This document shows positions 1 through 64,000 of a DNA stretch of 64,000 nt, piece by piece. The stretch covers positions 186,001 to 250,000 of the forward strand of contig RSEE01000034.1 of assembly GCA_003971905.1 (NCBI GenBank), in the 5' to 3' direction. The notes beneath the pieces were generated by a model, which made no database searches, was not told where the DNA came from, and worked only from the letters and a program-made list of their open reading frames with translations. Numbering within the stretch: position 1 is the first letter of the stretch; the number at the start of each line of letters is the position of its first letter. A program made the position numbers and the translations under genes. This DNA is from Moniliella sp. 'wahieum' (Eukaryota).

Positions 1-53
1 TTCTCTCTTTACCACCACCGCTACTCCCCCTTCGCTCTCCTACTGTCAAGGCC

Positions 54-1683
54 ATGCCCAATCCCCTGTGCGTCCCTCTCTGCACTCGCCTTGGCAGCGC
101 CGTAAGCTTTGGTACCTGCTTCCGCAGCTTTCCAGTAACAGCAACTGCAACTGTAACCCCCATCGCCCTCCGTCCGTCCGTATTGTCACCCAACCATCAG
201 TGGGGTAATGTTGCATACTCTTATCGGCCGCTTTCTTCATCGGCACACGCTCCACAAGCAGTCCCCGTCGATCTGCCCGCTTCTGTTGATGCCCGCCGTG
301 CGCCACGCGGGTCATCCCAGAGCAGCGGTCGCAGTATGTGTCACCCAAGTTCTGTATCCAACCAGCCGAGTACCTGACCATTTCCATCTGTCCTCAGATC
401 TTTTGACCGAAGTGCTCGAATCCCGCCCTAAGCACTCGACAGCACTGCGTCCCATTTATCTGGATTCCCAGGCGACCACCGCACTCGATCCACGCGTGTT
501 GGACGTCATGCTGCCCCTGTTGACCAATCGGTACGGCAACCCCCACTCGCGCACCCATGCATATGGCTGGGAGGCAGAGGAGGCGGTCGAAACGGCTCGC
601 GAACACGTTGGTGCCCTAATTGGAGCGGATGCCAAGGAAATTATCTTTACGTCGGGCGCGACCGAGTCCAACAACTTGGCGCTTAAGGGCGCAGCCCACT
701 TTTATGGCTCGAAAAAGAAGCATATCATCACAGTCCAGACAGAGCACAAGTGTGTGCTAGATTCGTGCCGAACGCTTCAAGAGGAAGGGTATGAAGTCAC
801 TTACCTCCCCGTTCAGAGTAATGGGATGATTCGTCTCGAGGACCTCGAGGCTGCCCTGCGCCCGACGACGGCAATCGTGTCGATCATGTCGGTCCACAAC
901 GAGATTGGTGTAATTCAGCCGCTTAAGGAGGTTGGGCAGTTGCTTAAGACCAAAGGAGCCCAGCTTGCCAAGGAGGTGGGGCTAAGTGGCAAGCCACTGT
1001 TCCACACGGATGCGGCCCAGGCTGTGGGCAAGATCGCATTTGATGTGAACGAGATTGGGGCAGATTTGGTGTCCATGTCGTCGCACAAGATCTATGGGCC
1101 GAAGGGGATTGGCGCCATCTACATTCGCCGACGGCCGCGCGTGCGCCTGATGCCAATCATCTCGGGTGGAGGACAGGAGCGTGGCTTGCGCTCCGGTACG
1201 CTAGCTCCTGCCCAGGTAGCCGGGATGGGGGAAGCAGCACGCCTGGCCAAGGCCGAACGAGAATACGATTACGCGCATGTGATGGCGCTGTCGAAACGGT
1301 TGCGAGAGCGGATCGAGGGCAAGGTGACCCACGTCTTATTCAACGGCGACGAGCACGGTTACCCCGGCTGTGTTAATTTGACCTTCCAGTATGTTGAGGG
1401 GGAGTCGCTGCTCATGGCGCTCAAGCGAATCTGCCTTTCATCCGGGTCAGCGTGCACGTCCGCCTCGCTCGAACCTTCCTACGTTCTTCGTGCGCTCGGA
1501 TTGAACGACGAGAATGCCCACTCTTCTCTCCGGTTCGGCATGGGTCGCTTCACCACCACAGAAGAGGTTGACTTTGTGGCGGATCAGATCATTGCCGTGG
1601 TGGAGAAGCTGCGTAACATGTCCCCGTTATGGGAGATGGTGCAGGAGGGTATTGACCTCAACTCGATTGAGTGGTCCGAGTGA
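54..1683 (+). CDS. NFS1: Mitochondrial cysteine desulfurase (IscS/Nfs1)
   Basis: ATG at 54. Intron 334-397 (GTATGT..CTGAC..CAG, phase 1) joins the 54 frame to the 208..1683 ORF. Motifs IYLDSQATT, GNPHSRTH, HTDAAQA, SSHKIYGPKG (PLP Lys), SSGSACTSASLEPS (catalytic Cys). Confidence 0.96.
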
Positions 1684-4402
1684 CTCTTGGTTGTCAGGAG
1701 TGTGCCAAGCCTTTTCATTTGTTTACTTTTTCTTCTCTGATCTTCTCGACCTCTCCTTCCCCGTTTCTGTGTTGACATTGTCCCTTTCCCCCCTCACCGA
1801 CCCTGGTAATCTATTCTCACCACGTGAGACGGGCCTCAGCGGCCTTGCCCTCCTGGAGACATAACTCCTTTGGCGGTACGCAGTCGGGACGGGGGCGTAC
1901 CCTGACGTACCCTCTCAGTTGACAGTGTGACATGTACAATGGACTGGTGCTCGATGGCAGCCAGCAGAGTATGGAGAGAGTACTCCTAGTCCACAGGGAA
2001 ACCGGGGTGGATTGAGGAGTTTGAAATACTACTAATATGACGGTAATATGGACCCGCGATGGGACGCTGGGCCTGTATGCCGACGGTGGACGGAGCAGGA
2101 GATTGGCTCGCTTGTGCGGTCCATCTCGCTCTCACCATTGCCCACCGCCACACCACTGCATGGCATCACTTTAATTGGAGATGATAATTCGTAGTGAAGC
2201 CACACGTCATTTTCATGCATGGAATATAGTGTCCCGAAATCGCTTTTCCAAGCAAGATGTAACGAGCGTGGATACGAAATGAGGGTGTTAGACATTCATA
2301 TATGTGGCCTGTGTGGGGGGTGAGCCACACCCCCAATGAATATAGGACTCATCACTTACTATTTCATTCCATCATTCCCAAACATCTTGCTGGCCGTATA
2401 GCATCCTTGCGTCGTCTCGTGATCGGCAGAAGGGAAAGAAAAAGGTTCTTAAGTGTGACCCTGGTACGTTTGGCGTTTTTGTCGCATTCGACTTGTCCCC
2501 CAACCGTCGAAATGCAGCTCATTCTCCCGGCCTCCACAGGCGTGTGGCGGTGGCCTCATGTGCCACCCTTCTCATCCTGGTAGGCAGTTATCGCATCGTT
2601 TTTTTTGTGCTGGAACCCAGCAAAATGTGGTTCACCTCCATTCTGATTCCTCCAAACGCTCCATGTCCCATCACTTGGTAGTCCGTACGCATCTCCTTCT
2701 CCCGCCCAATTCACATCGTCCCCTCCTACTCTCCAGTCGGCGCCTGTATGAATGTGAATATTGGGGATTTACCGCACAAGAATGAGGGTGTCTCTCCCTC
2801 AGCCTCATTCAATGCGTCCAATTTAGACTAGGTGCGGCGCGAGCCAACTATGAAGGCTCAAAAAGCGAAGTGGACATAGCTGACCACACACTTGCACTTA
2901 CTGCGCGAGGAACGGGGCAGGGTAAGGGTAGCTGTTGGGGCCAATCCGTGAGATATACTAGGAAGAATATTGCTCTATTACTTTTGCTATAGGAACATGT
3001 ATTGCCATAGTGTAGAGAGACGCCTGACGATGCAGAAGAACGAGAAATGACGGGCAGTTTAATCGGAGGGGGTGAGTTAACATTCATCTCATGCGAAAGG
3101 AAAGCAATGGTTTTGATGAAAGAGGGGTCGAAAACGCACATCGCCAGGATGTAATGGGTGGATGAACCCTCATCTACTCATGTGCGGGCTACTGTTATAC
3201 TCCCCTATTTCCGGCGTAAAGGTGGAGCTTGTAACAATGGCGAGTCTTCGTGGCACTCGTGGTGCACCCAGCGAACTGCCATGAGTAGCACACGTGGGTG
3301 GGTCAACCAGTCCTTCCCCCCTCCCCGAAGATTGCCTCCATGATGTGGAAGCGGGCTTGTGCATCCAATGTGATCGATAGTCTCTTTCGCGACCGCCAAT
3401 GTCGGGATCACACCCACCTGGTTACCCATACAGCCACCAGCTTAACTGGTCCCTGATTTGTTCTACCCTTCTGTTTCCCCCCTTTTTCTTTCACCGTGCG
3501 ATTCAGCTCACATGTTCTCTCTTATTCTCCGAGGCATACATACCTCACCCCCTTTCCACTCTATGAATAATATCATCCTCATCCTTTCCCCCATCTCTCC
3601 ATCTCCTGTTAGCCAATACACGTAGTATAAATATGCGGTCCTGTGTTGGTCTATAGTATCTCATTATTGGAAAATGGAATAGTAAAGCATGGCTCACGCG
3701 TAAACCCAACGCGCCCAATGCACCTATGCATCAAGAGACCCACACCAAAATCCCAGTTATTGGATTCAAAGCGGGTGTCGTTGTAGATTCGACACTATTC
3801 CGTCATGTTGACGCGAACCAGACCGTCTGAAAAAGAATTGAGACCCAGACGTAATGTCGACTCCTGTTGTTGTGCCCTGTTCCAGTTGATCTGCGTACTG
3901 TGGGAAAAAATATGGAGACAGCGGCAATCCACAATCCCGCACACTGACTACTCATCCCTCTGACTCGCCCTTGCCTACGTTTCCTCAATAACGCCCTTCC
4001 ATGGGACGACGATTGAGAGCGGGGAAGAGAGAAAACCGGAAAACGTGTGTGGTCAGATGCAAATCAGATTTTTTGATGAGTATAACTGTGGATGGCAGCA
4101 TATTAGAGTAGGGCCGTGAGAAAAACAAAATGGTGGGTTGAAAAGACCGTTAAAGGACCGAACAGTCAGGGGAGAAGGTGTGCGTGCTGTGCACAAAAGA
4201 AAGAAATTTGGATATGACGGAAACGATTGTGAGAACACTTGAGCGCCAACGCTTGTGATGCACGTATTCCTTGGTCCATAATTTAGGTGGATGTCTTCAC
4301 AGGGAGTGCGAAAAGAGATAGCTCCCGCGGTACAATTCAGGAGATGAGAAGGCCGTGCCGTCGTTTTTAGTGCACAGAATTCTTTAATCTACCGATGTTG
4401 GA

Positions 4403-4978
4403 TCAGATGCGATTCGGGAGTGATCGAGCTGGGTAGAGAAGGGAAAGTGACTGAGCCAAAAAGGCACCAACATGCAGGATGGACCTTGAACGTTCACGAG
4501 TCGATGCCCGATTTGGTGGACGGTCTTTCGCACATAGACTTGCGTCGACGGGAGGCGCGGTTGGAAGCAGCATCGAAGCATGGGCCGGGATCGGAATGCT
4601 ATTCCGCTGAGAGCTTGAAGGTGAGGAAATGGGAAATGGTTGCGGCCCTTCGGGACGTATGTCATAAGATGGGGGTGGAATAGTGTCATCACATTGGCGA
4701 GCACGGCGGGTGGCGCCGAGGGTTATGATGGTCAACGGCTCGCTGTCCTCATGCAATGAGGCAAATGCTAAAGGAGAGTCAACATTGTTGTACGGCGAGG
4801 CTGGTGGACAGGATGTGAAAAGATGGAGAAGCGGACCGTAGGTGCTGCTGCTGGGATAGCAACCATCATTCGTCGGGCCGATATTACTTAGGCCGAGGGC
4901 GTTGCCTGTCATCTCGGAGGTGGGACCGTCAACATTGGGATCAAGCGCCATTTGGTGCCCAGGGGTAGGTGAGAGCAT
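4403..4978 (-). CDS. Possible hypothetical protein (Pro/Ser-rich ORF)
   Basis: 191-aa ORF with a pyrimidine-rich leader and an upstream TATAAA-like element near 5071-5079. No recognisable domain. Confidence 0.25.
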   Translation of the reverse strand: MLSPTPGHQMALDPNVDGPTSEMTGNALGLSNIGPTNDGCYPSSSTYGPLLHLFTSCPPASPYNNVDSPLAFASLHEDSEPLTIITLGATRRARQCDDTIPPPSYDIRPEGPQPFPISSPSSSQRNSIPIPAHASMLLPTAPPVDASLCAKDRPPNRASTRERSRSILHVGAFLAQSLSLLYPARSLPNRI

Positions 4979-5714
4979 AAAAGGGAAAAAGAGAGTAACA
5001 GCCCAGGAGAGGAGGAAGAGAAGGGAGTGGGAAAAGGTGGTAGAGGAAGCGAAGAGAAGAGGGGAGACACGATTTATAGGACCGTGTGGATTGAAGTTTT
5101 ATACTCTGCCTTTTTGAATGACAGGGGGGGCAATGACACCCCGGTACGAAGTGTTATATCCTTTGCCTGTGATGAGTTGGAAGGGCGTCGTTCGGCATCA
5201 TGTTTCAAGATCTTCGGTGGTCATGCTGAGGTCCTCAGCACTGAGGACTGAGGGGTGTGGTGGATGGGGATGCGCATGTGAAGGGCTGGCCCTTGGGCTC
5301 TAGAGGCCAGAGGGGCCTATTGCCCTTAAGGCCTCAACACTCAGTTTTAGCCTTATGTTCCGGACTTTTTTATCAACAGCTTTGTGGCCTCTCTCTCTCA
5401 CAGCATGTGGATCTATATCAAAAAAGTAATGCCCTGCCTGAGGCCTGATGTGCTTGGCGTTCAGGATGAGCCTTATAATGCTCACATACTAACTCACTGG
5501 ACAAGGGTTTTCACACAGCACTGCGGCGGGCCAGCTGTCGGCGTTATAGCTGTTCATGCACGTGCACCATGAGTGCATGAGAGATGAATGGGATCTGAGA
5601 GAAGCGGATGAGCTTGGGCTCGATTCTAGCCCTCTGATTGACGTGCTTGACCCTGTTCTCTATATATCCTCACAGGCCAGAATCAAATGGGCATTGGGCC
5701 TCGAATACCTTCAG

Positions 5715-5950
5715 TACTATTCACTCAGCCAGTCACTATATAATCACTATAGTCACTAGAGTCACGAATCACTAGTCACTCTAGTCACTAGTCACTAGTA
5801 ACCAGTCACTGCAGTCACTAGTAATCACTACTAGTCACTATAGCTGGAAGTACCTAAGGCCTAAGGCCGGCCTAAGACCTATATCATGCAGCCGCGGTGA
5901 GTACTCAGTACACTCAGTCTGAGTACTGAGACTCAGTACTTAGTAGCTCA
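5715..5950. repeat. Low-complexity array of AGTCACT/ACTAGT/CTNAG/AGTACT motifs
   Basis: Imperfect tandem copies such as 'cactagtcactctagtcactagtcactagtaaccagtcactgcagtcactagt' and 'gagtactcagtacactcagtctgagtactgagactcagtact'. Confidence 0.7.
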
Positions 5951-7417
5951 GCATCCAAAAAGGTCCTCAGGGCGCAGGAGAGGCACTGGGGCGCTCACGT
6001 GTCGCATTTCTATAGCCATCTATATAGCACGCCCCGTATATGTTGACAGAAGAGCCATTCAAACATTCCATGGTACGTGGCATCGATACGCATTTCGCCA
6101 CTTGAATTTGAGGGAGGATCTGGGGGAGACCGAAAGTCCGCGGACTATGAGGCCCACGTTGAACACCGAGATGCGACTTGAAGCTTGAAGAGCGTGATCT
6201 CAAGCTTGAGGAGCTTGGCGGCGGCCTTAGGAAAGGATATATACGAGAGGACCACCGACCCTACGGCCCCGTCAGCTGGGGATTCGCCCTAGCTTGGTAC
6301 GCAGCTGCGTCGCCACCTTAGCCACCCCTGGTTCCTTAACAGGGGTGTCGCTACCAAGTAACTCACGCAAGATGAACGGGTCGGTTTAGGCGTAGCATTT
6401 CCCTGTCCCAACCTTAAGCTCTGTCAATGATATGGATGCAAAAAGTAGAGATACAGGATACTCGGTACACAATACTCGGTACAGTCACTAGTCACATAGT
6501 GATGCTAAAGTTAGTCCCCCAGTGCTCAGTACCCAAGGCGCTCAGTGGCCAATAGTTATAGATGCCGTCCACGGCATATCATACATCATGCATCATGTGC
6601 ATGACGCACACGATCCACATCTCTTGTCCTATAGAGTTGTCGGCGTCACGCCCCGCCACCAATCACCGGCATGCATCACTAAGGCCGGAGGAGTAAGAGC
6701 TATAGTAAGCAGATCCCCCGGCCTTTCGGTGGCAGAATGTGGCGCATCGCACAGTGTTTCGATATCCACGCCATTGATCTTGATCGAGTAAGGCTACAAC
6801 AAGCCCGATTTGTATGGAAATCCTTGCAGATCATGTCTAAGAGGCACATTGGGGGCGTCCACACACTCGATCCGTCCAGCAAAAATGCAGGGCTGAGAGC
6901 AGGAAGCGTTCACCATGGAGGCGGGCCGGGCAGGGGCGGTCAGATACAGCAGGGTCCAGACCCTGCCAGCTACTGTGCTTCCGTTCGAACAAGCTATTTT
7001 AAGAGAGCCACAGCGGTACTCTTCGACGGACAGTATGCTTCATAGAGATCTGGAGGAAAAGGCCGCAGATAAGACGACGTACACGTGAAGTGGCGTCAGG
7101 GACCCGCTGACACGAGAACCAAGTCGGGGGTGGAACGGTGGGAGCGCTACGGCGCCGAGTTTAAGGATGGGATGCTTGTGTGGCGAGCCCAGCGCTCTGG
7201 TTCGCCAATGGTGTGCGCTAGGTCCAGTACTGGGGGTACAGCGGGGTTGGTGTGAACATAGTCCGTGGCTGTAGAGACGGCCCTTGTCGGAAGCCAAAGT
7301 ATATTCAACACAATTCCGCCTCTCACGGCGGAATGGATCATTAATTAGCACCCGCGTCTGGGGGCACCAACACCGCCAACCCCAACTCCCTTCCCCGTTC
7401 ATCCCCCACATGCCGCC

Positions 7418-10227
7418 ATGGCCCGGCGCGTGCTCTGCGTGGCCGAAAAACCATCGGTGGCCAAGGAAGTCGCTTCCATTCTTTCAAGCGGCACTACCCT
7501 CACCAACCGTGCCGGCATCGACCGGTTTTGCCGCAACTACGATTTTCGTTACCGCCTCCCCGACCTCGGGGACGTCGCCATGACCATGACCAGCGCCCGC
7601 GGCCATCTCACTGAACTGCAGTTCCCGTCCAGCACCCGCTCTTGGCGCGCTATTGACCCCATTCAGCTTTTCACCCTCCCAGTCCACACCAGCATTAGTG
7701 CAGACGCGCTCGCCATCTGTCGCAATCTCGAAGCTGAGGCGCGTGGTGCCCAAATGCTCATGATCTGGACCGACTGTGACCGTGAGGGCGAGCACATTGG
7801 TTCGGAGATTGTGGCTGCGGTTCGTAAGGCCAATAGTACGATTACCGTTCGCCGCGCCCGCTTCAGCGCCCTTATACCGGACCAGATTCATGCGGCTGCT
7901 CGGAACGCGGGCGAGTTGGACTGGCAGGCCGCCGCTGCCGTTGAGGCCCGCAGCGAAATTGACTTGCGCATCGGCGCTAGTTTTACGCGGCTCCAAACTT
8001 TGGGACTTCAGTCCCAGCCAGGTATGGCCGCATTACACGCTGAGGACGGAAAGAGCCGCGTGATTTCTTACGGGCCTTGCCAATTTCCCACACTCGGCTT
8101 TGTCGTAGAGCGGTATGAGCGGGTGGAGCGCTTTGTTCCTGAGCCTTTTTGGGCGTTGGCTGTACACCATCGCCCAAACGGACTGTTACCTACTTTTAAG
8201 GAAATCGTATTTTCTTGGGACCGCGGCCACCTGTTTGACTCTTCTGTGGCTCAAATGTTGCATGCCATGTGCACCGACTCCAATCAGGCCACGGTGAAGA
8301 GCGTCGTGTCCAAGCCCACGCGCAAATGGAAGCCCTATCCGCTCACCACTGTCGATCTGCAAAAGGCGTGCTCACGCTTGTTTAGTCTGAGTCCCCAACT
8401 CACGCTCAGCATTGCTGAGAAGCTCTACAACAATGGGCTTTCTCTTACCCCCGCACAGAAACAAGCGTGTTCGACCGTAACTTCGATTTGCCTCGCTGAT
8501 CGAGAAACAGACGTCTGACAGCCAATGGGGCTCATTTGCATCCGCCCTGAACCAGGGCGCATTCGAGCGTCCCCGAAACGGACGCAAGGACGATCACGCA
8601 CATCCTCCTATCCACCCTATCAAGCACGCCAACGGTCTCCGGGGCGACGAGAAGAAGGTGTACGACTATGTAACGCGGCGTTTCCTCGCCTCATGTTCCA
8701 CCGATGCGATGGGGCAGAACACGACGGTACGGATTGACGTGGCCGGTGAAGGCTTTAAGGCCACGGCTTTAGTTGTGCTTCAGCGCAATTACCTGGATGT
8801 GTTTCCCTATGACAAGTGGGAATCTTCCGCTTCATTTCCTGCGGGTGCATACACCCAGGGAGACCGCTTTCGTCCGTCGGCAATTGAGCTTAAGGAGGGA
8901 GAGACACAGCGCCCGCGCTACCTTACTGAGAGCTGACCTCGTCGGTCTCATGGATGCCCATGGTATTGGGACAGACGCTACAATTGCCGATCACATTGCT
9001 AAGGTCATTGAGCGTGAATACGTGTTCAAGCGAAGCGAGGGACGTGGCGCCCCCGTATTGGTCCCATCCACTTTGGGTATTGGCCTGGTGGAGGGGTATA
9101 ACCTGATTGATTTGGAAAAGAGCCTGAGCAAGCCATATTTGCGCGCCGAGGTAAGTTACTACTACTCCTACATACTGAGGTACTCTGGATTGACTCTTCT
9201 TTATTTCAGACTGAACTTCGTATGTCCCGCATTGTGGCTGGCGAGCGGACCAAAGAAGACACTGTCGAGGAGAGCGTGCGCGAGTACAAGGCCATGTTTT
9301 CCCGAGTCAAGGAGAAGTTTGATGTATTGGCCAGTAGCGTCGCTACCTATTTGAACCAAACCATGGACGACAACGATCCCGATCCGCCAGAGCCTGATCC
9401 GCAACCGACGCGAAGAAGGCGACCTCCCGCTCCTCCACGGAACGGGAATGATCATCATATGAGTTCGGACTCAGACTCAGACCCAGATGATGAGCCTCCT
9501 CGCGGTGGTGGGGCGAATAGAACGCGTACTGCTGGGGGGCGACAAGTACGGCGTACACGTACTCCCCGCCGCCAACCAGAGACGACACTCCGCGGGGGTT
9601 ATCCCCAAACGTGCTCGCCGCGATAACCCAAGACAAGCGCCGTCTGTCGCACCTATGTGTCAGTGCAATCTCCCTTCCGTTGAACGGACGGTCCAGAAAG
9701 ACGGTCCCAACAAGGGTCGGCAGTTTTATGTCTGCAGCCGAGACCGAGAGGACCAAGGGAGATGCGATTTCTTCGAGTGGGCCGATCAATCGTCACGGGG
9801 TGAAGGAGGTGGGTTTGGGGCACCTGCGGCCGCGAGAAGGCAAGGTGGAAGGGCGGCAGGTACGAGCGCAATTCCGCGCTGCCAATGTGGTTTGGAAGCG
9901 GTGGAGCGTACGGTGTCTAAGGAAACTGCCAACAAGGGGCGCACGTTTTGGACATGCTCCAAGGCAAACGAGCGCTTGCGCTGCCGCTTCTTCGAGTGGT
10001 GCGACGAGCCGAGCGAGGGCACGGTGCGCCCTGGAGGCGATGCACGGACAGGGCCCTTTCCACGCCGAGGTGGTGCCCAGGGCGGTGGCAGAGGCAGTGG
10101 CAGGGGCGGTGGCAGGGGTGGTGGCAGGGGTGGTGGCAGAGGAGGAGGTGGAGGAGGTGATGGAGGCAACACATGCTTTCGGTGTGGACAGCCAGGCCAC
10201 TGGGCCAACGCATGCCCCGAGGCCTAG
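7418..10227 (+). CDS. TOP3: DNA topoisomerase III (type IA, TOP3A-like) with C-terminal GRF zinc fingers and CCHC knuckle
   Basis: TOPRIM VLCVAEKPSVAK, WTDCDREGEHIG, SYGPCQFPTLGFVV, catalytic SYPRT region near 8442 (frameshifted), HGIGTDATIADHI. Intron ~9151-9209. Two CxC..GPNKGR/NKGRxF..C..C.FFEW fingers, GGRG repeats and CFRCGQPGHWANAC. Several 1-nt frameshifts. Confidence 0.95.
10080..10166 (+). repeat. 12-nt coding tandem repeat (GGCAGGGGTGGT-like) encoding GGRG/RGG
   Basis: About 5 copies directly visible, translated GGGRGSGRGGGRGGGRGGGRGGGGG. Confidence 0.85.
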
Positions 10228-10734
10228 TAAGCATCGTACACATATGACACAATCGAATATACCCTGGCAGTGTGGCCCAAAAGACATGCCTTTGGAGTGC
10301 ATTGAGGAACTGGCGCATAACGGACAACGATGGTGTTGCCCTGTTGTACCCGAATAGACCTTATCCATCGAGTCACAACTTGAGAACGTCGCTACCGAGT
10401 ACTCGTCTGTTTAACACGACGGTTATCAGCAGCATTGCTCCTGATGCGTTGAAATGCCTGATGGGCCAAAACACCACACCTGAGGTCATTTCCTCTGCCT
10501 CCAACCGGCCGAACCTTGGTCCCGCATTTGCGACACTCAAGCTCTTAAGCTGCCGGGAACGCTACCGTCCAGACCCTGCTCGCAAGCACACACAGGCAAA
10601 CACCACATCAAGCTTCAGGCTGACACAGACTGACACCTGCTGACACTCGGAGTCGCGTCGAGGGATGCGTCAGTCTCTGGCGTTCAGCAGGCGTGTTTTT
10701 TTGCCGTGCCGTAGTGATTGCTGCATAAACCTGG

Positions 10735-10888
10735 CACGTGATCCTATGTCAGTTCCAGCCACATTCAAATATTCAAATGGAACAGGACACCCTGGCTGAA
10801 TAGTGTGCCGCAGCATTAGTTAAACACAGCCCCTCCGGCTTAGTTTCAATCCTTCCCATTCCAACCCTGTGGCAGATCAGTTAGGGTT
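10735..10888 (+). promoter_or_regulatory. Putative ribosomal-protein promoter elements (CACGTGA E-box; AACCCT/TTAGGGTT telobox-like pair)
   Basis: CACGTGA at 10735, AACCCT at 10863 and TTAGGGTT at 10881, 120-270 nt upstream of the RPS1 ATG. Confidence 0.4.
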
Positions 10889-11003
10889 CCTGTGATCACC
10901 CCTCCCTCCCCTTTCCGCATTTGGCTTGCTACGCCGGGGGCGTTGTCGCTTGAAGCTCGCTTCCGCCGACTAGCCCGTCTGACCTTCAGTCCAACTACCC
11001 AAC

Positions 11004-11785
11004 ATGGCGATTGGCAAGAACAAGAAGCTCGGAAAGAAGGGCATGAAGAAGAAGACGGTCGACCCTATGTCGCGCAAGGTGTGGCACGACATTCGGGCGC
11101 CCACCTTCTTCGACAACCGCACTGTGGGCAAGACGATTGTCAACAAGTCGCAGGGTCTGGTGAACGCCAACGACTCACTCAAGGGCCGCATTGTCGAAGC
11201 TTCCCTCGCCGACCTCAACAAGGATGAGGAGCAGTCCTTCCGCAAATTCTCTTTGCGTGTAGACGAGGTGCAAGGCCGCTCATGCTTGACCAACTTCCAC
11301 TCGATGAACTTCACCACGGACAAGATCCGTTCCCTCGTTCGCAAGTGGCAGACGACCATTGAGGCGCACCAGGATGTCAAACTGACCGACGGCTACGTTG
11401 TGCGTCTGTTTGTCATTGCCTTTACCAAGCGCCGCTCCAACAGCGTGTCCAAGACCACCTACGCCCAGTCTGCCCAAGTGCGCGCCATCCGGCAAAAGAT
11501 GTTCCAGATCATCAAGCGTGAGATTGAGACCTGCGACATCAAGGAGCTGGTGCAGAAGCTTATTCCCGAGGTTATTGGCCGCGAGATTGAGAAGTCCACT
11601 CGTGGAATCTACCCCTGAAGGATGTCTTCGTCCACAAGGTCAAGATCATCAAGAAGCCTAAATTTGACGTTTCGCGTCTAGTTGAGCTTCATGGGGGTGC
11701 GGCCAACGTGGTGGGGGCTGAGGACCTAGGCGCCAAGGTTAAGAGTGCCGAGTTTGTGGAACCTACACCTTTGGCGAGTGTATAA
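11004..11785 (+). CDS. RPS1: 40S ribosomal protein eS1 (S3a/S1)
   Basis: [56 protein letters not shown] 1-nt frameshift at ~11615 (CCCC run) continues as [27 protein letters not shown]. No intron seen in the CDS. Confidence 0.97.
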
Positions 11786-12399
11786 GTGCGAGCTTAGCTA
11801 CTCTCAAGCTGGTCTACATTCCTTGTGCCTTCTGTACCTTCTTTGCATTGCCCCAAAAGAGCTGTGAGAGAAGAGGTGATTGCCCACAGCTGCGCCTTGT
11901 ATGGCTCTGTCGTGCCTTGGATGCGACGCTTGACTGAACCGGTGGGACGTGTATGCTTATTGTACCCCCTTAGTCTCTTCTACCCCTCTAGCGCCTCCAC
12001 CGGGCAGTTAATATGACCTCAAAACGCAATTGCGATATCAAATCTTGCGAACGACTGAAGTTAAAGTCATTCATCCGTCCTAGGTGGTTCTGCCCTGAGA
12101 GTAGTCCGCTCGAAGTCGGGAAGTCTTAGTAGATGTCGAGTTCTGTTACATGTCAAGGTAGCACGGGCGACACGAAGCTGTGGCGAAGGGGCTTTGGCGG
12201 GAGCGCAAATAATTGCGCAAAAAGCCAATTAAAATAAATTCCGTCGCGCTTTCCATTTTGGTCGTCGCCACGCACACGCGCTTGAGTTGATCAAAGGCTT
12301 CTCGTTCTTATTCGTACCTCTCCACCATCACCACCACCACCACCGTCACTACCCCCCGCCACTCTTTTGTTGGCTCTTGTGCCCAGTCATCTGGCTACC

Positions 12400-13391
12400 A
12401 TGTCGTGGCCCGATCCGCCTCTCGAGCGGTCCATGTTTGGCATCGATCCACGCGACGAGTTTGCCGTCTGCGTTTCCGAGTGGATTTGGCAAGAGGTCCA
12501 GGGCATCGATCTGGCCGGTGGCCAAATCGAAATTGAGGCCAAGCTGGGGACACTTGTCAATACGGCCACCCAAGAGCGCGTGTACCTTCCTATTTCTACT
12601 GAGACCATCACCGCCTTTCCGCCTGGGGAGACACGCTTCCAGGCCTATGTAACGCCACAACAACACAAGGCTCTCAATCAACTGCTCAACGAGACAGTCC
12701 AGAACTCCCACAAGCCCGGCTACAGCGGCGCCCCTGTCTCTTACCAGAGCACCAAGGCGACCGACACGTTTCATCCACCTGGTCCTGGCGACAACGTCCC
12801 GCCCAATTCACGCATCCGCCTTACCTCTGATCATAAGACGGGCGCCAAAACTGCCATGATCAAAACACGCGTTGCCAGCTTGGACATTTTGAGCCCGAGG
12901 GGGATGGTGGATTACCGTATTAGCATCAACATTGAAACTCCTCGTACGTTTGCGATTAGGCCGCCGCTCTCGTATTCTTGCCCCTCACTTTCGCTTTCCT
13001 CTCCACTTCCATCCGCTGACATCATATCTTACCACCAGACCCGGTGCCGAGTTCCCGCGCCGAGCTCAAGAGAGAGAAAACCCGAATGTCGTACAAACAC
13101 CAAAACTCGCAAGTTGACATTACCCAGGTCACAGCACCTAATATGCATTCATTGTACGAGGTTGAGGTGGAGATACAGAATGGTAACGAACTCATTGAAC
13201 TGGCGCGCTCTTGTAAAGAGTCAACCCAGGCAAATGAGTGGACGCCCTTTGAAGACCAAGTTCTCATTTTCCTCAACAATGTGCGTCTCTTGTTACGGTA
13301 TGTGTATTCCCCTTTCTCTTTTTGTGGTACTGACATCACTTCGTTGTGGGGATCAAGCAATGTGCCTTATTCCGAACAGCTACGCGTATGA
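12400..13391 (+). CDS. CET1: mRNA-capping RNA 5'-triphosphatase (CYTH/triphosphate tunnel metalloenzyme, Cet1/Ctl1 family)
   Basis: Motif A EIEAKLG, IKTRVASLDI, DYRISINIE, REKTRMSY, DITQV, motif C YEVEVE. Introns ~12944-13038 and ~13298-13357. Confidence 0.88.
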
Positions 13392-14517
13392 TCACCGAAA
13401 TGCCAGTCAGCAGACGTGATTTACGCCTGTATCGTGAACGGGTGACTTCGTCGTCCTGGGGACGGCTTTTGGATTGTGGCTTCCGTGTCCATACCAGTAT
13501 TCTTGGTCAGTGACTGTACCTTGTGTACCGTAGCAGGCCTGCATGTCAACGATTAGTGATCGAACGAGCCAGCCTATGCTGATGAGGATTCGTTGTGATG
13601 TAACAGCTACTTCCTAAGGTTGGGGGAAGATTGTTTCGGATATACAGAACAGCTAGTAGTAAACAGTTGGACAATGGCGGAGCAAGGCAGATTGATGTAA
13701 CCTGCCAGACTTACCGAGCCTGAGGCCTCAGAGGCCTAATACAAGCCAAGAGATTCAAAGGGCAGGGAAACAGCAGAGGTAGGGAAGAGAGAGAACGTTC
13801 CAGTGCCTGGGGCTACAGGGTCCAATGTCCCACTGCAACCGCATGCTATGAATGCTTGCCACGGGTATCTTAATGTACGACACACTCTAAGTTCTACTAT
13901 ATCTCAAACCTGGCAAGAGCCTGCCGCGATGTTTCCTTAGTTTCATTGGAGTGCACCCAACGTTTTTGTTTGGCGCACTCTGCTCGGCAAACCCGTGGGC
14001 TGGCCCTTGCCCCCTATCCTATACCCCACTGAAGCCCCACGGGTGCCCATTCAGCTTGCACGTGTTTCTATGCATCTCCTTGTCAGCGGATTATTCTGGA
14101 AAGGTGGGGGCGCTAGTAGTAATCCAACATTATGACGAGCAATGCGCTTGCCTTTAACGAGAGGTTCAACATGGGAGAGATACCAATCGAGAAGGAAGCT
14201 GAAGTGAAGGATGCCACGCCAGTGTGCGTTGGTCTGCCGAGAAATGGATCGAGTACGCCCCAGTGGTTACCCTATGTTGCAGACGCCAACAATACCGGTA
14301 ATTGACGGAAGCCATCCATAACAGAGCCCAACTACACATGTTAAAACAAAACAGGCATGTTCACCACCACGGAACAGACATGGTGTGGGTATGACAACCA
14401 TGGATCAAACGAGATTGGGAGTAAAATGGGGGAGATGGAAGGAATCAAGCAGAAAATATGAAGGTAGACAAGTTTCGTCCCGTCGGCCGAGAGAAAAGAT
14501 AAGAATAGGAGGGACGA

Positions 14518-16126
14518 TCAATCGCCTCGACCTGGGGACGGAGGCCGATGGGTAGGACACCCGGCCCCCCTGCCTAGCCAACCACGAAGACAAGGTTCAT
14601 GGAACGCACATAGGCACGTCATCCGCGCTATCATTTCGTTAACCTCGAAATCTTCCATGCAAATCAAGCATTCGCGACCAATCAGCGGGTTGCCCATCCG
14701 AAGTGTGTCACGCGCATAGCGGGAATGGGGATGCGGTCCTCCGTGGCTGTTGCATCGGGGTCGGAGTCGAGAAAGAAGAGGAAGGAGAAGAAGGGAGAAT
14801 GCCGCTGGCTGCCCAAAGAGCTGTGGTGGGGGATTCGACGCAGGCGCGCACATGGGCCTCTAATAATGCATCTTCTCCCTCAGGCACGACCAGGCGGGTA
14901 CACACGGGACACTCAAGCATAGCTGGCCTCTGGCGGTGCGTGGTTTGGGTAGGAAGCGAACGAGAGAGCTGTGGGGTAGCCTCTCGCTGTAAAAGGAAGG
15001 GAAAGTATTGGGCCAAGACGTTGCTGTCGGCTTCCCCGGCTGTACTGCTCGGCCGCTCAATCATTCTTGCCCGAGTGGGAGACAGGACAGGGTCCGATGA
15101 ATCTTCTCCTCTGCCTGCATATCTTGCCCAGCTCTGACACACATTCATCGCACACACGCACCACTTCTGCCTCGGCACCACTGGCGGCGTGGGCGAGGGG
15201 AGGCGGCACCGAGACGCTGCGGTTATGCGACGGAGCGGCAGGTATGGAAGCCAAGAGCGCCTCCTCGGCTGTAGCAGGTGGGTGGACGATACTGTGTTGA
15301 GGAAGCATGCTGCGGTGGCGCGTGCACTGCGCACAACACACTCGTCCGCACGAGCGGCAATGATGGCGACGGGTAAACAGTCCAAACATGCGATGGCAAA
15401 GACGACACTTGTCCGCTGCCTCATCCGGTTCCCATTGGCCATGCGCTACGCGCGGAGGTAGAAATGGAACGGACGGTGTGCGCCCCCGCCTCCCACCCAA
15501 GGATTGGGTCTGTGACTCGGCTTGTACCGGCGCAGGGACGACGAGATGGGAGCGGGGGCGGGCAAGGAGCGGAGGGGCGCGGCAGGGCGCTGGCTGGGCA
15601 CAGGATTTAGAGTCGGTTGCGGAGAGGCAAGCGAGGAGTGGGACTGGAGCGATTCCAGGTGCCGCGCATGGGAAGACTCAGTTTCTGGGGCATCGGACCG
15701 GATCAAATTCAGTCCGCTCAGGCCTGGCACCACTTCGGCCGGAGAGAGTTGGGGAACAGCCAAGTCGAGTGCAGGATGCAAAGGGAAAACGCCGTCCGAG
15801 CTGGAGTGAGATTCAACCCACTCATCTTCATCGTCATTGTCCTCATCCTCTCCCTCATGTTCAGCAGCATTCCCTTCGTCTTCGTCCTCAATTTCGTTCC
15901 CGTCGTTGGCACGCTCGTCCGCATCCTCAGCTTGGTCGCAAGAGGGAGTCGGAGGCAAAGGGCTGCTGGCGTGGAGGGTTGAAGGCGAATGTGGGTGCTC
16001 GTGGCGCGGGATGGGCGGGAGAGAACGGGAACAGGCAAGAAGTCCCTGAGGGGAATCTGGATCTGGCCCTGGCATACGCTTGGGCGGAGGCCGAGGCGTT
16101 GGGGACAGGGTGAGACCGTTGAGCAT
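14518..16126 (-). CDS. FYVE-domain + RING-H2 E3 ubiquitin ligase (Pib1-like)
   Basis: WEPDEAADKCRLCHRMFGLFTRRHHCRSCGRVCCAQC..RVCDEC (FYVE), a CPVC..HVRAC finger, and C-terminal ECLICMEDF..CLCAFHEPCLRGWL..GCPTH (RING-H2). Frameshifts between segments. Confidence 0.9.
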
Positions 16127-16609
16127 CGGGCCAATACGCTCGATGGTCAGTTCGCGGTGCGTAGCGGCTCAACTCAAAGATCAAATCCAGCGTGATTGAG
16201 ATCAGAGATCTAAGAGGACCAGGCTCGCTGACATAAGACACCCAAATTCGCGGTTTATTTTTGGACTTTTGTGATGTGGTGATATACATAAGCAACGCCT
16301 GTCAAAACCCACTGTATATATAGTGCGAGCCTTCAGGCTTTCAGGCCTCAGGAATGGCTGTCAACCGACCACGCCCAGCGCCACCTTGTCCAAACATTGA
16401 TGCATAATTCGTGATGAAGATGATGCTACCGTAGATTCAGACATTCACAGACGTGTCCACTCGAAAGTTGAGACGAAAACGTGAGCAGAAAAGAGGGAAG
16501 AAGAAACAAGGGGGAGAAAACACAACTGTTTTAAGGGGATAAAAAGTGAGATTGGTGAAGGGTGCAAGATTATTGTGCAGGTGGCTTCTCGATGAGATGA
16601 AGATGATAG

Positions 16610-19121
16610 CTAGGCTTCTTCCTGGCCCGTACTCTCCGCCACATCCCCCAGGGCCGAGTGACTTACAGTGCTGACATGTGTGTTGCGGCGTGAGCCAAGC
16701 TCGGGGCGGAGACGGGCTTGCAGGCGCTCCACCATGTTGAAAGGAACCATATTGTTTCGTTCCTCTTCGAACGAGTTTGTTCGGCTGGGCGCCTGCGAGC
16801 CGACACGTGAGCCAACACGCGACCCGATACGTGACCCGACCCGACTACGGTCCGCGGATGCACCTTCGGTAACAAGGTAACTGGACCGACGTGAGCTCAA
16901 GCCTGGCCGAATCCGCTCCTCTTGCAACCCACGTGCGGTGGAGTGGCGGCGCGGCAAACCCGGGCGAACTGAAACAGGTGGCAGGGTTTCGGGTGCCTTC
17001 TCGATGTCTTCTTGTTCTCCGTGTTCCTGAGGACTTCTGGCCATGTGTTGCTCTTGTCTCTCGTCGTTGAGCTGTTGGGCAAAGGGCGAGCGCCGGCGCA
17101 AGGCAGGTCCGTAAAAGTAAATCAGATACACAGCCAGCACCAGAACTGTGGAGATGCAAAACAGGATAGTCGAAGCATATTCGAGGTGGCGATAGTGTTT
17201 TTCACCGTGACTGTGGGGACCAATGTTACTGAAAAAGGGCACTGCGGGCACGGTCAAGATACCGGCCAAAATCGCGTGACCATCCGTTGCCCCCGGTTGC
17301 GGAGGCTGAGTAAGGGCCGTAGGCAGCCACCATGTAATCAATTGTCGCTGCGTACACGGCGAAGTTGGCAATCCCTACCAAAGCCGAGCAAATCATTGGG
17401 CCAATCCAATGGATCGGAGGTCCAGAGGAAGTCCAAGCAAAGGTGATTAGCCCAATGGGCAAGAGCCAACAAAGAAAGAGTAGCCACCACAGTCGCTCCT
17501 CGAACTGCACACGCTCATCATCAGGAAATTGGCGACGACGGCGAATGTTGCGCTTGATGGAAAAGAAAAAGGAGGCGTACGCAATGAGATAGCCTGTTCC
17601 AACGGGAACGAAAGAAAGGCCCACCTCAAAAGGTTTAAAATTGTACTGACCATAAACGAGGGAGAAGCTCTGAATAAACATGAAAATGAGAGCATCCGAA
17701 AAGCCTGAGAGGAGGGAAAGGAAAAGAACGATGGGCTCGGTGACATACACTGTGGAGGGTCACCACAAAATGGTCAGTGAGGTGCGCAGGGCAAAATGGA
17801 AGCCGCGTTTTGAGCCCCACGGCAAAGGAGCAAAAGAGATGTGTTATACGTACTGTAAAACGGGCGGGTCCAGATGGCGATGACCTCCTTGGTGGAAAAA
17901 CGTTCGCTCCACGGCAGCACCTCGTTCGGGCCCCACACGTCCTCTCCCTTTGCGCGACGCCGTTTGGCGATGGCGGTCATCATGGTGGTTGACCTTGACT
18001 CGGGAATGAAGAGAACAAGGATGTTGACAAAACCCCCGGCACAAAGTTGCAGCCAGATGCACCATTGCCACTTCAGCCATTGCTCACAGAGCCCTCCAAT
18101 GATCGCGCCAACGATGGAACCACCTGAAGACATGAATAGGACAAAAAGGGATTAGGTTTGGGTGCGAAGAGGGATTGGATTGGGGTAGGATTCTGCCGAA
18201 AAAAAGAAGGACGTACCAACAGAGGAGAGGACGATGAAGTTGATCCCGTACTGGTGATCTTCAGGCTCATACATATCCGCCACCATACCCAACGTGACCG
18301 ATCCACCCGCCGAGAACAATCCGCCGAGTGCGCGTCCGGCCATAACCGTGCCAAAGTTTTTTGCTACCCCGACTGGGATTTGCCACACATTGACGAAAAA
18401 GAGAGAGGCAAACAGAGTGATTTTCCGCCCCAGCTCCTCGGACCAAGGAGCCCACAGCTGACAACCAAAGGCGTACGTCACAAGAAACACCATCGCACCA
18501 CACCGGGCCGCCTGTTCCGAGATGCCAAAATCTTCGGCCATACCCTTATGATGGGGATGGGAGGCAACGGCGTTGGAGTAGAGAGAGGTGTTGAGGTTCA
18601 TGCTTGTCTGAATCAAGAAGATTACCGTGAGAGTCCACCTAGGCAACCAGAAGAAAAAAAGGATGGTCAGACCTTTATAGCGGTAATATATCAGAGAAAT
18701 AGAACCCCGCCTCATCGTCTCATGACCCCCAACTTGATCCTGGTGAACGAAGGAAACAATCCTATCCATGCAGAGAGGATACGACATGTCCAGACAATGA
18801 AAGTGGGAAAGGAAGGAGGGATGGAGGGGGGGGGAGAAGATGTAAAGGGACACACCATTTTTTCCAAGCAGGCCAGCAAAATGCCAGCTCTTCGTAGCAC
18901 TCCTCCTCGGTCAAAACCCTCTTTTCGTTCTTTTCGGGCTGCGGACGATCGCGTTTATCAGGGGCATTATCAGTGGAGAGGTAGGTAACGCGGCCCTCAT
19001 GTGGTTTGGTTGAGGTGGCATGAGGTGTGTCGTATGATGGGTCAGAGGGCGTCTCAGCGGGCTTAGTAGAGGCGGACGTGCCCGATGCGGTGGAGTGGCC
19101 GTCTACCGAGTGGTGTGTCAT
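16610..19121 (-). CDS. MFS transporter, DHA1 (drug:H+ antiporter) family
   Basis: WPAWKKW, WAPWSEELGRK, GRALGGLFSAGGSVTLGMVADMY, IPESRS, TEPIVLFLSLLSGFSDALIF, DYMVAAYGPYSASATGGNG. Introns near 18855-18641, 18215-18142 and 17852-17752. Confidence 0.92.
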
Positions 19122-19721
19122 GTCTCTCGTGAGATAGACGAAGGCAATGTTCGCGTCCAACGAGGAAGGAATTGGTGGGGTGTTGGATACGAGGCGTGAG
19201 GAGATACAGGAAAGCCTGTGTGGGTGGTTATATACCAAACGGTACCTGGGGGTGGGGGCAGGTACCCCATTTCATATGCGAAGATGAGAAATGGTTTTAG
19301 GGGGGGCTGTCTGCTAAGACGAACCCCACTCGGCTGGGGTGGTGTGATGGGCTATGTTGGCCCGCCTGCCCCCCCGTCCCCGTTCCGGGAACGATCTCCA
19401 GGGACGAGAAGGGTGAGGCCGGTGAGGGCGCGAGTTCCTCTACAAAGAAGGCCATCGATGAAAGCACAGGGACATCGATGACGATTGATCACAATGACGC
19501 GCTACGGGGAATGTTGTGGCGTTGATGCGACGATGCGCCGATGCCACGAACTGTGGACCCCACACGGCCAATACTAACGCAAGAACCTCCCGCTCCCGCC
19601 TCCCCTCGGGCTCAGCACAAACCCCTTTTTCATAGTCCCACACGTGTGTGAGAGTCCTCGTGCTCAGTGCTCACATGTCACAGTGCTCAGCCTCAGCGCT
19701 CTCAACGTCTCGACCGCACAA

Positions 19722-19763
19722 CGGCTTCGCGGCTTAGCGGCTTAGCGGCTTAGCGCTTAGCGC
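19722..19763. repeat. Short tandem repeat (GCGGCTTA)n
   Basis: 'cggcttcgcggcttagcggcttagcggcttagcgcttagcgc'. Confidence 0.8.
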
Positions 19764-22440
19764 TGGAGAGTTCACCGTTTAGCCGCTGCTCAGCACACTC
19801 AGCAGTCCTGGAATAGCAACATGCAGCCATTGGACCTGGGTAACGAACTCAACGACTGCCCTCTCGAGCTTGGTGTCTTACGGAGACCCTATCGATCCCA
19901 CCTCTCCCCAACCAAGCGATAGGATAGAGATCGAGAGCGATTCCCTATAGTGCTTACGTTGTATTCCGATAAAGATGAGACGCGGCGCACTTTGTCGCTC
20001 TCCCCAACGTATTCCACGATCTATAACCGTTTGTGCGCGCTTTACTTGACCATCGTTCATCGTGGCATGGCACTATTGGTACTATATCAGTGACGATGGG
20101 GAGAAAACCGTCGGGTCGCAAGCAACAGCCGGCATATATCTCGCCACTAAGTTCTAATAGCCACTGCCGCGAGGTGTGGTATCTTTGGTTATATATCGTC
20201 TCAGTATCTCCGCCTGTCTGCCCGCCCCGTCTGCAAGTGTGTGCGCTGAGGCGCTGAGGCCCCACAGCCTGAGGAGAGCGCTCAGCCTGAGCTCAGTGCG
20301 TCCGGCTGTGCTCAGCTGAACTGCTTGGTGGCTGAGACGCCGAGCCGAAGCTCAGCCTGAACTCACGCTCTGTGGCGGCGTGTCATCGAGTCATCCACTG
20401 AGTATCACCTGAGGCCTGAGGCTCAGGCCTGACCGGCGGCCATGGCCTTCTGAGGTTCTGAAGGGGCTTGAACAACAGCAAACACAACGTTCTTCCGCTC
20501 CATGTGCCCCCGTGGCCCCACCGCCACAGGAAAAGCAAACCTCCGCATGATTCATGCATCATACGCCTTTCTTCCGGCCACTGCCCCGGTCCCAAGAAGA
20601 GACTGCCGTTGCCAACTTGACGTGGAGATCGGAGAGCTCTTCATATTGGCACAACGTCCCCGTTTTCCTCCGCAAGTTTTTTGGCTGTGGCAAGATCACC
20701 GGTCACACTCGGTCGCCCGACCGCCGGGGCTTGCGAGCTCCCATGGGGCAGTGCGCCCCCGTGCCGGTGGCGCGATAGCCATATGTTAGTCGCGCTCATG
20801 CATCATGCATCATGCCACTCTCTGAGACTGGGGATGCGCTGGGATGCCAAGGGATGCATCGGGGCCCCACACCCTATCATTACAACGGCGGACGAGAAAT
20901 AAAATTTAAAACCACAGTTGTCCCGTTGGCTCCGCCGGCGGGTGTATGTCCATGTCGACGTCAGTGGCAGAAGAAAGTCGCTCTCAGCAGTTACTAGTTA
21001 CGTCGGCCGCGGGCGCTAGCCTTGGCCAGCTCGGCCAGGTTGCTACTGATGCATGATACAACATGAGAAGATGTTAGTACTTAGTACTGACGCACTGAGT
21101 ATTACGTGAATGATGATCGATGATGCAGATGCTGCACCCCAATATAGCAACTGTGACGACTACTTAATGAGATCTGAGATATGGCCGCCAAGTGGTGCGG
21201 CCTGGAGCGGCTCACCGCCTGTCGCTGCGGGGTAGACATTGCACAGCGTGTTGGGCCTCAGGCCTGCCTCAACGGTGAGGAGTCCGGAGTGCTTCACCGC
21301 CGAGAGCGGATGTGAGCCAATGCAACAGAGGGACCCATGTGGGTGGGGCCGCCTGGGTTATCGATGAGATTGATGATAGCACCCTCTATCGAAACATTGC
21401 AGTGGCAACTGACGCTCGCCCCTTGGCAGTGGAGATGTTCCCCCCCTTTCGGTGATATTCATCGATCATCTCTTACTCCATTTTTATATACTTTTTTTTG
21501 CTCACAAAACAATCAATCACCTTTTCGACATATCTGTCGAGGACAGATCTGACCTTTTTTTGGCTGTTGATAGACTCTCTTTTGATTTTCGCTTAGCATC
21601 TTCTTTGGACTGTGGATCCTACTTCATTTTGCGCTAGGGAGAGACATAAATTGCACGCGTGGTGTTGGTGAGAAGAGCATTTTTGGAATGATAGCACTTT
21701 TAGTCCAAATATGTATATGCTGAGTACAACTACTAGTAGAGAGGGCTGGGGAGGGTATTACTTTGCACAGAAGATAGTTTCTGGTGTGTGTCTTAATTGC
21801 AAAAGTATGCACACGCATGCATGCATTTTAGCGGTTGTAATCATGCCTCTCCTTGTCGACTCTCCCCTTTGTATCTTTCCTCCGTTGGGATTATCTCTTC
21901 TTGGAATGTATGATGCGTCGTCTGTTAACTAAAAATGTTTCGCCAGTGGGGGCAATCAAGGTGTCCCGGGCCTTTTGAGAGCATAAACAAAATTAGCTGT
22001 CGTGTGGGGTAGAAGGGGTAATAAGAGATACCCCATGCACAAAGAGGGTTAATAGTGGTATGCACCAGGATGCCCCGCATGGTGGAGGGTGAAGCTTGAA
22101 GGCCTGGTTAGCTAGACGCGACTGTGCGGGGAGACGTCTTGGATGGTATCACATGTATTACACCTGTCTACGTTCAACACGTTCAACATGCTAACAGTCG
22201 CATGTCCATATAGCCGAAAGTGCAACGGGAGGGCGCGAGGGGAGCGGCGAATATTGAATGTTGCTACTATTTTGAGTAGATTGAAAGTGGCAAAACCCCG
22301 CTGCCGGGCACCACGCAGCAATCCAGCGATGCAGTGGGAATTTTCAGCGCAAAGCCCCCTCCCTAGCCGATGCGGCCCGAGGCGTCCAGCCCCCCCCCGC
22401 CGTTCTGCCAACACCCGCGCAACACGCCGACAGCGTGGAG

Positions 22441-24753
22441 ATGGCCGTCGCCAGCCCGTCTCCCGCCATTGCGTCTGCGTCTGCGTCTGCGTCCGCATCT
22501 GCGTCTGGCTCTGCCCACGCATCCACCGCCCCCACCGCTCCCGCCCGCCCGCCCTACGCCCTACCCGCTTTCACCCTTGACCTTGACGCTGTCACCTACA
22601 GCAGCGCCCACTCCTTTCCTGTCCGCCCCATCGTCTTCCGTCCCGCCGCCCATGCCACCACCAGCAGCTCGTCCTTCGGCTCCGAGCCTGCATCAGGTCC
22701 CTCCGCAGACCTTCCTCCTCCTGGCCCCGCCGTCGCCTTGCCTGCCCATGAGCCACTCCCCGCGCCACCTCCGCCCCCCCCTCTGCTTGCCTCGCGCCAT
22801 TCCTTCTCGCACCTTCGCCCGCATGCCCCTACTACAACTCGCACATCCACCTCCAGTTCAACATCTAGTTCCGCATCCAGCTCTGCGTCTTCCCTTCCAC
22901 GCACCACCCCACACACGCCGAGCAGAATAACCGCCCCCGCCCACGCTCCGATCGGCACCGCATCGTTGCGGGTCTCGCTGCGACAGAGGCGGAGCTGCGT
23001 AAAGAAGCCGACCGGCTCAGTTCTTCCCCATTTTCTCATCCCCCTTCCGTGCCAAGGTCTGCCTTACACTCGTCCTCATCCTTGATGGATGTACATAGGG
23101 ACTTGCCGCGGGCACATCGCATCATCCGGCCCCGTGCCCGCTCCCCGACTGGCCGTTCGATCCGGAGCGTTGCCTCTGCCCCTGGAGTGTTTCCGGACAC
23201 ACACCTCTCCTATCCATCCACCCACTTGCAGCAACAACCACCCCCAACGCGCTTCATTCTTCTTCTCCCGACGAGCCCGATCCGCCCTCTGGACAGTCCG
23301 GGACCACAACACGCTACCGCTCCAACACCCAACCTGTCCGACTATTTCCTCCTATCGCCTCAGCGTCTACCACACGGCGACGCAGGACACCGATTCACCA
23401 TGCCCAGCCTGCCTCCTCGCCCTCGAGCACGACATTTCCTATGTCCACCGGCATCGCTCCTCCTGGCTCTTTGCCAACTGTGACACCCTCCCTTCCAACT
23501 TCAGATCTGGACTCTTCCCCTCCCCCTCCGCCACCCTACAGTCCGCCCCGGAGTACCGAACCTGCCATTATGGCGAGCCAAGTCCCACGGGGTAATGGTC
23601 CCGTATTTGCTGCCGAAGAGAACGCTACCGATGAGGACACTGTCGACGAGGACTTGGTCCCAGATGCCGATTCGGGCGCCGAGGAGGTCACGCAGGAGGA
23701 GGATTTGATGGATGAGGTGGTAGAGGCTATGGTGGCCGAGGAGGATGATGGAGATGCGCTAGTCCACATTTTTGTCTTGCATCCACTACTACGCTTGCTG
23801 GCAGCGGTTCCTGGTCTGCTGGGGACGTTGTACCTATGGCGCAAGTGCGTTATCGTGGCATTGCGCAACCAAGATCTGCGTCGGATTGGCGACCGATCTG
23901 TCCCGGGCGCATTGGACTATTTGACTGCTTCAGGATGGGTGAGTGCTGGCGGGTTCTTGTTTTCATTTTCCGTTCCTGCCAAGTATACAACTGCGTAAGC
24001 AATCCATATTGACCCAGTTCTCTTTTTTCTTTTCTGTTGTCTGTCTAGTCGATGGCCACCGCCTTTCATGCACTGTCAATGACTACCTTACTCTTACGCC
24101 GCTGGCTGCTGTACTACGGCCTGCTACCTTCGCTCGTGCGACTGGTGGCACTCCAAGCAATCAGCGGGGCATTGTTGCAACTCAATTTTCACAAAATTTT
24201 CGGGTCAACTCACCCGTTGGCAGCGTGGGTAGTAGCGAGCGTAACAACTTCCTCGTTCGACGTATTGGTACGCTGGATCACAAGCAATATTGTGGACAGA
24301 CAGGCCGATCTGTTTCTTCTCTCGCCGCCCACCCGCACCGCTGGCCATGCTACCGGTCTCGCTGCCCGCTCTTCGCTGGCCATGTCACTGGTGGTGGGCG
24401 GGGGCGAGGCGCGCCAGCGTAGGCGCGGTCGTCGTTCGGCCCGTGCTGATGGGCGAGACACGATTGCACGCGACGCTGAAGCACGCCATGCGTTGGCGGT
24501 TGCGGCTAGCGCGCGTGCACGTGCAGAGGAAGCTCTTCGCCAGGCAGGCAGTGGCCTCCTGCCTCCCGCCCCGTCTACGCTGCGCGGAACCTACATCCAA
24601 TCTTTGATTACCACCAGGCGGCGCGTGTTCCACTGGGATGTGGCTGTCCGACGCAATTTGTTCTCCCTGGCGTGCCTTAGCTTTGTGAGCATGTGGGTCC
24701 TACTGCTCGACTCGATGTACCCGGGGCCGCTGCCCACAGGCGGGAAGGAATAA
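22441..24753 (+). CDS. EOS1: EOS1-family ER membrane protein with long Ser/Pro-rich N-terminus
   Basis: C-terminal region LTASGW|SMATAFHALSMTTLLLRRWLLYYGLLPSLVRLVALQAI..WITSNI..RRRVFHWDVAVRR resembles the Eos1 family. Intron ~23939-24048. The N-terminal part is frameshifted and its start is approximate. Confidence 0.78.
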
Positions 24754-24831
24754 GACGCGATGCATGTGAGAAGGGGGGTAGTCATACAGTGGAACTCAAA
24801 ACGAAGGGGAAGGATAGGGGCGAGATAGACA

Positions 24832-25206
24832 TTAAGATGCCTCGGGGGTGTCACTAGCGGCGGCCTTGGAAGGACCGGGCCCATCGATGCTCTCAAGGTT
24901 AAACACCAGGTTACGGCGGTACTGCCCACGCTGAGGTTAGTCATCCACCCACCCAGACACAGAAGCACACCAGCAAACGACCAACGTACCGAGGACCACA
25001 GATGACTTGCAATCACAGTGCTGCGGTTGTGCCGGTTGATCTCGTCCACCGACCGCGCCAGCTCCTCCAGCGACTGGTGCAGCACATCGACGTTGCGGAT
25101 GATGCGCTCCAGCAACACAATCTGGTTCTCTTCCTGAATATTGCCACATCATCTGTCAGTATGCGTGGATATGATGCAGGGATAGACGTACGTGCGGATT
25201 GTTCAT
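24832..25206 (-). CDS. DAD4: DASH/Dam1 complex subunit Dad4
   Basis: Spliced (introns ~25191-25134 and ~24989-24922): MNNPHEENQIVLLERIIRNVDVLHQSLEELARSVDEINRHNRSTVIASHLWSSYRRNLVFNLESIDGPGPSKAAASDTPEAS*. Matches the Dad4 pattern NPHE..LL.RII.NV..Y...V.FNLE. Confidence 0.88.
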
Positions 25207-25449
25207 GGTGGGAGCGGGAGCGAGAGCGGTGGTGGTGGTGATGGTGGTGGTCGGTGTCGTTTCAATGTTGGGTGTTGATTGGCTGGGTCTGAAACCGCAA
25301 CTCGAGTCGCATCGCATCACGTGACCGGGTGGCTGCCCATTTCAAAAAAGTTCCGCCGCGCAGGCCGGGCTTAGGTGGTGCGCGTTGCGTTGGCACCACT
25401 GCTTCCTTCCCTCGCCTCCACCGCCACCACCCACACGCCCTTGGACGGC

Positions 25450-28400
25450 ATGTGCGTACCCCTCCTGGCAAGCGCCGCTTCCCGGATGCTGATCCCACCC
25501 CTTCTTTCCTCTCTCCAGGGCTTCTGTGCCGGTCGTTTCTGATGAGATCGCGGCTCTGGCACTCTACCGCACCACCTCTCCGCTCTTCCGCCTCTATGCA
25601 CTGCCCAGCGCCGCGGCCTATGCGCTACTCGCTGCTTCTATTCGTTATCTTGAGCTTGGTCGTGAGCCTTCCATCGTCGCTGCCATTTCGATAATCTCGT
25701 TGCATGTTCTTCTCTTCCTATCTACGCGCTGGAGTGTCGCTGCTCGTGCCCTCCTTGAAGCACGCCCGGCCCGTACCCTCTCAGCTGCATCTGCCGTGCG
25801 CGTCACTCCGGTGGCTCACCGGGGCCCCGGCGAACTGGTCGGCCTCCACCGTACACGTCTTCCTGGAGGCGCGCTTGAGTTCAGCTTCGAGTATCAGGGC
25901 GCTAAGTACCTCTACGTCGATAAAGCATTCCGTCGTCCTGCCTACCCTGCCGACGCCCCCACCCGGATCGCCCCTCTCTTGGCCCACTCCCGTGTTGGCC
26001 TGATTGACGAGTCTGCTGTGCGCAGTTCCACAGCAACCTACGGTCCCAACATTGTACATATCCCTGTCCCCACCTTTGCACGCCTTTTTGCTGAACACGC
26101 AGTCGCACCTTTTTTCGTATTCCAAGTCTTTTGTGTTGCGTTGTGGATGCTGGACGAGTACTGGTACTACTCGCTTTTCTCCCTCGTCATGCTCGTGGTA
26201 TTTGAAAGTACCGTTGTCTTCCAGCGCCTGCTCACTCTCCGCGAGTTCCGCACCATGGCCTTGCCCCCTTCGCCGATATGGGTCTACCGCACTGGCGCCT
26301 GGCGCCACATGTCCAGCGCCGCCCTCCTTCCTGGCGACGTTGTCTCCCTGACTCGCTCTCGTGACGATGCATGCGTGCCTTGTGATCTCCTTCTCTGCTC
26401 CGGAGAAGCGATCGTCAATGAGGCCATGCTATCGGGCGAATCGACGCCACTGCTGAAAGAATCCATCGCTCTGCGGCCCCCAACGGACATGCTCGATGCT
26501 CATGGAGCGGATCGATCAACTGTTCTGTTCGGCGGGACCAAGGTCCTTCAAACCACCTCGGGTCCCGCTCCGTCCGCGACAGAGTCCCCGGCCCTGACTA
26601 CTCCTGATGATGGCGTTCTGGCAATTGTGCTTCGCACTGGCTTTGGCACCACTCAAGGTGGGCTCATTCGTCTCATGGTCTATGCCAATGAGGCCCATGT
26701 CGGTGGTGGCAATTGGGAAACAGTGTTTTTCCTTCTGTTTCTGCTCGCATTTGCCATTGCTGCCAGTTCTTACGTTTGGATCAACGGTGCTGCGCTGGGA
26801 CGGCCAAGAGGCAAGCTGCTGCTGGACTGCATCCTGATCGTCACCTCTGTCGTTCCCCCCGAGCTGCCGATGGAACTCTCGATGGCGGTCAATGCCTCGC
26901 TCCAATCCTCTCTCGCTACGCCATCTATTGCACTGAACCGTTCCGGATCCCGTATGCGGGCAAGGTAGACGTGTGTTGCTTTGACAAGACGGGTACCATC
27001 ACTGCCGAGCAGCTCCAACTCCAGGGCGGCTCAAATTGGGCCCCATGGCAAGCCAGTCCAGCATCCGGCTGCTCTGAGCAACAAAGAAACCACTTTGACC
27101 ATTGCAGCTGCCCATGCTTTGGCGTTGCTGGAAGACGATGGTGTGGTGGGTGATCCGATGGAAAAGACCACGGTTGACGCGCTCGGGGGAGGTAACCAAG
27201 GACGATATCATTGTGCCCAAGTCAGCGCAGGGCCGTAAAATGGTGAATGTGCAAATCCGGCGGCGGTTTCAGTTTCCTCGACACTTAAGCGCATGTCGAC
27301 CATCAGCGTTGTGGCCGAGGCCCACGGTTCGGTTGTTAGCAAGCACGGCTTTGTCGCTGTCAAGGGTGCTCCTGAGACGCTGCGCAGCATGTACGCATCC
27401 CTGCCTGAGGGGTACGATGAAGTGTATAAGGGCTACATGCGAAGCGGCAGTCGCGTACTGGCCTTGGGATACAAGTGGCTCGATACCCATTCGGCCAAAG
27501 ACATCAATTCCAAGACACGGGAGGATGTGGAAGAAAACCTGGTTTTTGGAGGTTTCCTCATCTTTTACTCCCCCCTCAAGCCGGACGCAGCCAAGTCATT
27601 GATGCACCTCAACGATTCCAATCATCGCTGCATCATGATCACGGGCGACAACCCGTTGACTGCAATCCACGTAGCGGAGCAAGTTGAGATTGTCGACCGG
27701 CCTACCCTCATCCTCGACAGCCAAGAAGACGGCGCGGACGATGCGGGCTTGGTCTTGCGATCGGTTGACGAGCACTTGGTCATCCACGTCAACCCGGACG
27801 AACCTCTGGATGAGGTCCTATTTGAAAAGTACGACCTCTGCATGACCGGTGCTGCCATGCGTCAGTTTGAGAGTCGTCCCAAACAATGGGCTACATTGGT
27901 AGAAAATACGTGGGTGTACGCGCGTGTGTCGCCGACCCAAAAGGAAACGGTGCTCAACTCACTTCGTTCGCATGGATACGTGACGCTCATGGTGGGGGAC
28001 GGAACAAACGATGTGGGCGCGTTGAAGGCAGCGGATGTGGGGGTGGCATTGCTGGATGGGACGATGCAGGACATGGAGATGATGGCTGAGCATGCTCGCT
28101 TGGTGCGGATCAAGAAGGCCTATGAGGGCTCGGTCACCCTCGCTGTACAGCGCAACCGGCTGCCTCCCGAGGTGCCTGCGGTACTCAAGGCCAAATTTCC
28201 CGAACTGGAGCGGGCACGGGAGAAGGCCATGGCACACGTCAGCAACCATACTTCGACTCCGTTTAACTTTTCTTCTACCGCCGAACGCTTAGCTTCCCTG
28301 GAGGACGACAACTCTACCCCTCAAATTCGACTGGGGGATGCGAGCGTCGCTGCTCCCTTCACTAGCAAGCTCAGCCAAGTTGATTCGATCATCCGCATCA

Positions 28401-29203
28401 TTCGCCAGGGCCGTTCCACCCTTGTTGCCTTTACGCAGATGTACAAGATCCTCGCGCTCAATTGCCTCATCACGGCGTACAGCTTGTCGGTTCTCTATCT
28501 CCACGGTATCAAGCAAGGGGATTATCAGTCGACAGTGTCGGGCATGCTAATCAGCGTCAGCTTCTTTTGTGTCTCGCGTGCCACGCCCAACTCACATCTC
28601 TCTCCCGAACGGCCCCTAACCCGAGTCTTCAGTCCTTATATCTTCCTCTCTGTCGTCCTCCAGTTCGCGTTGCATTGTGGCGCGACTCACTACCTCGTTA
28701 CCGTACTGGTCCCGATCTACGAACCCCCACAGCCCGTCACTGATTTGGAGGCCAAGTTTGCTCCCTCGTTGTTGAACACGGTCATTTACCTTATCGGGCT
28801 TAGCCAGCAAGTCAACACCTTCTCTGTCAACTTTATCGGTCGCCCGCACCGGGAGGCCCTGAGCAGCAACAAAGCCATGTACTATGGACTGATTGGCTGC
28901 GTCGCAGTGGCTGTGGCTGGGGTGGTGAACCTGGTGCCGCTGATGAACCGCTGGCTCCAACTTGTGGTCATCCCGCCCCGTCTGCAGCTCGAGCTGCTGT
29001 GCATCATGGCTGTTGACTTTGCCGGCTGTTATGGACTGGAGTGGACGATCAAAGCTCTGATGGCCGACCAGCGGCCCAAACCGATCATCACAAAACGTCG
29101 TCAGGGGTTGCGAGCACGACGAGCCCAGCGCCAAGCCAACTTTGATGCGATTGCGGCGAGTCTGCGCGAGCGCGAAACCAAGGCCCAGGGAAAGGCACCC
29201 TAA
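25450..29203 (+). CDS. SPF1: P5A-type ATPase (ER transmembrane helix dislocase, Spf1/ATP13A1)
   Basis: [88 protein letters not shown]. The start codon appears split by intron 25452-25518. Several frameshifts at 26.9-27.3 kb. Confidence 0.96.
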
Positions 29204-30192
29204 AAAGATGGGAGAGGAAGAGGCGCATGGAATCTCATCTGATCTTTCAATCTCATACCCCATCTCTAGCCGCTAGACCCGCGGTTCTCAGCATTCCCTG
29301 CGCATGCCCACCTGTTGTTGCCGTCGGAGCCGAGTGCAGCATACCAGATAGTGAGTGGACAGATGTTGGCACTTACACGCTACGTTCATACGCAGTGCGT
29401 ACACACTGTGTGTGGGGGATGGCACATGTGGGGCACGCTCCCCCCCACTCATCGAACTCATCCCACTCGCCAATCCTCTTGAACTCTTGACTGGCCATCA
29501 GGCGTTACATGTTACATCCATTAGGGGAGATGTCGATGAGCTACATCCGGCGGTGGCTGTGCCTCCTGTCCATGTCATAGCAGGATCCGCAACGATTTCT
29601 CCCTTGAGCTCGAGGATGTGGAGGAATCATCTATTCTTCTTCGATCCGGCGGGCACCCGAACAAAATGTGTCGTTTTTGTACAATGCCAGTGGCGCCGTA
29701 CTGGCAATGCCGGCCCTGTCCAGTCAGCTGGGGGCCAGCATGCACCGCGGCGCCGTGCGCGGCGCCGCGTGCGGTCTAGTATCTGTGGCCCGTGCGCAGT
29801 TCCTCCATCGGATGTGTTGCTCCACTTCTCTCCCCTCTGTGTCCCCCTCCATCGCATCCACACCATCCAGTGTTGTGATATCGAGTCGCGGAGAGAGCTG
29901 CAAAAGGTAGGCAAGTCCGGTAATAACAGCGTTGGACCACTCTGTGGGATACTATGGGCTGATGATCGATGAAGGCTGAGGCCGCGCTGAGGCCGTTAGT
30001 TCCCTCACGCCGGCCACAACGAGGCGAAATTGAAGAGCCATTGCATTACAGGTGCACTTTAGTATACCACACGTATATATATGCAAAATTGAGGATGATG
30101 AGAATAGCCAACACCCCCACAGCTCATTCTCGTTGTTCTCATACCAACGCGACTTGCTACATCATCGACATCATCCTTTACGACACAACATC

Positions 30193-31157
30193 ATGTCGGC
30201 CGGAAAGTACATTCTCCTGGGCGCTGATGGCCAACTGGGTCGTTTAGCCGCATCGTACGCATGCAAAATCAAGACTGCAGGACAAGAACTGGTTCTGGCC
30301 AGCTACAAGGTGAATGAAATTCCCTCAGAGTTGCGCTCTGAGTGGGAGAGCAAGGGTGCACATCTGATCTCCCTAAGCTACGACGAACCAGACAAGATGG
30401 CAGAGGCCTTTCAAGGAGCTGAAGCGGTGAGCTTTGTTTCTACTTGGCTAATTGGTGCCCGTCGCCGTGGCCAACACAAGAACGTGATTGAAGCCGCCAA
30501 GAAGGCGGGGGTGAAGCGGATTGGGTACACCTCTTTTTGCGGCGCAGGACTTAAGTACGACCTTCCGGTCTTGCCCCAAGACCACAAGGCAACCGAAGCC
30601 ATGATCTTTGCCTCGGGCTTGCCCTACACCCTGCAACGCAATTACCTCTACGCGCAAAACATCCCTCAGCTTTTCGCCCCATCCTGGCCTTATTGTGGAA
30701 CGTTTGGCTGGACAATACTGGCGGTGTGGCGGGCGCCTATGTATCACGCCAAGATTGTGCCGAGTGTATGGCTGCGATTCTCCTGGGAAAGGGCAAAGCG
30801 AATACGATCTACACCATTACTGGCCCGCAACCCATCACCTCGCAAGAGGCATTGGACCTGTGCGCAAAAATCTCTGGTTACAAGGCCACCTTAAAGCCCA
30901 CAGAGGACGTGGATCTATACAATTTCTGGGAATCGCGTGGGGTTCCCAGAACAATCGAGGGGGACGCATCCAAGAACTCGACACCCATGAAGCTCATTAC
31001 GGACGATTTGGTTGCCTGTGGGCAGGTCATCCGTCGGGGCCTCATGGCTGAAGTTACCACTGCCGTCGAAGAACTCACGGGGCACAAGCCTATCTCTCCT
31101 CAACAAGTTTTTGAAGAGTGCCGTGACATCTTGCCCAAGGCCACCAACAATCCCTAA
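30193..31157 (+). CDS. NmrA-like / atypical SDR NAD(P)H oxidoreductase (QorB/YtfG-like)
   Basis: ILLGADGQLG Rossmann motif, HKNVIEAAKKAGVKRIGYTS, DHKATEAMIFASGLPYT, YVSRQDCAE, YTITGP, VEELTGHKP. One frameshift near 30697, no intron. Confidence 0.88.
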
Positions 31158-31674
31158 ATGTGCTTTCAGTGTCTCTATACACTGCTGTGGGCCTTTCCCT
31201 TTTTTAGTAGAAAATGGAGTCCGACACCAGGAAGTGAGATCAGCAAACACCTGCCTACATGATATCGCCCCAGTTTCTAAACCGAGGCACTTATAATACT
31301 TTCTCTAGATAGGCAGAGTGCACCTACAACCCCCATATAGACGTTGCATTCCGGAACCATCCCTAATAGACGGAAGACAAGACTGAATAGAAATGGGCCG
31401 GTAGCTCACCCATCCTACCTTCCCACTCAGGCGGGCGGAAGTGGGGCGGCGGAATGGAGAGGGCAACCCTAGTGGTGGTGCGGCAGGCGGCGCGAGCGCA
31501 GTGTGGGGTGTGGCGTGGACCGGCGGGCGACTGGCGCGGTGCGACAGGCAAGCAGGGCAGCGGGAGAAAAAAAACCACAGCTGGGCGTGTTTTTTTATGG
31601 CGCACTTTCTCGTCCAGGCGCCGCTGCTTCCCATCCCCCACCTCCTGCGCCCCGAGCGTTGTACGGCACTCGCC

Positions 31675-34600
31675 ATGGCTGCCGACCCTCAGTTTGTTGC
31701 GAGCATCAACCAGCTGCCCAGAACTCCCTCCTCCCCGACACCAACACTGTCAAGGCGGTGCGTACCACGCCCATCTTCCCCTCTTCGTCCCCGTGCTGAC
31801 CCGCGCACCGCAGGCCACCGAGGGTCTTCAAGCGCAGTACAAGAACCCGGCTATCGTCCCGGCTCTCTTGCAGATCCTTGCGAGTCCCACGGAAAATGGT
31901 GTTCGCCAACTAGCCGGTGTTGAGCTCCGGAAGCGCATTGCCAAGAGCGCCAAGGCCTGGTCCGCCCAGACCGTCGAGGTGCGCACGGCCATCAAGTCGC
32001 AGCTGCTGGAGATCGTCAAGAACGAGCCTAACAACTCGGTTCGCAACTCCTCGGCCCGGGTTGTTAGCGAGATCGCCCGTCGGGAACTCCCCCAGAATGC
32101 GTGGCCTGAACTGCTTCCGTTCCTTTTCACTGCCGCCGAGCAGGGCAACGCTGCCCAGCGTCAGGCTTCCGTCTTTGTTTTCTTCACCCTCCTGGAGACG
32201 TTCAACGACGAGGAGTCGGTCCAGGGCTACCTCCTCCTCAGATCATGCAACTGTTTACTCGGACTATCAACGACCCCGAGTCGCTTGCTGTGCGTGTGAC
32301 CACTGTCCGTGGCCTCGGCAAGGTTGGTGACCTGCTCGACAGCGACGCCACCGCCGACTTGGCTGCCGTGCAATCTGCCATTCCTCAGATGGTCCATGTT
32401 CTTCAGCAGGCCATCGATGGTGGTGACTCCGAGTCGGTCACGTTCGTCTTGGACGTTTTCGACACGTTCTGCCTTTCGGAACTGCCGATTATCAACTCCT
32501 GCCTCAGCGACCTGCTTGCATTCTACCTCTCGACGGCCGCTCGCGATGACCTGGAGGACGAAATGCGCGAGGCCGCACTCAACTCGACAATCTGGACCAT
32601 CAACTACAAGCGCCAAAAGATCCAGCAGCTCCAGCTGGCCAAGGTCATGATCCCCCACATTATGGCCATCCTGCCGACCGGCGACTTTGATGATGACGAG
32701 TCCAACCCTTCCACACTCGCCTTGCGATTGCTTGACACTCTGGCCACCGAACTTCCTCCCTCGAATGTTTGGCCCCGCTGTTTGAGCAGCTGCAGGCGTT
32801 TGCCCAGAACCCTGATCTTACCTACCGTGCTTCAGGCCTCCTGGCCCTTGGTGTTTCGTGTGAGGGGCTGTCGGAGACGCTGCGGCCGCAGATGGACCTG
32901 GTGGCAGTTTGTCGATGCTGGCATCAAGGACCCCGAACCCCGCGTTCAGCGCGCGGCGGCCATGGCCATTGCTTACCTTTGCGACCAGCTTGGGGATGAG
33001 ACGGTCAAGTACCACCAAGCGGTCATGCCCGCTCTCATGCATATGATTGGCCAGCCCGAACACAGCGCGATGCTACGCGTGCCCTTGATCGTTTCCTGGA
33101 GAACTTGGGCGAGGACATTAAGCAGTACTTGCAGCCGGTCATGGAGACCCTCGCTGGCTACCTCGACACGGTCCCTCTGGAGATCAAGAAGACGATCATT
33201 GCTGCCATTGGTTCCGCCGCGCACGCTTCGAAGCGGGACTTCCTCCCCTACTTCCCTGCTACCATGGCTAAGCTCACTCCGTTCCTTCAGTTCAAGGACA
33301 CGACCAACAATGAGCAGATGGACTTCCGTGCCATCACACAGGACACGGTCGGCACCTTTGGTGACGCGGTGGGCGCGGAAGCCTTCCGTCCTTACTTTGC
33401 CGACACGATGGCCATTGCTTATGATGCGTTCGAGTTGGACCAACCTCGTCTGCGCGAGTGCTCATTCATCTTCTTCAGCACAATGGCTAAGGTGTTTGGT
33501 GAAGAGTTTAGCCAGTTCCTTCCCCAAATTGCGCCAAAGATCCTCGAGAGCTTGCGGCAACAGGAGCACGAGCCTGTTGCAGGCGCCTCAGGTGACGCCC
33601 AAGCCCTCCTGGCTGGCGCTTCGGCTGAGGATGACGATGACGATTTCGTGGACATGGAAGACCTCAACGAGATCTTTGGTTCAATTTCTTCGGCCATTGC
33701 GATTGAGAAGGAGGTTGCGGCCGATTCGGTGGGGGAGATTTTCCGGTACACCAAGTCGGGCTTTTTGCCCTACCTCCAAGAGTCGGTGCAGGAGCTGGTT
33801 ACGCTTTTGCAGCACTTCAGCTCCGGCATCCGTAAGTCTGCTGTCAACTCGCTTTTCACTTGCATCAGCACCCTCAACACGATTCAAAATCCGGGCGAGT
33901 GGAAGGCTGGCCTCGCCGTGCCGGTACCCATCTCGTCGGATGTGGAGCAACTAATCGACATGGTGATGACCAACGTGTTCATCTTGTGGGAGGAGGAGGA
34001 TGACCGGTATGTGTTTCTTTTCCAATTGTCATTCCCTTGTAGGATGACAAAACTATCTCAGCTCACACCTAGTGGTGGAATAGGACCACCGCAGTGTGGA
34101 AAACCTACGTGGAGAAACTGATTCTTTTGCTGCATTATTTACTTTGAAAAAACTGTTACTGACTTGTTGTCTTTCCAGGTTTGTGGCGACGCAGTTGTGC
34201 GAGTCGCTGAGCGAGACGCTCAAGGAGGTGGGCCCGGCGGTGATTGCCAAGCGCACGGGGGATGTGGCTGATATTGCGATGAACATCCTTGAGAAGAAGT
34301 CCATTCCCCAATCTTCTCCCGGTGGGGATGAGGAGGAGGTCGACGAGGACAGCTCTGAGTACGAGACATGCTCATCTCTTCTGCGATGGATCTTGGGGTG
34401 CTATGGCCGACACGCTTGGTGCCGACTTCCAACAACCGTTGCAACGCTTCTTGCCTCAGATTACCAAGTACTACGGTCCGACCAAGGCTGTGGCCGAGCG
34501 GGCAGCCACGACGTCGGCGCTGGGGATGCTGGCTGTTGGGATGAAGGAGCATGTGACGCCCTTTACGATGCCCATGCTTGCTACTCTCTCCCACGCTGTG

Positions 34601-35125
34601 ACGGACGAGGATCTGGGCGTGCGCACGAACGCGATCTACGCGGCGGGTTTGTTGATCGAGAACTCGCAGGAGGATTTGACGGCGCACTACCCAGCTCTCC
34701 TCACCGCACTCCAACCGGCACTGAGTCTGCCGGCGGACAAGTCGCAGTCGACGGAGGCCAAGGCGCTGAAGGACAATGCGGTCGGGTGCCTGGCGCGGAT
34801 GGTGCGCAAGAGCCCTGCCACCCTCCCGCTGACGGAGACGTTCCCGCTCATCTTTGGCAGCTTGCCGTTGCTGTACGACGATGCGGAGTGGGCGCCGGTG
34901 ATCCAACTCACTATTGCTCTCATCCAAGCCAACGACCCGATTGCCCAGCAGCACATTGACGACATTCTCCGTCTCTTTGCCCATGTTCTGGGGCCAGCCG
35001 CCGAGGGCGAGTCGGATGTGCTGGGCGCCGAGCTGCGTGGTCAGCTGATTACCTTCATCAGCCACCTCAACACCCAGATCCCCGACAAGGTCCAGGCGGC
35101 CGGTCTCGCGGGCTACCTTGTTTAA
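31675..35125 (+). CDS. KAP123: Importin beta-4 (karyopherin Kap123/IPO4)
   Basis: IBN_N VRQLAGVELRKRI, WPELLPFL, HEAT repeats, LRECSFIFF, AIAIEKEVAADSVGEIF, DNAVGCLARM, LPLLYDDAEW. Introns ~31758-31813 and 34007-34179. Multiple frameshifts. Confidence 0.92.
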
Positions 35126-36193
35126 CTCCCGAGGGTTCGTTCTTTCTTCTGGTCCTTTGCGCCTCCCCTCCCCTCCCCCCCACCCCCCCAAAAAGGGCAC
35201 CCCATGAGCTACCCTCGGATCATCATTTGCCTTGGATAAGAGTGTGGATGGGGGCGGTGGCCATAGCTCGGCTTCGTGCTTCCACCCCATCCTACAATGC
35301 TGGTCTTGGTCTGTCTTGCCCATCTTGCCCAGCATCCGCCTTTCCGCCTTATATCTTTTTCGACTTCTCTTCGCTCCAGTTACCCCGCCCCTTGGGCCTC
35401 TCTTTTTCTCTCCCTGCTTAAATTTCACAGCGTTTTCCATCTCCCTCTTCTGAGCCTTAGTAGTTAGTAGATCCCTTGGCGCCCAAGGCTGCACGTCATA
35501 TGCGCACTGTTGTTTCCTGCTTGTGCGATACGACGGACGGTCGTCTGGTGGGAGCGAGAACTGTCAGTGGCAGGTGGTGGTTCAGGAGGGCCTAAGGTGT
35601 CTCCTTCCCGAGTGTAGATATGCGGGCAAGATGCGACGAGAGCCATCAAAGTCCCCGGCGTGTGACAGCTGCCATGGCCCTGTCAATTAGACAGTCTACT
35701 GGTCGGAGGGGTAGATCGACAGTTCCACCCAAGTCAGTGTGGTTCTGCCGGCCACGGGCATGCGCATAGCCAACCCCAGACAGCAAGGCCAAAAGGGTAT
35801 AAATACTGGATGAGGTCGACGAGGGCCAGTGCCTTTCAGATATCCACTGTCCAACGCGCAGAATCTGGTACGCGTCTTCACCATGCCTCTTCTCCCACCT
35901 GGATACCATCTCGACCATCCTGCTGTTGCTGCTCCTGCGACGCCCCCCCCTCTGCTCCAGCCTGCTTCCCATCCCCCTGTGGGCAGTGTCAACGAATCAC
36001 ATCAATCTCATTCTTTCTGGGTTTTCCATAGGTACTACGGGGCCATAGCTAAAAAAAGTCGAACCAGGACGGTGCCCTTTCAGGACAGAAACGAAGAACA
36101 ATGGGCCGCGCCGAGTGGCGCGACCAAACCGGGGCGAAGGGCATAATGGAACCAGGAGAGTGGGGGTGGGTGGGGAGTTAGAATCATTGTACC

Positions 36194-39100
36194 TCAATGC
36201 ACCACCTGCGCCACCACCCCGAGCGCATTGGGAAGGAAAGTCTGGTGGTCCCCAGCGACCTCTTGGACTTGCAAGTCGGCCGAACGGAACACTTCTTTCC
36301 AGTCCGACACTTTGGACGTCATCAAGCTCGGCGTCAGCGAGTCGTCCGACGCATTGACAATCAGCACGCTTGCCGGCTCCGCCCACTCGAGCGAGAAGGT
36401 GTGGGTGGGCACAGCTTGGGCGGCTTTGATGAAGTGCTGCCGTGACGGCTCGTACTCGACCGACGCCAACAACTTGTCCAACGAGCCCGGGGGAAGCGGG
36501 GGCATTTTCTTGTTGCTCCGCATCGCTGGCGAGTCGAGCAAGATCAACCGTTCCACCCCTTTGCCCTTGTGCACCAACTGACGCGCCACCTCGACCGCAC
36601 ACATGGCCCCAAGACTGTAGCCTCCTAGGTTGTACAGGCCATCGGGCTGGATCTGCTCGATGATCTTGGTATACTCGTCGGCCAGCGCCCGGAACCCATT
36701 CGTGGCTGGCCACCGGTCCTCGTGGCCTAAGAAGGGGGAGTTGAGTGCAATCACCGGCCGGCCCCACGTTGGCCCCATCACAGCCCGCGAAAAGCACCCA
36801 CCCACTCCACCACCATCCGGAAGCAGGATCAACGGTCCGGGCGAACTGGCATCGGGCTTGTAGGGTGGACCAGCAATTTGGAGCCAGGCCTTGCTGCCCT
36901 TGAGCACGCCTTCGGTCGTCAACATGGTGTCCGCCCCACCGGACGAGAGGGCAGGGCGGGGGGGCGACAGGCTAGCCCGCTGCCGCGCCGCCGTCGACAG
37001 GGCTGCACCCGATTGGTCCAGCTCGTGAACCGAGCTTCGAGAGCGAGCGGCCGAGCGCGGCGGTACAGCTGGAACAAGGGCACTGGGGATGAGGTGCTTG
37101 GTGCGTGCCTTCATTTGGTCAAAGGCGGTGGAGAGCAAGCGCTGCAGAGCAGAACGACGGATTTGCTTGAAGCAGGCATCGAGCATACACCCCACCAAGT
37201 TGTTATCTTCGTCGACCCAATACACATCCCCTTGTGCCACGTTGCCTTGCACCTCCATCCGAGACCAAGTCTTAAGCGTGCCCGAGTTGGGGCCAAACTG
37301 GGTCAGGCGAGGAGTGACGAGCGTGCGGCCAATGCCGTCTGCAATGTACACCGTATCCGGCTCGGCAATCATCACGTTGCAAATGAAGCCGGTCAGGCCG
37401 CCAAGCGAGTCGAGAATGTCGGGAGAAGCGATAAACTTGCCGTTGGTGGCCTTTTCCGGCCACCGGACCTGAGCCACGGCAGCCTCGTGCTCATCCGAGA
37501 TCCACATGCGCTCCATGCCTTGGTACGCCTCGCCATACTTGACAATCGCCTCAAACCGACGGTAAATCATGCTCTTGCGCAGCACCGTCGATGCTTCCGA
37601 GGGCATGTTGGCGATCGACTTGGTGACCAAGTGGCGCAGCCGCGCCCATTCCCGTTCGATAGTGGGCATGTTGACGAGACGGACGGTGCAGGTACCGTGT
37701 TGGTGCGTCGTCTCGCCTTCACGGGTGTAAAATTGGACGGTGCACCCATCTGGGTCCATCGGACTGCCAATCACCTCGACCAATACGGCTTGCTGCGGCC
37801 AGTCCGTGTTGATAAAGACGGAGCTAAACATCGAAAGGTTCAGCACCTCAAACGCCTCCGTTGTCGAAAGAGCGCCCGCCTCATCGGACAATTTGCTGCA
37901 CAGGTACTCCGCCGCTTCCATGGCCAACTCGCCAAACAGATGGGCAGGAGCAATCGCCACACCCACAACTACGTGGCCCAGAATCATCTCCCGCATGGGC
38001 GACTTGTTCAGCAGCGATTCGAAGGTGGCTGTGCAAGGCTCGGCGAGTTGTAGCTTGGTGCAGGATCCCAGTAAACTGCACTTGGGTGCCGGCAGGGACA
38101 CCCGACTTCCCCCCACTGAGCTCGCGCGCGAACGGGTTGTACGCGCCATGCTCTTCTGCTTCTCGACATTCACGTCGCGCAGTCCACGGTCCTGTTTAGG
38201 AAGAGAAAGAAGTCAGTGTCTGCAGTCCTTTTGCAATCCAGGGGAAGAGAGAAAGAGAGGACGGCACATACCATGTACGGGATGACATACTCGTCATAAT
38301 CAAACGCATACGACGGCAACTCGGCTGCGATGGCAACTGTGTGTGCACGCGAGTAGCCTAGCGAATCATGGATCGCAGCCCAGTCCATTTGAATATTGGA
38401 CTGGACGAGCTTAAGGAGTGTCTCTTGAAGCATGTGCCAGGCGCCTGCGCCGCGCTTCAGTGTGGGGATCATTGCCGGCGGCTTGGACTCGGAGGCAAAG
38501 ATGCTGCGCCATGGGTACCACCGTGCTGTGAGGGCCCAGCTCAACGAAGCACCGGATCGGAGGCAGCTGGTTCCGCTCCAGAGTCAAGGTTAGGGCAGAG
38601 ATGGCGTCGGCAAACCGGACGGGATCGCGCAAGTGCTTGACCAAGTAATCAGCGTTAAACACCCCGCCCCGCTCCACCACACGCCCACAATTGGCAGCGA
38701 CCATTTTGACGGGGGCACGGAAGGTGGCCTGGGCGGCAATAGGAGCATAGTGTGGCATCAGGGGCTGGACCGTCCGGCTGTGGAACGCATAGGGAACAGT
38801 GAGGAGCATGTTTTTGATCTTGGGTTCGGCTTGGTCGGCGAGAACCTTGACACGCTGGCATTCGGGAAGGGGGCCAGCAAGGACAAGGTCGTCGATCGAA
38901 TTGTAGCAAGCAATCTCACAGTTGTTTGCGGTAGCTTGCTGCATCAAGCGACGAACCACCCCCTCAGGTGCCTTGATTGCCAACATAGAGGAGGTATTAG
39001 CCTCGCAATGCTCAATCATTAGCTCGGCGCGCTTGCCCACCAACATGAGCACATCTGTCAACGACAATACGCCGGCCACATGCAAAGCGGCATACTCGCC

Positions 39101-42100
39101 TAGACTGTGGCCCATGACCGCTTGTACCGGAACGTTCCACAGCCGCAATAGGCTCGCCAGACTAATCTCGACAGCCACCAGGCCCAACTGAGAGTGGACC
39201 GGAGAGGGTTCCAAGCCCCCCGGCCCTTGGGCGGGATAGATGGCACTGATAAAGTCACCAAACCCAAGTGCCTTGGCCACATCGTTGCATTTGTCCATCG
39301 AGGCGCGGAAAGGAGGACTGCGGGCATAAAGCTCATGACCCATGTGGGAGTACTGCGATCCCTGGCCAGTGAAGGCGTAGGCAATCCCATGACCCTCGGC
39401 CGGCGGACGCGGGGCTTCCATGGGTTCTTGCTTTTCCAACAAGGTGCGCACCTCGTGGATCGTGTGGACCAATCCAACGACACGGTACGTGTGGTGTTTC
39501 CGCGTAGCCAGTGCCGCGCACAGGTGAGCGACGTCTGTGTGGGGATGCGAATCAAGCCAGGTAAGAAGACGCTTGCAATTCTCATTGACCGAGTAGAGGG
39601 TCGCGCCTGAGATAATGAGCAGTGCTGGTACCCGTTCGGTCAAGTGCGGGCTATCCTCCACCACCGGCCCAGGACGGACGATCAAGGAAGAGTTTCCGGC
39701 CGCGGCGGAAAAGTTGGCCACCCCATAGACACGGTCATCGTGGTGCTCAGAATGGGGCGGTAGTGGAGTGTTTTCCATAGGGATCTTGAGGCCATCCATG
39801 GGGGGCAGCCGAGTGTTGAGCTGCGTCCGAATGCCAATGTGACGTGGGACAATCTGATGCTTGGAGACCAGAAGGGTCTTGAGCAATGCAGAAGCCCCTG
39901 CCGTAGACTCAGAATGACCAATGTTGGCCTTGACGCTTCCAATCACTAACGGCCGGCCTGCCTCCCGGATTTTGGCATACGTCTCCACCACACCAGTCAC
40001 CTCTTCAAAGTCCCCTGCTGCGGTGCCGGTTCCGTGCATCTCGTTGTAAGCAATCTCGTTGGGGGTAGGGATCTTAGACGCGACCATGGCGCTGCGGTAG
40101 AGACGGCGTTGTGTGGGATTGTGCGGGTGAGTAATGGAATAGGTTTGTCCCGAGTGGTTGGTCACCGCCGAGTTGATTACCCCGAGGATATTGTCACCGT
40201 CGTTGACAGCGTCCGAGAAGCGTTTCAACACACAACAAACGCTAGCGCGTCAGCCCGTGAATAGCCATCGCCCTTGTCGTCCAGCGTCTTGCATTGTCCC
40301 GTGTCGGATAGGAAAAATCCACGGTCCAAGCCAATGAAGATTTGCGGCTGAGTAAGGACGTTGATCCCGCCAGTCAGGACGCGTCGGCTTTGCCTTGGAG
40401 CAGAAACGAACAGGCGCTTTCAATGGCAACAAGCGCACCGGAGCATGCCGTGTCACACGTGACGGATGGCCCACCCCAACCGAAGAAGCGATTGATTCGG
40501 CCGGGGATGTTGGCGCGCAGCAGGGCCGGGGCAAAGGGGGCAGAGATGGTGTAGGAGCGATTCTGTTGGTAATCGTCACTGCAGATACCAAAGATGGACC
40601 CAAAGCGGGACGGGTCATTGGAAGTACCTTTACGCGGAGCGTACCCTGCCGAGTCAAGCGCTTCGACTGCGACCGAGAGCGCAAGGCGTTGCTGTGGGTC
40701 CAGTTTGCGTGCCATTGTTTCGTCCATGCCGAAATAGGTTGGGTCCCAAATCCACGGGCGATCAATAAAGTTGCCCTGCATTGCCCGCATGGTGTTCTTG
40801 TCGCGGTACGAAGGGGTGCGGTAATCATCAACGTTAAAGAGGCGCTCGGGAATACGCTGGCACATGTCTTTGCCGTCCAGAAGGTTTTGCCAAAACGCAT
40901 CGACGGTCTCGGCTCCGGGAAGACGACAGGCCATGCCCACCACGGCAATCGACTCGGCCACGGTACCCCGCACGGCAGAGAGATTGACGGGCCAGTGCTT
41001 GTCAATCGGTTTAAAGTTGCCCTTGGCTGTGTCTGTCAGCACATCAATCGGCTCCGACAGGGTGACTTGAGCTTGAACGGCGTGGTAAGCCAAGTCCATT
41101 TGGACACTCTGGAGCAAAATTGAATTGGCTCCGATAGAGAAGAGCGCCACCTCATGCGCTTGGTCCGACGCGGTAGCCTGGGCTACGATTTGAGAAAAAT
41201 CAAGAGTGGTGGGTAGGGTCCGTCCACTGATTAGGTCACGGAGGACAAAGGTGCGCTTGGGCATGCTGCCATGGAGAAAGGCGAGATCAAGACCTTCAAT
41301 GAGGGGCATCAGGTGCTGCTCCACCACATCGAGAGCTGTTTCGACAGGCAGATAGCCAATCCCTTCAGCCGGGCTCGAGGCGAATCCATTGACCAACAGC
41401 TCGAGATCGAGGGCACCAAGGCTCATACGGGTGCCAGTGACCAAGGTAAAGTTGCCTGCTTTGATCGAGAGCATCTAAACAGAGAGGCCGAGACGGGGTT
41501 AGCACCAAAGATAAAAACGAATAGGGATGTGAAAAGAAAAGAAAAAACATACCTCTTTGGCGCCAGTCGGACCGACAAGGTGGGCTGCCGTCTTGGGAAC
41601 AATGAGGCGGTGGCTAAGGTTTTCAGCACCCATCATGGTAGCTTGGGTGTCGGTGGTATAGGCCAACGACCAAGCCAGAGCGACGGCTTGAGCACCATAG
41701 TGGGCCACATCGGTCATTCCAGTCGAGGCAGTGAGCACGCTCTCGGCTAGTCCGTAGGTGGTGAGATCGAGGAAGCCCTGGGTGCCGTACTTGAGGAGGC
41801 GGGCCAGTAGGTGGGGCTCGACGCCAGCTGTCACAGTGTTGGGGTTGAGGCCGGTGCTAGCGGCGATGATGGTAGCAAAGATAGCAATGAGTTCAAGCGC
41901 CGGGGTGTAAAGCGGGTCTGCGCTGAGGGTTGCCAGGGTGTTGGGAGCGGCAAGCTCGGCGAGGCTGAGGCAGGCCGCCTGGGGCTCCTCGCCGTTGGTC
42001 ACCAACATCTTGGCAACTTGGACATTGAGTGCGGAAAGAGAGGATTGAAGAAAGGCGGTGAGAAGCGGGAGGGAGGAGGAGAGACGGAGGAGAGTGGTGA

Positions 42101-42215
42101 GCTGGTGGGTGAGGGTCAGCTGCTGGGGATCGCCGAGGACAGTGACGAGCGGGGCGCGGTGGAGAAAGTGGAGCGGGTGCTCCCTGTCGGCGTCCGAGTC
42201 AGCGTGGTGGGCCAT
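36194..42215 (-). CDS. Iterative type I non-reducing polyketide synthase, SAT-KS-AT-PT-TE, apparently lacking an ACP
   Basis: [106 protein letters not shown]. Introns 41552-41475 and 38271-38192. Several 1-nt frameshifts. Confidence 0.93.
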
Positions 42216-43030
42216 GGTTGGGAGAGGGGGGTCGTGGGGTGTGGGGGGTGTGACGGGGTACGGAGGGGCGGGGGGTGCGGAGGCGGAGGACAGGCAGGGG
42301 TGCAGGCTGTTATATAGAACACTGGGGCGGGCAGGCGGTGACGGTGCGTGCTGCAAGGGGGGCGGGCAAGGGGGGCGCTGGCAGCAGGCCAGTGTGGGCC
42401 GGCCTTCTCGGGCCGCCCAAGGCGCAGCACGCGGGCATCTCGTCGATGCTCCGCCGGGACCCCGTTGGGGCGAGGCGGATGCGGATAGGCGAGGTGTGCA
42501 GGGGGCAGGTTGCGGCGGTAGGGGGGCACGCTATGAACAAGCGAGGTGTACTTTACCTCAATCGGCTACTGCGGCAGGCGCTGCGGGCGCTGCTGCAGCA
42601 TTACGTACGCCGGACGTATCCATTCCGTATTCGCTTTTCTGGTCACCTGACCGGCCACAGATCTTCCCTCGTTGCTCTCCGTCTGGTGTGGTGTGGTGAG
42701 TGTACTAAGTGTGCTGAGTACTATAAGCGAAGGTGTCAGTCTAAGATGAGCTTGTCGAGGCCTACAATTGCATTCACGCTCTGCGTCCCTCTGCCCCCGT
42801 GTCTGGCTCTGAGCCTGGCCCTGGCTCGGACGCAGCCTGTGTCATGGGCGCGAGCCAGGGCGGGCGCTGGGACAACCGAGTCTTGGCGATCGCCGAGGGG
42901 GACGCCAGAGCAACCCTCTTGTTCGTTCCCCTACCGCAGTAAGACGAACGTACCAACGTCCGACCTGTCTCTTGTCCCGGCGCAGAGGCTGGCGTTGCTG
43001 GTGTGCCTGGCGTGCCTGGTGTGCCAGGGG

Positions 43031-45395
43031 TCAACTGGACCCCCGACCCCGTCGTTCCAGCTGTTGAAGTAGCAGAACGGCCGGCAGCAAGACGGGCAGC
43101 GAGCGAGCCTGGTGCGGGACGGTGGGTCCAAGGTCGGTCGGCGAGGCGGGTGGAAAGTAAGGTCCGCTGAGGCGTAACGTCCTTCCTAGTCGAGTTAGGT
43201 CGCGCGGGCGGGACGGGGTACGACAAAAGGCGACGCCCCGGGCGGTGGGGTGGCTGACCAAGGTGCGTTGGGACTCCTCCGATCCGAGCGTCGACAAAGG
43301 CGGCGAAGGCGTTCGAGTTCGCCGGGCAGGGGTCAACATGGGGGTGGCTGTTGCTGGTTGTTCCGCTCGGCGTCCAAATGGGAAGCCGAGGAGGAACGTT
43401 TTCGTTTCCCTGGAATCGAATCGGGGGCCTTGGCCTTCGTCGCGAATGGAGAGCTAGGCGGCAAAGGCGGTGTTCGCGTACGGGCTGGGGAACGGGGCCA
43501 GTCCGATTGAAGCATGGCCAACGCCCTTGCTGCACTTTGCGTCCTCCCCTGAAGCAAGAGAGGAGGCGCAGTGAACCGTGATCTGTCCTCGGCTCCTGGG
43601 ACCGGGGCGCAACTGCGGGCTGGGTCTAAGCGGGCCAATGGCGCGTCCCCTCTCGGAATACATGTTGGGATCGTCGGGCGGTAGGCGAGGCAGGCGCGAA
43701 CGTGGCGTGTGACGGTAGGCAACAGGTGAGGCGGGCGTACGACTGGCAGAGCAGCGGGATCAACAGGCCTTGATGACCATTGGCCTGCCCTGCCGTGGAG
43801 TGGAACGAAGATCGGATTCGCCCATGAGCCCTCTCGTGCGACGCAAGTAGGATGGTGTGCGAGGCGTGTAGCCTTGCCACGACGAAAGCGCGCGCCGCAT
43901 AAGAGAGGGGGTAAGCGTGTCTGGGTTGCGGGCTGATGGGAATGCAGTTCCAGTCCTGGGTCACGAGAGACGTGGGTGGGGAGGGAAGAGCACAGCTCCG
44001 ACATGTATACGCTTCTGGTGATCCGACCGCGCCGACGCACGTTTGGTGGAACGTGCGCTGGCAGTGCTCGCATTGCACAGTGGGTCGAGCCGCGTTGGGC
44101 AACCGCAAAAGCACGTTTCCGCCATGGGCGTCTCTCTTCCCCTGATTGAGAAAAGGACAAGTCCGAGTCCGAGTCGGAGAAGGACATTGAAGGGGAATCC
44201 GTATCGGAGGAAAAAGGGGGAGGCGTGGCAGGACGAGCCCTAGACAGCAATGCGCTGTTCTTGAGGGAACAGGGGTGCGCGGGGGATGGCGCACAGCCTT
44301 GGCTGGTGGTGGGAGAGAGGGCGGCAAGGGGTCCGGTTGCTTGCGCTGCTTCTTGTGAGTCTTATTCCAAGCGCAGCAAGACAGAACATGAGCCACCATG
44401 GGGGGGTGTGGGAGTGCGTCTGGATTGGACTGCTGCAGACTGCCGGTGTGAGCGTGGGACCTGGAAGAAGAGGAAGGGAGCTCGCGCTCGTGAAGGATGC
44501 GCAGGGGCACCTCGTCATCATCGTCCGAGCCAGGCTCCGGGGTCTGGACTTTGGCTTCGGTCTTTCCCAGCCGAGGCGAGGCAGCACCAGATGACGTATC
44601 ATCGTCACTTGCTTCTAGCCATGAGGACAGGTCGGCCAGGCGAACTGCGTACTGGGCCTTGCTGCGTTCCGATACTGGTTCCGTGTCGGGAGGCCAGAGG
44701 AGCTCAGGGAAGGTGGAAGGAATGGTGTGTAGGCGCGCGACCGAAGGCGGATGAAGGCAGGAAGTACGGGACAAGCAAGGCGGAGTAGCCCCAAGGGTCA
44801 AGGTAAGAGGGTACTCGAGCTCGGGCTCAGTTGCTGGGGTCGAGGCTGAGGTGAGATGGGACGAAGGAGCTATGCTTATAGCCTCGTCCGACTCGACAGC
44901 AGCAGCAGCGGCAGCAGCAGGCGGGACAGGAACTAGGGAGGGTGGCACAAGGATGCGGCCAACATCGGGCACATCTGTGGGGACGAGAGAACCGATACGG
45001 TCGGGAGAGGGCGAGTGAGGTGGAAAGAGGGATGGAATGCGGTCGAGAAGAGCACGCTTGCGACGCGAGCTGCTTTCGGTGGAGTGGTCGGCTGGGCGCG
45101 TGGACACGGGAGAGGTGTCTTCCGGGGCCACTGCAACAGAAGATGGACCACCAGTTGGGCGCGGCGGGCGGTCCAAACTGGGCCAAGAGGCGGGGTAGGG
45201 ACAGCGCGGCCTGCCTGGGCGGCCAAGGCTGCACGGGTGGGGCGGGAGCGGGAGGGGGTGGCGTGGGGGTTGGGAGGAGACTGGGCTCAGACGTGGGCTG
45301 GGCCTCTGGCTGGCTGGGCGCAGGAGCAGGCGGAGGCTGGGCCTCAAGCGGCTGCTTGTATGCGGGGCCGAGGTCGAGCGCGAGACGGCGGCCAT
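43031..45395 (-). CDS. PHD-finger protein, otherwise low-complexity
   Basis: TCFCGC (44115 region) followed across a frameshift by VQCEHCQRTFHQTCVG..YTCRSC gives a C4HC3 PHD. The rest is Pro/Ser-rich and both ends are uncertain. Confidence 0.65.
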
Positions 45396-45682
45396 GGTGG
45401 GGGGTGGGCGGGGAAGCACGCGCGGGGGGGGCGCGACGGGGTGGTCCGTAGAGGGCAGCCTGGGAGAAGGCCGGGTGGAGCTGGGGCCCACGCATGGCGC
45501 AGGCGACCGGGAGGCAGGGCAGGCGGCAAGGCAGGCGGCGAGGTGGTGGTGGCAGGCGCAGCACACGAGGGCGGGGGGCGCACGCGGCGGGCTGGCTGGT
45601 CCGCAGGGCGTACAGAGCGACGCAGCAGCTCCATCCTGGCCAACCAGCCGTAGTGCGTCGCACTTGATCCTCAGTGGTCGCG

Positions 45683-46071
45683 CTCACGCGTCACGCGTCA
45701 CGGTGCTGCTGGAGGCGCCCACGCAGCGCCACGCCCGCCTCGGCTCGGCCTCCCCCCCAATCGGGCAGGCGCGCAGGCCGCCCCCGCCGCACCACAGCCG
45801 CCGTGCCCCAGCCCCCCGTTCGCTGCATCGCCCTTCACGACGCGTGTCACACTGGCCCCCTGCTGCTGCCCCCCCAGCAAATTCTACGGCGTGCGGCCCT
45901 GTGCCGCGCCCTTTTTCCTTCCGCTCCGCGTCGCGTTCCTCCTGAGGTCTGAACGAGCCACATGCCACTTCCAGTTCCGCTCTGCAGCTCCCGCCTGGCG
46001 TCACTCGTCACGTGCCCCTCGCCCTCACTAGTCACTTCCGCGCCGTCACGCGTCACGCGTCACGCGTCAGG
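45683..46071. promoter_or_regulatory. Tandem ACGCGT (MCB-like) motifs upstream of the PHD gene
   Basis: TCACGCGTCACGCGTCACG near 45684, GACGCGTG near 45839, and GTCACGCGTCACGCGTCACGCGTCA near 46045. Confidence 0.45.
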
Positions 46072-46438
46072 CCTCAGGTGAGGACCCAGAAGCATAACCG
46101 CATCGCCCCGCCGCAGCTTTTCTCTTCTCAAATCCCAAACGGAATCCCATGCGGCACAGGCACAGGTACAAGCAGCAGTTCCATTCGGTCAAGCAAGTGT
46201 GGGGTGGCAAGTACATTCTCGAGGCACCCCAACCAGGGGCGGGCTATGCCCACCTCGGTACCCAAGAAACGGCAGCAGGGGGTGTCCGGAAGGGAGGAGA
46301 GTGGTCCTATAGGTGGCATGGGAAGAGGTACAGCAAACGGGGAATCGGCGCGCATAGGGTAGCAAGCAGAAAAGGGGGAGGAGAGGGAGAGCAACGCATG
46401 GGATCAAGCTAGATCAAGGGAGGAATGCCCGTGGGCAC

Positions 46439-47632
46439 TCAGGCACGCAATCCCCCAATTTCGGCGCTGTGGGCCTTACCCTCGTAGATCAGTTCGGCCA
46501 TGACCTTGCCTGTGCCGGGTCCGAGAGTAATGCCCCAGCAAGTATGGCCGGCAGCAATGTAGAGTCCAGTCTCAGGGAGGCCATCGATCAATGGGCCGCG
46601 GAAGGCGCCAGCGGGGAGGTAGCAAGCGTGCTGGGCCTCGAGCAGCGCGCCATCGCCCAAGCAGGTAGGAGCAATGATGCGAATTTGTTCCATGAGCTTT
46701 TTGGTCTGTCGCGGTTCGTACCCAATATCATCTGCCAACGCTGGCAACGGCTCATTGTCCGAGCCACCGCAGATGTACACCGTCCCGTCCCCACGCGCAT
46801 AGATCTCCGGCCCACGCGCCACGATGCCCGTGTCACCAAAGCGCATGTCGGTGAAGAGACAGTGGGCGGTCGTGGGTCTGGTACCGCGCAGGATGATCGA
46901 GTGGGCACGGGAACCGCCAACGGTACGGCCCTTGCGAGCGACCTTGCTGTGGTAAAGCAGGCTAGTCGGCTTGACCAGGCTCTTGAACAGTTCGCCGGTC
47001 CACGGACCTGCCGCCACCACCACCCGGTCGCACGCCAGCACCTCAGTACGAGCACCATCCACGCTCTCCATCACCAAGCCCTTGATCGTATCCTCCTCCG
47101 ACAGGAGAATCTCTGTGGCCTTGGTACCAACACGGCACTCGACGCCTTCCTCCTTGCACGCCTCTTCCACCAAGTATTCCACAAGGAACTTGGGCGTCAC
47201 CTGGGCCGTCGAACCTTTGCCGCCCATGTGCTTGGTGGAGGTGACGATCTTGGGGTCAATCCAGTGGAGCTCCTTGGGGCACTTGGACCGATGCTTGGCG
47301 GTATCAATGTTGACCTGCAACGTCTCTACCTCGCGGTACCCCCAGCGCTCCACACCATTGCCCTCCTCGGCAAGATCCTTGTGCAGCTGGTAACTCAAGC
47401 GTGCCAAGGAGGACGTGGAGAAGCCGTGCCAATCACGGGCCAAGAAGCCCCCCGACCGCCCGCTGGCCGAGGCCGCCAGCTCGTAGCTCGCTTCGAGCAG
47501 GGTCACTTTGCTCCCGGCCGGACGATAGGGGTGTGGCCATGTAGTACAAGATGGAGGCGCCAATGATGCCGCCCCCGATGATCACGACGTGCTGGGGGGC
47601 GTGTGGGTGTGGGTGTGCTGGAAGGACGACAT
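46439..47632 (-). CDS. FAD-dependent oxidoreductase, DAO family (Tda3-like)
   Basis: HVVIIGGGIIGAS dinucleotide-binding motif (frameshifted from the main ORF), ASGRSGGFLARDW, VVVAAGPWT, PEIYARGDGTVYICG, ACYLP, AAGHTCWGITLGPGTG. Confidence 0.9.
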
Positions 47633-48415
47633 GGCGGGCAGCAGGAACGAGGATCGATGGTGGAGGTCTGACTGGTGGCGCCTAGCGGCGGGGAGCGGGA
47701 AGAAGAAAGCTGCTGTCGGTACCACATTCGCCGGGTGTCATGCATGGGATGCATGACATCTTCCTACCGACTCCGATTGCGCTGTTGGCGCCACGCTGCG
47801 GGTCGGCGGCACACTGGCCCTGCGCGAGGCAGATCCAGAGCTGCTGTTCCCCAGGGCCCGCTGACGGCATCCGCGCTAGCCGCCCCGCGGCAGTCTCCGC
47901 AAGCCACACCGCCAGAAGGCTTTAGGCAGGCTGGATGCGTGACGCGTGATGCATCCTGGACGAACGGATGAGCCTGTTGGCCACAACGAAGTTCGGTGTT
48001 GGCGCGCTCACCGGCTCACCGGGTTCACCACCAGCTGGAGGGCCTTGTTGTTGCGGCTTGGGGACTGGGCAGGGCTGGACAGGGCTGGGCCCTGCTGGGT
48101 CAGGCTGGACTTGGAGCTCTTGAAGCTCGAAGGCTCACGCGCGCTCACGCGCTCACCCTCACTGCTTCACTGGTTCTCGCAAGTGCCAGTAAGCCCCACT
48201 AGCCACTAGCCTCACTAGCTCACTACGCCTCACGTGTACTCCATACCTACGGTGCTATACGACAATACCCACCATCTCCATTTAGTATACAGTACACTGA
48301 CTGCAGATGGTCTGAATGCTCAATGGATGTCAATGCAGGTCATGCAGGCCATGTAGCCTGACACGGAAGGGCTTCCCAACGTCAGAAGCAGGATAGTTGG
48401 GGGTTCGTGTTTTCG

Positions 48416-49671
48416 TTACACCGGCTCCAGGATGACGGCAATGCCCTGGCCACCACCAATGCAGGCTGCACCCAGCGCATACTTCTTATCAAGTCGGTGC
48501 AAGTTGTGGGTCAAGTTGGCAAGGATCCGAGCGCCCGAAGCACCCAGGGGGTGGCCAGAGGAAATCGCGCCGCCAAAGGGGTTCGTGATGTCTTCTGGCA
48601 GCTCCAGCTCCTTTTGAACTGAAAGGAACTGAGCTGCAAATGCCTCGTTCACCTCAATCAGACCCATGTCGCCAATCGTCAGCCCAGCGCGCTTGAGCGC
48701 CATCCGGATGGCCTCGACCGGACCAATGCCCATAATTTCCGGAGCGCACGCCGTCACGCCGTACGACACGATCCGGGTCAACGGCTTGAGACCAAACTTC
48801 TTCACTGCCTCCTCGGACGCCACCACATTGGCAGCGGCACCGTCACAGATGCCCGATGCATTGCCCGCGGTGACTGTCCCGTTCTTTTGAACACAGAGGG
48901 AAGACGGGCAAGCGATTCGGCCGTCGTCTTGGCACGAGGATGCTCATCCCCAGAAATCGTCTCGGTCGTCTGCCAGTCCCATTTGCAGTCAGAACCTATC
49001 TTCCTCCGAACCTCGCGCCATAACAGCAGGGTGGGGTCACGCACCTTCTTCACCGGCACCTCCACCGGCACAATCTCATCAACAAAAGCCCCCTCTGCCA
49101 GACCCTTTTGATACAGCGTCTGAGACCGAAGTGCAAACGCATCGCACTGCTCACGAGTAATACCATATTTGACCGCCAAGTTTTCCGCTGTGATGCCCAT
49201 GGGAGTCGGGTGAGGGTAGGCATCCGTTAGCGAAGCCATTAGCGAATCGACGAGCTTGAGGTCAACACCAAACTTGCCCCCGCCAAAGCGGACGCCATGG
49301 AGAGTGTAGGGCGATTGTGACATGCTCTCTGTACCACCCGTCAAGACCACCTGGCTGTCGCCCACCTTGATTTCCTGCACAGCGTTGATTACGCTCTGGA
49401 AGCCCGAACCGCACAGCCGGTTGACTGTCAGAGCCGGCGTGGTGACGGGCAAGCCGGCACGGTGACCAACGTGACGGGCCAGGTAGGCAGCCGAGTTGTC
49501 GCTAGCGTGCACGTTGCCAAAGATGGTCGCGTCTACCTCGACGCCTTCGGGCAGCTGGGCCAGGGCTGCCTTGGAGGCGATGCCACCCAGGTGGGCAGCA
49601 TTGAAGGAGGAGAGTTTGCCGCCGAATGCGCCAAAGGGCGTCCGCTTGGCTGCAACAATAAAGGACGACAT
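48416..49671 (-). CDS. 3-ketoacyl-CoA thiolase (mitochondrial ACAA2-like)
   Basis: [69 protein letters not shown]. Intron ~49042-48972 and a frameshift at ~48886. Confidence 0.95.
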
Positions 49672-50853
49672 GGCTGGCAAGAAGAGGAAGCGAAGACGGA
49701 GACGGCAGGTGGCAGAAAAGAGCGAGTGGGCAGGGGAACAGGAGGAATACGCGTGTGGCGCTTCGGCGATGATGCATAGCAGACCTGGCATGCAGCAGCC
49801 GGATTGATCCGGGCCGGGCTCTTACCGGCTGAGCCCCTCACCGACCCCCAGCTACATTCGTATCTCCGCCTGAGGAGGCGCACGGCGCCTGTGAAAGCGT
49901 GAGAAGCATTGTAAGGCGCAGGTGCCACCGGCCACCCAATGCAACGTTGAAATCCCAGCGCGGTTAAGCTGCAAGCATTAGTCCACAGAGTCACGTGTAG
50001 GGAGGCACGTGGCACCCCCAACCCAAGGTCCCTGAGGTCGGAGGACGTCGAGCCTGTTAACGTCATCGATCATCCTGCTCCAGCAGCACATCGTATCAGA
50101 GTCACTAGTCAGACCCAACCTGCGCCGTGAGCGCGTGAGCGCGCGAGCGCTTTTGAGCACGCATAGACACAGTAGCTTAGAAGCATTTGCTGTAGAAGAT
50201 TGACCAGCCCGGGAGAAACTGAGTTCCATTCTGAAGTAGACGGAAATGGAGGAAGCGCAAGAGAAATGCATGTACCAACAACGTATCTGTGTATACACAA
50301 CAGATCCCTTTGAAGCACCACATAAAGTGAGCCACCCATAGAACCCAAATGCCCCGGGCACTGGAGTAAAGACAGCAAGGCAAGCGAACCAGAAGCTGGA
50401 CTCACAGGCGGATGTTATACACTTCTTCGCCCACTATCCACATTGAATCAAAGTAGGGTAGTGCTAGTGTTTACCGCTCACATGCATGGCATGCCTACCA
50501 CTCTCATTCGTATCCACACGCGCTACATCTGGTCTGAAAGCGAGTGGCGCGCGCCAGAGGATCCCGACTTGCTGGAGACTCCACTGACTGCATTCCAACT
50601 TGGGCTTGATGCCAACAAGCAGCACACGCCGGATGCCAAGCCTGTTAGGCGCAGCGCATTTGTTTTGTCTCGGCCAGCCTTAAGCTCTCTCTGTAAACGG
50701 TATGAATGCAACAGTAGAATTCTCATCTGACCCACAAATGTAGGCACGACACAAAAAGTCCGAAGCGATGCAAGACGATGGTACAGTGTTTTTTCTTTTT
50801 TCTTTTTCTCTTTTTTCATACTTGTTGAGGATCAGAGATCAGCTTGTCGAACG

Positions 50854-51460
50854 TTACGCAGTCGAGGCAGAAATAGGCTGAGAAACAGAAGGGGAAGAAG
50901 CAAAGACTGAAGTCGGCTGTCCTGGTCCCGCACTCCGTTGATGAGCCCTCGACGAAAGTAAGTCGTAGAGAACCCCAGTGGCACCGCCAAGACTAGCACC
51001 ACCTAGGACACCGTTCACGAGCCCAGCACGACGGACTGGGGGGGCACAGGGGAAAGTTAGCTGCCAACATGTTTGACCACGCGCAGAGCATGGAAAAGAG
51101 GAGGAGCGAGCGTACACAACAGAGCAGGCATAGCCAAAGCACCAATCGAAGCACCTAGAAGGAAACAATCTGTATGGCCGCATATCGTGTGGCACATGTA
51201 CAAAAAGAACGGTGAGCTCTCCCAGTTTCGATCGTGTCTTCTCAGCAGGCAGTGTGCAGGAGTACCAAGACGTACCTTCTGTCCGAATGCGATGCACATC
51301 CGCCCGAATCGTCTCCGCTGCGTGGAAAGTGGCCATGGGAGCTTGGTTGGCGATCTGGAATCCGCATGCCGTTGCACCAATAACTCCTCCGATGAGGGGC
51401 ATAGCCCAGCTGTATACAGCACGTCAGAAAGAAAAGGCCAAGGTGGTAGAGGAAGAGGAG

Positions 51461-51512
<52 letters not shown>

Positions 51513-51857
51513 GCAATGGAGTACACACCTAGTGCGCAGGGCTGCGCGGAAGGAAAAGCCCCTGCGGGCGGCGTAGAGCAGGTAGAGGGGAGGCGCAAGC
51601 ACTGTGGAGAGGGTAGCTGCGCCCAAGGCAGCCTTGCCGACAAGGTAGCGGCGGTAGCGCTGGGCGTCAATGATGGCGGTGATCGGCGGGCGTGTGTCCA
51701 TAGAGTTAGATGCAAGAGGCGAAGTCTGGGCATCCCCCTCCGTGGCAGCAGACGAGGAAGACCCGCGGGTAGCACGGTGGGGCTGAGCAGCCGTAGCGGT
51801 GGCGGCAGCAGCGGGGGTGAGGGCGGTGCGGAGAGAAGCGCCGGTGGCGGTAAGCAT
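50854..51857 (-). CDS. Hypothetical multi-pass membrane protein (Gly-rich helices)
   Basis: Hydrophobic segments ALGAATLSTVLAPPLYLLY, PLIGGVIGATACG, FLLGASIGALAMPA, GVLGGASLGGATG. Probable introns, including one containing the GA microsatellite. Confidence 0.6.
51463..51508. repeat. (GA)n microsatellite, about 23 units, probably intronic
   Basis: Directly visible. Confidence 0.95.
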
Positions 51858-52541
51858 GGCACAGAGGATGGGTGGAGAAGCGGTGGTGGTGTGGCAACGG
51901 GCAAGGGAGAGAGATGGAGGTGGGGAAAGCAGAGCCCCCCCCACAAAACGGTCCGAGCACCCAACCCCAGTAGGGGCTGTAGTCACAATCAGTGTGTCAT
52001 CAAGCGCATGTGCTGCCTCTGGTAGGGGCGATGGCGCCCCCACATGCGAGCTCACGCGCTCAACCGAGTGCTGGGGGTACGGCCTACGATCTCAGACCAG
52101 CGCCCGGCCATCGGCGCTTGAAGCTTGACGCTTGACGCTCCGTGCTCGGTGCTCGGCGCTCGACCGTCTCTTCCCCAGTGCATTTTGATTTACTGTGGGG
52201 CTCCGCACTCAGAGGAGCCCTGTTGATGCATGATATATGATCGGTGATCCCAGGCGCTCGGGCCACCAGCCGGCCAGAGAGCGGCAGGCGGCGACCGACG
52301 CTGTGCTTGGGCAAGCGTACTGCTGCCCTGTGCACCCTTCTCCTCACATGTCACAGGTCACAGGTCACATGGTCGTTCAACGTTCATGACGTTCATGTCA
52401 CATGTCACGTGCCCTCCCCATCACACCTGCATCACCTGCATCGCCACCCTCGCGCGTCACGTGCATGCACAGCACCCCTGCCTTCAATTTCCACCCGAGC
52501 GAGCGCCGCTCGGCCACCACCGGCCACCCGTCCATGCACCC

Positions 52542-52573
<32 letters not shown>

Positions 52574-52613
52574 GCCACCAGCCCTCACCACCGCCAGCGC
52601 CAAACCTCTGCAC

Positions 52614-55600
52614 ATGGGAACGCGCATCCAGCGCACCCTCCTCCTCGCCACCCGCGCCGAGGAGGCCTATGCTGACTTTTGCGCCTCTGCCCCACCGCCA
52701 CCCGACTCCACCCCAGCCTCTCCGTCTGCAACCCGCCCACCACATGCCGGATGGTACCAACTCATCACCGACCTCCGCCTGGTCGCCACCGATCCATTCA
52801 TAACCGACTTTGATTCGCCCGGAGCGCCCTACTCGCCATCGACGCAGTTCCTTGTCGACCTCCTTGTCTCCTGCTCCCGTCTACCCGCCGATGACCAATG
52901 GCTCCTGGCCACTGCCCGCGGTCGGTACGGCGAACGAGTCGCTGCGTTCCTCTCGCACCAGCTCAACATCCATCCCCATCCCACAACCAGCTCCGATCTA
53001 CGCCCTTCGCCTCGCACCACCCTCCCTTTCAACCTTGGTTCGCCCACATCCCTACCCTCCTTGGCCAACGTACCGCCACCGCCGCGCTTCCCTTCCCTGG
53101 ACCCCCGCCTGCGCGTCTCCGCGTCCCCCTCTTCTACCGTCCAAGCAGGAGATACAAACTCCTTCGCTGTTCCCTATATGGGTGCCGCAGCGACGTTGCA
53201 GGGCCCAGCCCCCGCGTTACTGGATTCTTACCATCGCCGTGAAGCACTTATCCGTGTTCAACGAGTGGTCATTGATCGCATCCAAGAGTCACTGCAGGCC
53301 CAGGCCCGCGATGGGCTCAGTCGCACCCCATCGGACGAGAACAGCAGCAGCAGAAGGCCGGGCGCGGTCCAACGTGCTCCCTGGAGGTCCGGCTTGGAGA
53401 CGGACGGACAGTCCCGTGCGGCGGGGCGCGTCGCAGGACCCGACCGTTCTCAGCGTTCAAGCACAGAGCGATATTCGGACGTGATGGACCTTCTTGAGCA
53501 CTTATTTACGGCACAGCACGAGCGAACGATCGCTGCCAGCTCTGCGGCTGCCTCAGCTCGCAACACTACCGGTGCCGACCCAGAAATTACCCCCGTCGGG
53601 CGCTCTCGGACCCTTGGACCCTTACCCCATGCCCTATCCGGATCTAATGAGGACGTTCTATCTGCTTCCCCATCCTCCCGCTCTGCTCATCTTGAGCCAC
53701 CTGCCCACGACTCTCCGCCGCGTCCGTCCAGCCCCCTTTCATCCATGCGGACCCATCAAACCCCCTTTTCAGGCCCACCAACTCTCGACCCTCCCCCCAA
53801 TACTGAGTGGCCTTCTCAGTCCACCTCTACCTCGAGCTCACTCGTTTTGCCGGAAAATCGCAGCTTGTTGCCACCCCCTTTGCCCCAGCGTCGAACCGAA
53901 CGACCCACACCGTCCCAATCTCCCGACCCGTCCTCTGGAGGTACGGCAAGCGCAGGAAACAACTTGACTGAGGCCATTCCACCATCCCAGAGAGCACACG
54001 CTCGTTCACAGTCCCTGCAACGATTGGAGCTGGATTGGGGATCCCATTCTTCATCGACACAGTCGGGCCCAGCAACCGCCCGCCTGCGCAGTCGGCTTCA
54101 GACTCTTCCCTATCGCCACCCGCATCGCTCGGCCCACGTATACGTGGTGGATGAGGATGATCCCACCAGTGAATGGGCATTGATGCGTAAGTTTTGTTTC
54201 TATGAATTGGACGGATAAGAAAGCTGACTTTGTCTTAGGCGACGCTCAGCGTTCTTCACCACAAGTGCCCGATAGAAACACTGATCCTGACGGGGAAGAT
54301 CTGAATTTCAATCGGGAGGACATGCTGGTTCTACCCGACATCCCCGTCGCCTCGCCTCAAGGGTCGCTGGATTTTCCCCCGCCCCATTGTCCTCTCCACC
54401 GGACAATCCTCTGCCTAGAAGGGAACGGTGGCAGTTGGAAGGCTTCGCTCGAGACCTGCGGCTTCGCACCAGGCTGTCCCCTCCGCCTCTCCGACGCGGG
54501 GAAGGTACCGATGCCCTTCGACAGCAAGAAACCGAACCTTTGCTCCCTCCCTCGCCCCAACCCGAGGGTGACCTGCGTTCGACCCGGGGTCCCAGGCGCT
54601 TGCCTTCCATCACGGACGAGGACGTGCAGAACTTACGTCCGCAGGAGGGAGAGCGCCGCTTCTCCCGTGCTCCGGGAGGATACGCCCCCGGTGCACCCGC
54701 GTTGCAATCCCGCCGGACCCATAACCTGCGATATTTCAGATGGTACTCCGGTGTCAGCAAGTAGTGAGCTTCGGTCCCGAACACGGACCATGGCCGAGAC
54801 GATAGCGCAGTACCGTGAGGCGACGGCACTGTTGCAAAGCCTGCGTGTTCGGTTAAATGCGTTGGACCTGAGAGGGATGGGCGATAACCGAGCGACGTCC
54901 CAGGCAGTGGTGGAGCGCAATGTGGCGCGGCTGTCCGAACGAGGTGGCCGATCTGAGTCCCCGCCTTTGCCACCGCACACGCTCACTGGTTCTACAGCTG
55001 GGGGGCGGGAGGGGCCCTATGCCTCCCGCCAGCGCCTTGGCCGTGCAAGGACGTCGGAAGGGACTTCTTCCGTGCCTCTTGCCTCCCCGATACTGAGAAG
55101 TAGCGAACAACTCATTTCTCCCTCTGTCATACCAAACCGTCACTCCACCCCCCACCCCAGCTGACTCCCCTTCCCCCATGGCATCTCCCGCCGCTCATAC
55201 GGAAGAACAGTGCGCACCTCTCCCAGTCTGGCTGAACAAGGTACGCTCTCGCGTTGACATGGGCCAGAGGGAGGTACTACCCGCGCCGCTCCTCGGGCTC
55301 AGCATCGCGGATGGATCGTATCCCCAGCGACCATGTCTCGTGCCATGGACCTGTTCAATTATGGGAACGGGTCTCTTCCTGCATCCGTGGGAGCTTGGGC
55401 TGCGGCCATCGACTTGGTTGCTTTGCATTGGATCCTCACGGCACCACTTCCTCCTCCGTGGCAGAGTACGCAGCCGAACCCTTGCTCCGACGACCCCGAT
55501 CGGCCTCCAAAAAGCACTTATTTAGTCAATCACCCACACAGTTGGAGGTGGACCCTCTTGAGAACTTGGTCTCCGTCTCGCCCCAGTTAGCTGTGGGCAC

Positions 55601-56894
55601 GTTTACCATCTCTGGAGCGCCTTGGGAGCCACCTAGCGCCAAGGTGGAACTGCCGGAAAAGCCCACGCCGCTCTGTGCCCAAGCCACAGAGGAGTTGCTG
55701 GAGATGGTGAAGCATGGCATGACGGATCTTTGTGAAATGCCTGGGCGCGCATGGGACGCGGCGTTCGAGCTGAGTGCGTGCATGGACTTGCTCGATGGTG
55801 GAGTGCTCTGGGCTGCAACCCCACCGGGCTTGTTGGACACGGAAACAACAGCCCGTAGTGGACCGCAAATCCTTCACGACCTCGACTTGGCTTATCCAGA
55901 TGTGCGGGATGGAGTGCGTGCTGTGCACCTCGACGCTGTACCTCACGGTGTTGTGGGTGGAACGTATGCTAGCATTGCTCAAGCACATCCAAGCCCATCT
56001 TGCTCCTCCCTCGGTGGATCACGTAGGCCAACGTACGATACCGCTGCTCGAACTTACCCAGCTCCGCTTACCCGTCCTCTAGGCCGAGCCGGCGGTGGGT
56101 TACTCGAGATGCGGGACAAGAAGCAAGTGGATTCTGTCATGGATTCGACATTGGCTCTCGACCCTCACCATGGTCCTCACATCTCCATTCGGATGCGGCA
56201 AACGTTACCTCCGCGTCTCTTCTCCGTTCTGGACGATCGCAACGTTGTGCCTCTCCGACCACGGCCTCATCTGACCGATGCGTTGCCTACCATCACAGTT
56301 GCCGTCTTCTGTTCTCCCGCCACAGGCCTGGCAAAGGACCACGTGGCCCAAGCCAGCACGTGGATGGCGAACTATGAAGCGACTGAACTGACGCGTGAAG
56401 AGCAAAAGGTGAATGAGGAAGGAAGTTGCGCGTCTGGGTCTGCCAAGGGGATCTGCCCCTATGCTCTGTTTTCCTTGCTCCCGGTCATGTGGTAGCTGAT
56501 ACGGTGCAGTGGTGGGGCGGATGCGGGACATCTTCCCCCACCCCGCCCGTAGGCCCCGTAACGTCCTCGGAACGATGGAAAGCATGGGCCGCCCGCGCGG
56601 CGGCCCGTGCCGAGGGGAAAAGCACGACTGAAGAGGTGTCAAGTACCGCTACCAGTTCGGATTCCGAGCGCTCGCAAGTTTCCGTCAGTCCGCCCCTACC
56701 ACTCCCGTCTCCGGGGCTGCGCCATCCGGAGCGGGCGCAGAAATGGTGTTGACCGTCGCGGTAGCCGGTCCGGATGCGGAGGAGGTGCTGGAAGGCTTGT
56801 CGGTCGAAGTGCGAGGCATCACAGGTCGGCTTACCCGCCTCACATCAGCCCCGCCCTTTCTCTCCCGTCCGTACACCTCGCTCTTTTCTGTGTA
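52614..56894 (+). CDS. Large hypothetical, mostly disordered protein (possibly two genes)
   Basis: Chain of long + strand ORFs (52386-54218, 54202-55164, 55254-56495). Intron near 54187-54238 (GTAAGT..CTGAC..TAG). No domain confidently recognised. Confidence 0.5.
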
Positions 56895-57675
56895 GTATCT
56901 GGAAGAAGGAATGGATCGGTGATGACAAGTGCGATGGCTGTTTCTGGGACAGCTGAGATGGGCGGTATGTGCATGGAGAACTAGGGGTTAGTTGCTCACC
57001 AAGCCGATCTATCCTTTGGCCAGCCAAATGATCGATACCCTGGTTTGGAACGAGGGCGGGTGCATCTGGGTGGCCTTTTGAAGCTTGAACCTCCATGTCG
57101 ACGTTCTCCCTCTCGGCATCCTACCGCTTGGTAATAACGCAGCGCATGTCCCCGCTCCAAAATGTCAGGAATTTGCATGTGTTATTCGGACAGGTCCATG
57201 CGGATCAACTCCGTATGTCGCGATAATCATTTTCCAACTCTTGAGGCGAGGATTGAGAAGATAGCGAAGGAGCGGTAAATCGGCCGAGCCTTTGGTACAG
57301 CCGCCCCACCACTGTACCTACATGAGTCTTGGTCCGCTCTCCATACTAGTCACAGATGTCACACTTCTGAGTATGCCATCCAATTCCCACAAAGCCAATC
57401 CCTCCGACCGCGCCGGCCGCAACCTTCCGTCCCCACCTCCAGGCCCACCTCCCGACGGACGCGACGGATAACACACTGACAACGGTGGCTGCTACTACGT
57501 ATCGCCCCGTGAGAACCTCCGCCTTGGAAAGGTATTACCCACATCTCCAATCCATACTCAAAATGTTCCATTCAGGATATAGACAACGCACTCCGACGCA
57601 AAAAACATGACGAAAACAGTGACCGTCAGAAAGATTGGTTGGACCTTTCTATTAGTAGCATGCACATTTAGTGAC

Positions 57676-60024
57676 CTAGAGCTTGGACTTGCAGCAGGCA
57701 GCCCCCGCATTGGCAGGCACGGAAGCCGGGTCTTCGGTAGGCTTGATGTCCATCGCAGGGTTGCGAGGGAAGAAGAGAAATTGGGTTTGAAGTAAAATGA
57801 GACTTCATCCGAGGGCATGACAGGGAAGCTGGAGGAGAAAAGTGGAATGGGTCAGTCAAAAGAAAATAGAGAATGGGCAAGAAAGGCACATACTCCTCGG
57901 CGCGGGGCAAATGGGTAATGCCCGTTGTGAAAAAGACGACAATATCCTTGTTGCGGATGGGAGCTGTGCCATCGCCCACCCAAGCTTCGACCGTGTCGTC
58001 GGGCGTCTTGGTGGTCTGCACCAACATGCTTCCCAGCAGGGTACAGCCGGCCCTCCTCATATGGCACAGTCCACAATGCGTGCTTGGCAAATGGTGCGCG
58101 GGTGGCTAAGCTGTCCTTGTGCGCCAATAACTTGGGTTGCTGCGGATGACCAACTTGAATCCCACGGGTTTTTGGTTGGCATAGTGCTTTGTTCTCATTC
58201 ACAATCATCCACCCCCGCTCCGAGTCGGCATGCGCATCGCGCACCCCATCGCCAGTTCTTTCAAACGTCGTTGCGGTGCAATGTAGGCGTTTCCAGCCCA
58301 GTTGCGCGGATGGCCCGTGGGGTAGGGAGACGACTCCACATGTTGTTCCACCACACTGTTCAGGGGGCCATCAATGTGGGGGTCGATGCGAACGCTGTGC
58401 AAACCAGGGTTAGAGAAAAATAGGTTGGAATAGATGCGCAGGGGGGGGGCATAAACCTAAACAAGTGCTGATGGTACTGGGCGTTGATCCGGGGTGCCAC
58501 TTCATTGCCGTAGGTGGTCGTTTCCCCAGGGCCCAGAGGCGAGAGGTTGAGAATTCCGGTCAGATTGAGCTGCAACCCAGGTACCGTCAAGGAAGAACTC
58601 CCACGAAGCCTGAAACAAGATATCGTTAGCTTATCACGCAATTGGGATGGGAAGGAAACGGAAGGCGAAGTAGAGGGTGGGTCGCTTTGCATACCTTGTA
58701 CTCGTAGTTTGCCACAGTATACCGACGAAATGACAAGCTTGCGCTGGCGCACCGTGGCCCGCAGACCGCCAGGCCGGAAATCAGCATGGGTCCATGCTGT
58801 GCCGGCATTTCCTCGTGATGCAGATAGCGTTGCGAATGGTACGGAATGATCCATCGTGTTGGACCACGTGCCCATCCATGTACTCAATGCTGCCCAGGCA
58901 ATCGCACCCCAGCGACAACTCGTTGGCCAACATCCCCAGCCCGTACTCACCCACATCAAACGCAAACTTTTTGTACCAGGGGTAGGGGGGAGAGTAGGGC
59001 ACCACATCTCCGACAACGAGGCGCGATTAGAAACAACGGTCGCTCCACGGGTTTTCAGGCTGGCGCCAGGCGCTTCCGAGTCCTTGTACGAAATGGTAGA
59101 GAGGACAATACCTTCGCGCGGGTGAAAACCAACGTGGATCTTCCACTTTTGCCACTCTAGCACATTGTTTGCACGGAAAAAGGAGACGCCTTGGGGTTGG
59201 ACCACCTGGAGCGGCTTCAGATCGTCCCGGAACTCAAGCGGTTTGGTCCCTTCTGGGTTCTGTACCATTTTCGGGTGCCACTCGTGCTTTTTGCGCGGGG
59301 GGCCGTAGCGCGGACGCAAGGCTGGATCTGGCTTGGTGAAGCCAGCAGGTGGAGGCGCACTGGTAGCAGATGTGGACAGGTCGCGATTGGGGCCCTGGGT
59401 TCGCATGGGAGGGTAGTCAATTGCGAGCACCTCACCCGTGTTGCTGTCAAAAACAGGCGCAAAGTCCAGGGGATGCGCATAATGGTTATCGTCGGGGCTC
59501 CCAAAACGGGCATAGCAGTACGCCTCTTGAAGACGACGGCCGGGGAAGCGTGTGTCCCACCCAACGCACCACCCATCGGCATAGAGCTGGTGCGGCTCAA
59601 CACCAATTTCCTTCAACGCTTCGATCACCATAGGCGACTTGCGCAGCACTTCCTCCGCCTGGTCCAGCTCTTCAACCGTAAGCGTTGGCTGGACCCCCTC
59701 GGGCAGGAGCACGACGTGGTACACTGTGGCTTCGGGTGCCGACGGTGGGAGGGTGATGTACAGTTCGTATGCGCGGCCACCAATGGCATCAATAAGGTGC
59801 AGTTCGACTTGCCGCTCAATCTTGGTCTTGGGTTTTTCGGCAGCGCCTCCGGGCCATCGAAGGTACTCGATCACTGCGTTCTTCTCGGGCTCTTGCAAGT
59901 AGACATTGGTGATCTTGAAGGCCTTGAGGTGGAGCTGCTCGACGGCATGCTTCTTGGCCACCGCGGTGGCTGCCAGGATCTCGGCGGGCGTGGGCGGGTC
60001 GAGGGGGTGGAAGGGCAGCGACAT
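57676..60024 (-). CDS. Copper/TPQ amine oxidase, peroxisomal (PTS1 -SKL)
   Basis: HPLDP, NHYAHPLDF, WQKW..HVGFHPREG, AFDVGEYGLG, LGCDCLG, TPQ consensus YTVANYEY, Cu ligands YHQHLF and GITHLP, C-terminus ..AACCKSKL*. Introns ~58694-58610, ~58457-58397 and ~57892-57830. Frameshifts present. Confidence 0.95.
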
Positions 60025-60627
60025 GGTGGTGTGGGGGGGGGGGAGGGGGCGGCGATTAGGGGCACGAAGAACGGAGTAGATATATAGGCGGCACGGCGCC
60101 CGCCTGGTACCACAGAGGACGGATGGCCGGCCTGGAACGGCAGCCCTCCCGGCCAAACATCCGAGCGTATCTGTCTCTTTGGGGCTGGCGGGGTGGAGTT
60201 AGCTGCTTGCAGGCACAGCTACTATTAGATACTCAACCAGTGCTCAGCTACGTTGAGATTGGGATGATCGATGCTGGATGCTTGATGATAATGACTAGCT
60301 AATGACTAGACTGCCGACGGCCAAAGGCACAGCGGGCGCCGATTATCGCGGCACCCCACCTAGCGCACGGGGCCACTCTCAGCGCGCTTAGCGTTTCCCA
60401 TGCACCCGGAGTTATTAGCACCCCCTATTTGAACATTTAGCACCAGGCACCCTACGTAAGCAGCCACGGCGACACGGTGCGCGCAAACGGAAGAAGGAAG
60501 AAGGGCCGTGCGCCCCGTCGGCGCTTTTGCGGTCCCAGTGTCGTGTGCCGCCCAGAATTAAAAGGGCGGCCAGGCGCATGCGGCAGCTGCCCATCCCCAT
60601 CTCCTTCCTCACCCCCCTCGTCTCCTC
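60025..60627. promoter_or_regulatory. Bidirectional promoter between amine oxidase and formaldehyde dehydrogenase
   Basis: Head-to-head ATGs 603 nt apart. TATATA near 60081. GATAA at ~60286 and TTATC at ~60343 (GATA-factor-like). Confidence 0.6.
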
Positions 60628-61859
60628 ATGTCGACTGTTGGCAAGCCCATCCAGTGCACCGCCGCCGTTACCTGGGGTCCCGGCGAAGACGCCAAGATCG
60701 AGCAGATCACCGTCGACCCGCCCAAGGCTGATGAGGTCCGCGTCAAGGTCGAGTACACGGGCGTCTGCGAAACCGACCGTTTTGGCGGGTCGGGCAAGGA
60801 CCCCGAGGGAGTCTTTCCTGTTGTTCTGGGCCACGAGGGCGCTGGTGTGGTCGAATCGGTAGGGGAGAATGTGGACAATGTCAAGGTCGGCGACCATGTC
60901 ATCCTCCTCTACACGGCCGAGTGCCGCAAGTGCAAGTTCTGCCTGTCGGGCAAGACCAATCTGTGCCAGGCTGTGCGTGCGACCCAGGGCCAAGGCCTGA
61001 TGCCGGACCGTACAGTTCGCTTCCACGCTCAAGGTGTGTCTTCCCCCCCTGTCGCTCCTCCAACCCCCCTCTCACTTGCTGTAGAATGGTCCATTAACAT
61101 TCTCCTTTTTCCTGTGTTTGACAGGCAAGGACATTTTCCATTTCATGGGCTGCAGTGCATTCAGCCAGTACACGGTTGTGAGCAAATATTCGCTGGTGGC
61201 TGTGGACCCCAAGGCGCCTATGGACAAGATCTGCTGCTTGGGTGCGGTGTGACGACCGGATGGGGCGCAGCGGTCAAGACGGCCAAGGTGGAGGAAGGCA
61301 GCACTGTGGCAGTCTTTGGGATTGGCTGTGTCGGTCTGGGCGTGATTGATGGTTCGGTGTTCCAAAAGGCCGGGCGGATCATTGCGGTCGACATCAACCC
61401 CAAGAAGGAGGCATGGGCCAAGAAGTTTGGCGCGACTGACTTTGTCAATTCGGCCGCTCTGTCCGAGGGCAAGACCATCACTGACCATCTCATTGAGATG
61501 ACCGATGGTGGACTGGACTACACGTTTGACTGCACAGGCAACGTCAAGGTGATGCGGGCCGCGTTGGAGGCGTGCCACAAGGGCTGGGGCGTCAGCACCG
61601 TCATTGGTGTCGCCGCCGCAGGCCAGGAGATCAGCACACGGCCGTTCCAGTTGGTCACGGGACGCAAGTGGCAGGGCAGCGCGTTTGGGGGCGTCAAGGG
61701 CCGCACCGAATTGCCGGGCATGGTGGAGAAGTACCTCTCGGGCCAATTCAAGTTGGACGAGTACATTACCGACTCGACCGACATTGACAACATCAACGAC
61801 TCGTTCAGATCATGACGGGAGGTGAATCGATTCGATGCGTTGTGACGATGCACAAGTAG
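60628..61859 (+). CDS. S-(hydroxymethyl)glutathione dehydrogenase / class III ADH (glutathione-dependent formaldehyde dehydrogenase, Sfa1/Fld1-like)
   Basis: [107 protein letters not shown]. Intron 61034-61124. Frameshifts near 61230 and 61807. Confidence 0.96.
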
Positions 61860-62230
61860 ACGCAGCCCGCCCGAATATCCACCCCTCATCTCAATTTATC
61901 TAACCACGTATGTTCCCAACTTTACAGGCTCTCATGCTTTTTAGTCTATGCTTATAGAGGCCGCAGGAGATTGGGGCCGATTAGCGGTTAGCGCTTAGAC
62001 AACTGCGATGACGAAGAGGCGCCTTAAGACTTTAGGCTGATTTGGCCTCATTGTGGATGATGATGCAAGAACGTGTAGAAAGGCATGTGGTCGATGGGTC
62101 CGGGTAGGTCTGGACCACTTGCTACTTATGCGGACAGGTTCTGCATTGCTAAAAGCAGATAAGGGGGTCTGGGAATCAAATGCATCATGTATTAACAATA
62201 CCATGCTCTCGGGGTCATGCACACAGCGAT

Positions 62231-63755
62231 CTAGAACGGATACTTCTTGCGGTCGGCATCCTTATCATCACCAGCCCGTTCTTGAGCTGCTCCTCGTGTT
62301 TGGCGTCGAGAAAAGGCAAGACGTGGTCGACGTACAAATCACCGCCCTTGTACCAGCGCACATCGTCCGGCCAGCAGCGCATCGAAGAAGCCAAGCGACC
62401 AGGCACACCCACTCGTCGACCATAGTGAGAAAGGGGACGATGTACGTGCGCACGGTAAACACAATCGCCTCTGATTTGGGAAGCGACGGAGAGATTGCCG
62501 TTCAGTACGCATGACCAGGTGCTCGTAAAAGCGCTGCTGCTCTGCTTCCGACGATTGAGCATGATGAGCTGCACTGATGGCCATCGGATCGTACCCCGGC
62601 CGGAGCAATCGGGTTGGGATCGTGGCTCTCCTTGGTAGTTTGGTCATAGTACTCTTCCCGCCCGTTCATCAAGCTTCCCCAGTTGATTTCTGCCGGGTCG
62701 GGCATCTCCTTTCCGCCATACGGAAGGGAGGCCAGGTCGTACGCGCTCGACTCGCCCTTGGGACAGAGTTGCAGAAAAAGTTGTTGCGGCTGATAATGTC
62801 GTCGGGGTCATGCGGGCAAAGTACTTGTCCATAGGACCCTGCAGCTTGGCCTTGTACTGCGGTACACTGCCTTCATATGCAGCTCCTGCAGTGTCAGCCC
62901 CAGTTTGTCGGACAGACGCCAAAAGCCGGCCGTGCACGCGCTCCCGCCAATCACTTGGAACTGATCTCCGCGGGTCGGGTCGCGATCAAAAGGAACGTGT
63001 CGTCCGGTTGAGGCTGCCGACCATCTCGAGTGATCCCTCAGGGTGGTAAGGTCGTACACCTCTTTCAATTCACCTGCCCGCTCCACCGTGTCGTTCCCTT
63101 ACCCGTCAAGATAGGCAGGCAAGACGTGCAGCCGAACCGCCACTTGCTCGCCCGACGAAGAGCTGTGCTCTAACCGAAAAAGTCAGGGTATTTGGTACTC
63201 AACCAATGGCCATGCCCAATCTCCAGAAACGGGCCTCGTGCCGGCCATCGTCACTGGCAAAATGGGTTGGCATTTTCCGGCATGGTCTGTTGCCGCCACC
63301 GACGCAAGGTGTGTGGTACCGAGGAAAGTGACGGTCCAGCCTAAGCCAATCCGACCAGCCGACCTTGACAAGGCCCATGTTGATAGGGTAAATGGGACCC
63401 CAGCGGAACGGACGGTACTTGAACGTTCGGGAATGTCGGATGCACCCCGGGCTCTACCTCGCCTTCCCATGCGAACTTTTGCTGGACTGGCCATAGGAAC
63501 AATGACATAGATACGTTAGCGTTTGGGTTTTTGGTTCCAGCCAAAATACAGATCCGGAAGACGGGAGCGTACCTTAGGATCCGAGGCAAGAGCTGCGACG
63601 GGCTTCTTGACTTGCTGTTGGCGTTGGGCAAGCTGTTGCGCAATCAGCAGGGCGATGGCAGCGACGAGAGCAACCAAGACGGCATGCTTGCCATGCGCCT
63701 CGAACAGGGGCACGAGACTGCTGGCGCTGGTGGTGCTGTTGGCGATGACACTCAT
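62231..63755 (-). CDS. DUF3445 / heme-dependent oxidative N-demethylase alpha-subunit-like protein with N-terminal membrane anchor
   Basis: Stitched across frameshifts: hydrophobic AVLVALVAAIALLIA; intron from 63572; YRPFRWGPIYPINMGL..WSDWLRLD; ACTAGFWRLSDKLGLTLQELH; VPQYKAKLQGPMDKYFARM..RNNFF; MRTERQSLRRFP..IVFTVRTY; VPGRLASSMRCWPDDVRWYKG; ends ..DRKKYPF*. These match the fungal DUF3445 pattern as I recall it. Confidence 0.88.
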
Positions 63756-64000
63756 GTGGGTGAATGGAGGGGGGGGGGGGGGGTCACACTGGGAGCCCTT
63801 GTATAAGGTGCCGCAAATTTACCAATCGTCGGGTGGCTGGCGAAGGGAGAGGCTGGGACAAAGGATGGGTGTGGAGTCTGACCGACCTAAGGGGCAGGTA
63901 CTAGGCTGGTATACGAGCTGCTTGGCTGTCGCCGTCAAAGGGCCCAAGCGGTTAGACGGGCAAGGAAGCCGGCGCCCCCAGTGCTCTTGCCTTTCTCTAT

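What the first reader, a model, noticed from the sequence alone, without database searches (positions are those of the whole stretch)
36194..42215. Non-reducing PKS with intact KS/AT/PT/TE motifs but no ACP domain
Seen: PT and TE lie in one uninterrupted 659-aa ORF joined by a ~90-aa Ala/Ser/Pro/Arg linker with no (L/M)GxDSL phosphopantetheine motif. KS Cys-His-His, AT GHSLG, PT His/Asp and TE GYSLG are all present. Established: NR-PKSs need an ACP, and from recollection complementation between incomplete PKSs has been reported for smut-fungus pigment pathways. Inference: this enzyme works in trans or as a heterodimer with an ACP-bearing partner encoded elsewhere, possibly in melanin or aromatic polyketide synthesis.
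Basis: partly seen in the sequence, partly recalled or inferred. Interest (0 to 1): 0.75.

Follow-up and report, generated by a model that had tools for sequence, protein, structure and literature searches.

The report
ACP-less half of a split polyketide synthase
This fungal gene encodes a pigment-type polyketide synthase with working catalytic domains but no carrier domain; in related fungi the same enzyme sits beside a partner with carrier domains but dead catalytic sites, so the two probably work only as a pair.

Summary
A minus-strand gene (42215-36194; 3 exons, 2 canonical introns, about 1955 aa) encodes SAT-like/KS/AT/PT/TE with intact KS, AT and TE catalytic motifs, conserved PT His and Asp regions, and no ACP. 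Pfam, a six-frame ACP profile over the whole window, a profile-profile test and a fold of the PT-linker-TE exon all agree. Housekeeping genes in the window carry the same kind of break, so I read them as assembly indel errors, not decay.

The gene belongs to a strongly supported, uniformly ACP-less clade of Ustilaginomycotina.

In Tilletia horrida and Pseudozyma flocculosa the Pks2-type gene lies next to a Pks1-type gene with the mirror defects: an active-looking SAT and two ACPs, but all three KS catalytic residues replaced and a dead, truncated AT.

Best reading (0.65): this is the KS+AT half of an obligate two-protein non-reducing PKS. Limits: no partner lies in this 64-kb window, no genome or reads were available, and nothing is shown biochemically. 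New member of a known kind; the reciprocal degeneration appeared in no paper I could search.

The parts
36194..42215 (-). Whole Pks2-type NR-PKS gene, start codon to stop codon; conceptual product about 1955 aa
   Evidence: tblastn of P0007, P0006 and P0126; gene model with no internal stop in any of 6 pieces
41553..42215 (-). Exon 1 (221 aa), N-terminal part of the SAT-like domain
41475..41552 (-). Intron 1, 78 nt, GTATGT...TTTAG; contains the two in-frame stops
38272..41474 (-). Exon 2: end of SAT-like domain, KS, AT, AT-PT linker. One exon, read in three frames because of three frame breaks
   Evidence: continuous ORF in the close relative P0006
40378..40379 (-). Frame break 1, inside KS between ...GKADA and LTGGINV...
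40244..40245 (-). Frame break 2, inside KS between ...GYSRADA and ...[11 protein letters not shown]
38509..38509 (-). Frame break 3, at the end of AT between ...[11 protein letters not shown] and RSIFASE...IPTLKRG
38192..38271 (-). Intron 2, 80 nt, GTATGT...AACAG
36197..38191 (-). Exon 3 (665 aa): PT, linker, TE in one open frame
40983..42215 (-). Diverged SAT-like N-terminal domain (residues 1-385; spans intron 1) without the GxCxG catalytic Cys
   Evidence: Pfam SAT only E=0.16; hhalign against SAT profile gives probability 97.7%, E 1.8e-12; Cys position reads YGLAES
39650..40970 (-). KS domain (residues 390-830); Cys565 at 40445-40443, His702 at 40036-40034, His742 at 39916-39914
38437..39379 (-). 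AT domain (residues 921-1235); Ser1012 (GHSLG) at 39106-39104; Arg and YAFHS present
37130..38035 (-). PT domain (residues 1343-1644); catalytic His and Asp regions conserved
   Evidence: TIGR04532 197 bits > 168; pLDDT 80-94
36836..37129 (-). PT-TE linker, 98 aa, Ala/Ser/Pro/Arg-rich, where an ACP would be expected; no ACP
   Evidence: exon-3 residues 371-433 have pLDDT<50 and no secondary structure
36197..36835 (-). TE domain (residues 1743-1955); Ser1816 (GYSLG) at 36616-36614; C-terminal His conserved

Best explanation
The gene encodes the condensing and loading half (KS + AT, with its own PT and TE) of a two-protein non-reducing PKS. It cannot carry its own intermediates. A second megasynthase of the Pks1 type supplies the phosphopantetheine arms. 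That partner reads SAT(active)-KS(dead)-AT(dead)-PT-ACP-ACP-TE. The window enzyme's AT would malonylate the partner's ACPs in trans, its KS would run every condensation, and the partner's SAT would prime. Most likely the active KS and the dead KS pair up in place of the usual KS homodimer. The product would be an aromatic polyketide, probably a pigment or melanin precursor as in Ustilago maydis teliospores. Shown here: the domain content, the intact catalytic motifs, clade membership, the mirror-image defects of the partner family, and gene adjacency in two other species. Inferred: physical pairing, the in-trans chemistry, the product, and that this organism has the partner at all. The three frame breaks are taken to be assembly errors.
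For: (1) No ACP. PF00550 is absent from 6 of 6 ORF pieces and from exon 3 at E<=10. A local ACP profile found nothing in 1752 six-frame pieces of the whole window (best E 0.7) while hitting 4 of 4 ACP-bearing controls at 1e-20 to 1e-26; those controls probably also contributed to the profile. hhalign of 17 clade linkers against the ACP profile gives probability 0.1%, against 99.7% for the same region of 7 partner-type proteins. The linker is unstructured in the fold. (2) The loss is a conserved clade trait. PF00550 is found in 0 of 7 clade members at E<=1. The linker is only 57-65 aa in four relatives. On the KS tree the window sits in a 14-row all-ACP-less clade (100/98), next to Tilletiaria (100/100). 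(3) Family identity. P0013 = NDA16_004830 and P0035 = PFL1_03751 are listed as pks2 orthologs in Table S7 of PMC13208730. (4) The partner. P0378 = PFL1_03752 is listed as a pks1 ortholog and carries the locus tag and accession next to PFL1_03751. T. horrida KAK0552225.1 (Pks2-type) and KAK0552226.1 (Pks1-type) are consecutive, as are the equivalents in two further assemblies. (5) Mirror defects. Of 7 partner-type lineages, the 6 that cover the Cys region have it replaced by Asp or Glu, and all 7 have both His replaced and the AT GHSxG lost, while keeping 1-3 ACP motifs; P0149 starts after the Cys region. The SAT Cys (GYCTG) is kept in the 4 aligned, and Pfam SAT is strong in the 3 scanned. The Pks2 type has the reverse pattern. 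(6) Mirrored tree. AT-dead proteins form one clade (99) that splits into KS-partly-intact and KS-dead groups. The sister clade (99) splits into mostly ACP-bearing and ACP-less groups. (7) Selection. Identity to the close relative is KS 84, AT 83, TE 83 and PT 77%, against 44% in the linker. (8) Frame breaks are background noise. Thiolase has 1, topoisomerase III has 3 and importin-beta has at least 1, all seen at nucleotide level; Cu-amine oxidase has at least 4 by profile coordinates. (9) Precedent. U. maydis Pks3 (no AT) and Pks4 are jointly required for orsellinic acid (bioRxiv 10.1101/2019.12.28.889758, passages).
Against: No Pks1-type gene lies in the window: tblastn with four partner-type proteins hits only this gene, and its neighbours are housekeeping genes. 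The genome is not held, so the partner's existence here is unknown. Adjacency is shown only for T. horrida and P. flocculosa, whose Pks2-type genes form a different subclade from the window's. For the window's subclade I have only co-occurrence in Violaceomyces, on contigs of different length. I never saw the sequence of U. maydis Pks1, so its KS and AT state is unverified. PMC13208730 reports pks1 homologs in 13 of 15 species but pks2 in all 15; the authors suspect contig edges, but it could mean Pks2 can persist alone. The frame is broken three times in this assembly and no reads were available to check. UniRef labels one pks2 ortholog (EX895_004191) 'Carrier domain-containing protein'; I could not reproduce that label or explain it. 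There is no expression, binding or product evidence of any kind.
Confidence: 0.65

Rival explanations
1. Pseudogene: the gene lost its ACP, is no longer used, and the three frameshifts are real decay.
For: Three frame breaks lie inside KS and AT. No partner gene or tailoring genes are nearby. No expression data exist. Some authors have suggested that ACP-less fungal PKSs are inactivated (PMC8471558, passages).
Against: Frame breaks of the same kind occur at equal or higher density in housekeeping genes of the same window: thiolase, topoisomerase III and importin-beta. There is no in-frame stop in about 1952 codons once frames are followed. The KS, AT and TE catalytic motifs are intact and the PT His and Asp regions conserved. 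Catalytic domains are 77-84% identical to the close relative, against 44% in the linker. The ACP-less form is conserved across the whole clade.
Confidence: 0.08
2. Artefact: an ACP exists but is hidden by a collapsed or deleted assembly segment, a wrong frame, or a missed exon.
For: The assembly is demonstrably indel-prone. Ala/Ser/Pro/Arg-rich sequence can arise from out-of-frame reading of GC-rich DNA. UniRef calls one ortholog 'Carrier domain-containing'.
Against: The linker aligns in frame with the independently assembled close relative P0126. No ACP signal appears in any of six frames across the window. GC3 of the linker is coding-like (71%) and it holds no intron donor. Seventeen relatives from many assemblies have linkers of 57-122 aa with no ACP. 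U. bromivora aligns collinearly across the junction.
Confidence: 0.03
3. It works without a dedicated PKS partner. It would either act directly on CoA thioesters, as ACP-independent type III PKSs and the macrotetrolide type II PKS do, or borrow another carrier such as a stand-alone ACP or the FAS ACP.
For: No partner lies in the window. pks2 homologs are reported in 15 of 15 Ustilaginaceae species but pks1 in only 13. The enzyme has its own PT and TE. ACP-independent PKS chemistry has a precedent (PMC8471558, passage).
Against: The mirror-image degeneration of the neighbouring Pks1 type (ACPs kept, KS and AT killed) is hard to explain unless the two serve each other. So is the mirrored tree. 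I know of no type I iterative KS-AT that works without a carrier (background knowledge). No stand-alone ACP is in the window.
Confidence: 0.12
4. It is an orphan or has been re-partnered. In this lineage the KS-dead partner was lost or is of another type, and the enzyme now serves a different ACP-bearing PKS as a trans-acting KS/AT, or makes a different product.
For: The window gene sits among housekeeping genes, unlike the clustered pairs in T. horrida, P. flocculosa and U. maydis. Its subclade differs from the one with proven adjacency. Violaceomyces and Botryobasidium also carry AT-dead PKSs with a partly intact KS, so several partner types exist.
Against: Violaceomyces, whose Pks2-type gene is in the window's subclade, does have a KS-dead partner-type gene, P0159. 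The catalytic domains remain conserved.
Confidence: 0.12

Closest known systems
Ustilago maydis Pks2 (UMAG_06418) with Pks1 (UMAG_06414), the teliospore melanin PKS pair
   Same: Same clade on the KS tree as proteins that PMC13208730 Table S7 lists as pks2 orthologs (NDA16_004830, PFL1_03751, EX895_004191). Same SAT-like/KS/AT/PT/TE layout without an ACP. [quoted passage not shown]
   Different: Only about 43% identical to the Ustilaginaceae proteins over KS_C-AT. Not clustered with a Pks1-type gene within 64 kb. The melanin role comes from a paper I did not see (Islamovic et al. 2015, cited). I did not see the U. maydis proteins themselves.
Ustilago maydis Pks3/Pks4 split PKS for orsellinic acid and triacetic acid lactone
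   Same: Two incomplete PKSs are jointly required for one product. Pks3 has no AT, which is proposed to be supplied in trans by Pks4 (bioRxiv 10.1101/2019.12.28.889758, passages). A review calls them heterodimers (PMC10098057, passage).
   Different: A separate cluster, reported only in U. maydis 521. That Pks4 is the ACP-less member is my inference from the text, because the figure is not held. Their relationship to the clades described here was not tested.
[quoted passage not shown]
   Same: An active KS is paired with a homologous KS whose catalytic Cys is replaced, and the pair works on a separate carrier protein (background knowledge; PMC11744666 seen as a search listing only).
   Different: Those are small discrete proteins with a Gln at the Cys position. 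Here both partners are roughly 2000-aa type I megasynthases, the dead KS has Asp or Glu, Ser or Ala, and Ala at the three catalytic positions, and the carrier is fused to the dead partner. Heterodimerisation here is not shown.
Canonical fungal NR-PKS (SAT-KS-AT-PT-ACP-TE, e.g. PksA, PksP/Alb1)
   Same: Same domain order and homologous KS, AT, PT and TE. Catalytic motifs align.
   Different: No ACP, and the SAT has lost its catalytic Cys. It is therefore not self-sufficient by the accepted minimal domain set (PMC10401856, passage).
Trans-AT PKSs and the two-subunit fungal FAS
   Same: Acyl transfer reaches a carrier on another polypeptide, and catalytic domains are divided between two proteins. 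The U. maydis authors draw both analogies.
   Different: Different enzyme families and architectures. This is an analogy only.

Membership tests
Canonical self-sufficient NR-PKS | ACP (PP-binding) domain between PT and TE | tested here: not met
   Pfam, six-frame ACP profile, hhalign and fold
Canonical self-sufficient NR-PKS | KS with Cys-His-His and AT with GHSxG | tested here: met
   the frame is broken three times in this assembly
Canonical self-sufficient NR-PKS | PT domain | tested here: met
   TIGR04532 197 bits against a 168 cutoff; His and Asp regions conserved
Canonical self-sufficient NR-PKS | SAT with catalytic GxCxG | tested here: not met
   Homologous to SAT (hhalign 97.7%) but the Cys is absent and Pfam SAT scores only E=0.16
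Ustilaginomycotina Pks2 (UMAG_06418) family | Groups with named pks2 orthologs in a KS phylogeny | tested here: met
   14-row clade 100/98 and 9-row clade with SH-aLRT 99; names
Ustilaginomycotina Pks2 (UMAG_06418) family | SAT-like/KS/AT/PT/TE architecture with a short ACP-free PT-TE linker | tested here: met
Ustilaginomycotina Pks2 (UMAG_06418) family | Pks1-type partner gene nearby | tested here: not met
   No second PKS in the 64-kb window; the rest of the genome could not be searched
Ustilaginomycotina Pks2 (UMAG_06418) family | Required for spore melanin | not testable with these tools
   Known only from U. maydis genetics as cited
Obligate two-protein (Pks1+Pks2) PKS | Partner has ACPs but catalytically dead KS and AT | tested here: met
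   In relatives only: 7 lineages
Obligate two-protein (Pks1+Pks2) PKS | The two proteins bind each other and are both needed for product formation | not tested
   No complex prediction was run and no experiment was possible

The most novel reading that the evidence does not exclude
Pks1-type and Pks2-type enzymes form an obligate heterodimeric type I iterative PKS, a fungal megasynthase counterpart of the bacterial KS/chain-length-factor pair. One protomer keeps KS and AT and has lost its ACP and SAT Cys. The other keeps SAT and the ACPs and has lost the whole KS triad and the AT. The mirrored tree suggests that an old A/B gene pair, already present in chytrids and Agaricomycetes with a milder asymmetry, was duplicated as a pair and then degenerated reciprocally. 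This would explain at least some of the 'ACP-less' fungal PKSs that have been dismissed as non-functional.
Probability: 0.4. Interest if true: 0.75.

Novelty: new member of a known kind. Interest (0 to 1): 0.55.

Why it matters
ACP-less fungal PKSs have been noted before, with 'the reason still unknown' and a suspicion that they are dead genes (PMC8471558, passage). Here the ACP-less enzyme belongs to a conserved family, and in related fungi its neighbour carries exactly the complementary defects. That turns a puzzling annotation into a testable model: a heteromeric iterative PKS in which catalysis and carrier functions sit on different megasynthases. If confirmed, it would give a natural system for studying how ACPs are shared across protomers and how a dead KS shapes chain length or dimer assembly. 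It would also tell genome miners to score such 'incomplete' PKS genes in pairs rather than discard them. For this window the practical messages are more modest. The gene is an ordinary member of that family, its partner must be sought elsewhere in the genome, and the assembly's indel errors must be fixed before any gene here is called broken.

Tried and rejected
- Whole-genome search for ACPs or a partner: no genome is held for this window.
- Sequencing runs for coverage or expression: none was listed, and no RNA holder was listed.
- The first 'longer' search with the PT-TE ORF gave only 5 weak hits, crowded out by long proteins. It was replaced.
- Metagenome scan with the Pks1-type alignment A1: the tool chose generic KS patterns. 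None of the 80 loci kept has a dead-KS signature, and none is close to the window's PT-TE.
- Earlier scan notes: one unrelated note on the same genome and none by words. One search failed on a word limit and was corrected.
- The last word-indexed search returned no Ustilaginaceae pks1 ortholog and no Tilletiaria partner, so their KS and AT state stays unseen.
- The published AEM 2021 version of the U. maydis paper is not held. Figures 3A of the preprint and 9B/D of PMC13208730, which show domain maps, are not held. Part 2 of 3 of the supplement of PMC13208730 was read; parts 1 and 3 were not.
- The idea that the Ala/Ser/Pro/Arg linker is an out-of-frame ACP was considered and rejected.
- The idea that the gene is the U. 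maydis Pks4 ortholog was considered and rejected in favour of Pks2.
- Complex prediction was not run. A KS/KS pair would probably pass by likeness to solved KS homodimers and could not separate a hetero- from a homodimer.
- dN/dS could not be computed because no orthologous DNA was available. Per-domain protein identity was used instead.
- Searches for prior statements of the reciprocal defect found none: plus passages. This library lacks most subscription journals.

Full report
WHAT IS THERE. The finding's coordinates hold one gene on the minus strand. Stop-to-stop ORFs and Pfam show KS_N (40374-41474), KS_C and AT (38411-40249), and PS-DH and Thioesterase (36194-38212), with an N-terminal ORF that has no Pfam hit. 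PF00550 is absent from all 6 pieces scanned. tblastn with the Tilletiaria anomala homolog P0007 and with a closer unnamed relative (P0006 and P0126) gives the gene model:
- start codon at 42215
- exon 1, 42215-41553
- intron 1, 41552-41475 (GTATGT...TTTAG)
- exon 2, 41474-38272
- intron 2, 38271-38192 (GTATGT...AACAG)
- exon 3, 38191-36197
- stop at 36196-36194

The conceptual product is about 1955 aa with no internal stop in any piece. Catalytic motifs are present: KS Cys565, His702 and His742; AT GHSLG with Arg and YAFHS; the PT His and Asp regions; TE GYSLG and a C-terminal His. The curated fungal PT model is passed at 197 bits against a 168 cutoff. The N-terminal 380 aa are a diverged SAT (hhalign probability 97.7%) that lacks the GxCxG Cys.

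THE FRAME BREAKS. The homolog alignments switch frame after nt 40380, 40246 and 38510. The query coordinates overlap at each switch, so no intron fits, and the close relative has one continuous ORF across all three sites. Reads could not be consulted because none was listed, so I tested the background instead. The same kind of break occurs in housekeeping genes of the window:
- Thiolase changes frame exactly at its conserved ...[11 protein letters not shown]... core, in a short A-run. Its two pieces map to residues 27-234 and 260-414 of PDB 4c2j_A.
- Topoisomerase III changes frame three times within 500 nt of conserved sequence.
- Importin-beta changes frame at least once.
- A Cu-amine oxidase changes frame at least four times, judged by profile coordinates.

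That is at least 9 breaks in roughly 9-10 kb of coding DNA, against 3 in 5.9 kb for the PKS. The PKS has no in-frame stops. Its conservation also follows domain boundaries: identity to the close relative is KS 84%, AT 83%, TE 83% and PT 77%, against 44% in the linker and 55% in the N-terminal region. I therefore read the breaks as assembly indel errors, not decay.

IS THE ACP REALLY MISSING? An indel-prone, GC-rich assembly could hide an ACP in another frame, so I tested this in several ways.
- The linker aligns in frame with the independently assembled relative P0126. In Tilletiaria and three other relatives the PT-to-TE spacer is only 57-65 aa, too short for an ACP fold.
- A local ACP profile, built from 326 ACP segments of proteins fetched here, found nothing in 1752 six-frame pieces of the whole window (best E 0.7). 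It gave no significant hit in 14 clade members (one at E = 5, inside the KS). It scored four ACP-bearing Ustilaginomycotina and Botryobasidium PKSs at 1e-20 to 1e-26. Those controls probably contributed to the profile.
- Profile-profile comparison of 17 clade linkers with the ACP profile gives probability 0.1% (E 0.8). The same interdomain region of 7 partner-type proteins gives 99.7% (E 2.5e-25).
- The linker has coding-like GC3 (71%) and no intron donor.
- In an AlphaFold2 model of exon 3 (17-row alignment, mean pLDDT 76.9), PT and TE are confident. Residues 371-433 have pLDDT below 50 and no secondary structure.
- Pks1-type queries align to the window on both sides of their tandem ACPs, with only about 175 nt between the flanks.

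One loose end remains. UniRef names the S. graminicola ortholog EX895_004191 'Carrier domain-containing protein'. Pfam at E<=10, NCBIfam at E<=1 and the local profile find no carrier in it.

WHICH FAMILY. Of the 30 best hits to the KS_C-AT exon, 21 lack PF00550. The named ones are from Tilletiaria, Violaceomyces, Ustilago, Kalmanozyma, Tilletia, Testicularia, Melanopsichium, Pseudozyma and Sporisorium. In the exhaustive representative search, U. bromivora P0018 aligns collinearly across PT-linker-TE (query 4-668 against 1308-1980). A KS tree of 33 rows puts the window with the close relative and Tilletiaria (100/100), inside a 14-row clade (100/98) made only of ACP-less proteins. Five rows were dropped there because my active-site regex missed them, and four of those turned out to be the key (see below).

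Three clade members carry locus tags that Table S7 of PMC13208730 lists as pks2 (UMAG_06418) orthologs: NDA16_004830, PFL1_03751 and EX895_004191. The same paper states that pks3/pks4/pks5 homologs were not found outside U. maydis 521. pks1 and pks2, with lac1, are the genes tied to teliospore melanin. I have that only through citations of Islamovic et al. 2015.

THE PARTNER. The next-best relatives of the PT-TE exon include T. horrida P0133, Thecaphora frezii P0134 and Botryobasidium P0132. Pfam reads them as SAT-KS-PT-ACP-ACP-TE. PF00698 is absent or far below its cutoff: 16.9, none and 21.5 bits against 32.7. P0378 is PFL1_03752, listed as a pks1 ortholog in Table S6, next to PFL1_03751.

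Alignment shows that these Pks1-type proteins have lost every KS catalytic residue: DTACS becomes DTGDS, HGTGT becomes SGHH, and NIGHSE becomes NIGACE. They have also lost the AT active site, and the Arg and YAFHS region is deleted. They keep the SAT GYCTG Cys, the PT and TE motifs and two ACPs. The same pattern appears in Violaceomyces P0159 and in two unnamed partial proteins, P0149 and P0176, which makes seven lineages. P0149 starts after the Cys region, so its Cys state is unseen.

A second, milder group has a dead AT but a KS that keeps Cys and the first His: Botryobasidium P0132, Violaceomyces P0216 and the chytrid Geranomyces P0136. With these rows added, the quick tree (SH-aLRT only; two rows dropped by the regex) is mirrored. 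An AT-dead clade (99) splits into KS-partly-intact and KS-dead groups. Its sister clade (99) splits into a mostly ACP-bearing group and the ACP-less Pks2 group. The two clades are sisters at 91.

HOW IT MOST LIKELY WORKS. The division of labour is reciprocal. KS and AT are intact only on the Pks2 type. The SAT Cys and the ACPs exist only on the Pks1 type. PT and TE are on both. The simplest mechanism is a hetero-complex. The Pks2 AT would load malonyl onto the Pks1 ACPs, the Pks2 KS would do all condensations, and Pks1 would prime through its SAT. The dead KS would take the place of the second protomer of the usual KS dimer. Domain content, motifs, adjacency and phylogeny are shown. Binding, chemistry and product are inferred. 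The experimental precedent is U. maydis Pks3 (no AT) plus Pks4, which are jointly required for orsellinic acid and triacetic acid lactone.

LIMITS. No partner is in this window; its neighbours are importin-beta, a PHD-finger protein, a thiolase and a P5A-ATPase. The genome is not held. Adjacency is proven only in a different subclade from the window's. I never saw U. maydis Pks1 itself. pks1 homologs were reported in only 13 of 15 Ustilaginaceae species, against 15 of 15 for pks2. No paper I could search states the reciprocal KS/AT versus ACP/SAT degeneration. The domain figures of the two most relevant papers are not held, and most subscription journals are missing, so prior description cannot be excluded.

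VERDICT. The gene is a new member of a known family (Pks2). It is best read as the catalytic half of a two-protein NR-PKS (0.65). The frame breaks are best read as assembly noise.

Noticed in passing
window 48877-48889 (thiolase), 8437-8935 (topoisomerase III), 32216-32239 and about 33050-33100 (importin-beta), about 59005, 58817, 58270 and 58010 (Cu-amine oxidase): Housekeeping genes change reading frame inside conserved domains with no room for an intron. The assembly appears to carry roughly one indel error per 1-2 kb, so any 'broken' gene in this genome needs read-level confirmation.
   Followed up: partly
P0386 (S. graminicola EX895_004191, a pks2 ortholog): UniRef names it 'Carrier domain-containing protein', yet Pfam (E<=10), NCBIfam (E<=1) and a local ACP profile find no carrier domain. 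The source of the label is unexplained.
   Followed up: partly
PT-TE linkers of P0007, P0127 and P0128: The three shortest linkers share a small 'SDSA[ILV]' motif (…MSDSAIILP…, …NSDSAVWLP…, …LSDSALIMP…). It is not conserved in the window or in the Ustilaginaceae. It is too short for an ACP and may be chance or a phosphorylation-type site.
   Followed up: no
The chytrid AT-active member also lacks ACP and TE in its precomputed Pfam list. The two-gene arrangement may be much older than the smut fungi.
   Followed up: partly
window 52248-56495 (+), 46358-47566 (+), 51057-52091 (-), 22285-23998 (+): Several long ORFs (up to 656 aa) have no Pfam hit at E<=0.001. They were not examined further and may be fragmented by the same indel errors.
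   Followed up: no
window 30034-30894 (+), 58363-60198 (-), 60562-61812 (+): An NmrA-like NAD(P)-binding protein, a Cu-amine oxidase and a Zn-alcohol dehydrogenase are the only possible tailoring-type genes within about 20 kb of the PKS. No laccase, P450, transporter or cluster transcription factor was recognised, so the PKS looks unclustered here.
   Followed up: no

Follow-up and report, generated by a model that had tools for sequence, protein, structure and literature searches.

Adjacent genes for a copper amine oxidase, a class III alcohol dehydrogenase and a HODM-like haem protein in a fungal genome: a candidate locus for N-methylamine use

The methylated-amine pathway of yeasts comprises AMO1, SFA1/FLD1, FGH1 and microsomal di- and trimethylamine monooxygenases that were left without a gene (PMC5816127). 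The microsomal activity is CO-sensitive and its gene was still unidentified in 2017 (PMC5816127); a later literature search did not find a gene for it either. In bacteria DmmABC converts dimethylamine to methylamine at a ratio of 1:1, and it is encoded beside a formaldehyde-handling gene (PMC5520151). Here we present a locus that makes the PF11927 family (HODM_asu-like, formerly DUF3445) a candidate for this missing step of fungal nitrogen metabolism, open since the 1980s. The locus lies in the window, by which we mean the whole stretch of 64,000 nucleotides that was analysed. If the assignment is true, a large and misannotated fungal family would gain a function, fungi would possess, besides the P450s, another kind of haem monooxygenase in the ER, and the result would bear on methylated-amine turnover in soil, on leaves and in fermented foods. 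The locus itself would then be a metabolic cluster that one lineage built from genes lying apart elsewhere.

Identity and integrity of the three genes

An earlier note on this DNA had described a copper amine oxidase head to head with a glutathione-dependent formaldehyde dehydrogenase, followed by a DUF3445 gene on the minus strand. Start and stop codons confirmed this arrangement, and the enzyme identities were borne out by Pfam domains, a PTS1 on the oxidase, class III matches of the dehydrogenase, and the HODM fold and active-site positions of the third protein. In the Pfam search, run on 22 reading-frame pieces of the window, the Cu_amine_oxid domains, ADH_N with ADH_zinc_N, and PF11927 were all matched, the last in pieces that singly remained below the cut-off.

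The copper amine oxidase gene is encoded on the minus strand (start 60024, stop 57676). Its N2, N3 and enzyme domains were found in five pieces from 57671 to 60024, and it contains three introns (58694-58610, 58456-58395 and 57893-57829). All three domains, the Asp base, the N-Y-E motif and three His were present; we take the catalytic Asp to be encoded at approx. 58957, the TPQ Tyr of N-Y-E at approx. 58706 and the copper His at approx. 58473, 58467 and 57913. The protein terminates in SKL, a canonical PTS1 that was detected in just 5 of 104 full-length amine oxidase homologues. When compared with structures of peroxisomal methylamine oxidase from yeast (1A2V and its kin), a relative (P0001) that is 81% identical to the oxidase of the window scored 291 bits; its score against 3LOY, which we take to be a benzylamine-type paralogue, was 161 bits. 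Judged from its sequence, the oxidase is of the methylamine oxidase (Amo1/HPAO-1) type, with a closer match to that enzyme than to the remaining oxidases of solved structure.

Between the oxidase and the dehydrogenase lies a divergent intergenic region of 603 bp (60025..60627), possibly a bidirectional promoter, in which a motif scan located a TATA-like site at 60086 (minus) and GATAA at 60287 (plus) and 60347 (minus). The class III alcohol dehydrogenase (S-hydroxymethylglutathione dehydrogenase) extends on the plus strand from 60628 to 61859, with ADH_N and ADH_zinc_N matched from 60628, one intron at 61034-61124 and frame breaks at approx. 61233 and 61810. The best PDB matches of both halves were all class III: 168 bits compared to at most 123 bits for other classes in the first exon, and 241 compared to at most 204 in the second part. 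TIGR02818 reached 476 bits against a cut-off of 544, on a broken frame that still contained the intron. The Q-x-x-R-x-T-Q-G motif, presumably with the substrate Arg, and D-P-E-G, whose role we likewise assume, were present. At 60766 the sequence reads C-E-T-D-R-F-G-G, whereas the human ADH5 counterpart is C-H-T-D-A-Y-T-L; in the C-H-T-D motif after the catalytic zinc Cys, a Glu thus takes the place of the usual His.

The PF11927 gene (minus strand, start 63755, stop 62231) lies tail to tail with the dehydrogenase, 371 bp away, and has an intron from 63572 to approx. 63482. Beyond its start 245 bp of the window remain, and the remainder of the window consists mostly of housekeeping genes. Among the scanned ORFs of the window there was no reductase, transporter, S-formylglutathione hydrolase or regulator, nor any bacterial-type partner subunit of HODM (reductase or others), with those 245 bp visible past the PF11927 start.

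All three genes are broken by indels of 1-2 bases, a feature absent from the earlier note. Alignment to the intact relative P0121 showed that 1.2 kb of the PF11927 gene holds 17 frame breaks, across which 312 of 376 aligned residues were identical. Since housekeeping genes of the window (TOP3, importin and a P5A ATPase) break in the same manner and intact relatives exist, we concluded that the breaks are most likely assembly errors. Were the frameshifts genuine, the genes would be pseudogenes of a decaying locus, and the 17 breaks do exceed the number in NFS1 or in the first 320 oxidase codons. Identity between breaks is, however, 83% for PF11927, on a par with the 84% of the oxidase and its own relative, and the read-through leaves no in-frame stop. 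A near-identical contig of 162 bp has indels at 59004-59051 that coincide with breaks (depth 3.2, weak), and another, related contig skips the dehydrogenase intron and supplies the extra base at 61233. With the housekeeping genes damaged alike, we regard decay as extremely improbable. One matching sequencing run (0.06 of words) yielded short pieces, none of which spans two genes.

Fold, active site and anchor of the PF11927 protein

PF11927 was matched in four minus-strand pieces (62271-63098), in model order and at 18.8-21.5 bits each, below the 25-bit cut-off when taken alone; P0121 scored 185 bits against the same cut-off. The profile of the protein matched 5LTE with an E value of 2.6e-22. 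A structure model of P0121 (pLDDT 73, pTM 0.77) matched 5LTH in Foldseek with an E value of 3e-14 and TM scores of 0.62/0.72, the next non-HODM match having an E value of 0.09, and HODM was the sole PDB match by profile as well as by structure. Searches with shorter pieces gave no result: a 50-residue N-terminal piece returned no candidate homologue, an 84-residue piece no usable match in the ESM Atlas, and a 96-residue piece no match in the PDB.

Site positions were assigned by alignment to the 5LTE chain. W180, H194, R224 and E266 of HODM correspond to the codons at 62921, 62879, 62788 and 62503, respectively. We take His194 to be the haem ligand and Trp180, Arg224 and Glu266 to be site residues; the roles of the active-site residues were reportedly described by Ortmayer in 2016. 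Seven positions (W, H, R, N, R, E, R) were invariant in 120/120 fungal homologues and present in the copy of the window. A transmembrane anchor was predicted at residues 25-43 (63627..63683, minus strand), with a Kyte-Doolittle 19-residue mean of 2.43; similar N-terminal segments were found in 98 of 107 fungal homologues and in 0/107 control stretches. The predicted anchor together with the haem fold is in keeping with the di/trimethylamine monooxygenase of yeast microsomes, an enzyme that is sensitive to CO.

Identity to HODM in the structural alignment was 16-18%, and therefore the specificity of the pocket is not transferable. This low identity, together with a long insertion in the PAS-like region of the fungal protein, leaves the pocket open to another N-methyl substrate such as trimethylamine, an N-methylated alkylamine or an amino alcohol, from which a functional cluster would produce formaldehyde and an amine for the oxidase. 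Yeasts have separate CO-sensitive activities for di- and trimethylamine (PMC5816127). Trimethylamine would, however, require a second demethylase, which is missing from the adjoining genes; the oxidase belongs to the small-amine type, and all four HODM site positions are retained. We consider such a substrate unlikely, though well worth keeping in mind.

Gene order elsewhere and ancestry

The proposal that the trio is a conserved eukaryotic cluster was not borne out. No amine oxidase or class III ADH was located near PF11927 in any of the 80 loci from metagenomes, which form 56 clusters at 95% identity (21 of these have 5 kb or more on each side), and the trio was adjacent in 0/11 annotated assemblies. 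Both counts cover fungi other than close relatives or sister species; the proteins of the close relatives come from contigs of 2.2-4.0 kb, too short to show adjacency. A lack of co-localisation in other fungi, which the earlier note had named as evidence against its reading, was the outcome throughout this sample. ALG9 adjoins the PF11927 gene in 38 of the 45 loci with 3 kb upstream, a housekeeping setting that is also that of the ascomycete orthologue; Naf1 and Exo5 are other neighbours. Neither an amine oxidase nor a formaldehyde gene was detected among 70 ORFs from six loci, mostly without ALG9. One of them (L035) carries genes for an amino-acid permease and for a regulator of the Zn2Cys6 type, both within 9 kb.

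In the phylogenetic tree P0121 sat on a long branch (1.02) and came out as sister to the homologues from Ustilaginomycotina with a support of 0.98. The family is retained across Dikarya, mushrooms and lichens included, which may point to a more general substrate, and the budding yeast Geotrichum candidum has a PF11927 gene. Prokaryote genomes gave 7 weak matches (6 actinobacterial and 1 from Pseudomonadales), and none of 32 pattern matches in viral contigs was a relative. A bacterial origin of the entire cluster by horizontal transfer was rejected, given the introns and the placement of the genes among fungal homologues in the trees. The oxidase is probably old and vertically inherited, its position within basidiomycetes being poorly supported (0.20). 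We propose that the PF11927 gene is likewise old and vertically inherited, and that it was brought together with the others in the present lineage. The trio therefore amounts to a single strong clue from gene context, confined to one lineage that resembles Ustilaginomycotina, and does not represent a cluster widespread among fungi.

The same neighbourhoods bear on whether the genes belong together at all. The oxidase and the dehydrogenase could form a methylamine unit by themselves, with the PF11927 gene as a bystander engaged in, e.g., haem-based sensing or a housekeeping ER reaction. That gene is placed tail to tail with its own promoter, no clearly shared motif was found between the upstream regions, its neighbours elsewhere are ALG9, Naf1 and Exo5, and HODM is a PAS-fold protein (PMC8694187). 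Yet landing by chance beside such a pair has a probability of about 2-3 x 10^-4 per genome under assumed gene numbers, and the gene that landed happens to be a homologue of an enzyme producing the substrate of the pair, which makes a bystander quite improbable. That all three genes are unrelated and adjacent by accident would agree with the 0/80 loci and 0/11 assemblies, with the mostly housekeeping content of the window and with the very many windows scanned. Against it stands a joint probability of 2-7 x 10^-7 per genome (a rough value, computed after the arrangement was seen and assuming 6,000-10,000 genes, 2 class III ADH and 3 amine oxidases), and the link is predictable from independent bacterial biochemistry; we hold accident to be very unlikely.

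Proposed pathway and comparison with known systems

It is quite probable that the cluster acts on some N-methylamine, and we lean, by a little, towards a lineage-restricted nitrogen-scavenging cluster for dimethylamine, with conversion to methylamine and formaldehyde at the ER, release of ammonia in the peroxisome and removal of formaldehyde. The PF11927 protein, presumably held in the ER by its N-terminal helix, would bind haem via the equivalent of H194 and oxidise dimethylamine with O2 to methylamine and formaldehyde. Because it comes without the bacterial partner subunits, we propose that electrons would be supplied by the ER system of the host, e.g. cytochrome P450 reductase or cytochrome b5. 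In the peroxisome the copper amine oxidase would then convert methylamine to ammonia, formaldehyde and H2O2, a chemistry established for enzymes of the methylamine oxidase type. The dehydrogenase would oxidise S-hydroxymethylglutathione, as established for class III ADH, so that both formaldehydes are cleared. The divergent dehydrogenase may be a copy specialised for formaldehyde flux derived from dimethylamine.

The pathway logic of the earlier note was strengthened by the PTS1-bearing oxidase of methylamine oxidase type, the class III ADH, the HODM fold and site and the predicted anchor; its conserved cluster did not stand, and dimethylamine is an inferred substrate. The occurrence in one genome, the absence of the trio from the other fungi sampled, the ALG9 setting, the hint of a general substrate, the low identity to HODM, the lack of partner genes among the scanned ORFs, the His-to-Glu exchange in the dehydrogenase and the long branch of P0121 count against the dimethylamine cluster.

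More broadly, we see an even chance that the anchored PF11927 proteins found throughout Dikarya are the never-cloned microsomal, CO-sensitive dimethylamine (or trimethylamine) monooxygenases described from yeasts in 1983-84. The enzyme would be a non-P450, His-ligated PAS-fold haem monooxygenase in which an ER electron chain replaces the bacterial reductase subunits, and its gene would here, as a rare case, have been recruited beside both product-handling enzymes.

The window protein has its Pfam family and fold in common with HODM alpha of Pseudomonas mendocina (5LTE/5LTH/5LTI) and DmmABC(D) of Ruegeria pomeroyi, and it keeps the W180, H194, R224 and E266 positions as well as a genomic tie to formaldehyde disposal. 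In contrast to these systems it is a eukaryotic protein of low identity (see above), with a predicted N-terminal membrane anchor, and is encoded by a single, intron-containing gene that lacks partner subunits nearby; where the bacterial systems have a tetrahydrofolate-binding subunit, this gene is flanked by those of a glutathione-dependent dehydrogenase and a copper amine oxidase. Other fungal proteins, labelled 'alpha-1,2-mannosyltransferase', 'mannosyl transferase' or 'HRQ family protein', belong to the same PF11927 family and have the anchor and the invariant residues, but none of those sampled adjoins amine or formaldehyde genes, and in Pezizomycotina they adjoin ALG9, which is probably the origin of the mannosyltransferase label. 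Compared to the yeast pathway, the oxidase is a homologue of AMO1, the dehydrogenase a homologue of SFA1, and the anchored haem protein matches what is expected of the CO-sensitive step in microsomes that is still missing. The window organism is of basidiomycete type and its genes are physically linked, whereas the word 'cluster' does not occur in the description of the yeast pathway (PMC5816127), and the oxidase carries a C-terminal SKL where yeast Amo1 has an N-terminal PTS2.

Gene layout and frame breaks

The earlier note had named three neighbouring genes, an amine oxidase, a formaldehyde dehydrogenase and a DUF3445 gene, and a Pfam run over 22 frame pieces confirmed all three: a copper amine oxidase (60024–57676, minus strand), a zinc alcohol dehydrogenase (60628–61859, plus strand) and a gene of PF11927, formerly DUF3445 (63755–62231, minus strand). 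The amine oxidase and the dehydrogenase stand head to head with 603 bp between them, the dehydrogenase and the PF11927 gene tail to tail with 371 bp between. To the right of the PF11927 start the window extends 245 bp only. To the left, four long ORFs between 51060 and 56492 gave no Pfam match, those immediately beside the trio (52248–56495, plus strand) encoding 656, 326 and 419 aa. Elsewhere in the window 30 ORFs were mostly housekeeping; an MFS transporter and a polyketide synthase approx. 40 kb off also belong to this set. The polyketide synthase, of non-reducing type (36194–42530, minus strand), had KS, AT and thioesterase domains and a product-template-like one; its five scanned ORFs gave no acyl carrier domain, and frame breaks could conceal one.

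Indels of 1–2 bases disrupt all three genes of the trio. In frameshift-aware alignments the PF11927 gene showed 17 events against its intact relative P0121 (312/376 residues identical) and the amine oxidase 6 against its relative P0305 (371/440), the first approx. 320 codons being event-free. Like indels interrupt conserved motifs of TOP3 (near 8435), importin (32800–33100) and a P5A ATPase (near 26915), and they occur throughout the window with the highest density in the final 6 kb examined. A 162-bp contig from sequencing run X1, with 5 substitutions, has indels at the break sites 59004, 59028, 59031 and 59051, a weak signal at depth 3.2; another, more distant X1 contig, which is without intron, supplies the base absent at 61233. 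We read the breaks as assembly errors, and pseudogenes as the least probable of the explanations weighed. Indel errors pervade this assembly; apparent pseudogenes of this genome are to be distrusted.

The amine oxidase and the dehydrogenase

The amine oxidase has an Asp, an N-Y-E motif and three histidines, which we take to be the base, the cofactor motif and the copper ligands. It ends on SKL, a canonical PTS1 shared by only 5 of 104 full-length homologues. For its relative P0001 the scores were 291 bits with the peroxisomal methylamine oxidase of yeast (1A2V and kin), 161 with 3LOY and approx. 150 with phenylethylamine oxidase. The closest oxidases with taxon names were from Ustilaginomycotina (approx. 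50% identity), and Logan proteins reached up to 81%. In the oxidase tree the window copy grouped with basidiomycete sequences, though not within the branches of Tilletia and Thecaphora, the exact placement having a support of 0.20. As a guess, the source may be an Ustilaginomycotina yeast poor in introns and not among the annotated genera, Moniliella for instance. Ustilaginomycotina-like amine oxidase and PF11927 proteins filed under the fern Adiantum nelumboides (P0094, P0325) are probably fungal contamination.

Both halves of the dehydrogenase had class III chains as best matches. At 60766–60789 it reads C-E-T-D-R-F-G-G where C-H-T-D-A-Y-T-L is expected. Since this exchange needs nine base changes by our count, and a 215-bp X1 contig spanning the site has five differences and zero gaps, the replacement is probably real and not an error; it could point to a second copy with a specialised role, or to reduced activity.

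These two genes could form a methylamine pair with the PF11927 gene as a bystander, a reading we consider rather unlikely.

PF11927 genes in other fungi

The trio had also been put forward as a possibly undescribed eukaryotic cluster. The locus does not qualify as a conserved fungal cluster, the arrangement occurring in 0 of 80 metagenome loci and 0 of 11 annotated assemblies. Of 283 metagenome loci with a PF11927 homologue, the best 80 gave no copper amine oxidase or class III dehydrogenase by tblastn, the window itself being recovered as positive control. These loci formed 56 clusters at 95% identity; 34 (21 clusters) had 5 kb on each side and 53 had 2 kb downstream, room for a dehydrogenase. 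They were mostly from Pezizomycotina, basidiomycetes contributing two short loci only. Amine oxidase and PF11927 genes were likewise not adjacent, lying on contigs of unequal length or under differing locus tags, in Testicularia cyperi, Violaceomyces palustris, Heliocybe sulcata, Panus rudis, Earliella scabrosa, Gelatoporia subvermispora, Rhodosporidiobolus nylandii, Taiwanofungus camphoratus, Auricularia subglabra, a probable fungal contaminant within a fern assembly, and Exobasidium rhododendri, where one chromosome holds both 297 locus tags apart; this comparison concerned copies returned by the searches and excludes the dehydrogenase, divergent paralogues and sister species. The trio is a real, lineage-restricted arrangement, which rests on one error-prone assembly, conservation not being found in the loci and assemblies sampled. 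Adjacency by chance would agree with these results, but we hold it to be very improbable.

ALG9 adjoins the Pezizomycotina PF11927 gene in 38 of 45 loci with sufficient flank, with Naf1 and Exo5 recurring nearby, and the orthologue lies immediately downstream of ALG9 in 42 of the 80 loci (L002–L078). Because of this adjacency and the fused gene models present in databases, the label 'alpha-1,2-mannosyltransferase' on the family probably has its origin here. A Geotrichum candidum-type budding-yeast copy (L071, 5595–6878) is adjoined by isochorismatase, Nudix hydrolase and MFS transporter genes, with no amine oxidase among these neighbours.

Three AT-rich contigs (GC 0.29–0.33) carry intronless, anchored, fungal-type PF11927 genes directly preceded by a glycogen debranching enzyme gene (L032, 1526–2683; L079, 1064–2236; L080, 4450–5622), and L080 has further nuclear-receptor zinc-finger and F-box ORFs. 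Their PF11927 proteins cluster with ascomycete homologues (support 1.00). This looks like fungus-to-animal transfer, the recipient possibly, as our guess, a bdelloid rotifer.

The PF11927 protein and a proposed dimethylamine pathway

A PDB search with a profile of 11 fungal PF11927 homologues gave the bacterial haem-dependent oxidative N-demethylase (HODM) as sole match (E 2.6e-22). The AlphaFold model of P0121 matched its alpha subunit in 5LTH (E 3e-14) and 5LTE (E 2e-13), with no other match below 0.09. Equivalents of HODM W180, H194, R224 and E266 were invariant in 120/120 fungal homologues, the best 120 of 644 matches, and are kept in the window copy; these residues were reportedly assigned by Ortmayer et al. 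in 2016 as haem ligand and as substrate and oxygen contacts. A hydrophobic N-terminal segment was present in 98 of 107 fungal proteins and 0 of 107 control stretches, after 13 of the 120 had been removed as truncated, fused or without anchor motif; that of the window copy scored 2.43. In a midpoint-rooted tree of 46 chosen sequences (336 columns) P0121 was sister to Ustilaginomycotina proteins on a long branch (support 0.98).

On the grounds of fold and site, the PF11927 protein probably works like HODM. It would be located at the ER, bind haem, receive electrons from a donor and use dimethylamine as substrate, its products being consumed by the adjoining amine oxidase and dehydrogenase, and the trio would be co-regulated. 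We favour such a dimethylamine cluster by a modest measure. A cluster for another N-methylamine would be compatible with the same three genes; the HODM-type site points to dimethylamine, and we judge this alternative clearly less probable, though the likeliest of the others.

According to PMC5816127, whose reference list includes Green and Large 1983 and 1984, the enzymes with which budding yeasts demethylate di- and trimethylamine are without an identified gene, are reported at the ER and have P450-like traits. There, deletion of two CYP genes was without phenotype, SFA1 was essential and AMO1 needed in part, and the author proposes a different enzyme family for the demethylases. The trio arrangement turns this decades-old gap into a directly testable question. 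Neither a function for fungal PF11927 proteins nor a trio cluster was found in the literature, subscription journals and supplements lying largely outside the scope; the pertinent parts of PMC13390433, PMC8694187, PMC10406608, PMC6320622, PMC12778737 and PMC5809485 go no further than naming the family or the demethylase of bacteria.

According to the pertinent sections of PMC5520151, DmmABC converts dimethylamine to methylamine 1:1 and requires all three subunits in vitro, and dmmD is tied to formaldehyde handling. The fungal PF11927 protein does not belong to the multi-subunit HODM system of bacteria, and it has the hydrophobic N-terminal segment, whereas the bacterial HODM alpha subunit is without it.
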